A stretch of 32,000 nt of DNA from Horticoccus luteus (lineage in GTDB: Bacteria > Verrucomicrobiota > Verrucomicrobiia > Opitutales > Opitutaceae), in the NCBI RefSeq assembly GCF_019464535.1, contig NZ_CP080507.1, positions 2,460,001 through 2,492,000 on the forward strand. Reading direction: 5' to 3'. Both the position numbers and the translations under genes were made by a program. Below are positions 1 to 32,000 of this stretch, piece by piece; positions within the stretch are counted from its first letter, which is position 1; the number at the start of each line of letters is the position of its first letter. The notes beneath the pieces are model-generated. The model was not told the DNA's origin. It did not search any database and saw only the letters and a program-made list of their open reading frames with translations.

Positions 1-1375
1 ACACCGCCGGCCGCTCCGCCCCATGCGCGATGCCCAGCGCGGTCGATAACGTGCCATCGATCCCGCTCGCGCCGCGGCTCGTGAACGTCTCGATCCGCGC
101 GTCCGTCGCCGCCCAGAAATATTCCAGATCCCGCACCGGCATGCTGTTCGCCACGAAAAGCGGCGTTCCTTCCGGCAGCGTCTGCTGCAGCACGCGCGCG
201 ATCTTCCCCTCGAACAACGTCTCCTCGCGATCCACCTCCGCCGCGATCGCCGTCGCCACGCGCGCATTCGCCTCATACCAACGCCCCGCATAATCGCTTT
301 CGGCCGCCTCCGCCCGCTCCGGCAACGCCGCCGCCAGGGTCTCCGCGCTCACCTCCAGCGATCGCGCCGCCCCATGCACCGCATCGCGATTCACCACCCG
401 CTCGCTCGCGAACCACAGCGGCACGCCGTCAAGACTCCGCAGCCATTCGCGCAACACCTTGCTCGTCGGCAACGCCTCCAGCACCAGCACCGCCTCGGGC
501 CGCAGTTGCGCCGCGACGCTCTGGGCCCGCAACAGCGCATCGTAATGCGTCACCATCGGCCCGACCTCCGCCGCTCGATTGCGCAACGGCGACAGCGCAT
601 CCGCCAACACCGGCCAGCCCAGCTTCCGTCCGATCCTCCCGACCGCCCGCGCATACGCCGCACCGCCCGGCCCTTGTCTTGACCCGCCAATCACCACGCC
701 GTTCGCCGGCCACGCCGGCAACTCCGGCGCGGCGAAAACCGGCGTTCGCGACGGACTGAGATGCGCGAAAAAATCCTCCGTTACCAGCCCCGCCGCGCGT
801 TGCTCCGTGCCATCCGGCAACGGTGGCAACGGATCGCGAAACGGCGCGTTCAAGTGCACCGGCCCGCGTTGCGGTGTGAGAGTGCGCCCGACCGCGTGCG
901 CCACCATCTGCCGCGCATAACGCAGCATCGCCGCGTTCGCCTCGGGCACCGCCAGCTCATGATAGAAATTCACGTGCGCCCCGTAAAACTTCTGCTGGTC
1001 GATCGTCTGGCCCGACGAACAATCCCGCATCTCCGGCGGACGATCCGCCGTGAAAACCAGCAGCGGCGCACCGCTCTCCTCCGCCTCGATCACCGCCGGA
1101 AAGTAATTCGCACCCGCCGTGCCCGACGTGCAGACCAGCACCACCGGCCGGTCCTCGCGCCGCGCCAGCCCCAGCGCGAAAAACGCCGCCGAGCGCTCGT
1201 CGAGCACCGGCACCACCTCGATCTCTTCGTGTCGCACCAGCGCCATCGTGAGCGGCGTCGACCGCGACCCCGGCGAGATCACCGCACGCGTCACGCCGCA
1301 TCGCACCAGCGTTTCTGCGATCACGCTGCACCACAGCGCATTCACGTTTCGAAAATCGAGCGCCGTCGTTTTCAT
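1..1375 (-). CDS. menD: 2-succinyl-5-enolpyruvyl-6-hydroxy-3-cyclohexene-1-carboxylate (SEPHCHC) synthase, N-terminal part (runs off window)
   Basis: Absent from the ORF track because it is open to the window edge. Hand translation of the minus strand from ATG 1375-1373 gives MKTTALDFRNVNALWCSVIAETLVRCGVTRAVISPGSRSTPLTMALVRHEEIEVVPVLDERSAAFFALGLARREDRPVVLVCTSGTAGANYFPAVIEAEESGAPLLVFTADRPPE. This is a typical MenD ThDP-enzyme N-terminus. No closed minus-strand ORF in this phase is listed between 1 and 1375. ATGA overlap with the menF stop (1372-1375). Confidence 0.8.
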   Translation of the reverse strand, partial: MKTTALDFRNVNALWCSVIAETLVRCGVTRAVISPGSRSTPLTMALVRHEEIEVVPVLDERSAAFFALGLARREDRPVVLVCTSGTAGANYFPAVIEAEESGAPLLVFTADRPPEMRDCSSGQTIDQQKFYGAHVNFYHELAVPEANAAMLRYARQMVAHAVGRTLTPQRGPVHLNAPFRDPLPPLPDGTEQRAAGLVTEDFFAHLSPSRTPVFAAPELPAWPANGVVIGGSRQGPGGAAYARAVGRIGRKLGWPVLADALSPLRNRAAEVGPMVTHYDALLRAQSVAAQLRPEAVLVLEALPTSKVLREWLRSLDGVPLWFASERVVNRDAVHGAARSLEVSAETLAAALPERAEAAESDYAGRWYEANARVATAIAAEVDREETLFEGKIARVLQQTLPEGTPLFVANSMPVRDLEYFWAATDARIETFTSRGASGIDGTLSTALGIAHGAERPAV

Positions 1376-2805
1376 GGCGCGAGCAACGCCTCCTGCATCG
1401 CGCGAAACTTCCACTCCGCCTCCGCGAATTCCTGTTCCGGCGACGATCCTGCCACGATGCCCGCACCCGCGTAGAGCCGCGCCGTCGCGCCCTCCACCAA
1501 CGCCGACCGCAGCCCGAGGAAAAACTCGCCGTCGCCCCGACCGTCGATCCAGCCGATCGCGCCCGCATACAGCCCGCGCGGAAACGCCTCGTGCTCGCGA
1601 ATCCGCGCCACCGCCGCCGCGCGCGGCGTGCCGCCCACCGCCGGCGTCGGATACAACCGGCTCAACACCTCGCCGACCCTCACGTCGTCCGGCAGCCGCG
1701 CACGCACCGGCGTATGCAGATGCTGCACATTCGCGAAACGCCGCAGCACGGGCCGCTGCGGATATTCCGGCACGAGGCTCAGTTCCCTCAGCCGCCGCAC
1801 GATCGAGCCCAGCACCGCCCGGTGCTCGCGCAGATCTTTTTCGCTGCGCAGCAGCGCCCCGCCCACCGCCGCATCTTCGCTCGCCGTCGCGCCGCGCGGC
1901 GCCGATCCCGCGAGCGCTTCCGTCGTCAACACCTGCGCCTGCACGCGCAGGAGCCGCTCCGGACTCGCGCCGATGAAGCTCTGCCCGCGCCCGTTCGCCA
2001 CGGAAAACGAATAGCAGTCGCCAAAACGCTGCCGCAGGCCGTTGAGCACGCGCAACGGATGCAGCGGCGCCGCCGCCGTGAGATCTTTCGCCCGCGCGAG
2101 CACGATTTTCTGAAACTCGCCGCTCGCAATTTCCTCCAGCGCCCGCGCCACGCTGCGTTGATAAAATCCATCCGACCCTACATCGCGCAACGTCGCCGCG
2201 ACGTCCGGCGCCCCGGCCGCCACCGGAAATTCCGGCGTGCTGTAATCGAAGGCCCGGAATTTCCCGTGCGCGCGCCACACCCGCGCCGCCAGTGCGTGCA
2301 GATCGCTGCCCGCCTCGATCAGCAGGTTCGCCACCGCCACCGTGCGCCCGGCGCGCTGCGACACCTGCCAGCGCGGCACAAAGACACTCGCCGCCGCAAA
2401 GGCTTCTCCCGGCTCGGTCTCCGCAAAAAAACTGAACGCCGCGAAAAAATGCGGCCCCGTGAGCGACGCCCCCAGATCGCCGACCGCGATCGTATTCGCG
2501 AGAGTCTCGTCGATGAACCGCTGCACCGCGGCGAACCGCTCCGGCCCTTTCGCCTCGAACGCGAGCACCGCCTCCGCCCCCGCCACCGCCAGCCCTTCCG
2601 CCGGACGCTCGACATAAAAATGCCGCTCGCCCGGCTCGAAAATCGACTCGAGCACCGCGAGCGGATCGAGCGCCTCCACCTCCACCGAAATACTCGCCAA
2701 TTGCGCGCGACCGCGCTGCCTCGCCGCCGCCTGCACCTGCGCCAAAAAATCCTCCAGCGCCGCCGGCGTCGGATTCGCCGTTGGATCAAGCGGGAGGATC
2801 GTCAT
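1372..2805 (-). CDS. menF: isochorismate synthase
   Basis: Track ORF 1372..2937, trimmed to ATG 2805 (MTILPLDPT...). Chorismate-binding C-terminus GGTPRAAAVARIREHEAFPRGLYAGAIGWIDGRGDGEFFLGLRSA. Directly upstream of, and overlapping, menD. Confidence 0.85.
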   Translation of the reverse strand: MTILPLDPTANPTPAALEDFLAQVQAAARQRGRAQLASISVEVEALDPLAVLESIFEPGERHFYVERPAEGLAVAGAEAVLAFEAKGPERFAAVQRFIDETLANTIAVGDLGASLTGPHFFAAFSFFAETEPGEAFAAASVFVPRWQVSQRAGRTVAVANLLIEAGSDLHALAARVWRAHGKFRAFDYSTPEFPVAAGAPDVAATLRDVGSDGFYQRSVARALEEIASGEFQKIVLARAKDLTAAAPLHPLRVLNGLRQRFGDCYSFSVANGRGQSFIGASPERLLRVQAQVLTTEALAGSAPRGATASEDAAVGGALLRSEKDLREHRAVLGSIVRRLRELSLVPEYPQRPVLRRFANVQHLHTPVRARLPDDVRVGEVLSRLYPTPAVGGTPRAAAVARIREHEAFPRGLYAGAIGWIDGRGDGEFFLGLRSALVEGATARLYAGAGIVAGSSPEQEFAEAEWKFRAMQEALLAP

Positions 2806-2815
2806 GGCCGCGCGC

Positions 2816-4363
2816 TTAAACCGGTTTGCCGCCCGCCTTTTCCGGCGCCTGCGGCCGCGGGAACAGCACCAGCCCCGCCGCGACTTTGCGCCCGGCGAGC
2901 CGCCCGTCCCACGCGAGCTCCGCTCGCCAGTCCGCACCCGGCGTGTAGTCGAGCGCCGCGAGGATCTTCGCCGCCGCGCCCGGAATCACCGCCTGCAGCA
3001 ACGATGCCGCCAGCCGCAACGCCTCCGCCATGGTCGCCAGCGACGCGCGCAACGTCGCCTGGTCCTTCGCCTCGGCGGATTTGCCGAGTTTCCACGGCGC
3101 GCGCTTTTCGATGTAGGCGTTCGTCTCCGTGAGAAACGTCATCGCCCGCTCCAGCGCGGTGTGAAACTGAAAGCCCTCGCTCAGCGTGATGAACTCGTCG
3201 CGCGTCCGCGCCCACAGCGCGCGCAGCGATTCGTCGAGCTCGTCGCCGCTCTCGCCCGCCGGCACGGCGCCCGCCGCAAAACGCGTTGTCATGTTCAACG
3301 TGCGGTTGACGAGGTTGCCCAGATTGTTCGCGAGTTCGCTGTTGTAGCGCACGAGAAACTGTTCGCGCGTGAAGTCGCTGTCCTGCCCGACATTCATCTC
3401 GCGAATCAGGAAATAGCGAAACGCATCCGCGCCGAATTCGGTCACGAGCTCCAAGGGATTGAGCGCGTTGCCCGTGCTCTTCGACATCTTCGCCCCGCTC
3501 TGCAGCCACCAGCCGTGCACGAGCAGATGCTCCGGCAACGCGAGCCCCGCCGCGTGCAGCATGATCGGCCAGTAAACCGCATGCGGCGGCACGAGAATGT
3601 CCTTGCCGATCACGTGATACGTCGCCGGCCACACGCCCGGCTGATCCGCCACTGCCGAGTAATAATTCAGCAGCGCGTCGAACCACACATACGTCACGTA
3701 GGTCTCGTCAAACGGCAGCGGAATCCCCCACTCAAGGCGTTCCTTCGGACGCGAAATGCACAGGTCGTTCAGCGGATCCTTCAGAAACTCCAGCACCTGC
3801 TTCTGCCGGTAACGCGGAAAAACAAAGTCCTCATTCTGCGTGAGAAACTCCACCAGCCACGCCTGATACGCCTTCAGTTTGAAGAAGTAATTCGACTCCG
3901 TGATTTCCGTCACCTCGCCAAAAATTTCCGGCCAGCTCCCATCCGGATTGCGGTCCTTCTCCTGCAAAAACTGCTCCTGCCGCGTCGAATAAAATCCCTT
4001 GTATTCGGCCTGGTAGATTTCCCCTTTGTCGAACAACTGCTGCAGCACCGCGCGCACGACTTTCTTGTGCCGCTCTTCGGTCGTGCGGATGAAGTCGTCG
4101 TTCGACACTTCGAGGCGCGTGCACAGGTTCCGAAACTCCTGCGACACCTCGTCGCAAAACGCCTGCGGCGCGATGCCGCGTTTCCGCGCGCTCTGCTGCA
4201 CCTTCTGCCCGTGCTCGTCCACGCCGGTCAGGAAATGCACGCGATCCCCCATCAACCGCCGGAAGCGCGCGATCACATCGGTCAGCACTTTTTCGTAAGC
4301 GTGACCGAGGTGAGGCGAGCCATTCACATAATCGATGGCGGTGGTGATATAGAACGACTTCAT
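2816..4363 (-). CDS. metG: methionine--tRNA ligase
   Basis: Track ORF 2816..4504, trimmed to ATG 4363 (MKSFYITTAIDYVNGSPHLGHAYE contains the HIGH motif; AKMSKSTGN is the KMSKS motif). Confidence 0.92.
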   Translation of the reverse strand: MKSFYITTAIDYVNGSPHLGHAYEKVLTDVIARFRRLMGDRVHFLTGVDEHGQKVQQSARKRGIAPQAFCDEVSQEFRNLCTRLEVSNDDFIRTTEERHKKVVRAVLQQLFDKGEIYQAEYKGFYSTRQEQFLQEKDRNPDGSWPEIFGEVTEITESNYFFKLKAYQAWLVEFLTQNEDFVFPRYRQKQVLEFLKDPLNDLCISRPKERLEWGIPLPFDETYVTYVWFDALLNYYSAVADQPGVWPATYHVIGKDILVPPHAVYWPIMLHAAGLALPEHLLVHGWWLQSGAKMSKSTGNALNPLELVTEFGADAFRYFLIREMNVGQDSDFTREQFLVRYNSELANNLGNLVNRTLNMTTRFAAGAVPAGESGDELDESLRALWARTRDEFITLSEGFQFHTALERAMTFLTETNAYIEKRAPWKLGKSAEAKDQATLRASLATMAEALRLAASLLQAVIPGAAAKILAALDYTPGADWRAELAWDGRLAGRKVAAGLVLFPRPQAPEKAGGKPV

Positions 4364-4457
4364 GCGTGAGCCCGCCAACGAAAGCCGGCCCGCGCCAAAT
4401 GTCGAAAGTTTTGACGCTGCCCGGAGCGCCCCGCACCCTCGCCGCACTCCCCGCGTC

Positions 4458-5669
4458 ATGTCGTCGCTCACCCGCCTCACGCTCTCCGTGGCCCTCCTGC
4501 TCATCGCGGGCCTGATCGCGGGCGCCGTGCTCGAGCAGGCGATGCACCGCCAGTCGGCTCAACTCACCCACGACTTGATCAACGCCCGCCGCCAGCAACT
4601 CGCCGCCGCGCTCGCGCTCGCTCGCACGCCCGCTCCTGATTCCGCCCAACTCGCCGCCATCGGCGCGTCCATCGGCGCCGACGTCGCGTTCGCCAGTGAA
4701 CCCACGCCCCCGCGCGCCGGCCGCCTCACCTTCGTCTATCCGCTCGCCGACGGCCGCGCCCTGCGCATCACGCTCGCCAAACCCACCGCCTGGCGCGCGC
4801 TGTCCGTCTCCACGTGGACGCTCGCCGTTCTCCTTTTGCTCGTGCTCGCCGGCCTGCCCGTCGCCTATCTCCTCGGCTCCGCCCGCCGCGCGCCCGCCGA
4901 GCCGGCCGCCTCCGCCGCCGATGTCAGCCAAACGAGTCTCGCCCGCCTCGCCGAAACCACCGCCGCTCAAACCGTCGCGCTCGATCGCGAACGCGCCGTC
5001 CGCCGCCGCGCCGAAGACGACGCCCAGTTGAAACAGCGGCTCCTCACTCAATCCCTCGAAGACAAAATCCGCCTCGGCCACGACTTGCACGACGGCATCA
5101 TCCAGTCGCTCTACGCCGTCGGCCTCACGCTCGAATCCGCCCGCACGCTCCTCCCTCGTGATCCCGCCGCGGCCGACCAACGCCTCGAACAATGCCGCGA
5201 CGCGCTCAACGGCACCATTCGCGAAGTGCGCGCCTACATCACCGGCCTCGCCCCGCAAAACCTCTCCAGCGCCACGTTTCTGCGCACGCTGCAGTCTCTC
5301 CTCGGCGACCTCGCCCGCGACCGCGGCACCGCCCTCGAATTCAAGCTCGAAGCCGACGCCACCGCGCGCCTCACCTCCGAGCAGGCGACCGAGGTCGTGC
5401 AAATCGCGCGCGAAGCCGTCAGCAACGCCGTCCGCCACGGCCGCGCCCGCCACATCGTGATCGCCGCCGCCGGCGACCACGAATTCGCCTTCTCCATCGC
5501 CGACGACGGCTCCGGTTTCGATCCCACGGCCGCCCGCAGCAGCGGCTTCGGCCTTCACTCCCTGCAAGCGCGCGCCGCCCGCCTCGCCGGCCGTTGCGAA
5601 GTTCACAGCCAGCCCGGCGCCGGCACTCGCGTTTCCCTCGTGTTTCCTTTTCCGTCCTCCCCGGCATGA
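4458..5669 (+). CDS. sensor histidine kinase, HisKA_3/NarX-DegS type
   Basis: Track ORF 4362..5669. ATG 4458 is preferred because MSSLTRLTLSVALLLIAGL is a TM helix and 4362 would overlap the divergent metG start. H-box HDLHDGIIQSLYAVGL; ATPase boxes DDGSGF and GFGLHSLQ. Second TM at WTLAVLLLLVLAGLPVAYLL. Confidence 0.85.
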   Translation: MSSLTRLTLSVALLLIAGLIAGAVLEQAMHRQSAQLTHDLINARRQQLAAALALARTPAPDSAQLAAIGASIGADVAFASEPTPPRAGRLTFVYPLADGRALRITLAKPTAWRALSVSTWTLAVLLLLVLAGLPVAYLLGSARRAPAEPAASAADVSQTSLARLAETTAAQTVALDRERAVRRRAEDDAQLKQRLLTQSLEDKIRLGHDLHDGIIQSLYAVGLTLESARTLLPRDPAAADQRLEQCRDALNGTIREVRAYITGLAPQNLSSATFLRTLQSLLGDLARDRGTALEFKLEADATARLTSEQATEVVQIAREAVSNAVRHGRARHIVIAAAGDHEFAFSIADDGSGFDPTAARSSGFGLHSLQARAARLAGRCEVHSQPGAGTRVSLVFPFPSSPA

Positions 5670-6322
5670 CTTCACCGGCTCGCATTTCCGTGCTGCTCGT
5701 CGACGACAGCGAAGTCGTCCGCCTCGGCCTGCGCACGCTCCTCGGCGCCGAACCCGATCTGCACGTCGTCGCCGAGGCCGGCACCATCGCCGACGCCCTG
5801 CGTCTTGCCGCCACTGCGAAGCCGGCCGTCATTCTCCTCGACGTCCGCCTGCCCGACGGCAACGGCGTGGACGCCTGCCGCGAATTGATGCGCCGCCACC
5901 CCGCCGCCCGCATCATCATGCTCACCTCGATGGCGGACGACCAGCTCGTCGAAGACGCGATCCGCGCCGGTGCCCACGGCTATTTGCTGAAAGATATCAA
6001 CGCCCGCGGTCTCGTGCAGGCGATCCGCGATGCCGCCGCGGGCAAGTCCACGCTCGATCCCGCCATCACCGCCCGCGTCCTCGCGCTCGCCCGTTCCGGC
6101 GCCCCCAGCAGCACCGCGCCTTCGCCCCTGGCCGCGCTCTCCGCCCAGGAGCAACGCGTGCTCGCGCTGATCGCCAAAGGCCGCACGAACAAGGAGGTCG
6201 CGATGGAGCTCAATCTCGCCGAAAAAACCGTGAAGAATTACCTCAGTAATCTCTTCGAAAAGCTCCACGTCTCGCGCCGCGCGGAGGCCGCCGCGCTCTA
6301 CGCGCAGGAAAACAAATCCTGA
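5666..6322 (+). CDS. response regulator, NarL/FixJ (LuxR-type HTH) family
   Basis: Track ORF 5192..6322, trimmed to ATG 5666 (ATGA overlap with the kinase stop). REC domain: ISVLLVDDSEVVRLGL...ILLDVRLPDGNG. HTH: LSAQEQRVLALIAKGRTNKEVAMELNLAEKTVKNYLSNLFEKL. Confidence 0.9.
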   Translation: MTSPARISVLLVDDSEVVRLGLRTLLGAEPDLHVVAEAGTIADALRLAATAKPAVILLDVRLPDGNGVDACRELMRRHPAARIIMLTSMADDQLVEDAIRAGAHGYLLKDINARGLVQAIRDAAAGKSTLDPAITARVLALARSGAPSSTAPSPLAALSAQEQRVLALIAKGRTNKEVAMELNLAEKTVKNYLSNLFEKLHVSRRAEAAALYAQENKS

Positions 6323-6329
6323 CGCCCGC

Positions 6330-6944
6330 TCAGCGCCCGCCGTGGTTTTCCGCCCGCCACCACGCTGAAAATTTCCGCCACGCGTCCGCGCGATGGCTCA
6401 GCCGGTTCTTCGCCTCGTCGCCCAGCTGCGCGAAGGTGATCGTCTCATTCGCCGGCACAAACAACGGATCATAACCAAAGCCGCCTCCGCCCGCCGGTTC
6501 GCGCAACAACATCCCGTCCGCGCGCCCCTCAAAGGCCTGCTCGCGACCGTCCGGCGCGATCAGCACCAGCACGCACACGAAATGCGCGCCGCGTCGCTCC
6601 GCCGGCACCGCGCGCAACGCCTTCACCAGCTTCTGCAAATTCGCCGCGCCGTCGCCCTGCGGCCCCGCGTAGTAGGCCGACTCGACGCCCGGCGCGCCGC
6701 TGAGCGCATCGACGCACAGTCCGCTGTCGTCGGCCAGCACCCACGCCTCCGCCGGCGCGATGGCGCGCAACGCCCGCGCCTTTTTCCCCGCGTTGCCGAT
6801 AAACGTCCCCGTGTCCTCCTCGACCGCCGGCATCCCGCCCACCGCCCGCGCGGATTCCAGCTGCACGCCGAGCCCGTCCGCCGCCGCGAGCGCCTGCAGC
6901 TCGGCCACTTTATGCGCGTTGCCTGATGCGACGATGATCCGCAC
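6330..6944 (-). CDS. rdgB: non-canonical purine NTP (dITP/XTP) pyrophosphatase, RdgB/HAM1 family
   Basis: 204-aa ORF with a GTG start at 6944. (V)RIIVASGNAHKVAELQ N-terminus, GFGYDPLF and SHR motifs typical of RdgB. Confidence 0.85.
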   Translation of the reverse strand: MRIIVASGNAHKVAELQALAAADGLGVQLESARAVGGMPAVEEDTGTFIGNAGKKARALRAIAPAEAWVLADDSGLCVDALSGAPGVESAYYAGPQGDGAANLQKLVKALRAVPAERRGAHFVCVLVLIAPDGREQAFEGRADGMLLREPAGGGGFGYDPLFVPANETITFAQLGDEAKNRLSHRADAWRKFSAWWRAENHGGR

Positions 6945-6955
6945 AACGCGCGCCC

Positions 6956-8119
6956 TCAGCCCGACCGCAGACTGAACATCGTTTCGTCCACCATCATCTT
7001 CTCCGGATACACCACGTGTCCGCGCGTGAGATCGTCTTCGCCGAAATTTTCGTGCCGCACATCGCGCAGGCGCACCGCGTCCTTGACCCGCTCCGGCCGC
7101 AAGCCCGAGAAAATGCTCTTCGCTTTTTCATCGGCCAGCAGCAGCGGCGCCCGATAGAGAAACAGGTAATCCAGCTCCCGGTCGCGCACGAGCTCGCTGA
7201 GCAATTGCGCCCCGCCTTCGAAATACACACCCGTGATTTTCTCCTCGGCGCAGCGCCGGCGAAACTCGGCAAATGACACGCGTTGCGTCGCCGAATCCAG
7301 GCACCACACCTTCACCCCCATCTCCCGCAATTTCCGCACGTAGCCCAGGCCGCCGTGCGGTGTCGTCACCACGATCGTGCGCTCGCGATGCTCGTCGGTG
7401 TAAACCCGCGGCAGGTTCTTATCCACGACCGTCCGCAGCAACCCGTCGAACACGAACCGCCACGGGCACCACTCGTCGCCCTCGCGCCGCGCCGTCAACC
7501 GCGGATTGTCCTTGAGCACCGTCATCGCGCCCACCGCGATGCCCGGAAACAACCGCCGCCAATGGTGCACGTTCGCCCGCGAATCCTCGTTGGTGATCCA
7601 CTGCGAATCGCCCGTGCGGCACGCCACCTTGCCATCCAGCGTCACCGCCGCCTTCGCCGCCAGCAACGGCGTGCGCCGCCGGATCCAGTGCTCGAAAATC
7701 AGATTCAGATCGCTGCACTCGCGCTCCAACACGCCCGTTATCACCTCCACGCCCGCCGTCCGCAGCACCTCGTAGCCGCGCCCCGCGTGGTCCGGATTCG
7801 GGTCGGCCGCGCCCACCACCACCCGCTTCAAACCCGACGCGATGATGGCGTCCGTGCAAGCGCCCGTCCGCCCTTCGGTCGAGCACGGCTCCATCGTCAC
7901 ATACAACGTCGCTCCCGGCCGCGGCGGCTTCCCGCGCGCCAGCAACGCCAGCCGCTCCGCATGCGGGCCGCCGTCCGGCGCCGTCGCGCCTTCGGCCACG
8001 ATTTTCCCGTCCTCGACGATCACCGCACCGACCATCGGATTCGGATGCGTCGTGCCCCACACGCCGCGCGCCAGTTCCAGCGCACGTTGCATGAAACGCT
8101 CGTGTTCAACCGCGGACAT
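6956..8119 (-). CDS. ribD: bifunctional diaminohydroxyphosphoribosylaminopyrimidine deaminase / 5-amino-6-(5-phosphoribosylamino)uracil reductase
   Basis: Track ORF 6956..8389, trimmed to ATG 8119 (MSAVEHERFMQRALELA...). Deaminase zinc motifs HAERLAL and MEPCSTEGRTGAC. C-terminal reductase part LAAKAAVTLDGKVA. Confidence 0.88.
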   Translation of the reverse strand: MSAVEHERFMQRALELARGVWGTTHPNPMVGAVIVEDGKIVAEGATAPDGGPHAERLALLARGKPPRPGATLYVTMEPCSTEGRTGACTDAIIASGLKRVVVGAADPNPDHAGRGYEVLRTAGVEVITGVLERECSDLNLIFEHWIRRRTPLLAAKAAVTLDGKVACRTGDSQWITNEDSRANVHHWRRLFPGIAVGAMTVLKDNPRLTARREGDEWCPWRFVFDGLLRTVVDKNLPRVYTDEHRERTIVVTTPHGGLGYVRKLREMGVKVWCLDSATQRVSFAEFRRRCAEEKITGVYFEGGAQLLSELVRDRELDYLFLYRAPLLLADEKAKSIFSGLRPERVKDAVRLRDVRHENFGEDDLTRGHVVYPEKMMVDETMFSLRSG

Positions 8120-8741
8120 ACGGATTGCCCTCCTTCTCGGCGCCCACCGTCGTCGGCTCTCCGTGCCCCGGATAAACCGCGGTCGCGTCGGGCAGCGCAT
8201 AGATCTGCGTGCGGATCGCGTTCTCCAATTGCGCAAAATTTCCGCCCGGCAAATCCGTTCGCCCGATGCTGCCGTTGAACAACGCATCGCCGACAAACGC
8301 CGCCTGGGCCGCGGGCAGATAAAACAACACGTTGCCCGGACAATGCCCCGGCACATGGCGCACCTCAACGTCCATCCCGAGCGCCGCAAACCGCGTCCCC
8401 TGCTCCACCCACTCGTCGACCATCACCGCCTCGAGCTGGAGGCCCGGCATGAGAAACGCGCTCATCACCTCCGGCGTTTCATAAAGCGCACGATCCGCGC
8501 GATGCCCGCGCACCCGCGCCTGCGTGGCCCGCACGACTTCCGCGGCGCCCTGCGTATGGTCCCAATGCCCATGCGTCAGCCAGAGTTCCCGCAACGCGCA
8601 TTTCTCCGTGGCAAGCAGCGGCGCGACGTCCGCCCACACGTTTCCCGGCGCATCGATCAGCACCGCCTCGCCGCGTTCGGGCGCGGTGAGCAGATAAGCA
8701 TTCGTCTGGATCGGACCGGCAGGCAGCACATGCAACGTCAC
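8106..8741 (-). CDS. MBL-fold metallo-hydrolase (glyoxalase II-like)
   Basis: Track ORF 8106..8960. The upstream part reads through REP-like repeats, so I place the start at GTG 8741 (VTLHVLPAGPIQTNAYLL...). HxHxDH motif THGHWDH. 14-nt overlap with the ribD start. The start codon is uncertain. Confidence 0.75.
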   Translation of the reverse strand: MTLHVLPAGPIQTNAYLLTAPERGEAVLIDAPGNVWADVAPLLATEKCALRELWLTHGHWDHTQGAAEVVRATQARVRGHRADRALYETPEVMSAFLMPGLQLEAVMVDEWVEQGTRFAALGMDVEVRHVPGHCPGNVLFYLPAAQAAFVGDALFNGSIGRTDLPGGNFAQLENAIRTQIYALPDATAVYPGHGEPTTVGAEKEGNPYVRG

Positions 8742-8866
8742 GCCGCAGAGTCCACGGGCTTTCGCCGCCACCGCAAACGCGAAAAGCAGCCGACCCGCGC
8801 CCGCCAATCGTTCGCGCCCTCCGCATGGTCCTCGTAATCGCAAGCGTTCTCCCGCCCCCGCCCCGC

Positions 8867-8930
8867 CCTGTGGGTCGGGTGCCCTCACCCGGCATTCCGT
8901 TCCTGTGGGTCGGGTGCCCTCACCCGACAT
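8867..8930. repeat. two adjacent copies of a 29-bp REP-like hairpin motif CCTGTGGGTCGGGTGCCCTCACCCG(G/A)CAT
   Basis: Copies at 8867-8895 and 8902-8930. Stem (T/G)CGGGTG, loop CCCTC, stem CACCCG(A/G). The same motif recurs at 9087, 9269 and 9449 inside the tandem repeat. Confidence 0.85.
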
Positions 8931-9015
8931 CTTCCGTGCCGCTCCCTCTCGCCCTTTCACTCCCCCAACCCGAGAAAGATTAAGATAACGATAACGAGCA
9001 CGATCGCCTAATCCG

Positions 9016-9550
9016 CCCGCTCGTCCCGTTGCGGAACGCGTCAGCGTTTCGCCGTCGCGGCCGCGCTCCGCGCTTCACCTCTCATCCCTGTGGGCCGGGT
9101 GCCCTCACCCGGCATCCTTCCGCGCCCCCCTCGGCTCCTTCAGGTTTCAAGTTTCAGCCTTCAGGTTTCCCTCCTCCGTCCCTCCTTCGCCGTCCACCCG
9201 CTCGTCCCGTAGCGGAACGCGTCAGCGTTTCGCCCGTCGCGGCCGCGCTCCGCGCTTCACCTCTCATCCCTGTGGGCCGGGTGCCCTCACCCGGCATCCT
9301 TCCGCGCCCCCCTCTGCTCCTTCAGGTTTCAAGTTTCAGCCTTCACGTTTCCCTCCTCCGTCCCTCCTTCGCCGTCCACCCGCTCGTCCCGTAGCGGAAC
9401 GCGTCAGCGTTTCGCCGTCGCGGCCGCCCTCCGCGCTTCATCCGCGTCCCTGTGGGTCGGGTGCCCTCACCCGGCATCCTTCCGCGCCCCCCTCTGGCTC
9501 CTTCAGGTTTCAAGTTTCAGCCTTCAGGTTTCCCTCCTCCGTCCGCCCTC
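9016..9550. repeat. tandem repeat, 3 units of ~181 bp
   Basis: Unit starts (CCCGCTCGTCCCGT) at 9016, 9197 and 9379. Each unit holds the hairpin GCGGAACGC-GTCA-GCGTTTCGC, the 29-bp REP-like hairpin, and TCAGGTTTCAAGTTTCAGCCTTCAGGTTTCC. It lies between the MBL gene and the 3' end of intI. Confidence 0.9.
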
Positions 9551-9587
9551 CTCCGTTCGTCCTCCGCCGCCCACCCACCCGCCCCCT

Positions 9588-10952
9588 TCACCCCGCATCC
9601 AGCGGACTCCGCACGCCCAGCCCCGGCTTCTGCATCACATGCGTATAGATCTGCGTCGTCTCCACGCTCTGGTGGCCGAGTAGTTCCTGCACCGTGCGGA
9701 TATCGGTGCCCGCCTCCAGCAGATGCGTCGCAAACGAGTGCCGCAGCACATGCGGCGTCACGCGTTTCGTCATCCCCGCCGCGCCCGCCGCCTTGCGCAC
9801 CGCATTCTGGAACGTCCCGTCGAGGATATGATGTCGCCGCCGCCGCCCCGTCTCCGGGTCCTGCATGAATTCGCGCGACGGCCACAACCACTGCCACTCC
9901 CACGTCATCCCCGCCTTGGGATATTTCCGGGCCAGCCCTTCCGGCAACCACACTCCCGGCGCCTCCGCCGCCCGGTCCTCCGCGAAAATCTCCCGCAGTC
10001 GGGCCAGATGAGCCTCCAGTTTTTCCCGCAGCGATTCCGGCAGCACCGTCAGCCGGTCCTTGTCGCCTTTCCCGCCGTAAACTTTCAATTGCCCGCGCGC
10101 CAGATCCAGGTGGTGCACGCGCAGCCGCAGCAGTTCCATCAGCCGCAGTCCACTGCCATACATCACCTCCGCCATCAGCCGGTAGCCGCGCGGCAATTGG
10201 TCCAGCACCTGCCGCACCTCCGCCTTGCTCAACACTGTCGGTATTCTCTCGCGAGCGCGCGCGCGCCGAAAATCCATTTCCCCCAGATCCAGCCGCAACG
10301 CTTCCTGCATGAAGAACACCAGCGCATTGAGCGCCTGCTTCTGCGTGGACGGCGCTGCCCGTTGTTCCACCGCCAGCGCGGAGAGAAACGCCGCCACGTC
10401 GTCGCCCGACGCCGTCTGAGGCAGACGCGGGGCCAGGAACCGCGCGAACCGCGCCGCCCATGCCCGATACGTCTGCTCCGTGCGCCACAAAAATCCCTTG
10501 CGCCGGATGGCCGTGATCAACGCGCGCTCCCACTCCGCTCCGCCCTGATCCGCCGCCGCCAGCGGCGGCACGGCCGGCCCCGCTCCCGGCCCCGACCGCC
10601 GCGGGTTATCCGCCGGCCGTTGCTCCCCGACCTCCGGCGCCACAAACCCGCGCGCCGCCGGGCGCGTCTTGCCCGCCGCTCTGGCCGCCTTGAAGAGCCA
10701 GGCGAACGCCGCGCGCTCGGCCCGCCGCGCGTTCTCCGTCAAACCGGCACGCGCCAGATGCCAGCGGATGAAACCCGCCGACAGCGGCCGGCCCGTGGCT
10801 TTGCAAGCTCGCAACAATCCTAAAATTGCCCTGACATGCGCCTGCTTCACCTCCGCCGACCATGCGCTCGCCCCGTTCAACACTTCGCCCCACTCCGGAA
10901 ATGACACGATTTCGTCCAGCTTTTGCTCGGTGCGCTCGCCGGCTAAAGCCAT
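9588..10952 (-). CDS. intI: integron integrase (tyrosine recombinase, IntI family) with N-terminal extension
   Basis: Track ORF 9588..11051 starts at a TTG. The first ATG is 10952 (MALAGERTEQ...). The IntI-specific additional segment is present: WLPEGLARKYPKAGMTWEWQWLWPSREFMQDPETGRRRRHHI. Compare IntI1 as I recall it: [21 protein letters not shown]...RRHHM. Catalytic HVLRHSFATHLL, LLGHQSVETTQIYTHV, and the C-terminal GVRSPLD shared with IntI1. Divergent from a plus-strand cassette array. Confidence 0.9.
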   Translation of the reverse strand: MALAGERTEQKLDEIVSFPEWGEVLNGASAWSAEVKQAHVRAILGLLRACKATGRPLSAGFIRWHLARAGLTENARRAERAAFAWLFKAARAAGKTRPAARGFVAPEVGEQRPADNPRRSGPGAGPAVPPLAAADQGGAEWERALITAIRRKGFLWRTEQTYRAWAARFARFLAPRLPQTASGDDVAAFLSALAVEQRAAPSTQKQALNALVFFMQEALRLDLGEMDFRRARARERIPTVLSKAEVRQVLDQLPRGYRLMAEVMYGSGLRLMELLRLRVHHLDLARGQLKVYGGKGDKDRLTVLPESLREKLEAHLARLREIFAEDRAAEAPGVWLPEGLARKYPKAGMTWEWQWLWPSREFMQDPETGRRRRHHILDGTFQNAVRKAAGAAGMTKRVTPHVLRHSFATHLLEAGTDIRTVQELLGHQSVETTQIYTHVMQKPGLGVRSPLDAG

Positions 10953-11143
10953 ACTACCAGTGTGGCTTTTACGCGGCCCCGAGCAATCCGATTCCCAAGG
11001 TTTCGCCGCCGACCGACCGCCGTCGCATGAAATCAAACCACGACGACACAACGGCTAACCGAGTTTCCGTTCCCCACCTCAACTGCAACCCCCGCTCTCG
11101 TTCAGCTCTGGCATTGCCACACTGAGTATGGGCGAATAACACT

Positions 11144-11150
11144 GTTCGGC
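11144..11150 (+). other. attI-side recombination core G|TTCGGC (start of cassette 1)
   Basis: GTTCGGC fits GTTRRRY apart from its fourth base (C). TTCGGC is the exact reverse complement of the R'' box GCCGAA(C) at 11496-11502 at the end of the same cassette. It lies ~190 bp upstream of the intI start in a lower-GC intergenic region. Confidence 0.65.
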
Positions 11151-11161
11151 AAAAGCTTCGC

Positions 11162-11491
11162 ATGGCTACGAATCTTCCAAAGCAGAATTGGCTGGCTGAC
11201 GGCAACGAGACGCCGATTCAAGAGGGCTTCCTGGTCGGAGATCGGAAAGGTCTCGAGACGTTGCGTGCAGCGATCGATCGAGCCCTCGCGGAGGGCGAAG
11301 GCGACATTCGCGAGCTGCGATCGCCGTGGTCGCACGTCCATCTTGCTGCGCAGCATCCCGAAGAAGAGCAGAGTCAGCATGATCGTTCATTGAAGGGAAA
11401 GATCGGAAAGTATGTCGCTCTGACGGTGGTCGGACTTGCGTTCTTTTTTGGAATTTACGGATGCGCTCACTTCCTTGGGGCGTTCAGATGA
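11162..11491 (+). CDS. cassette ORF, hypothetical protein with C-terminal TM helix
   Basis: 109-aa ORF with ATG 12 nt after the core site. C-terminal YVALTVVGLAFFFGIYGCAHFLGAF. The stop lies 4 nt before the R'' box. Confidence 0.6.
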   Translation: MATNLPKQNWLADGNETPIQEGFLVGDRKGLETLRAAIDRALAEGEGDIRELRSPWSHVHLAAQHPEEEQSQHDRSLKGKIGKYVALTVVGLAFFFGIYGCAHFLGAFR

Positions 11492-11495
11492 AAAG

Positions 11496-11550
11496 GCCGA
11501 ACTCTGAGCGTTCTGCTGCGCCGTAGCGCGCAGCGGGACGCGGGTTGAAC
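11496..11550 (+). other. 55-bp attC-like imperfect palindrome (copy 1 of 5)
   Basis: GCCGAAC-TCTGAGCGTTCT-GCTGCGC-CGTAGC-GCGCAGC-GGGACGCGG-GTTGAAC. The outer boxes fit RYYYAAC (fourth base G in this copy) and GTTRRRY. Perfect 7-bp central stem plus GCGT/ACGC. Confidence 0.7.
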
Positions 11551-11588
11551 AAGCCCGTTTCGGAGGCGTCCGCGGTTCCGTCCGCCGC

Positions 11589-12992
11589 TTATGCGTTTTG
11601 TATTGGCCGCCAACCGCCGACGGGCGGAGCGCCGGACGGCGGCATCCTTCGCCGCGCGCGGGCGCGCGTGCCGGTGGCGTCTGTTTTCGCCCGCCGAGAG
11701 GGTGTCCGCCACCCGTCACCGGGCTCGCGAGCCGTCTTGCGTCCGTCGCGGCCAAGGCTGCCGCCGGCGGCACGGGGTGCGGGCCGCAATAATATAATAA
11801 GTTGGTCCCTGGTCCTTATACTCATCGCGTGCAGAGGGGCGGCGCCCGGGCCTGCCGCGGCAGCGTGCCCACGCGCACGAGCGTGAACCGTTCGCAGTGC
11901 GGGCAGCGCAAGTGCCAGCGCGGCGCCTCCGGCGGCGGCGCCGCGAGCACGATCGGCTTTTGCAGCAGCGTTTGTGTCCGTTGGCGCCCCGAGGGCACCC
12001 GCCACCGGCCAGCCCTTCGGGCCAACGCCTGCGGCGTTGCCATCTCCGCGCTGTCGCGCTACGTCCACCGTCATCCGGCGGGCGTGCGCCGCCGGGTGCA
12101 GCCAGCCGAAGTAACGCACGCGATGCTGGCCGGCCGGCGGCACGTGCTGCAAATACCGCCGCAGGAACTCTTCCGCGCCGAGCGTGCACTGCCGCCGCTG
12201 CTGCGTCTTCGTGTCGGTATAGTTAAACACCACGCGTTCGTCATCGGCGACGACGAGGCGCTCGTCGCTGATCGCAGTGCGGCTGACGTAGCGCGCGAGA
12301 TAGCGCACGACCGCCTCGCCGCTGCCGGCCGGCTGGCAGTGCACGACCCAACGGCTCCGCCACGTGCCGGCCGGAATCGAAGCGTGCCGCGCCGAAGCGC
12401 TCGCGCGCAGCACCGCCTCCATCCGCCCGCGAAACACTGCCGCCAGCTTCGCCACCGGCAGCAGCCAGTCGCGTTGCCGCGCGTTCACCCATTTATTGCC
12501 GTCGGCGCTGAGCCCGCCGCCGGGCACGATATAATGCACGTGCGGATGATGCTGGAGCTGCCGGCCCCAGGTGTGCAGCACGCCGACGAAGCCGAGTTCC
12601 GCACCGAGCAACCGCCGCTCCGCCGCGACTTGTTGCAACGTCGCCGCGCTCTCGCGGAAGAGCCGGTCGTGCATCAACGCCGGCTCGGCGGCGAAGACCG
12701 CGCGCAGTTCCTGCGGCACGGTGAACGTCACCAAAAAATACGGCACCGGCAGCAGCCGCGCCTCCTGCTGCGCCGTCCACGCCGCGGTGCGCTCGCCGCC
12801 GCAGCGCGGGCAAGCGCGATGGTGACAACTGTGATACGCGAAGTCCGTGCCCGCGCACTCCGTGCAGCGATACACGTGCCCGCCCAAGGCGGGCGTGCGG
12901 CAGCAGCGGATCGCTGCGAGCGCGCGCCGCGCCCGCGGCGCGCAATGCTCCGGCACGCGGGCGCGCGCCAGCCAGTCGGCGAGCACCGACAC
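11589..12992 (-). CDS. tnpA: IS91-family (HUH-Y2) transposase, C-terminus frameshifted relative to copy 3
   Basis: GTG start 3 nt after the recombinase stop. N-terminal zinc-binding region CRTPALGGHVYRCTECAGTDFAYHSCHHRACPRCG, HUH HPHVHYIVPGGG, Y2 motif VVRYLARYVSRTAISDERL. After ...AAHARRMTV the ORF leaves the frame that encodes the conserved CPHC zinc ribbon (that frame is ORF 11822..12043). The last ~110 residues as drawn are Ala/Arg/Gly-rich read-through. Confidence 0.75.
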   Translation of the reverse strand: MSVLADWLARARVPEHCAPRARRALAAIRCCRTPALGGHVYRCTECAGTDFAYHSCHHRACPRCGGERTAAWTAQQEARLLPVPYFLVTFTVPQELRAVFAAEPALMHDRLFRESAATLQQVAAERRLLGAELGFVGVLHTWGRQLQHHPHVHYIVPGGGLSADGNKWVNARQRDWLLPVAKLAAVFRGRMEAVLRASASARHASIPAGTWRSRWVVHCQPAGSGEAVVRYLARYVSRTAISDERLVVADDERVVFNYTDTKTQQRRQCTLGAEEFLRRYLQHVPPAGQHRVRYFGWLHPAAHARRMTVDVARQRGDGNAAGVGPKGWPVAGALGAPTDTNAAAKADRARGAAAGGAALALALPALRTVHARARGHAAAAGPGAAPLHAMSIRTRDQLIILLRPAPRAAGGSLGRDGRKTAREPGDGWRTPSRRAKTDATGTRARARRRMPPSGAPPVGGWRPIQNA

Positions 12993-12995
12993 CGG

Positions 12996-13961
12996 TCAGC
13001 GTGGTTCGAGCAACCGCGCGACCGCCGCGCGAGCGTGGCTCTCGTTGACCGCCGTCAGATGCGTATAGATCAACGTCGTCTCCAGCGAAGCGTGCCCCAG
13101 ATACGCCGAGATCAGCCGGATCGACACGCCCTCCTCGAGCAGATGCGTCGCATACGAATGCCGCAGCGTATGCACCACCGTGCCCGCCGGCAGCCGCGCC
13201 TCGGTCCGCGCCACCCGCAGGCAATGCTGCACCGAACCCACGCCCAGCGGCTCGACGGCGGCGGCCAGGTGCGCCCCGCGCGCCGGTTGCTCGCGCCAGC
13301 CGCGGCCGACCCCCGGGAAAATCCACCGCGGATGCCGGTGCGTCCGCCAGAACGCGCGCAACTCGTGCAACATCGCCTCCGGCAGCGGCACGTAGCGCTC
13401 CTTGTTGCCCTTCGCCTCGCGGATATGCACGCGGCCCGCTTCGCGCAGATCGCGCACCTCCAGGTTGACCGCCTCGCCGATGCGCAATCCGCACGCGTAG
13501 ATCAACCGCAGCAGTGTGCGGAAACGCGGCACCCGCACCACCGCGAACAGCCGCGCCACCTCTGCCCGCGTGAGCACGGTGGGAAGTTTTTGCGCTGACG
13601 GTGAGCGCACCAGATCGAACAGCTTCCAGTCGCGCCCGAGGTGCACGCCGAAGTAGGCCCGCATCGCCGCCACCGCGGTTCGCATCGACGAGGGCGAGTA
13701 GTGGTGTTCGTCCTTCAACCGCAGCAGATGCGCGCGGACCGCGGCCTCATCGAGCGCGGCCGGATCGCCCCCGTGGCGCGCCGCCAGCTTGCGGACAAAC
13801 CGCAGATACTCGGCCTGCGTCGCCGCCGCCAGCGAACGCAGCCGCATCGTCTCCGCGAAACGCTGCACCGACTCCGGATCGGGTGCGTGGATCTTCCTGG
13901 CGCCACCCCGCAGCGTGGACGCGTGCGTGGACTCTCTTCCCGTCGATTTTGATTTGGGCAT
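12996..13961 (-). CDS. tyrosine recombinase/integrase (element-borne)
   Basis: 321 aa with ATG at 13961. Catalytic constellation visible: GLRIGEA (R), KGNKERY (K), [12 protein letters not shown] (HxxR), LGHAS (H), LIYTHL (Y). SAM-like N-terminal domain ([13 protein letters not shown]). Confidence 0.88.
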
Positions 13962-14062
13962 AGACCCGCAGCCTTGCCAGCCACCGCCCTCCCGCCCATC
14001 CTTCCGCTCGTGCCCCGCCCCGCACTATATACACCCGCTCACCCCCGCCGCGCAGCGGCTTG

Positions 14063-14154
14063 GTTCAACCAGTCGCTACAGCGCAACGCCTCGACGGGGT
14101 CCGTTTCGAGTTTGGAGTCGCCAGCTCGGCGTGGCTGACCAGTGATCGTTGGGC
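14063..14154 (+). other. attC-type site (92 bp) GTTCAAC-CAG...GATC-GTTGGGC
   Basis: R''-like GTTCAAC (or native AAC only, see findings), imperfectly complementary arms, R' GTTGGGC at 14148-14154 followed 8 nt later by the next cassette's ATG. Confidence 0.65.
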
Positions 14155-14162
14155 AAAGAAAG

Positions 14163-14618
14163 ATGAGCACCATTTCGGTTACGCGCATCGCTGCGAATTT
14201 TAAGCCGACCGTGAATTATCCGCGGCTCGCGCTCGTGCACGATGGCCGGCGAGCACTCCTTTATTTCACTGGCCGACGGCAGCGCGGCGCCGAAGAAGAA
14301 AGAGCCGTCGCGGTATTCGAGGGCTGCTTGGCATCGCGGTTCGGTTACCCGAACGATGAAGCCCTGCCGGGTCATCCGCTGTATCGCTACGGTCTCGGCG
14401 ATTATGATTTCTTTGAAGTTTCGTCATCTCCGTGGATGGAAGAAGTCAGAGCCCAGAATCGCGTGTCATTCCCAAAGTTCGACATGCCTGCCAGAAAGCA
14501 TTTCATCGTGACCGCTCACGACGAAAGTTTTGAGTGCCTCGCAGATTCGGTAGCCGTTCATCCAGCATCCTCTTTTCCAGTTGAGCATTTGGCTCCACGT
14601 ATTTCCGCCGTCGAATGA
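14163..14618 (+). CDS. cassette ORF, hypothetical protein
   Basis: Track ORF 14142..14618 starts at a GTG inside the core site. ATG 14163 is preferred (MSTISVTRIAANFK...). 151 aa. Cassette start TTGGGC (14149) is complementary to R'' GCCCAAC (14623). Confidence 0.6.
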   Translation: MSTISVTRIAANFKPTVNYPRLALVHDGRRALLYFTGRRQRGAEEERAVAVFEGCLASRFGYPNDEALPGHPLYRYGLGDYDFFEVSSSPWMEEVRAQNRVSFPKFDMPARKHFIVTAHDESFECLADSVAVHPASSFPVEHLAPRISAVE

Positions 14619-14622
14619 AAAG

Positions 14623-14677
14623 GCCCAACTCTGAGCGTTCTGCTGCGCCGTAGCGCGCAGCGGGACGCGGGTTGAAC
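14623..14677 (+). other. 55-bp attC-like imperfect palindrome (copy 2 of 5)
   Basis: GCCCAAC...GTTGAAC, identical core to copy 1. Confidence 0.7.
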
Positions 14678-14715
14678 AAGCCCATTTCGAACGCGTCCGC
14701 GGTTCCGTCCGCCGC

Positions 14716-16119
14716 TTATGCGTTTTGTAGTGGCCGCCGACCGCCGATGGGCGGAGCGCCGGACGGCGGTATCCTTCGCCGGTCGCGGGCGCACGTGCCG
14801 GTAGCGTCTGTTTTCGTCCGCCGAGAGGGTGCCCGCCACCCTTCACCGGGCTCGCGAGCCGTCTTGCGTCGGTCGCGGCCAAGGCTGCCGCCGGCGGCAC
14901 GGGGAGCGAGTCGCAATAATATAAGAAGTTGGTCCCTGATCTTTATACTCATCGCTGGCAAAGGGGCGGCGCTCGCGCCTGCCGCGGCAGCGTGCCCACG
15001 CGCACGAGCGTGAAGCGTTCGCAGTGCGGACAACGCAAGTGCCAGCGCGGCGCCTCCGGCGGCGGCGCCGCGAGCACGATCGGCTTTTGCAGCAGCGTTT
15101 GTGTCCGTTGGCGCCCCGAGGGCACCCGCCATCGGCCAGCCCTTCGGGCCAACGCCTGCGGCGTTGCCATCTCCGCGCTGTCGCGCTACGTCCACCGTCA
15201 TCCGGCGGGCGTGCGCCGCCGGGTGCAACCAGCCGAAGTAACGCACGCGATGCTGGCCGGCCGGCGGCACGTGCTGCAAATACCGCCGCAGGAACTCTTC
15301 CGCGCCGAGCGTGCACTGCCGCCGCTGCTGCGTCTTCGTGTCGGTATAGTTAAACACCACGCGTTCGTCATCGGCGACGACGAGGCGCTCGTCGCTGATC
15401 GCAGTGCGGCTGACGTAGCGCGCGAGATAGCGCACGACCGCCTCGCCGCTGCCGGCCGGCTGGCAGTGCACGACCCAACGGCTCCGCCACGTGCCGGCCG
15501 GAATCGAAGCGTGCCGCGCCGGAGCGCTCGCGCGCAGCACCGCCTCCATCCGCCCGCGAAACACTGCCGCCAGCTTCGCCACCGGCAGCAGCCAGTCGCG
15601 TTGCCGCGCGTTCACCCATTTTTTGCCGTCGGGGCTGAGCCCGCCGCCGGGCACGATATAATGCACGTGCGGATGATGCTGGAGCTGCCGGCCCCAGGTG
15701 TGCAGCACGCCGACGAAGCCGAGTTCCGCACCGAGCAACCGCCGCTCCGCCGCGACTTGTTGCAACGTCGCCGCGCTCTCGCGGAAGAGCCGGTCGTGCA
15801 TCAACGCCGGCTCGGCGGCGAAGACCGCGCGCAGTTCCTGTGGCACGGTGAACGTCACCAAAAAATACGGCACCGGCAGCAGCCGCGCCTCCTGCTGCGC
15901 CGTCCACGCCGCGGTGCGCTCGCCGCCGCAGCGCGGACACGCCCGATGGTGACAACTGTGATACGCGAAGTCCGTGCCCGCGCACTCCGTGCAGCGATAC
16001 AAGTGCCCGCCCAAGGCGGGCGTGCGGCAGCGGCGGATCGCTGCGAGCGCGCGCCGCGCCCGCGGCGCGCAACGCTCCGGCACGCGGGCGCGCGCCAGCC
16101 AGTCGGCGAGCACCGACAC
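14716..16119 (-). CDS. tnpA: IS91-family (HUH-Y2) transposase, same frameshifted C-terminus as copy 1
   Basis: 467-aa ORF near-identical to 11589..12992. The zinc-ribbon C-terminus is in another frame (ORF 14949..15170). Confidence 0.75.
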   Translation of the reverse strand: MSVLADWLARARVPERCAPRARRALAAIRRCRTPALGGHLYRCTECAGTDFAYHSCHHRACPRCGGERTAAWTAQQEARLLPVPYFLVTFTVPQELRAVFAAEPALMHDRLFRESAATLQQVAAERRLLGAELGFVGVLHTWGRQLQHHPHVHYIVPGGGLSPDGKKWVNARQRDWLLPVAKLAAVFRGRMEAVLRASAPARHASIPAGTWRSRWVVHCQPAGSGEAVVRYLARYVSRTAISDERLVVADDERVVFNYTDTKTQQRRQCTLGAEEFLRRYLQHVPPAGQHRVRYFGWLHPAAHARRMTVDVARQRGDGNAAGVGPKGWPMAGALGAPTDTNAAAKADRARGAAAGGAALALALSALRTLHARARGHAAAAGASAAPLPAMSIKIRDQLLILLRLAPRAAGGSLGRDRRKTAREPGEGWRAPSRRTKTDATGTCARDRRRIPPSGAPPIGGRRPLQNA

Positions 16120-16122
16120 CGG

Positions 16123-17088
16123 TCAGCGTGGTTCGAGCAACCGCGCGACCGCCGCGCGAGCGTGGCTCTCGTTGACCGCCGTCAGATGCGTATAGATCAA
16201 CGTCGTCTCCAGCGAAGCGTGCCCCAGATACGCCGAGATCAGCCGGATCGACACGCCCTCCTCGAGCAGATGTGTCGCATACGAATGCCGCAGCGTATGC
16301 ACCACCGTGCCCGCCGGCAGCCGCGCCTCGGTCCGCGCCAGCCGCAGGCAATGCTGCACCGAGCCCACGCCCAGCGGCTCGACGGCGGCCGCCAGTTGCG
16401 CCGCACGCGCCGGTTGCTCGCGCCAGCCGCGGCCGACCCCCGGGAAAATCCACCGCGGATGCCGGTGCGTCCGCCAGAACGCGCGCAACTCGTGCAACAT
16501 CGCCTCCGGCAGCGGCACATAACGCTCCTTGTTGCCCTTCGCCTCGCGGATATGCACGCGACCCGCCTCGCGCAGATCGCGCACCTCCAGGTTGACCGCC
16601 TCGCCGATGCGCAATCCGCACGCGTAGATCAACCGCAGCAGCGTGCGAAACCGCGGCACCCGCACGACCGCGAACAGCCGCGCCACCTCTGCCCGCGTGA
16701 GCACGGTGGGAAGTTTTTGCGCTGACGGTGAGCGCACCAGATCGAACAGCTTCCAGTCGCACCCGAGGTGCACGCCGAAGTAAGCCCGCATCGCCGCCAC
16801 TGCGGTTCGCATCGACGAAGGCGAGTAGTGGTGTTCGTCCTTCAACCGCAGCAGATGCGCGCGGACCGCGGCCTCCTCGAGCGCGGCCGGATCGCCCCCG
16901 TGGCGCGCCGCCAGCTTGCGGACAAACCGCAGATACTCGGCCTGCGTCGCCGCCGCCAGCGAACGCAGCCGCATCGTCTCCGCGAAACGCTGCACCGACT
17001 CCGGATCGGGTGCGTGGATCTTCCTGGCGCCACCCCGGAGCGTGGACGCGTGCGTGGACTCTCTTCCCGTCGATTTTGATTTGGGCAT
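16123..17088 (-). CDS. tyrosine recombinase/integrase (element-borne)
   Basis: Track ORF 16123..17145, trimmed to ATG 17088 ([11 protein letters not shown]...) by homology with copies 1 and 3. Confidence 0.88.
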
Positions 17089-17189
17089 AGACCCGCAGCC
17101 TTGCCAGCCACCGCACTCCCGCCCATCCTTTCGCCCGTGCCCCACTCCGCACTATATACACCCGCCCACCCCCGCCGCGCAGCGGCTTG

Positions 17190-17255
17190 GTTCAACCAGG
17201 CGGCACAGCCAACGCCGGGGCTGCGCCCCAGCGTGGCTGACTGCTGACGATGGGC
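17190..17255 (+). other. attC-type site (66 bp) GTTCAAC-CAG...GAC-GATGGGC
   Basis: Arms CAGGCGGCACAGCCAACGCCGGGG / CCCCAGCGTGGCTGACTGCTG are imperfectly complementary with bulges. Closely related to the intact attC at 17673-17739. Confidence 0.7.
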
Positions 17256-17263
17256 GAGGAAAG

Positions 17264-17665
17264 ATGATCTCAGCGATACGCACCGCCTTTCGCACTTGGA
17301 CTCCGTGGGAGGAAGCTCTCACGAGTGCCGTGCTTTCAAAGCTTGGTCCCAAGACGCAGAGCATACTTCGCACGCAGCTCGCCGCCGTGAATAAGGTTCA
17401 GCGCATCCTCGGCTGGCGGGAGATCGACCTCTACGTGAAGAAGAAAGGAAGAGTTGATCGAAGCGGTCTGCCGACTCTCTTTGATGATCGTGAGTTTGTG
17501 CTAGCGAAGGCGGTCACGAAGGTGGACGGAGTGAAATTTTATACGACGGTCACCTGCGTCGGCGGCTATTTGTTTTCGTTCGAGAGCGACACGGAAGTTC
17601 GTCGCTTCGCATTCCGAGATGATTGCGAGATTGAGGTGCTAGAGTTTGATTCCCGCTACGCATGA
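17264..17665 (+). CDS. cassette ORF, hypothetical protein
   Basis: Track ORF 16916..17665, trimmed to ATG 17264 (MISAIRTAFRTW...), 8 nt after core G|ATGGGC. 133 aa. The upstream part of the track ORF is antisense read-through of the mobile unit. Confidence 0.6.
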   Translation: MISAIRTAFRTWTPWEEALTSAVLSKLGPKTQSILRTQLAAVNKVQRILGWREIDLYVKKKGRVDRSGLPTLFDDREFVLAKAVTKVDGVKFYTTVTCVGGYLFSFESDTEVRRFAFRDDCEIEVLEFDSRYA

Positions 17666-17672
17666 AAACGGA

Positions 17673-17739
17673 GCCCATCCAGAGCATCACAGACAACGGC
17701 CGGGCTGCGCCCGGTCGTGTCTGACTGCTGACGTTAGGC
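17673..17739 (+). other. uninterrupted attC (67 bp) GCCCATC-CAG...GAC-GTTAGGC
   Basis: R'' GCCCATC is the complement of this cassette's start (G)ATGGGC. Arms CAGAGCATCACAGACAACGGCCGGG / CCCGGTCGTGTCTGACTGCTG pair with bulges. R' GTTAGGC. This is the only cassette junction in the array without foreign DNA. Confidence 0.8.
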
Positions 17740-17745
17740 AAAGAA

Positions 17746-18141
17746 ATGAGCATCGATTTGATCGTGCCTTTGGTTGAGCAGGTCGTCGACGGGCAGCGGG
17801 ACGAAAGCGAAGGCACTTTCTTTTCCTATCGGCATGCGCAGGAGATTCACGCTTTAGGAGTGAAGCACGAGTTCACTTCGGGGTCCTCGTGGTCTCAGGT
17901 ATGCGTCAGTGTCGTAGTCAGCTCCGCGCTCACACCGAAGATTTGGGTGCGAATTCTGTGGTCGCGACCGAAGCTCGAATACCCGAAAGAAGAAAGTATG
18001 CCATGGGAGTTTCCACTGTCGGAGGTAGGCGTTCGCATGTTCGCGAAGGAGTGGCCGGGAATTCGGACGCAGCTAGGACAAGCGATCGCAAGAGGTCGTC
18101 CTCCAGAAAAGCCTAACTCTGAGCGTTCTGCTGCGCCGTAG
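17746..18141 (+). CDS. cassette ORF, hypothetical protein
   Basis: 131 aa. ATG 6 nt after GTTAGGC. The reading frame runs through R'' GCCTAAC (18111) and stops 24 nt into the 55-bp palindrome. Confidence 0.55.
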   Translation: MSIDLIVPLVEQVVDGQRDESEGTFFSYRHAQEIHALGVKHEFTSGSSWSQVCVSVVVSSALTPKIWVRILWSRPKLEYPKEESMPWEFPLSEVGVRMFAKEWPGIRTQLGQAIARGRPPEKPNSERSAAP

Positions 18142-18165
18142 CGCGCAGCGGGACGCGGGTTGAAC
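18111..18165 (+). other. 55-bp attC-like imperfect palindrome (copy 3 of 5)
   Basis: GCCTAAC...GTTGAAC. R'' is complementary to the cassette start TTAGGC (17734). Confidence 0.7.
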
Positions 18166-18436
18166 AAGCCCGTTTCGAAGGCGTCCGCGGTTCCGTCCGC
18201 CGCTTATGCGTTTTGTAGTGGCCTCCGACCGCCGATGGGCGGAGCGCCGGACGGCGGCATCCTTCGCCGGTCGCGGGCGCACGTGCCGGTAGCGTCCGTT
18301 TTCGCCCGCCGAGAGGGAGTCCGCCACCCGTCACCGGGGGCGCGAGCCGTCTTGCGTCGGTCGCGGCCAAGGCTGCCGCCGGCGGCACGGGGCGCGGGCC
18401 GCAATAATATAATAAGTTGGTCCCTGATCTTTATAC

Positions 18437-19516
18437 TCATCGCTGGCAAAGGGGCGGCGCTCGCGCCTGCCGCGGCAGCGTGCCCACGCGCACGAGCGTG
18501 AACCGTTCGCAGTGCGGACAACGCAAGTGCCAGCGCGGCGCCTCCGGCGGCGGCGCCGCGAGCACGATCGGCTTTTGCAGCAGCGTCTCCACCGTCATCC
18601 GGCGGGCGTGCGCCGCCGGGTGCAACCAGCCGAAGTAACGCACGCGATGCTGGCCGGCCGGCGGCACGTGCTGCAAATACCGCCGCAGGAACTCTTCGGC
18701 GCCGAGCGTGCACTGCCGCCGCTGCTGGGTCTTCGCATCGGTATAGTTAAACACCACGTGTTCGTCATCGGCGACGACGAGGCGCTCGTCGCTGATCGCA
18801 GTGCGACTGACGTAGCGCGCGAGATAGCGCACGACCGCCTCGCCGCTGCCGGCCGGCTGGCAGTGCACGACCCAACGGCTCCGCCACGTGCCGGCCGGAA
18901 TCAAAGCGTGCCGCGCCGGAGCGCTCGCGCGCAGCACCGCCTCCATCCGCCCGCGAAACACCGCCGCCAGCTTCGCCACCGGCAGCAGCCAGTCGCGTTG
19001 CCGCGCGTTCACCCATTTATTGCCGTCGGCGCTGAGCCCGCCGCCGGGCACGATATAATGCACGTGCGGATGATGCTGGAGCTGCCGGCCCCAGGTGTGC
19101 AGCACGCCGACGAAGCCGAGTTCCGCACCGAGCAACCGCCGCTCCGCCGCGACTTGTTGCAACGTCGCCGCGCTCTCGCGGAAGAGCCGGTCGTGCATCA
19201 ACGCCGGCTCGGCGGCGAAGACCGCGCGCAGTTCCTCCGGCACGGTGAACGTCACCAAAAAATACGGCACCGGCAGCAGCCGCGCCTCCTGCTGCGCCGT
19301 CCACGCCGCGGTGCGCTCGCCGCCGCAGCGCGGACAAGCGCGATGGTGACAACTGTGATACGCGAAGTCCGTGCCCGCGCACTCCGTGCAGCGATACACA
19401 TGCCCGCCCAAGGCGGGCGTGCGGCAGCGGCGGATCGCTGCGAGCGCGCGCCGCGCCCGCGGCGCGCAACGCTCCGGCACGCGGGCGCGCGCCAGCCAGT
19501 CGGCGAGGACCGACAC
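18437..19516 (-). CDS. tnpA: IS91-family (HUH-Y2) transposase, single uninterrupted ORF including C-terminal zinc ribbon
   Basis: 359 aa with the same N-terminal, HUH and Y2 motifs. The C-terminus ...AAHARRMTVETLLQKPIVLAAPPPEAPRWHLRCPHCERFTLVRVGTLP is in frame. Confidence 0.85.
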   Translation of the reverse strand: MSVLADWLARARVPERCAPRARRALAAIRRCRTPALGGHVYRCTECAGTDFAYHSCHHRACPRCGGERTAAWTAQQEARLLPVPYFLVTFTVPEELRAVFAAEPALMHDRLFRESAATLQQVAAERRLLGAELGFVGVLHTWGRQLQHHPHVHYIVPGGGLSADGNKWVNARQRDWLLPVAKLAAVFRGRMEAVLRASAPARHALIPAGTWRSRWVVHCQPAGSGEAVVRYLARYVSRTAISDERLVVADDEHVVFNYTDAKTQQRRQCTLGAEEFLRRYLQHVPPAGQHRVRYFGWLHPAAHARRMTVETLLQKPIVLAAPPPEAPRWHLRCPHCERFTLVRVGTLPRQARAPPLCQR

Positions 19517-19519
19517 CGG

Positions 19520-20485
19520 TCAGCGCGGTTCGAGCAACCGCGCGACCGCCGCGCGAGCGTGGCTCTCGTTGACCGCCGTCAGATGCGTATAGATCAACGT
19601 CGTCTCCAGCGAAGCGTGCCCCAGATACGCCGAGATCAGCCGGATCGACACGCCCTCCTCGAGCAGATGCGTCGCATACGAATGCCGCAGCGTATGCACC
19701 ACCGTGCCCGCCGGCAGCCGCGCCTCGGTCCGCGCCAGCCGCAGGCAATGCTGCACCGAGCCCACGCCCAGCGGCTCGACGGCGGCCGCCAGTTGCGCCG
19801 CGCGCGCCGGTTGCTCGCGCCAGCCGCGGCCGACCCCCGGGAAAATCCACCGCGGATGCCGGTGCGTCCGCCAGAACGCGCGCAACTCGTGCAACATCGC
19901 CTCCGGCAGCGGCACGTAGCGCTCCTTGTTGCCCTTCGCCTCGCGGATATGCACGCGGCCCGCTTCGCGCAGATCGCGCACCTCGAGGTTGACCGCCTCG
20001 CCGATGCGCAATCCGCACGCGTAGATCAACCGCAGCAGTGTGCGGAAACGCAACTCGCGCACCACCGCGAACAGCCGCGCCACCTCTGCCCGCGTGAGCA
20101 CCGTGGGCAGCTTTTGCGCCGACGGCGAACGCACCAGATCGAACAGCTTCCAGTCGCGCCCGAGGTGCAGGCCGAAGTAGGCCCGCATCGCCGCCACCGC
20201 GGTTCGCATCGACGAGGGCGAGTAGTGGTGTTCGTCCTTCAACCGCAGCAGATGCGCGCGGACCGCGGCCTCATCGAGCGCGGCCGGATCGCCGCCGTGG
20301 CGCGCCGCCAGCTTGCGGACAAACCGCAGATACTCGGCCTGCGTCGCCGCCGCCAGCGAACGCAGCCGCATCGTCTCCGCGAAACGCTGCACCGACTCCG
20401 GATCGGGTGCGTGGATCTTCCTGGCGCCACCCCGGAGCGTGGACGCGTGCGTGGACTCTCTTCCCGTCGATTTTGATGTGGGCAT
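19520..20485 (-). CDS. tyrosine recombinase/integrase (element-borne)
   Basis: 321 aa, near-identical to 12996..13961. ATG at 20485. Confidence 0.88.
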
Positions 20486-20586
20486 AGACCCGCAGCCTTG
20501 CCAGCCACCGCACTCCCGCCCATCCTTCCGCCCGTGCCCCGCCCCGCACTATATACACCCGCTCACCCCCGCCGCGCAGCGGCTTG

Positions 20587-20647
20587 GTTCAACCAGGCGC
20601 TACAGCCAACGGCCGCAGCCGGCCGTGGCTGATCTCGAACGTTGGGC
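20587..20647 (+). other. attC-type site (61 bp) GTTCAAC-CAG...GAAC-GTTGGGC
   Basis: Central stem CGGCC-GCA-GCCGGCCG, flanked by CAGGCGCTACAGCCAA / GTGGCTGATCTCG. R' GTTGGGC at 20641. Confidence 0.65.
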
Positions 20648-20656
20648 AAAACAAAG

Positions 20657-21148
20657 ATGAAGCGCGGCCAGGTTCACAGGGCTTTTGTCGAGCAGTTCTC
20701 ATTTCCTCCGCTGGAGCGGCCAGCGCCCGTGACGCACAGCGCTTTGCTCGCAGTCGAGGAAAGCCTCACGACCACGTTTCCTTCGTCTTACCTTTCATTT
20801 CTCGTCGAACACGGTCCGATCTTCACGCCGGACATTCTGCCTCTGATGGTCGCTGCTCATGAAGTGGGCGGTAGCCCTGAAAAAGAAGGCTTCGACGTTC
20901 GGGAGTTTTTTCCTCCAGCCGAGATCGTGCGGACGTATTCGCTCTACGTCAGTGGCGGCATGGATCATTCGCTTATTCCATTCGCCATGGATTCGGGTGG
21001 AAGCGTGTTTGGTTTTCGGAGAGAGAAGATCGAAGTCCGTCCAGACGATGCTCCAGTTTTGTTCTTCGATCACGACTATTGCCAGATTCGTCCCGAAGCG
21101 GATTCTTTCGATGCGTGGCTCGAAGGATTTCTGGGCCTCAAAGCGTGA
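20657..21148 (+). CDS. cassette ORF, SMI1/KNR4 (SUKH-1) family protein, immunity-protein-like
   Basis: Track ORF 20642..21148 starts at a TTG in the core site. ATG 20657 is preferred. The layout ALLAVEESLTTTFPSSYLSFLVEHG...IPFAMDSGGSVFGF...FFDHD resembles the SMI1_KNR4 fold signature. Family assignment is from memory, not from a search. Confidence 0.6.
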   Translation: MKRGQVHRAFVEQFSFPPLERPAPVTHSALLAVEESLTTTFPSSYLSFLVEHGPIFTPDILPLMVAAHEVGGSPEKEGFDVREFFPPAEIVRTYSLYVSGGMDHSLIPFAMDSGGSVFGFRREKIEVRPDDAPVLFFDHDYCQIRPEADSFDAWLEGFLGLKA

Positions 21149-21158
21149 AAAAGAAAAG

Positions 21159-21213
21159 GCCCAACTCTGAGCGTTCTGCTGCGCCGTAGCGCGCAGCGGG
21201 ACGCGGGTTGAAC
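21159..21213 (+). other. 55-bp attC-like imperfect palindrome (copy 4 of 5)
   Basis: GCCCAAC...GTTGAAC. R'' is complementary to the cassette start TTGGGC (20642). Confidence 0.7.
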
Positions 21214-21263
21214 AAGCCCGTTCCGAAGGCAGCAGGAGCGTCGACCGCCGCTTATGCGTTTTG

Positions 21264-21675
21264 GATAAAGCCACAAAACCGCACGCCTTGACTCTAGACA
21301 AACGAAGCGAATAGCGGCACTCCCGCCCGAGCACGTTGCACACGCCAAGTTTCCAAGCTCGACGAAAGACGTTTCGCATTGCTCTCGCCATCCGCATCTT
21401 GCGCAACGTCTTCTCCAAGCCCCCCCGGTCTGAACTCCCCTGTCCATACACGCGCAACTCGCCTTCGCGGCTGCCTTCAGCTGTCGCTATCGTGATTGTA
21501 TCTTTGTGGACATCCAAGCCCACGTATCTTTGCTTGAGCTTCATGTGCTTGCCTCTGGTTTTGGTTGTTTCGGTTACACGCCACACCCCTGCGGATCGGC
21601 GCTCTTCGAGCGTAACCCGCGTTCACCAAAGACAAACACCCACTTCGCTTTCCGCTCCTTCATCGCAGCTATAAT
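21264..21675 (-). mobile_element. degenerate IS110-family footprint A
   Basis: Homologous to 22607-23006. Retains the transposase 5' region and the first ~50 codons. Ends at ...CATCGCAGCTATAAT, 2 nt before the next cassette's core-like CCTAGGC. Confidence 0.7.
21395..21544 (-). pseudogene. IS110-family (DEDD) transposase N-terminal remnant
   Basis: From ATG 21544: MKLKQRYVGLDVHKDTITIATAEGSREGELRVYGQGSSDRGGLEKTLRKM, the canonical IS110 N-terminus (VG[IL]DV[HS]K). The rest of the ~350-aa enzyme is missing. The lower coordinate is approximate. Confidence 0.7.
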
Positions 21676-21690
21676 ACCTAGGCAACAATT

Positions 21691-22182
21691 ATGAAGCAGT
21701 CACTCGCGTCCCTTCTCTGCGTCTCAGTCTTTATCAGCGCTGGATGCGTGTCGGTCACTCAGCAGCCTACGGACGCGCCCATGACTCCGAGCAAAGCTTA
21801 CGTTGCTCGGTTCTTCGAAAAGCACTCGTGGAAGTCGTTCGAGGCTTGCACGGTCCGGTCAGCGGACGTTCCCAAGGACGGCGCTTCGTGTGAGTTTATC
21901 AAACGCGGCGATGAGCTCATTTCTGCCGTGCCGCCGGGTCGGCACAAATTGTATTTGGACGTTATGACGTCATCCGAAAGCGTCTTTCGTAGCTTTGGCA
22001 CTGCGAAGTTCGCGCTGACGGCCGACCTCCAACCTGGAGTTATGTATGCAGTTTCGTTGGCGCGATCCGGTGATCGAGTGGAAGTGAGCATCGTCGACCG
22101 TGCGAGCCGAGCGGTTGTCTCTGAAAAGCTTTCGTTCGACATCCACCATCCGGTGATAATTCCAATACCAGTTCCGATATGA
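21691..22182 (+). CDS. cassette ORF, putative lipoprotein
   Basis: 163 aa. Signal peptide with lipobox MKQSLASLLCVSVFISAG|C. Markedly lower GC than the flanks. Confidence 0.65.
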   Translation: MKQSLASLLCVSVFISAGCVSVTQQPTDAPMTPSKAYVARFFEKHSWKSFEACTVRSADVPKDGASCEFIKRGDELISAVPPGRHKLYLDVMTSSESVFRSFGTAKFALTADLQPGVMYAVSLARSGDRVEVSIVDRASRAVVSEKLSFDIHHPVIIPIPVPI

Positions 22183-22514
22183 AGCCGCTAGGCAGAAACA
22201 GAAATATGAAGCGCCTATTCCTGCGTTGGTTTTTCTGCGGCACGCCCGCTGAATACGAAGAGGGGAAGCAAATTCACTTCTCCGAACTGAAGGTATATCG
22301 GAAGCGTTGGTATTACATTGCGGGCCTTGTGCTCACCGTTCTTCCTCTCGTTTATCTGATTCGGCAATACGACTCATGGGAGGTTTGGATGTGTGTCTTG
22401 TCTGTCGCTATCGGAAATATGCTGATTCGCGATACCATTTCCGAGCATTACGTTGTGAAGCTCCTGCGCTCTAGGCGCCCAACAGATGTAATTAGAAATG
22501 AAAAAGAAGCCTAA
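22179..22514 (+). CDS. cassette ORF, small membrane protein (2 TM)
   Basis: 111 aa. ATGA overlap with the preceding ORF. TM helices YYIAGLVLTVLPLVYLI and VWMCVLSVAIGNMLI. The stop TAA lies inside R'' GCCTAAC. Confidence 0.55.
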   Translation: MKPLGRNRNMKRLFLRWFFCGTPAEYEEGKQIHFSELKVYRKRWYYIAGLVLTVLPLVYLIRQYDSWEVWMCVLSVAIGNMLIRDTISEHYVVKLLRSRRPTDVIRNEKEA

Positions 22515-22563
22515 CTCTGCGCGTTCTGCTGCGCCGTAGCGCGCACGGGGACGCGGGTTGAAC
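22509..22563 (+). other. 55-bp attC-like imperfect palindrome (copy 5 of 5, most diverged)
   Basis: GCCTAAC-TCTGCGCGTTCTGCTGCGCCGTAGCGCGCACGGGGACGCGG-GTTGAAC. R'' is complementary (5 of 6) to CTAGGC at 21678. Confidence 0.65.
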
Positions 22564-22606
22564 CAGCCCGGGACGAAGGCGGCCGCGGCTTCGGCCGCCG
22601 ATTATG

Positions 22607-23006
22607 TAGAAAGCCATCCAACCGCATGCCTTGACTATTGACCACCGAAGCGAATTTCGGGCACCTCTGCCCGAACACGCGAAACACGCCAATTTTCCGA
22701 GTGCGAGGCGAGACGTTCGCGTTGCGCCCTTGAACCAGATCGTGCGCGACGTCGTCTCCAAGACTCGCAGGTTTGAACTCCCCTGTCCCTCCACGCGCAA
22801 CTTGCCTTCCGCCGTCGCTATCGTGATCGCATCTTTGTGGACATCCAGGCCCACGTATCTTTGTTTGAGCTTCATGTGCTTGCCTCCGGTTTTGGTTGTA
22901 TCGGTTACACGCCACACCCCTGCGGATCGGCGCTCTTCGAGCGTAACCCGCGTTTACCAAGGACAAGCACCCTCCTCGCTTTCCGCTCCTTCATCGCAGC
23001 TATAAT
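22607..23006 (-). mobile_element. degenerate IS110-family footprint B
   Basis: Diverged copy of footprint A with small indels. Ends at the same ...CATCGCAGCTATAAT. Confidence 0.7.
22738..22875 (-). pseudogene. IS110-family transposase N-terminal remnant
   Basis: From ATG 22875: MKLKQRYVGLDVHKDAITIATAEGKLRVEGQGSSNLRVLETT..., then no further homology. The lower coordinate is approximate. Confidence 0.65.
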
Positions 23007-23021
23007 GCCCCGGTAAAATCG

Positions 23022-23507
23022 ATGATCGCCATTCACTGCAGCTTGATGTTCGTCGGCACATATTACTTTGCGGCGATCATTCAGACGTTGCTCCACCGAA
23101 TCTTCGGCCATCACGACCGCATTCGAAAGGTGTACGAGACGCATGCGAAGGGCCATCACGGAAAGTATCCGCCACATCGCCTGATTGCTGACGAGTGGTT
23201 GGACAGCGAGCAGCATGTGATGTGGTATTACGCAATTCCATTTGTCCCTGTGGCGCTATTGGTCGCGTGGCTTTTGGGGACGTGGCTTTTCTTGAGCCAC
23301 GTAGCTGCGATGGCGTTCGCGATCTGGTGGCACATCTATCTCCACAAGCAGTATCACCTCAGAGGTAGCGTTTGGGAGAGGTTCCAGTGGTTTAGGACGA
23401 AGCGCGAACTGCACTTCATCCACCATCGCGAGGTCCATAGGAATTACGCCATAGTCGAATACTGGATCGATGTTTTTCTCGGCACGCGCAAAGAGCCGAA
23501 CCAGTAA
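23022..23507 (+). CDS. small membrane protein with histidine boxes (fatty-acid hydroxylase / sterol desaturase-like superfamily)
   Basis: 161 aa. HRIFGHH, KGHHGKY, HIYLHKQYH and HFIHHREVH clusters between hydrophobic segments. No attC follows it. Confidence 0.5.
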   Translation: MIAIHCSLMFVGTYYFAAIIQTLLHRIFGHHDRIRKVYETHAKGHHGKYPPHRLIADEWLDSEQHVMWYYAIPFVPVALLVAWLLGTWLFLSHVAAMAFAIWWHIYLHKQYHLRGSVWERFQWFRTKRELHFIHHREVHRNYAIVEYWIDVFLGTRKEPNQ

Positions 23508-23577
23508 ACCTAAAACCAAAACCCCATGTCTTGACTCTTGACCCACGAAGTAGTGAACGGCGGTAGATCCCTTCGCC
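23508..23577 (-). mobile_element. partial IS110-family footprint C (transposase-distal end only)
   Basis: AACCTAAAACCAAAACCCCATGTCTTGACTCTTGACCCACGAAGTAGTG... aligns with 21268-21335 (AAGCCACAAAACCGCACGCCTTGACTCTAGACAAACGAAGCGAAT) and 22611-22680. Confidence 0.5.
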
Positions 23578-23597
23578 CACCATTCCGACGGCCCTAA

Positions 23598-24803
<1,206 letters not shown>

Positions 24804-24838
24804 CGCCCGCCGCCCCGCGCCGCCGTCGTTCGCGCAAC

Positions 24839-27352
24839 TCAGTCCGCCGGACGCAGCACGCGCGCCACGGCGCCGAGCAACGCGCTCGCGCCGTAAGGTT
24901 TGTCCAGGATTTCGTTCACGCCGGCTGTCCGCAGGGCCGCGCGTTTTTCTTCCGCGATGTAACCGCTCACCGCGATGATGGGCAGGTCACGCCGCAACGC
25001 GCGCGCTGCGCGCACCACCTCGCAGCCATCCACTCCCGGCATCATGAGATCGGTGAGGAGCACCCGCACATGGCCGATACTGGCGCGGAGCAAGGCGATC
25101 GCCTCGGCTCCGGATTCCGCGGTCACGACCTGATAGCCCGCGCGTTCGAGCAGCAGGCGCATACTCTCTCGCACCGGCTCCTCGTCATCGACCACGAGAA
25201 TCAATTCGCCGCCGCCACCGAACCACGGATTCACGGAGTCCGACGTGATGCTCGGCGCATCGGGCGCCGCCACCGCCGGCAGATACACGTGAAACGCACT
25301 GCCCTGCCCGAGCTCGCTCGTCACCGTGATCCAGCCGCCCAGACTCTGCACAATTCCGAGCGCGGTGGAAAGTCCCAGCCCCGAGCCGTGTCCCACCGCC
25401 TTCGTCGTGAAGAACGGTTCAAAAATGCGCTCAAGCGTCGGGCGATCCATGCCGTGGCCCGTATCCTCCACCGTCACGTCGACAAATTCTCCCGGCCGAC
25501 CGGCGGGATGCTGCCGCGCCTCCCCGTCGTCGACCAACACCGCGCGCGCGCTCAGCCTCAACGCGCCGCCGGCCGGCATGGCATCGCGCGCGTTGACGCA
25601 CAGGTTGAGCAACACTTGGTGCAACTGCGTGGTGTCCGCCAGCACGAGCGGCAGGCCCTGCGCGAGATTCATCGATAGCTCAACGCTGCGCGGAAACGTC
25701 TCCCGCACGATCGAAGCGACTTCGTCGATCACGTGGCGAATCTCCACCGGCACCCGCACGCCTTCCGTCCCGCGACTGTAGATGAGCAATTGCTTGATGA
25801 TTTCCGCCCCGCGTTTCGTCGCCCGCTCGATCAACGTCACCAATTCGAGTTCGCGCGGATTGTTCAGGCTCACCTTCAACAAGCCGGCGGACAGCAGCAC
25901 CGGCGCGAGGATGTTGTTCAAATCGTGCGCCAGCCCATTGGCCAGCGAACCGACCGCCTCCATGCGCTGGCTCTGGAGAAACCGCTGCTCCAGCTGCCGC
26001 CGGTCCGTGATATCCTCCGCCAATCCAACCAGCCGCACGAGACGCCCCGCCGCATCCTTCACCGGATACGCCAGATCGCGCACCCAGCGCACGGTGCCAT
26101 CGGGCCGGATGATGCGGTAAGTTTCATCGTAGTCGCCCTCGCTCTGCCGCGCCGTGGCGGCCATCACCCGCTCGACGTCGTCCGGGTGGAGGCTGTTTTG
26201 CCACGACAGATTCGATTCGTAGAGCGAGGCGCAGCTGCGACCCCACACTTTTTCATAGCCGGGGCTCACATACACAATCCGCTGCTCAATGACGTCGCGC
26301 ATCCAGAAAACCTCCTGGATGTTCTCCACCACCTGCCGAAATCGCGCCTCGCTTTCCTGCAGCGCCGCCGTCCGTCGCTCAACGCGCCGACGGAGCGCCA
26401 GGCTCCACGCCGCGAGGACCGCGATCAACAGCAACGCTGCCGCCGCCCCGTAACCCAGGTAAAGCCACGCTCGCCGGCTCGCGGTTCCTTCGACCGGCGT
26501 GCCGAACCATTTCTCATCGATCGCGTGCAGCGTTGCCCGATCGACCATCGCAAACCCCCGCTCCACGGCCGTCAGCACCCGCCGGTTGCCTCTCCGCACG
26601 GCGCGGTGCAAGCGCCCCACATTCACCGGGCCCGATCGCCGGAATTGATCCGCAATCCCCGCCTTGTTCAGAAAATACAGCGCGGGCGGCGCATCGATGA
26701 CGAACACGTTGACCTTGTGCTCCCGCGCCGCAGCCACCACCGACTCGTAGTTGCGGAAGGTCTGGATCGTCGTCACGCCGTGCGCGCGCAGGAGATCGAC
26801 CGCCGCATCGCCCTCCTTCGCCGCCACCGCGAATCCTTGCAACGAATCCAGATCGGTGATCCCCGAGATTTTTTTGCGGAAAAAGATCGGCACCACGATC
26901 TTCGCGTAAGGTGCCGTGAAGTCCCAATACGTTTTCCGCTCGTCCGTCACGAACACCGAGTCAATCACGTCAAACTCCCCCGCGCGCATCCGCCGAATTG
27001 CCTGCGCCCAATCCATCGCGTGCAACTCCGCCTTGATGCCCGTGACGTGTTCCCACGCCGCCCATTGATCCACCAAAATCCCCTGCAAACGGCCGTCCGC
27101 ATCCTTGAAAATGTAGGGCGGATAATTGTCGTCCATGACCACGCGCACCACGCTCAATGCCGGCTCCGGCGCCTCCGCGCCGCGCAGCCCGGCGAGGCAG
27201 AAAACCCACAACAGCAGCCACCAGCGCCCACGCGAGGCGCGGCCGCTTCTGCGCCCTCTCGCCTGCTCGCCCGCGGGGCCAGCCTCCACGAAAATCGAAA
27301 GCCCTTTCACCGGCGGAAACTTGCCACGACCCGCCTCGCCCGTCGATGGCAA
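24839..27352 (-). CDS. hybrid sensor histidine kinase (periplasmic SBP_bac_3-like domain, PAS, HisKA, HATPase_c, REC)
   Basis: 837-aa ORF. The track start is a TTG; GTG alternatives lie at 27310 and 27289, so the start is uncertain. SBP-like VVMDDNYPPYIFKD...; PAS ESEARFRQVVENIQEVFWMRD; H-box LANGLAHDLNNIL; DTGHGM...GSGLGLS; REC ILVVDDEEPVRE...LLTDLMMPGVDG. Confidence 0.85.
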   Translation of the reverse strand: MPSTGEAGRGKFPPVKGLSIFVEAGPAGEQARGRRSGRASRGRWWLLLWVFCLAGLRGAEAPEPALSVVRVVMDDNYPPYIFKDADGRLQGILVDQWAAWEHVTGIKAELHAMDWAQAIRRMRAGEFDVIDSVFVTDERKTYWDFTAPYAKIVVPIFFRKKISGITDLDSLQGFAVAAKEGDAAVDLLRAHGVTTIQTFRNYESVVAAAREHKVNVFVIDAPPALYFLNKAGIADQFRRSGPVNVGRLHRAVRRGNRRVLTAVERGFAMVDRATLHAIDEKWFGTPVEGTASRRAWLYLGYGAAAALLLIAVLAAWSLALRRRVERRTAALQESEARFRQVVENIQEVFWMRDVIEQRIVYVSPGYEKVWGRSCASLYESNLSWQNSLHPDDVERVMAATARQSEGDYDETYRIIRPDGTVRWVRDLAYPVKDAAGRLVRLVGLAEDITDRRQLEQRFLQSQRMEAVGSLANGLAHDLNNILAPVLLSAGLLKVSLNNPRELELVTLIERATKRGAEIIKQLLIYSRGTEGVRVPVEIRHVIDEVASIVRETFPRSVELSMNLAQGLPLVLADTTQLHQVLLNLCVNARDAMPAGGALRLSARAVLVDDGEARQHPAGRPGEFVDVTVEDTGHGMDRPTLERIFEPFFTTKAVGHGSGLGLSTALGIVQSLGGWITVTSELGQGSAFHVYLPAVAAPDAPSITSDSVNPWFGGGGELILVVDDEEPVRESMRLLLERAGYQVVTAESGAEAIALLRASIGHVRVLLTDLMMPGVDGCEVVRAARALRRDLPIIAVSGYIAEEKRAALRTAGVNEILDKPYGASALLGAVARVLRPAD

Positions 27353-27453
27353 TCCCCGGCCTGCGCGTGGCCGGGGTTCATCGTCCCCGCCGCCAATTCC
27401 CCTCTTGCTAACGCCCCGGCCGCCCTGTGTCTTCGTGATTTTCTGCCATCGCC

Positions 27454-30180
27454 ATGACCTCCGCCGAGATTCGCCAGAGCTTCCTCGATTTCTTCGCCCG
27501 GCACGGCCACACGATCGTCCCTTCGGCGTCGTTGCTGCCCGATTCCCCCGGATTGCTCTTCACCAACGCCGGCATGAACCAGTTCGTGCCCATTTTTCTC
27601 GGTGATCGCGCGCCCGACGTCGCGTCCTGGGCCGGCGCCTTGCCCGCCAAAAACACCCGCGCGGCCGACACCCAAAAGTGCATTCGCGCCGGCGGCAAAC
27701 ACAACGACCTCGAGGACGTCGGTTACGATACCTATCACCACACGATGTTCGAGATGCTGGGCAACTGGTCCTTCGGCGATTACTTCAAGCAGGATTCCCT
27801 CACGTGGGGCTGGGAACTCATCACCAAGGTCTGGGGCATTCCCGCCAAACGCCTGTTCGCCACCGTTTACGCGCCCGACAAAACCAAGGGCGACCCCTCC
27901 GATTTCGATCAGGAAGCCTACGACATCTGGGCCGGCCTTTTCCGCGCCGAAGGCCTCGATCCCGCCGTCCATATCGTCAACGGCAACAAGAAGGATAATT
28001 TCTGGATGATGGGCGACACCGGCCCCTGCGGCCCGTGCTCGGAAATCCACTTCAACCTCCTCCCGTCCGACGACGAGAGTGCCGGCCGCCAACTCGTCAA
28101 CGCCTCCAGCCCGCGCTGCATCGAGATCTGGAATCACGTTTTCATCCAGTTCAACGCCAACGCCGACGGCACCTTTTCTCCGCTCGCCGCGAAACACGTC
28201 GACACCGGCATGGGCTTCGAACGCGTCGCCGGCATTTACGCCACGACCAACGGCTTCACCGATTTCACGAAAGATCCGTCCAACTACGCCGCCGACGTCT
28301 TCGCCCCCTCCTTCCGCAAGATCGCCGAACTCTCCGGCCACACCTATCACGCCACCGTCCCGACGAAACGCGAAGGCCTGACCGAGCAGGAAAACATCGA
28401 CGTCGCCTTTCGCGTCCTCGCCGATCACGCGCGCTGTGTGAGCTGTGCGATCGCCGACAGCATTCTCCCCGGCAACGAAGGCCGCAACTACGTCATCCGC
28501 CGCATTCTCCGTCGCGGCATTCTTTACGGCAAGAAACTCGGCCTCGCGCCCGGCTTTTTCGAGCAGCTCGTCGCTCCCGTCGTCGAAAGCCTCGGCGCCG
28601 TCTTCCCTGAACTCGTCTCCCAGCAGGAAGTCATCCGCCGCGTCATCCGCGGGGAAGAGGAATCCTTCGGCCGCACGCTGGATCGGGGGCTCTCTATTTT
28701 CAATTCGCAGACCGCTCATCTCACGGCAGTCGCCGTGCCGGGCGCCCTCGCCTTCGAACTCTACGACACCTACGGCTTCCCCCTCGACATGACGCAGCTC
28801 CTCGCGACCGAGCGCGGACTCACCGTCGATACCGGGGAATTCGAACGCCTCATGGGCCAGCAACGTGAACGCGCCCGCGCCGCCCACAAGAAAGACATCC
28901 TCGTGGCCGCCACCGAGGGCGATGCCTCTGAAATTTTCGAAGCCTCCCTCTTCACCGGTTACGTCGTCGACACCGAGAAACCCGTCGCCGCCATTCTCCT
29001 CGATATCGTGCACGGTGGCGACGCCGCTTACCTCGTGTTCGATCGCACCCCTTTCTACGCCGAGATGGGCGGACAAGCCGGCGATACCGGCACCGCCGTC
29101 GTCGGCGGGCAGACGTTCAACATCGTCGACACGATCAAAGACAAAGCCGGCCGTCATCTGCACAAGCTCGCGACCGACGACATCCGTTACTCCGCCTCGG
29201 CGCTGCGCAATTCCCCCGCGCAACTCACGATCGATTTCGCCCGCCGCCGCGCCATCTCACGGCACCATTCCGCCGCGCACCTCATTCACTGGGCGCTGCG
29301 CCAGACCCTCGGCACCCACGTTCGCCAGGCCGGCACCTCGAAGACGCCCGACCGCATGCGTTTCGACTTCTCCCACTTCGAGGCGATGACGCCCGAGCAG
29401 CTCCACACCGTCGAACACCTCGTCAACGAAAAGGTCATCGATAACGCCCGCGTCGAGACCTACGAAACCGAGTTCGACAAGAAACCCGAGGGCACCCTCG
29501 CCTTCTTCGGCGACAAATACGGCAAGATCGTCCGCGTCGTCGACATCGGCGGCTACAGCCGCGAACTCTGCGGCGGCACGCACGTCACGACGACCGGGGA
29601 AATCGGCCCGATTAAACTCGTCGCGGAAATGGCGATCGCCGCCGGCACCCGCCGGATCGAAGCCGTGGCCGGCGAGCCCGCGCTCGCGTTCATCGCGCAA
29701 CGCGACGCCGCCCTCGCCGCCGTCAACGCCCGCCTCAACGCCGGCACGCACGATGTCGCCCAAAAACTCGACTCGCTCCTCGCGCATCAGAAAGAGCTCG
29801 AGAAAAAGCTGCGCGCGTTCGAACAACGCGCCGCCGCCGCCCTCGCCGGCGAACTCGCCGCGCAGGCGGTCGAACGCGACGGCCTGAAATTCGTCCGCGC
29901 GGTCGTCAGCGTCGAGGCTCCGGAAACGCTGCGTTCGCTCGGCGCCCAGATTCTCGGCCACCTCGGCGAAGGCGTCGTCGTGCTCGGTGCCGCCTTCGGC
30001 GAAAAGACGAGCCTCGTTGTCCTCTGCTCGCCCGCCGCGATCAAAGCCGGCCATCAAGCCGGCAAACTCGTCGCGCACCTCAGCCAGCAACTCGGCGGCA
30101 AAGGCGGCGGCAAGCCCGACTTCGCGATGGGCGGCGGCAAGGAGCCTGGCAAACTCGCCGAGCTCCTCCGCACCGAGTAA
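27454..30180 (+). CDS. alaS: alanine--tRNA ligase
   Basis: 908 aa. MTSAEIRQSFLDFFARHGHTIVPSASLLP, FTNAGMNQF, HHTMFEMLGNWSFGDYFK. Editing-domain HSAAHL and CGGTHV motifs. Confidence 0.95.
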   Translation: MTSAEIRQSFLDFFARHGHTIVPSASLLPDSPGLLFTNAGMNQFVPIFLGDRAPDVASWAGALPAKNTRAADTQKCIRAGGKHNDLEDVGYDTYHHTMFEMLGNWSFGDYFKQDSLTWGWELITKVWGIPAKRLFATVYAPDKTKGDPSDFDQEAYDIWAGLFRAEGLDPAVHIVNGNKKDNFWMMGDTGPCGPCSEIHFNLLPSDDESAGRQLVNASSPRCIEIWNHVFIQFNANADGTFSPLAAKHVDTGMGFERVAGIYATTNGFTDFTKDPSNYAADVFAPSFRKIAELSGHTYHATVPTKREGLTEQENIDVAFRVLADHARCVSCAIADSILPGNEGRNYVIRRILRRGILYGKKLGLAPGFFEQLVAPVVESLGAVFPELVSQQEVIRRVIRGEEESFGRTLDRGLSIFNSQTAHLTAVAVPGALAFELYDTYGFPLDMTQLLATERGLTVDTGEFERLMGQQRERARAAHKKDILVAATEGDASEIFEASLFTGYVVDTEKPVAAILLDIVHGGDAAYLVFDRTPFYAEMGGQAGDTGTAVVGGQTFNIVDTIKDKAGRHLHKLATDDIRYSASALRNSPAQLTIDFARRRAISRHHSAAHLIHWALRQTLGTHVRQAGTSKTPDRMRFDFSHFEAMTPEQLHTVEHLVNEKVIDNARVETYETEFDKKPEGTLAFFGDKYGKIVRVVDIGGYSRELCGGTHVTTTGEIGPIKLVAEMAIAAGTRRIEAVAGEPALAFIAQRDAALAAVNARLNAGTHDVAQKLDSLLAHQKELEKKLRAFEQRAAAALAGELAAQAVERDGLKFVRAVVSVEAPETLRSLGAQILGHLGEGVVVLGAAFGEKTSLVVLCSPAAIKAGHQAGKLVAHLSQQLGGKGGGKPDFAMGGGKEPGKLAELLRTE

Positions 30181-30192
30181 CCGCCGGCCCCC

Positions 30193-30915
30193 ATGTCTGA
30201 GATCGCCCCATCCAAGTTGGCGGCGACGGCGCGCGCCCGCCTCGACGGCTTGGTGCGCAAGGGCCTGTTTCGCTCGTCCGGGCTGCAGCTTCTGCTGTCG
30301 CTCGTCGTGCTCTTCGTGGCGTATCCGGTGCTCGAAGGCATGCCGCACGGCGAATCGATCACCAGCGCTCTCTTCACCTACGTGATGCTCACCGCGTTGC
30401 TCGCCGTGGGCGGCCGGCCCCGCGTGCTCGTGATTGGCGCCATCCTGCTCGCGCCCGCCATTGCCTTCCGCTGGCTCCCGCATTTCACCGCGCTCGCGCC
30501 GGATCATCCGCTGTCCGCGGGAAGTCTGGCGATCTTCGTCGGCTTCACGATCTGGCAACTCTTGCGCTTCGCGTTGCGCGCCCGGCGCGTCGACGCCGAA
30601 GTGCTGTCCGCCGGGATTTCGGTCTACCTGCTCGTCGGTCTGCTGTGGGCGTTTCTCTATCTGATGGTCGCCGGCATGGTGCCCAACGCGTTTGCGTTCA
30701 CCCCTGCCCCGGCCAGCGGCACGCCGCTCGATTTCGCGGATTCGATCTATTTCAGTTTTTGCACGCTGACCACGGCGGGCTACGGCGACATCACGCCGGT
30801 CAATCGCGTCGTGCGTATGCTCGCCACTCTCGAATCCATTGCTGGCGTGCTCTATCTCGCCGTGCTCGTCGCACGCCTCGTCTCACTCTATTCGCAACCC
30901 GCCGAAAAGCCTTGA
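30193..30915 (+). CDS. potassium channel family protein (two-TM pore domain type)
   Basis: 240 aa. Selectivity filter TLTTAGYGDITP flanked by TM helices. Confidence 0.8.
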   Translation: MSEIAPSKLAATARARLDGLVRKGLFRSSGLQLLLSLVVLFVAYPVLEGMPHGESITSALFTYVMLTALLAVGGRPRVLVIGAILLAPAIAFRWLPHFTALAPDHPLSAGSLAIFVGFTIWQLLRFALRARRVDAEVLSAGISVYLLVGLLWAFLYLMVAGMVPNAFAFTPAPASGTPLDFADSIYFSFCTLTTAGYGDITPVNRVVRMLATLESIAGVLYLAVLVARLVSLYSQPAEKP

Positions 30916-31032
30916 GGCTTCCGCCCGCCGGCGTCTCCGCCCGCGCACACCAAAAGTTCGCCGCGGCCCCGCACGCGCAACCACGCGCGCTTCGCTCTCG
31001 CGGCGCGACCTCAGCCAGGGCCCTCCGCGGCT

Positions 31033-32000
31033 TCAGGATCCCGCCGTCGTCGCGTCCGCGTCGTCTTTCCGGCCGTATTTTTCAATGACGCGCGCCAATT
31101 CCGACAGCCGCAACGGTTTCGCCAGATACTCGGTCATGCCCGCTTGCAGGCAGCGTTCCCGATCGCCCGCCGTGGCATTCGCGGTGGTGGCCACGATCGG
31201 CGTGCGCGCGTTGCCCTCGCCTGACCGCCGGATTTCCGACGCCGCGGTCCAGCCATCCATCTCCGGCATGAGGCAATCGAGCAGAATGACGTCGTAGTGA
31301 TTGAGCCGCGCCTTGACGACGGCCTCCGCTCCGTTCTCCGCGATCTCCACCGCGCACCCGAGTCGGCGCAACATCCCTGACGCCACCATGCGGTTGACGG
31401 CGTTGTCCTCCGCCAGCAACACGCGGTGGCGCGGTTTATCGTCTTCGCCGCGCGCCGTCGTCGCAGGCTCCAAGCGCATGCCGCCATTGGCAACGCGCAA
31501 CGCCTCCAGCAACTGCTCCGGTTGCAGCACCGGCTTGAAAACCGTCGCCGCCACCTTCCCCTCCGCCACTTTTGCTCCCGGCCTCGCGAGCACCACCCAC
31601 GGCGACTCCGCCCAACCTGGGGCGTTCGCCGACCGCGCCATCTCCGCCGTCGCCTCCGCCCAGTCGCTCTCGTCGACGAGAATCACCTGCGGCCGAGTTG
31701 CCGGCGACCCGTCGCTCGCCGTCAGCGCTACCGCCGCCGATTCGGCCACCGCGACTTCGATACCCAGCCCCCGCGCCATCGCTGCCACCGCCTGCCGCCG
31801 CGACTCCAGCCGGTCGATAATCAACAATCGGCGCGGCCAGGGAAGCGGCGCCATCGCCACCGGCAGATCTTCCACGATGAACGGCAGCACAAACCAAAAG
31901 GTCGACCCGCGCCCGACCTCGCTCTCGACCCCGATCTCGCCGCCCATCAACTCCACCAGCCGCTTGCAGATGGCGAGCCCGAGCCCCGTGCCGCCAAAAC
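31033..32000 (-). CDS. hybrid sensor histidine kinase / response regulator, C-terminal part (runs off window)
   Basis: The track ORF starts at an internal Met (31956). The frame stays open upstream to the window end: hand translation gives ...[36 protein letters not shown], the HATPase_c G2 box. It is followed by a degenerate receiver-like segment and a canonical REC ([14 protein letters not shown]...[12 protein letters not shown]...AKPL). Confidence 0.85.

Follow-up and report, generated by a model that had tools for sequence, protein, structure and literature searches.

Three units within one integron

What are the three similar inserts that interrupt the cassette array of Horticoccus luteus (Opitutaceae): gene cassettes, or mobile elements in their own right? 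The window analysed here, a stretch of 32,000 nt, contains a complete chromosomal integron (Table 1). The intI product has an N-terminal extension of ~146 aa, and the cassettes run on the + strand from 11144 to ~23500, with the first six bases of each matching its own R''. Three units (U1 to U3) lie within this array. Each carries, antisense to the cassettes, genes for a Xer-like tyrosine recombinase (TR) and for a Y2 transposase of the IS91 family. Their coordinates, lengths, junction strings and core heptamers were re-read in the sequence and agree with those given in the initial annotation. The reading we favour, with a probability of roughly 85%, is that the units are autonomous insertion sequences, a recombinase-carrying branch of IS91 specialised on integron attC sites.

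Table 1. Features of the H. luteus integron and its units, in window coordinates; a slash marks a boundary or joint.
Feature	Position	Strand	Basis or remarks
intI, integron integrase	9588..10952	-	TIGR02249, 380 bits vs cutoff 265, residues 147-453; Pfam domains too
attI/cassette-1 boundary, G/TTCGGC	11144..11150	+	complementary to cassette 1's own R'' GCCGAAC
R'' GCCGAAC of cassette-1 attC	11496..11502	+	U1 separates R'' from rest of attC
Unit U1, 2567 bp	11503..14069	-	recombinase gene 12996-13961; tnpA 11589-12992, frameshifted
oriIS-side terminal module of U1	11503..11555	+	DNA fold and covariation
terIS-side terminus of U1	14047..14069	+	motif GTTGAAC..AGCCGCNNNGCGGC kept in ~50 loci
Rest of cassette-1 attC, CAG...GTTGGGC	14070..14154	+	attC model match 14059-14158, 59.7 bits
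Unit U2, 2567 bp	14630..17196	-	recombinase gene 16123-17088; tnpA 14716-16119; follows R'' GCCCAAC (14623-14629)
Rest of cassette-2 attC, CAG...GATGGGC	17197..17255	+	attC model, 72.1 bits
Intact attC, GCCCATC/CAG...GTTAGGC	17673..17739	+	attC model, 75.1 bits
Unit U3, 2476 bp	18118..20593	-	recombinase gene 19520-20485; tnpA 18437-19516; follows R'' GCCTAAC (18111-18117)
Rest of cassette-4 attC, CAG...GTTGGGC	20594..20647	+	attC model, 71.7 bits
Solo oriIS-side terminal module: hairpin, GTTGAAC, ~55 nt	21166..21266	-	repeat family D4, 86%; follows R'' GCCCAAC (21159-21165)
Second solo oriIS-side terminal module	22516..22616	-	73%; follows R'' GCCTAAC (22509-22515)

The units had been described as near-identical, which does not fit a pairwise identity of 97.3% with 64-68 substitutions each. 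The deletion ascribed to U3 is really a 91-bp insertion in U1 (11972-12063) and U2 (15099-15190), which frameshifts tnpA and is absent from relatives. The native C-terminus of tnpA (359 aa, CPHC tail) is found in U3 only; U3, with no deletion, is the canonical intact copy. Its recombinase is identical to the H. luteus protein P0002.

Target site and joint

Removal of the units in silico yields a canonical GCCSAAC/CAG...GTTRRRY at each site. The reconstructed empty sites can be aligned, column by column, to three intact attCs, one from loci L026 and L003 each and one from the window, which is the only uninterrupted attC there and served as the empty-site reference. The sites reconstruct seamlessly, with no target-site duplication. 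The attC stems on the right-hand side vary from unit to unit in both sequence and length, while the left 42-nt hairpin is identical in all copies and conserved across genomes, a pattern that supports the hairpin travelling with the element and the variable stems belonging to the resident attCs. Each unit borders on the R'' of a resident attC and is inverted with respect to the array, its hairpin on the array-proximal side. Judged by these junctions, insertion is exactly between R'' (RYYYAAC) and the following CAG, with the genes always antisense to the cassettes.

The trinucleotide AAC is common to the target R'' and the element end. The target R'' at L008 is GCCGATC and the flank at L017:5513 is TTTGGGC, and therefore the joint is placed at AAC/ (or AA/C) on the window's + strand. 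Flanking tetranucleotides (GAAC, CAAC, TAAC, GATC and CAAA in bottom-strand notation) resemble the IS91 targets GAAC/CAAG, 5'-GTTC/CTTG on the other strand, without being identical to them. An earlier argument from the presence of both IS91 targets at the left junction relies on a CAAG that the family does not keep at this inverted repeat, where GTTGAAC alone is conserved.

Element ends

Read in gene direction, the element begins with a terIS-like end (GTTGAAC, 3-5 nt and a small palindrome, GCCGC-N3-GCGGC), followed by the Xer-like TR gene, the tightly coupled HUH-Y2 transposase gene and a spacer, and closes with an oriIS-like end consisting of GGGCTTGTTCAAC, a ~42-nt imperfect hairpin and CTCAGA. 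In U1 the right end carries the palindrome GCCGC-GCA-GCGGC (14047-14059) and the right inverted repeat GGCTTGGTTCAAC (14057-14069), which ends in an R''-like GTTCAAC. The left module of U1 comprises, in order, the spacer TCTGA, an imperfect stem (11508-11521/11528-11541) with the loop CGTAGC, and an R'-like GTTGAAC (11544-11550) within the left inverted repeat GTTGAACAAGCC.

Across ~50 copies GCCGC-N3-GCGGC is found 10 nt from the upstream end. The downstream end has an imperfect hairpin of 14 bp whose stem covaries: pairing holds in 95.6% of cells, five pairs are changed on both sides (27 cells), and 0/500 shuffles scored as high. These ends presumably function as terIS and oriIS. The hairpin has two conserved T.G wobbles, on the + strand only, and the joined ends fold as DNA at -27 kcal/mol on the + strand vs -23 on the - strand. 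Taking tnpA as the reference, the conserved folded hairpin sits on the 'bottom' strand.

Joining the ends would bring the hairpin and the 12-13-bp terminal inverted repeats together in an attC-like structure made up of an R''-like GTTCAAC, the stem and an R'-like GTTGAAC. We use 'attC-like' for architecture and R-box heptamers only, because joined-end hairpins gave no match to attC model R1 even at E=10, a model that covers one local attC type only.

Element enzymes

Both genes are what they had been proposed to be. PF13495 and PF00589 both match the recombinase. For the transposase the Pfam matches are PF14319 (E=2.6e-26) and PF04986 (E=2.1e-55); it scores 360 bits against the NCBIfam IS91 model NF033538 (cutoff 125) and contains the motifs HVH and YLARY. 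Between the recombinase TGA and the transposase GTG lies CCG, the 3-nt spacing noted earlier. The two genes are adjacent and co-oriented in 73/83 scorable cases.

In the recombinase the catalytic set R-K-H-R-H-Y does not vary across relatives down to 33% identity, and both enzymes have intact catalytic residues. The recombinase gene appears to be under purifying selection, with 16 synonymous vs 5 non-synonymous differences between copies. Its product finds its best NCBIfam match in the integron-integrase model TIGR02249, yet at 162 bits falls below the cutoff of 265, with the match split in two. The extra segment specific to IntI is a gap in the aligned recombinase, and the closest solved structure by sequence is 4a8e, which is XerC-like (XerA-type).

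Relatives in other genomes

Around 50 copies with the 5' end GTTGAAC..AGCCGCNNNGCGGC were found, from Opitutaceae to Verrucomicrobiae, Planctomycetota, Betaproteobacteria and Bacteroidota, most of them with variable attC-like flanks (...GTTGGCTNNNGCGNCTG/). Relatives were searched for attCs using a covariance model built on the local attC type. All 64 matches lay on the strand opposite the recombinase gene, and 26 of the 64 abut the element end at the same offset, ending 10 nt inside. The junction geometry of the units recurs in dozens of independent insertions elsewhere, and so is evidently not a matter of chance. In one clade, where recombinase identity is only 44-51%, the hairpin is longer and of a different kind, but layout and /GTTAGGC flank are the same; this clade adjoins bona fide intI at L048 and L038 (TIGR02249, 415 and 409 bits). 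Of 46 scorable 5' flanks, about 9 are unlike attC (e.g. L062, L010, L036, L031, L052), and more distant relatives on rhizobial and Herpetosiphon plasmids are found outside integrons.

Head-to-tail junctions, reading hairpin-CTCAGA/GTTGAAC, occur on four contigs (L035, L040, L086, L087). In L035 and L040 terminal overlaps give units of 2490 and 2484 bp, and L087 holds a 293-bp gene-less miniature with both ends, sitting in an attC. Some contigs start exactly at GTTGAAC or end at ...CTCAGAGTT. The head-to-tail junctions could represent tandem insertions instead of circles; L087 shows that tandems do occur.

The initial annotation had offered two readings, a forward cassette and, favoured over it, a site-specific insertion between the AAC of R'' and CAG that brings its own attC-like hairpin. 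The second is borne out: empty sites are intact attCs, stems lie on the predicted sides, and the cross-genome junctions, head-to-tail junctions and gene-less miniature all share its boundaries. The element's boundaries, target, orientation rule, head-to-tail junctions and miniature derivative can each be read from the sequences.

Alternative explanations

The units could instead be inverted integron cassettes, in which the conserved hairpin is the cassette's own attC, the host IntI inserted the unit backwards at the R'' of resident attCs, and recombinase and transposase are mere cargo. On the minus strand the units do show formal borders (G/TTGAAC ... GTTCAAC-hairpin-G/TTSGGC) with R boxes matching the RYYYAAC and GTTRRRY consensus, and a functional-looking intI is adjacent here, in L038 and in L048. 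However, we consider this explanation very unlikely. Cargo sits poorly with the catalytic residues kept in both enzymes, with purifying selection on the recombinase in a family reaching 33% identity, and with plasmid relatives that exist without integrons. The known preference of IntI is strongly for the bottom strand and for R', and antisense orientation in 68/68 cases would demand its systematic reversal. Moreover, the host attC model misses the hairpin, and the joint at L017:5513 is one base off the G/TT of IntI.

A further possibility is that the units target a GAAC-like tetranucleotide as ordinary IS91-type elements do and have piled up in the array by coincidence. This would agree with the GAAC flank of U1 and with a family whose target is the tetranucleotide alone. 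The window offers many GAAC/NAAC sites, yet every copy joins the AAC of an attC's R''. This position and orientation are seen again in other genomes, in at least 26 attCs verified by the model, and in the clade with ~45% recombinase identity, and a pile-up by coincidence is highly improbable.

The forward cassette, running for 2.6 kb from TTGAAC (11545) to GTTCAAC plus a variable stem and leaving the conserved hairpin as the attC of the preceding ORF cassettes, is scarcely tenable: TTGAAC does complement the unit's own GTTCAAC, as in ORF cassettes, and the right hybrid sites score as full attCs (60-72 bits), so that IntI might process them secondarily, but five unrelated ORF cassettes would need an identical 42-nt stem while three 97%-identical units had three unrelated stems of 48-79 nt, and elsewhere the hairpin always moves with the element while the other flank varies. 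All 22 close-clade hairpins are preceded by the element's own GGGCTTGTTCAAC and none by a foreign R'', and the head-to-tail junctions and the 293-bp miniature have the borders of the inserted element.

Comparison with known systems

In IS91 the terIS palindrome lies by the cleavage tetranucleotide and the oriIS palindromes by the target tetranucleotide, there is no target duplication, and the active intermediate is a bottom-strand circle (PMC13181058). The H. luteus element folds on the bottom strand, like this circle (PMC13181058). It further shares with the IS91 family (IS91, IS801, IS1294) the Zn-binding and Y2 transposase domains, a passing score against the NCBIfam IS91 model, and distinct ends, the terIS-like one with a subterminal palindrome ahead of the genes and the oriIS-like one with a larger palindrome beyond tnpA, as well as the lack of target duplication and an oriIS-side flank ending in a GAAC-like tetranucleotide. 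Unlike the family, it has a tyrosine recombinase, catalytically intact by its residues and translationally coupled to tnpA, and terminal inverted repeats of 12-13 bp that form an R''/R' pair. Its target is a fixed position in a structured attC of ~60-130 nt, not four bases alone, and its flank is [GCT]AAC instead of GAAC/CAAG.

Recombinase-carrying IS91 relatives are catalogued in ISfinder/TnPedia (ISAzo26, ISWz1, ISSod25 type), and ISShvi3 has been reported in a Shewanella integron. The ISfinder subgroup is defined by a TR gene immediately upstream of an IS91-type tnpA, the arrangement seen here. The relatives on rhizobial pSym and Herpetosiphon pHAU01 share the recombinase-then-transposase operon; S. 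meliloti and Herpetosiphon copies also share the 5' end (G/A)TTG(G/A)AC with the palindrome, and the Herpetosiphon copy the 3' inverted repeat and hairpin. However, their recombinase identity is only 33-42% and they lie outside integrons. The searchable literature yielded no published statement on attC specificity of this subgroup or any clade of it, and no account of an IS91 lineage specific for attC.

Other elements are known to exploit attCs. The IS1111-attC group (ISPa21, ISPst6) targets attC near its 5' end, antisense to the cassettes, and group IIC-attC introns are likewise attC-specific, antisense and near the 5' side, where they can block Pc-driven transcription (PMC3001079). The units resemble both in target, position and orientation. 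However, IS1111-attC elements have a DEDD (IS110-family) transposase and no HUH enzyme, tyrosine recombinase or attC-like terminal hairpin, and the introns are retroelements with a ribozyme and reverse transcriptase. No IS110-family DEDD transposase is encoded within the units and Rfam at its gathering threshold matched nothing in the window, group II introns included, in keeping with the distinct architecture first suggested.

IntI cassettes and the XerCD single-strand integration of CTX phage share with the element a single strand folded into a hairpin that bears R-box-like heptamers, a Xer/IntI-type tyrosine recombinase and a joint at or beside an AAC/GTT triplet. The element differs from both in also encoding a rolling-circle transposase. 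Its recombinase is below the IntI cutoff and lacks the IntI-specific insertion, and its joint is at R'' on the array top strand, in contrast to R' on the bottom strand for IntI. Because three copies share one nucleotide position in three attCs and relatives in many bacteria do likewise, the element looks like a third, apparently undescribed, class of attC-specific integron parasite.

A possible mechanism

As in IS91, the Y2 transposase would nick the oriIS side after ...AAC and the terIS side after GGTTCAAC, releasing a bottom-strand circle. The circle would then be joined, right after AAC, to the attC strand carrying RYYYAAC, i.e. the array top strand. The recombinase may contribute recognition of attC and hairpin, and possibly strand exchange, at the R-box-like repeats; we lean slightly towards such a role. 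It would mirror the reaction of IntI, which uses the other strand and R'. It is also possible that the transposase acts alone. A full two-enzyme single-strand pathway, in which the transposase peels off a bottom-strand circle with an attC-mimicking folded end and the element's own Xer/IntI-like recombinase joins this hairpin, at R'', to a resident attC whose top strand has folded, is a tentative proposal that we think rather unlikely. If true, the element would be the first transposon in which rolling-circle excision is coupled to tyrosine recombination specific for hairpins.

Read-through at terIS lets IS91-type elements capture the DNA next to them. More speculatively, these elements could in this way equip neighbouring genes with an attC-like hairpin, and if so would contribute to the unexplained origin of cassettes.

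Further traces in the array

A sigma-70-type scan, bearing on the transcriptional insulation of downstream cassettes, found nothing. Set against the favoured reading, the three copies differ by 2.7%, tnpA is disrupted in two, and no movement is evident in the H. luteus genome. The conserved left end is also found at 21166 and 22516, without genes and without a right end. Separate from the units, IS110-like remnants are present at 21267-21690 and 22617-23021.

Insertion of the units into attC sites

The units belong to the IS91 family, carry a recombinase gene and target attC; elements of this type are widespread in Verrucomicrobiota and beyond. The three units of the window (U1 to U3) have the coordinates, lengths and junction strings given in the initial annotation. 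On the minus strand of each lies a gene for a 321-aa tyrosine recombinase (domains PF13495 and PF00589), and 3 bases past its TGA starts an IS91-family transposase (PF14319 and PF04986; NF033538, 360 bits). Two origins had been proposed, either as forward integron cassettes starting at TTGAAC or as site-specific insertions between the AAC of the inverse core box R'' (RYYYAAC) and the following CAG. When the left and right flanks are joined without the unit they read GCCSAAC|CAG...CAGCCAACG...CGTGGCTGA...GTTRRRY, and the reconstructed empty sites match three intact attCs (one each in the window and the foreign loci L026 and L003) column for column, joint included. To the right of U1, U2 and U3 the stems show no sequence relationship and range in length from 48 to 79 nt, whereas the 42-nt left hairpin is identical in all three. 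A cassette brings its own attC and a cassette origin therefore predicts constant right stems and a variable left hairpin, the opposite of the pattern seen. With conserved and variable stems on the wrong sides, the cassette origin is contradicted, and insertion next to R'' is supported by the seamless empty sites and the constant left hairpin. Within the window, a covariance model of these attCs matched nothing but the intact attC and the right-hand hybrid of each unit, four sites in all. No match to Rfam at gathering threshold was found over the whole window.

The initial observation is thus confirmed, with corrections. The units had been called near-identical, and their measured pairwise identity is 97.3%. 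The left end occurs five times rather than three, the two extra copies having neither genes nor a right end (see table). Nor is U3 shorter through a deletion; the 91 bp in question are an insertion in U1 and U2 that is absent from relatives in other genomes. This insertion frameshifts the transposase gene, tnpA, in U1 and U2, so that the 467-aa ORF ends in ~150 spurious codons. Among the three units only U3 (359 aa) has the native C-terminus with its CPHC motif, tnpA of relatives encoding 355-368 aa. The ratio of synonymous to non-synonymous differences between copies was 16:5 for the recombinase gene and 10:26 for tnpA, the latter because the 91-bp insertion shifts the frame of U1 and U2. Recombinase homologues assign the window to Horticoccus luteus (Opitutaceae, Verrucomicrobiota). 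The U3 recombinase is identical to H. luteus protein P0002, whilst P0001 and P0004 are other copies in the same genome. Scanning U1 for sigma-70 promoters gave no hit.

Small inserts of about 91-112 bp are found at differing positions within this IS family, in tnpA in the window and in the recombinase gene in other genomes. They are always in gene orientation, always follow GGA or CGA and have conserved ends (5' CG[GT]AGCGCGNCAGCGCGGAGATGG, 3' ...CACAA). Rfam at a permissive threshold gave only chance-level matches to the 91-bp insert, and no family. The insert could be a miniature mobile element or intron-like.

Coordinates of features in the window and in loci or contigs from other genomes (L-numbers).
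Feature	Source	Positions	Remark
Tandem repeat	window	9012-9596	181-182-bp unit, three times
Integron integrase gene (intI)	window	9588-10952 (-)	ORF of 454 aa
Cassette region	window	11144 to ~23500	begins at G|TTCGGC
U1	window	11503-14069	2567 bp
U2	window	14630-17196	2567 bp
U3	window	18118-20593	2476 bp
Intact attC	window	17673-17739
Cassette-4 ORF	window	17746-18141
Solo hairpin end and following segment	window	21166-21690	left end at 21166
Solo hairpin end and following segment	window	22516-23021	left end at 22516
Short related stretch	window	23505-23560	after R''-CAG of last cassette
Small insert	window, U1	11972-12063	in tnpA
Small insert	window, U2	15099-15190	in tnpA
Small insert	L021	~3054-3165
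Small insert	L021	~6621-6732
Small insert	L026	~3505-3620
Small insert	L027	~4751-4857
Gene-less element	L087	1364-1656	293 bp
Junction duplication	L006	7601-7628	14 nt
Junction duplication	L036	~2863-2890	14 nt
Junction duplication	L013	4017-4036	20 nt
Full-length IS110-like gene	L003	2927-4318	Opitutae cassette array
Ends of relative	L081 (S. meliloti pSymA)	3200-3500
Ends of relative	L082 (Herpetosiphon pHAU01)	3206-3490, 5470-6220

The integron setting

The window has a G+C content of 66%, and its intI scores 380 bits on TIGR02249, above the cutoff of 265 for integron integrases. The match begins only at residue 147; the N-terminus is either a long Ala/Arg/Pro-rich extension or the true start codon lies further in. 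The tandem repeat lies directly downstream of intI and touches its 3' end. Cassette ORFs are on the plus strand, and the integron region is flanked by a ribD-like gene and an isopropylmalate-dehydrogenase-like gene. The first 6 bases of each cassette complement its own R'' (TTCGGC/GCCGAAC, TTGGGC/GCCCAAC, ATGGGC/GCCCATC, TTAGGC/GCCTAAC). The cassette-4 ORF reads through its own R'' and 24 nt of U3 before a stop, whereas in the reconstructed empty site it would terminate in the attC L' box, at a TGA. The insertion therefore altered the C-terminus of the cassette-4 protein.

The GC skew of the plus strand is about -0.2 at 1-10000 and 24000-32000, whatever the gene direction, and weaker within the cassette array (-0.05 to -0.1). 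Being negative, it places attC bottom strands on the G-rich strand and top strands on the C-rich strand. An HUH element favouring attC top strands as lagging-strand template was considered and dropped, since the skew of -0.2 puts the top strand on the C-rich strand.

Relatives in other genomes

A scan of one genome per species gave 80 loci. The 5' terminus GTTGAAC-(3 nt)-AGCCGC-N3-GCGGC is common to about 50 element copies, and the flanks upstream of it vary, being mostly attC-like and ending ...GTTGGCTNNNGCGNCTG|. The end downstream of tnpA reads GGGCTTGTTCAAC-hairpin-CTCAGA|GTTNGGC in the close clade, where GTTNGGC complements the R'' of the target. All 64 matches to the attC model in these loci were on the strand opposite the recombinase gene, and 26 of them stop exactly 10 nt inside an element 5' end. 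About 9 of 46 scorable flanks are not attC-like. A clade with recombinase identity of only 44-51% (L029, L030, L034, L047-L049), at least five copies of which lie on one MAG contig, has the same layout and flanks, but its hairpin is different and longer. Bona fide intI genes were found in L048 (415 bits) and L038 (409 bits), where they point the same way as the genes of the element, as they do in the window.

More distant relatives on S. meliloti pSymA and Herpetosiphon pHAU01 (33-42% recombinase identity) lie outside integrons and have similarly built ends. Their 5' end reads GTTGGAC or ATTGAAC and continues into a palindrome. In the Herpetosiphon copy there is in addition a 3' inverted repeat with a hairpin, and joining its two flanks yields a small palindrome, ATAAC-AATC|GTTAT. 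Hairpins lying just 5' of GTT may be the general target of the wider family. When plasmid DNA was searched with the whole unit, the matches were confined to short stretches of tnpA in IS91 copies from rhizobia and sphingomonads, at ~70% identity.

Exact joints and joined ends

Because AAC is present at both the target R'' and the right end of the element, the joint is ambiguous by 3 nt in most copies. In L008 the target R'' is GCCGATC, and the junctions leave ATC with the target and AAC with the element; the flank at L017:5513 is TTTGGGC. Read on the window plus strand, these two loci narrow the joint to AAC|, or possibly AA|C. Assembly breakpoints are concordant, three contigs beginning exactly at GTTGAAC and one stopping at ...CTCAGAGTT.

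Under the insertion reading, joined ends would read CGCTCAGA|GTTGAACC on the element sense strand. Two short contigs overlap at their own termini, by 119 and 85 nt, which corresponds to units of 2490 and 2484 bp; in both, the hairpin end directly adjoins the 5' end. A pattern scan of metagenome contigs for the predicted junction gave two more cases, L086 and L087. In L087 a full-length element is inserted directly against the 5' end of a gene-less element that has both family ends and itself lies in an attC, at |GTTAGGC. The presence of this gene-less element in an attC indicates that the ends suffice for mobilisation in trans. Moreover, the left hybrid site (...CTG|GTTGAAC) is re-usable, and head-to-tail junctions may thus be tandem insertions as well as circles.

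Tandem duplications exactly at the hairpin-side junction were seen in three loci (see table; for example GAACCCTCAGAGTT twice). They resemble the first 11-17 nt of the element bottom strand joined to AAC, and could have been left by aberrant cleavage or by a deletion between two tandem elements. IS91-style cleavage at GTTC| in the hairpin and at GGTTC|AAC fits the 14-nt duplications of L006 and L036, but is contradicted for normal insertion by the L008 junctions.

Terminal hairpin and folding strand

In an alignment of 15 distinct hairpin versions, 95.6% of the cells of the 14-bp stem are paired. Both partners have changed at five pairs (27 cells), which was equalled in 0 of 500 shuffles. Two conserved T.G wobbles on the window plus strand correspond to C.A mismatches on the opposite strand, and the folding energy of the joined ends is -27 kcal/mol for the plus strand against -23 for the minus strand. 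The folding strand is therefore the 'bottom' one relative to tnpA. For IS91, the bottom strand has been reported as the source of the functional circular intermediate (PMC13181058). The terminal repeats are 12-13 bp (GGCTTGGTTCAAC, GTTGAACAAGCC), and in the joined ends an R''-like/R'-like pair closes the hairpin. The attC covariance model did not recognise this joined-end structure; its likeness to attC is architectural only.

Enzymes and proposed mechanism

The recombinase and transposase genes are adjacent in 73 of 83 scorable cases. The catalytic R, K, H-x-x-R, H and Y of the recombinase are invariant in 12 of 12 sequences, down to 33% identity. Its best curated match is the integron-integrase model, at 162 bits below the cutoff of 265 (XerD, 140), and it lacks the IntI-specific segment. 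The closest solved structure by sequence is 4a8e, deposited as a probable XerC-like tyrosine recombinase, with IntI4 behind. The transposase has the HUH (HVH) and double-tyrosine (YLARY) motifs.

As in IS91, there is a palindrome beside the cleavage site upstream of the genes, palindromes and a target tetranucleotide lie downstream of tnpA, and no duplication is made. Three features go beyond the IS91 scheme: insertion at only one position within a structured site, R-box-like repeats at the termini, and conservation of the recombinase. In bottom-strand notation the element may be written NAAC|[hairpin ... GCCGCGCAGCGGC-TTGGTTCAAC]|, where the R'' AAC would take the role of the GAAC of IS91. 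By analogy, the transposase would produce a bottom-strand copy. The recombinase would then recognise both the folded end of the element and the top strand of attC in its folded form, and strand exchange may also be its work, in a mirror of the IntI reaction, which uses the bottom strand and R'. It is also possible that the transposase alone is responsible, or the host IntI.

This family provides a natural test of the role of the tyrosine recombinase in such IS91 elements. The division of labour between recombinase and transposase is the main point of interest, and the question is raised of whether attC can be recognised and cut on the top strand at R''. Each insertion turns one attC into two hybrid sites and separates cassettes by 2.5 kb of antisense genes, so excision and expression of the cassettes should be affected. 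Mobilisation of neighbouring resistance genes is a notorious trait of IS91 relatives. For integron annotation tools the units would be a new target; at present they will be called giant cassettes or will break arrays.

Comparison with other attC-targeting elements

To our knowledge only two kinds of mobile element home to attC, namely IS1111-attC elements and group IIC-attC introns. Both insert near the attC 5' end, antisense to the cassettes (PMC3001079). The H. luteus units share this side and orientation but use unrelated enzymes. A third, mechanistically unrelated lineage with the same side and antisense orientation would mean strong convergence on a structured single-strand site. IS91 relatives with a recombinase are catalogued. 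We found no description of an attC-specific IS91 lineage in the literature searched. The only related remark concerns a Shewanella integron, in which the IS91-like ISShvi3 lay 'adjacent to an attC site' (PMC9229058).

Lastly, each solo hairpin end in the window is followed by ~430 bp, up to the next cassette start, whose minus strand encodes the first ~50 residues of an IS110-family transposase (MKLKQRYVGLDVHKD...). Another short stretch related to this segment comes after R''-CAG of the last cassette, and a full-length relative of the gene is present in L003. An IS1111-attC-like element, and deletions between it and an IS91-type unit, may have left these pieces behind.

Follow-up and report, generated by a model that had tools for sequence, protein, structure and literature searches.

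An attC-like palindrome repeated in the integron of Horticoccus luteus is very probably the hairpin-bearing end of an IS91-family transposon

The stretch of DNA analysed here, hereafter the window, comprises 32,000 nt of the Horticoccus luteus assembly GCF_019464535.1 (contig NZ_CP080507.1, positions 2,460,001 to 2,492,000, forward strand). Its cassette array is defined as a chromosomal integron by the integrase gene intI (9588..10952, minus strand), whose product matches TIGR02249 with 380 bits against a cutoff of 265 and also matches Phage_integrase and SAM_4. The attI-side core GTTCGGC was read from the sequence at 11144..11150 (plus strand), and it is within this core that the first cassette begins, with TTCGGC.

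When the window was searched with a 48-nt core (TCTGAGCG...GGGTTGAAC), allowing up to three mismatches, exactly five matches were obtained, every one of them on the plus strand, against 0.00 expected in shuffled sequence; four have no mismatches (11503-11550, 14630-14677, 18118-18165 and 21166-21213) and one has three (22516-22563, copy 5). The palindromes that a first-pass annotation had placed at 11496-11550, 14623-14677, 18111-18165, 21159-21213 and 22509-22563 coincide with these matches plus 7 nt upstream. Alignment of the five copies indicates that their homology stops after ~105 bp and that the palindrome is followed by a tail reading AAGCCCG...CCGCCGCTTATG(CGTTTTG), the middle of which is variable and in copy 5 consists, as had been noted, of the perfect hairpin GGCGGCC-N8-GGCCGCC. 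Beyond the homology, copies 1-3 do run on into the IS91/recombinase unit described previously, whereas copies 4 and 5 continue into another common sequence, at the place where an IS110-family footprint had been annotated.

The first 7 nt of the palindromes (GCCGAAC, GCCCAAC, GCCTAAC, GCCCAAC and GCCTAAC), originally counted as part of the repeat, belong instead to the upstream cassettes as the R'' boxes of their attC sites; this heptamer (RYYYAAC) varies among the five copies and in all five cases, as at the free attC, is complementary to G plus the first six nucleotides of its own cassette. The R'' of cassette 1 (GCCGAAC, 11496..11502), representing the target side of insertion 1, shows complementarity to G+TTCGGC at the cassette start and to the attI-side core, that of cassette 2 (GCCCAAC, 14623..14629) to TTGGGC at 14149-14154, that of cassette 4 (GCCTAAC, 18111..18117) to TTAGGC at 17734-17739, that of the SUKH cassette (GCCCAAC, 21159..21165) to TTGGGC at 20642-20647 and that of the two-gene cassette 21679-22515 (GCCTAAC, 22509..22515) to (GT)TAGGC at 21679-21683, all boxes being on the plus strand.

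The remainder of the attC is found, on the same strand, to the right of the inserted unit: L''-loop-L'-R' GTTGGGC of cassette 1, displaced by insertion 1, at 14070..14154 and L''...R' GATGGGC of cassette 2 at 17197..17255 and L''...R' GTTGGGC of cassette 4 at 20594..20647. These remainders differ behind three elements that are 93-98% identical, that of cassette 1 being unlike its counterparts after copies 2 and 3 in both sequence and length. The only insert-free junction (17673..17739, plus strand) is indeed an ordinary attC (R'' GCCCATC ... R' GTTAGGC) of the type of the half-sites that follow the IS91 units on their right, with an R'' complementary to its own cassette start G+ATGGGC. Joined to 17197..17255, the R'' of cassette 2 folds as a full attC hairpin (−22.8 kcal/mol, z −3.5), just as the free attC does, whereas R'' and the hairpin adjoining it do not pair.

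The inserted unit is an IS91-family element with a tyrosine recombinase gene, lying on the minus strand. Copy 1 (2567 bp, 11503..14069), whose boundaries match 27 5′ ends and about 200 3′ ends found elsewhere, comprises a terminal hairpin (11503-11543), the 7-mer GTTGAAC (11544-11550), an oriIS tail (11551-11600), the transposase gene tnp (11589-12992, minus; Y2_Tnp and Zn_Tnp_IS91), the tyrosine recombinase gene int (12996-13961, minus), both genes being recognized by Pfam and NCBIfam, and a terIS region with the palindrome GCCGCGCAGCGGC and the terminal 7-mer GTTCAAC (14063-14069). Copy 2 (14630..17196, minus) is likewise 2567 bp long; copy 3 (2476 bp, 18118..20593, minus) is devoid of 91 bp found in the other two and is the only copy having the canonical 359-aa transposase C-terminus. 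On the coding strand the layout is GTTGAAC-CAAGCC(terIS palindrome)-int-tnp-conserved motif AACACAAAGCGCATAAG, followed by variable tail-GGGCTT-GTTCAAC-hairpin-CTCAGA. The transposase is a Y2 HUH enzyme with intact HxH and Y..Y motifs.

IS91-family members are characterized by a GTTC/CTTG-type target adjoining oriIS, by one or two palindromes at oriIS and one at terIS, and by functional bottom-strand single-stranded circles (PMC13181058). The element has these hallmarks as far as transposase, target and the oriIS and terIS palindromes are concerned, and the GTTNGGC that follows its oriIS end on the coding strand provides the tetranucleotide GTTN, also seen in other IS91 members. Furthermore, the presence at one locus (L020) of the head-to-tail junction hairpin-GTTGAAC-AAAGCCGC indicates that the element ends can be joined.

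The same organization recurs in other genomes. Contigs bearing transposases 70-80% identical to those of the window invariably (11/11) contain int+tnp, motif, tail, GGGCTT, GTTCAWC, hairpin, CTCWRA and a variable flank, the module being downstream of the transposase in each of them. A scan of genomes yielded 75 copies of the module, nearly all from Opitutaceae MAGs, and a scan of metagenomes that did not demand the IS91 tail yielded about 116 true copies, of which 85 have full tail and motif, about a dozen a truncated tail and a single one is a clean solo copy. In about 200 further copies (Opitutaceae genomes and metagenomes) the orientation is the same and the flank is GTTNGGC; the outer flank logo, G-[T/A]-T-N-G-G-C, is the complement of the attC R'' in one orientation, and 22 of 27 5′ ends have an attC L'' sequence plus GTTGAAC in front of them. 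Many insert-free copies would have reduced the module to the consensus attC of the array; a search for them among the about 200 copies returned only two clean solo copies (L036 and L190).

Relatives also occur on Bradyrhizobium plasmids (Int 37% identical, same architecture); the alpha-proteobacteria are devoid of integrons (PMC4889954). Three independent insertions share their sequence exactly from GATTGAAC to ...CAGAACCCTCAAGATT and thus place the terminal hairpin inside the mobile unit. The hairpin is itself conserved as a structure: among 45 distinct variants 96.6% of the cells are paired as opposed to 83.8% in shuffles, double-change cells number 80 as opposed to 26, five pairs are compensatory and on the non-coding strand one T.G pair never varies. 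For copies within the same genome, pairs with tails ≥85% identical share one hairpin sequence in 39 of 42 cases, as opposed to 4 of 23 for pairs with tails <60% identical, so that the hairpin variant follows the lineage of the IS and not the host genome or the array.

The ~105-bp module is therefore very probably the hairpin-bearing end of an IS91-family transposon, and neither an integron recombination site nor an RNA gene. Its conserved ~98 bp beyond the first 7 nt, made up of a hairpin of 41 nt, the 7-mer GTTGAAC and a tail of some 50 nt closing in CTTATGCGTTTTG, represent in all likelihood the oriIS-side terminus of an IS91-family IS endowed with an IntI/Xer-like tyrosine recombinase and belonging to a subgroup directed at integron attC sites. 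Of the three explanations initially envisaged, the one invoking a mobile-element end with a hairpin on which an HUH or tyrosine enzyme acts has proved essentially right, this terminus being found in the about 200 copies and in the alpha-proteobacterial relatives. With comparable confidence we conclude that the element inserts precisely between R'' and L'' of an ordinary attC, in a single orientation, and there is every indication that insertion leaves only the R'' of the upstream cassette and the element hairpin side by side, in a configuration resembling a short attC, the true attC remainder being beyond the element. The classical IS91 rules would also allow oriIS to be taken as closing at GGGCTT|GTTC, with the hairpin then formally outside the element, and the solo hairpins of L036 and L190 would suit a hairpin present beforehand as a target. 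Since the search for empty sites recovered no true one for any individual insertion, the absence of a target duplication and the exact position of the cut (AA|C or AAC|) are deduced from the attC architecture.

As to strand, chemistry and order of events, we infer that the HUH Y2 transposase would nick after NAAC on the non-coding strand, corresponding to the integron top strand, and that a single-stranded circle would then be released. In this circle the two terminal 7-mers (GTTCAAC and GTTGAAC), together with GGCTT/AAGCC on their flanks and the hairpin, are expected to form one long attC-like stem, and the circle would go in beside the AAC of an attC in folded or single-stranded form, the tyrosine recombinase possibly assisting targeting or integration.

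A rival mechanism, which leaves the identity of the module untouched and to which we assign a possible but distinctly minor share of the probability, has integration catalysed by the element's own IntI/Xer-like recombinase, with the HUH enzyme merely making the single-stranded circle. The latter would bear a complete attC mimic (R''=GTTCAAC, hairpin, R'=GTTGAAC) that recombines with the R'' box of the folded attC top strand, mirroring cassette integration by IntI. Indeed, the best NCBIfam match of Int is the integron-integrase profile (162 bits), ahead of XerC and XerD, and Int shares 32% identity with the local IntI and retains the catalytic R...HxxR...Y region, yet it remains under the integron-integrase cutoff and is without the IntI-specific insertion. 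Every relative seen, over a range extending from Opitutaceae to Chloroflexota and alpha-proteobacteria, has Int alongside the transposase; those from integron-free bacteria, however, retain the same ends. The hypothetical circle junction forms one long hairpin with perfectly complementary RYYYAAC/GTTRRRY boxes (−24.8 kcal/mol, z −2.9) and the insertion point mirrors the IntI crossover point within 1 nt. On the other hand, canonical IS91 rules explain ends and target without Int, and derivative structures break at NAAC/GTTC motifs, as predicted by HUH cleavage.

Far less probable is that the palindrome constitutes a special attC, or landing pad, whose GTTGAAC core attracts both IS91 and IS110 elements, GAAC being the IS91 target. 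GTTGAAC|AAGCCC does put the classical target GAAC directly beside the oriIS tail, and there are the two solo hairpins without IS91 body. However, the hairpin goes with the IS lineage within one genome, the Bradyrhizobium plasmids have an equivalent hairpin within the repeated unit, R'' and GTTGAAC are unpaired in folding, IS110 relatives enter the R' of ordinary attCs and not the module, and about 1 Mb of array-rich loci yielded no free attC of the hairpin type. This reading, which includes the preferred-target attC of the first-pass annotation, is largely refuted, the target being an ordinary attC at R''|L''.

Even more improbable is that the IS91/recombinase unit is a gene cassette captured by IntI, starting at TTGAAC and closed by an attC whose R'' is GTTCAAC, the palindrome being the attC of the preceding cassette. 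The complementarity of TTGAAC to GTTCAAC formally satisfies the cassette rule in all three copies, but the loop and length of the supposed attC are wholly different among three near-identical copies, the R'' of the preceding cassette matches its own cassette start and has its pairing partner beyond the IS91 unit, the expected IntI excision product (hairpin followed by the TTRRRY of another cassette) was looked for and not found, and the same element occurs outside integrons.

With the module identified as an IS91-family terminus, copies 4 and 5 represent mere stumps left by this element, and not a second kind of insert with a shared leader. The copy 4 stump (21166..21263, minus) retains hairpin, GTTGAAC and a 50 nt oriIS tail cut right after CTTATGCGTTTTG, a truncation of a kind also seen in other genomes. 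It is followed by a segment, X (21264..21368), that has no convincing match anywhere, and by a remnant of an IS1111-attC-type IS110 element (21369..21678, minus), consisting of the left end and the first ~50-58 codons and ending ...GCTATAATACC, directly beside the TAGGC with which the next cassette starts. The copy 5 stump (22516..22606, minus) has a diverged hairpin (3 mismatches), GTTGAAC and a 43 nt tail, and precedes a second X + IS110 remnant (22607..23009, minus) about 75-91% identical to the first.

The IS110 footprint is genuine and retains the first 50 codons of a DEDD transposase, which match the full-length IS110-family transposase of locus L072 with 64% identity. The left-end junction of the window remnant recurs in its full-length relatives at L014 and L072. 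Full-length relatives are inserted at GT|T within the R' box of an attC, their left end abutting TRRRY; the idea that the IS110 copies had landed in older units thus has to be modified, the relatives inserting at R' and not in the IS91 element. Since both footprints in the window retain the R'-side junction, their joining to the IS91 stump is most readily explained by a deletion that came later. In this scenario both insertions would have hit one attC, the IS110 element at the R' end (GT|T), and the deletion would have taken the element body, the attC core and most of the neighbouring IS110. An independent fusion between an IS91 stump and an IS110 stump, with other breakpoints, occurs at locus L110.

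That the module is the relic of a gene for an IS110/IS1111 bridge or seek RNA can be dismissed for practical purposes: it does lie 3′ of the footprint in copies 4 and 5, where IS1111-type elements encode their guide RNA (PMC11187229), and its hairpin has G.U-compatible pairs on one strand, but the ~420-nt non-coding regions of the full-length relatives in L014 and L072 have no similarity to it, nearly all of the ~200 copies are beside IS91 without IS110 nearby, the strand that tolerates G.T runs antisense to the transposase of IS110, Rfam returned no match for the module and the latter adjoins R'' whereas the IS110 target is R'. Finally, copies 4 and 5 have one common tail|X junction, yet they are 10-25% diverged and lie behind different cassettes.

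The array under study belongs to a chromosomal integron of the window, whose integrase gene, intI, occupies 9588–10952 on the minus strand (TIGR02249, 380 bits) and is accompanied by an attI-side core GTTCGGC (11144–11150) and by a plus-strand cassette array that extends to about 23510, with a leuB-like gene beyond it. The IntI ORF comprises 454 aa and the integron-integrase profile spans only its residues 147–453; either the protein has a long N-terminal extension or its true start lies further in. Just past the 3' end of intI are found three tandem repeats of ~182 bp (9052–9596, also 8863–8931), each with a GGGTGCCCTCACCC hairpin motif that is present twice more further upstream. Among the cassettes, the one before copy 4 of the module described below (20657–21148) encodes a SUKH/SMI1-KNR4 family protein with an immunity-protein-like fold, and the last one (23010–23560), from which an attC is absent, contains an ORF (23022–23507) for a His-rich membrane protein.

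The first-pass annotation had described a module, made of a 55-bp attC-like palindrome and a tail of ~50 nt, that occurs five times in the array (palindromes of copies 1–5 at 11496–11550, 14623–14677, 18111–18165, 21159–21213 and 22509–22563). This repeat is borne out, its 48-nt core being found five times on the plus strand, four times without mismatch, against 0.00 expected by chance, and alignment of the five copies reproduces the palindrome, the tail, its variable middle and the perfect hairpin of copy 5. Likewise, copies 1–3 are indeed followed by two minus-strand genes, for a Y2_Tnp/Zn_Tnp_IS91 transposase and for a tyrosine recombinase, and copies 4 and 5 by a common sequence whose far end holds the 5' leader and the first ~50 codons of a transposase gene of the IS110 family.

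In integrons, a cassette begins with six bases that, together with a preceding G, are complementary to the R'' of its own attC. The insert-free attC (start ATGGGC, R'' GCCCATC) obeys this rule, as do all five copies of the module (TTCGGC/GCCGAAC, TTGGGC/GCCCAAC, TTAGGC/GCCTAAC, TTGGGC/GCCCAAC and (T)TAGGC/GCCTAAC), so that the RYYYAAC heading each copy is the R'' of the upstream cassette and the constant repeat begins only after it. To the right of each inserted IS91/recombinase unit (11503–14069, 14630–17196 and 18118–20593) the sequence ...GCGGCTTG-GTTCAAC leads into the L''-loop-L'-R' part of an ordinary attC whose type is that of the free one; the three right-hand remainders (85, 59 and 54 nt) have different sequences while the units are 93–98% identical, and therefore belong to the target cassettes and not to the mobile unit. 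The R'' of cassette 2, when joined to its displaced remainder, folds as a full attC hairpin (-22.8 kcal/mol, z -3.5); folding of R'' with the palindrome as it stands yields the inner stem only, R'' being left unpaired. Furthermore, in the free attCs of related arrays CAG... comes directly after R'', and the same CAG... follows GTTCAAC at the occupied sites; the flanks of the element, R'' on one side and L'' on the other, rebuild an attC with this R''-CAG architecture, the last 3 nt of the element, AAC, being the same as those of R''. BLAST of all outer flanks against the comparison loci, drawn from Opitutaceae genomes and metagenomes, gave only the same insertions in other samples and no true empty site, and an exact-protein look-up of two window cassettes for uninterrupted copies returned no record.

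Among the readings initially offered for the module, that of a mobile-element end is the right one: it is a transposon end and is neither the attC of the array, nor a landing pad, nor an IS110 guide RNA, and its never having been seen without an insert is due to its belonging to the insert itself. What emerges as new is an IS91-family lineage that carries an IntI-like recombinase, is highly specific for the R''|L'' boundary of attC and leaves behind an attC look-alike. The attC being split at a fixed point, the upstream cassette keeps a look-alike hairpin and its true core is shifted by 2.5 kb, a situation that should affect cassette mobility and will mislead the annotation of both attC sites and cassettes.

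The transposase is an HUH Y2 enzyme (PF04986 at 2e-55 and the zinc-binding N-terminus PF14319 at 3e-26 in Pfam) that scores 360 bits with the IS91 transposase model NF033538 (cutoff 125), its HPHVH and YLARY motifs (HxH, Y..Y) being kept in all three window copies. An IS91 transposase annotated in Horticoccus luteus is 94% identical to it and the close relatives are all from Opitutaceae, so that an origin of the window in this family is very probable. Copies 1 and 2 of the element have 91 bp that are absent from copy 3 (11960–12060 and 15085–15185 versus 18560–18590); the canonical 359-aa transposase with the C-terminal WHLRCPHC...PRQARAPP motif is found in copy 3 only, that of copies 1 and 2 being frame-shifted and extended to 467 aa with a stop within the tail motif CTTATG.

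Eleven contigs with 70–80%-identical transposases all have the gene of the element's own tyrosine recombinase (int) followed by that of the transposase (tnp); 3' of tnp they contain the motif AACACAAAGCGCATAAG, a variable stretch of ~30 nt, GGGCTT, GTTCAWC, a hairpin differing in sequence, CTCWRA and a variable flank, and 5' of int the relatives have a variable attC-like sequence, G[T/A]TGAAC and CAAGCCGCTGCGCGGCG. The subterminal palindromes consist of one at terIS, GCCGCTGCGCGGC, and two at oriIS, i.e., the terminal hairpin, which has covariation support, and the tail hairpin, perfect in copy 5; the element starts with GTTG(AAC) and GTTN follows its oriIS end. The element is abundant, with at least ~200 insertions across the Opitutaceae. 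A pattern scan of one genome per species, among whose matches the source genome does not figure, gave 75 copies, nearly all in Opitutaceae MAGs, and a scan of metagenomes, with a pattern that did not demand the IS91 tail, matched at least 120 stretches which, among the matches listed, include at least ~116 true copies, 85 with full tail and motif and the others, apart from one clean solo hairpin, with variant motifs or clipped tails. The logo of the flank beyond the hairpin, G-[T/A]-T-N-G-G-C, is complementary to attC R'' and has a single orientation in the genomes and in the metagenome matches listed; positions 1–3 of the outer flank G-[T/A]-T-N match in 84, 85 and 81 of 87 copies, respectively, and the metagenome matches agree.

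Derivatives of the element comprise solo hairpins ending at the inner GTTGAAC, a mini element of ~100 nt, 14-nt micro-duplications and tails cut at a conserved motif, which can be interpreted as the kinds expected of a nick-and-join enzyme acting at NAAC/GTTC motifs. The mini element (comparison locus L155, reverse strand, ~480–610), of the form GTTG|CATAAGCGG...tail...GTTCAAC-hairpin, lies between attC L'' and R'' and may be a non-autonomous derivative. The 14-nt tandem duplications (L039, L057, L062, L146, L155 and L194; longer in L010 and L082) consist of the element's last bases, GAAC-NCTCWGA-GTT, twice over, between the hairpin and the target R''. In several genomes (L026, L035, L048/L154/L175/L200, L073, L076 and L081) a hairpin with a clipped tail marks the limit between the last cassette and the ordinary genes of the chromosome, which suggests that such elements are involved in shaping array ends.

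Members of the IS91 family insert beside a 5'-GTTC or CTTG tetranucleotide abutting oriIS, carry subterminal palindromes (one or two at oriIS, a single one at terIS), have at terIS a similar tetranucleotide with which they start or at which they are cut, and use as functional intermediate a bottom-strand single-stranded circle (PMC13181058). The window element shares with this family (IS91, IS801, IS1294) the Y2 HUH transposase with N-terminal zinc-binding domain, the insertion in one orientation, the GTTC/CTTG-type tetranucleotide abutting oriIS downstream of tnpA, the one or two oriIS palindromes and single terIS palindrome and the existence of clipped and putatively one-ended derivatives; the lack of an obvious target duplication may be a further common trait. 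On the other hand, it has in addition an upstream IntI/Xer-like tyrosine recombinase gene, its terminal 7-mers, a perfectly inverted pair, lie on either side of an additional outer hairpin, and in the Opitutaceae target recognition takes in the complete R'' box of attC (GCCNAAC), its position being fixed. A subgroup of this kind, with no role assigned, is listed in ISfinder.

When the two ends of the element are joined, the 7-mers GTTCAAC and GTTGAAC, the GGCTT/AAGCC pair and the hairpin fold into one long attC-like stem (-24.8 kcal/mol, z -2.9, the other strand giving -21.1), and the predicted circle junction would read ...GGCTTGGTTCAAC|TCTGAGCG...; exactly the joined-end form is found in a head-to-tail junction in L020. 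The latter (reverse strand, 988–1180) has two element ends as hairpin-GTTGAAC-AAAGCCGCTGCG, followed by only ~130 bp of the 5' end, the int gene being absent. On the strand shown in the window one T.G pair of the hairpin is invariant and a second is frequent, the other strand having C.A mismatches; the T.G strand is the non-coding one and would correspond to the "bottom" strand of PMC13181058.

The recombinase, Int, lies beside the transposase in every relative examined, and its top profile, matched in two stretches, is that of the integron integrases, with 162 bits where the cutoff is 265. Aligned with the local IntI, to which it shows 32% identity, it has gaps at IntI residues ~300–375, the IntI-specific segment being missing. 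Int may act in targeting, integration or resolution. That integration is carried out by Int and not by the HUH enzyme is conceivable though doubtful. A two-enzyme, single-strand route in which the element mimics a cassette appears improbable: the HUH transposase would peel off a single-stranded circle, its joined ends would fold into an attC look-alike, and Int would integrate this hairpin into the opposite (top) strand of the folded attC, where the insertion point would mirror the usual crossover of IntI. If so, the element would parasitise integrons with an integron-style chemistry directed at the other strand, and the presence of a tyrosine recombinase travelling with an IS91 subgroup would be explained. 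Excision by IntI is predicted to join the hairpin to the start of another cassette; no such hairpin, with an inner 7-mer different from GTTCAWC, was found in the comparison loci.

Another proposal was that the module represents the attC of the array or a landing pad. The hybrid R''-hairpin-GTTGAAC does have the RYYYAAC ... GTTRRRY boxes (GCCNAAC ... GTTGAAC in all five copies) and the length, ~55 nt, of an integron attC, of which the predicted circle junction would be a closer mimic; yet its R boxes are unpaired, R''/R' and L''/L' pairing being absent from the 55-bp palindrome and the partner of R'' lying beyond the element, the real attC is the split one, and the sequence, instead of varying with the cassette, is constant (four of the five copies do not differ over 48 nt, with unrelated cassettes before them) and goes with the IS lineage. 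Insert-free copies, which should be many if the module were an attC, amount to two clean solo hairpins among the matches listed, L190 being the only one from the metagenomes and L036 one more from the genome loci; a relaxed search for hairpins without the IS91 "CTT" in ~0.5 Mb of array-rich genome loci gave no further solo copies.

The hairpin exists in 45 distinct variants with 96.6% of their cells paired, shuffles reaching 83.8% and slid partners no more than 55%, the double-change cells being 80 versus 26 and the compensatory pairs five; significance is confined to its inner stem and comes from covariation, the module folded as it stands having an energy no better than that of shuffles on either strand. 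Between copies of the same genome the hairpin is shared in 39 of 42 pairs whose tails are at least 85% identical and in 4 of 23 whose tails are less than 60% identical, and across genomes the sharing is 65% and 4% in these two classes, respectively. The hairpin is a conserved structure that travels with the IS; a host-specific landing pad would show the reverse pattern.

The architecture of the element is also found outside integrons. The best plasmid matches of Int are genes beside IS91 transposases in Herpetosiphon (42% identity), and Int is also ~37% identical to IS91-adjacent genes on plasmids of Bradyrhizobium, Rhizobium and Sinorhizobium. The Bradyrhizobium element has the form (G)ATTGAAC-GAAGCCGCTGGCGCGGC ... 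GCTTC-GTTCAAT-hairpin-CAGAACCCTCAAGA, and the sequence common to three independent insertions extends exactly from GATTGAAC to ...CTCAAGATT; this takes in the terminal hairpin, which is therefore inside the mobile unit. Since such ends occur in alpha-proteobacteria, which lack integrons (PMC4889954), the hairpin is an intrinsic end structure of the IS91 subgroup, and the specificity for attC is, judging from the sequences compared, a specialisation of the Opitutaceae lineage.

The weakest proposal, a remnant of an IS110 guide RNA, can be dismissed because the module is absent from the IS110 non-coding regions of L014 and L072 and is no part of IS1111-attC elements, and an Rfam scan of the whole window (E<=1) gave no match.

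As to copies 4 and 5, these are IS91 stumps joined to an IS110 remnant, and with the transposon-end reading the apparent paradox of one leader common to two unrelated transposons is resolved. Full-length relatives of the IS110 footprint, found in L014 and L072, encode a DEDD_Tnp_IS110 + Transposase_20 protein and have a ~420-nt non-coding region 3' of the gene and an inverted repeat, CACGCAGCTA / TAGCTGCGTG, that is extended by 7 nt on the left; they sit at GT|T of attC R', with the left end against the TRRRY of the next cassette. A long 3' non-coding region, subterminal inverted repeats extended asymmetrically by a few bases, and insertion at one place and in one orientation in attC characterize the IS1111-attC type (PMC11187229). 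The window footprints retain the IS110 left end only and ~50 codons, 64% identical to the N-terminus of the L072 protein, and have no Pfam hit. The left end abuts the R' TRRRY (GT|T) in copy 4 (...CTATAATACC|TAGGC, the same junction as in the relatives), L014, L072 and L110, the junction of copy 5 being atypical; therefore, since the footprints keep the R'-side left end, one and the same attC was entered by the IS91-type element on its R'' side and by IS110 on its R' side. Ahead of the last cassette, the remnant of IS110 ends against CCGGTAAAATCG and not against a TRRRY cassette start. Missing from copies 4 and 5 is everything from 43–50 nt into the IS91 tail to IS110 codon ~50–58. The two copies of this composite have diverged from each other and follow different cassettes. 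In L110 IS91 and IS110 stumps are fused independently, with other breakpoints; clipped IS91 tails are found in other places too, the break frequently lying at the same conserved motif, and nearly all module copies among the matches listed stand beside IS91 without IS110. That copies 4 and 5 are a MITE with both IS110 ends kept is ruled out, the right-end inverted repeat TAGCTGCG.. being missing.

To our knowledge, the only attC-specific elements known so far are the IS1111-attC insertion sequences and the group IIC-attC introns, and a full-text literature search of incomplete coverage, made without ISfinder, found no description of an IS91-type element targeting attC or of an IS91 with a tyrosine recombinase. 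The element would thus be a third kind that differs from these in mechanism, a rolling-circle HUH element carrying an IntI-like recombinase, and offers a tractable system for the role of the tyrosine recombinase of the IS91 subgroup and for the recognition of structured single-stranded targets by HUH enzymes. Like the IS1111-attC group (ISPa21, ISPst6, ISKpn4), a member of which is present as two stumps in the window and in fuller copies in L014, L072 and L110, it occupies one fixed position and orientation in the integron attC; unlike it, it has an HUH enzyme with a tyrosine recombinase, unrelated to the DEDD enzyme with seekRNA, and enters at the R''|L'' boundary, whereas IS1111-attC elements enter GT|T in R', at the opposite end of attC. 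Group IIC-attC introns are similarly specialised on attC hairpins, with fixed orientation and a single-stranded/structured target, but are retroelements that enter the attC bottom strand and have no protein or sequence kinship with the element. ISCR elements of complex class 1 integrons are also IS91-related, rolling-circle and integron-associated, a solo oriIS end beside foreign DNA being typical of them; ISCR1, however, lies beyond the 3' conserved segment and not in attC, lacks a tyrosine recombinase and has a Y1-type transposase.

Between the IS91 stump and the IS110 remnant of copies 4 and 5 is a segment of ~105 nt (21264–21368 and 22607–22712), for which BLAST against the window and ~1 Mb of loci gave, apart from the two copies themselves, no more than a weak match of 24 nt where the array ends, and a metagenome scan with its motif 0 hits. 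Its derivation from the IS110 non-coding region is not convincing (MAFFT identity about 45–50%). Its first ~45 nt (core CTTGACTCTTGAC) resemble the sequence right after the last cassette ORF (23508–23555), a weak likeness (24 nt, 87.5%, E 0.16). The last bases of the IS110 left end are TATAAT, replaced by TATAGT in L014 and L110, and the downstream cassette begins a few bases further on (21666–21690 in the window, 7338–7360 in L014, 1978–1998 in L072 and 638–660 in L110); this hexamer could act as an outward promoter for that cassette.
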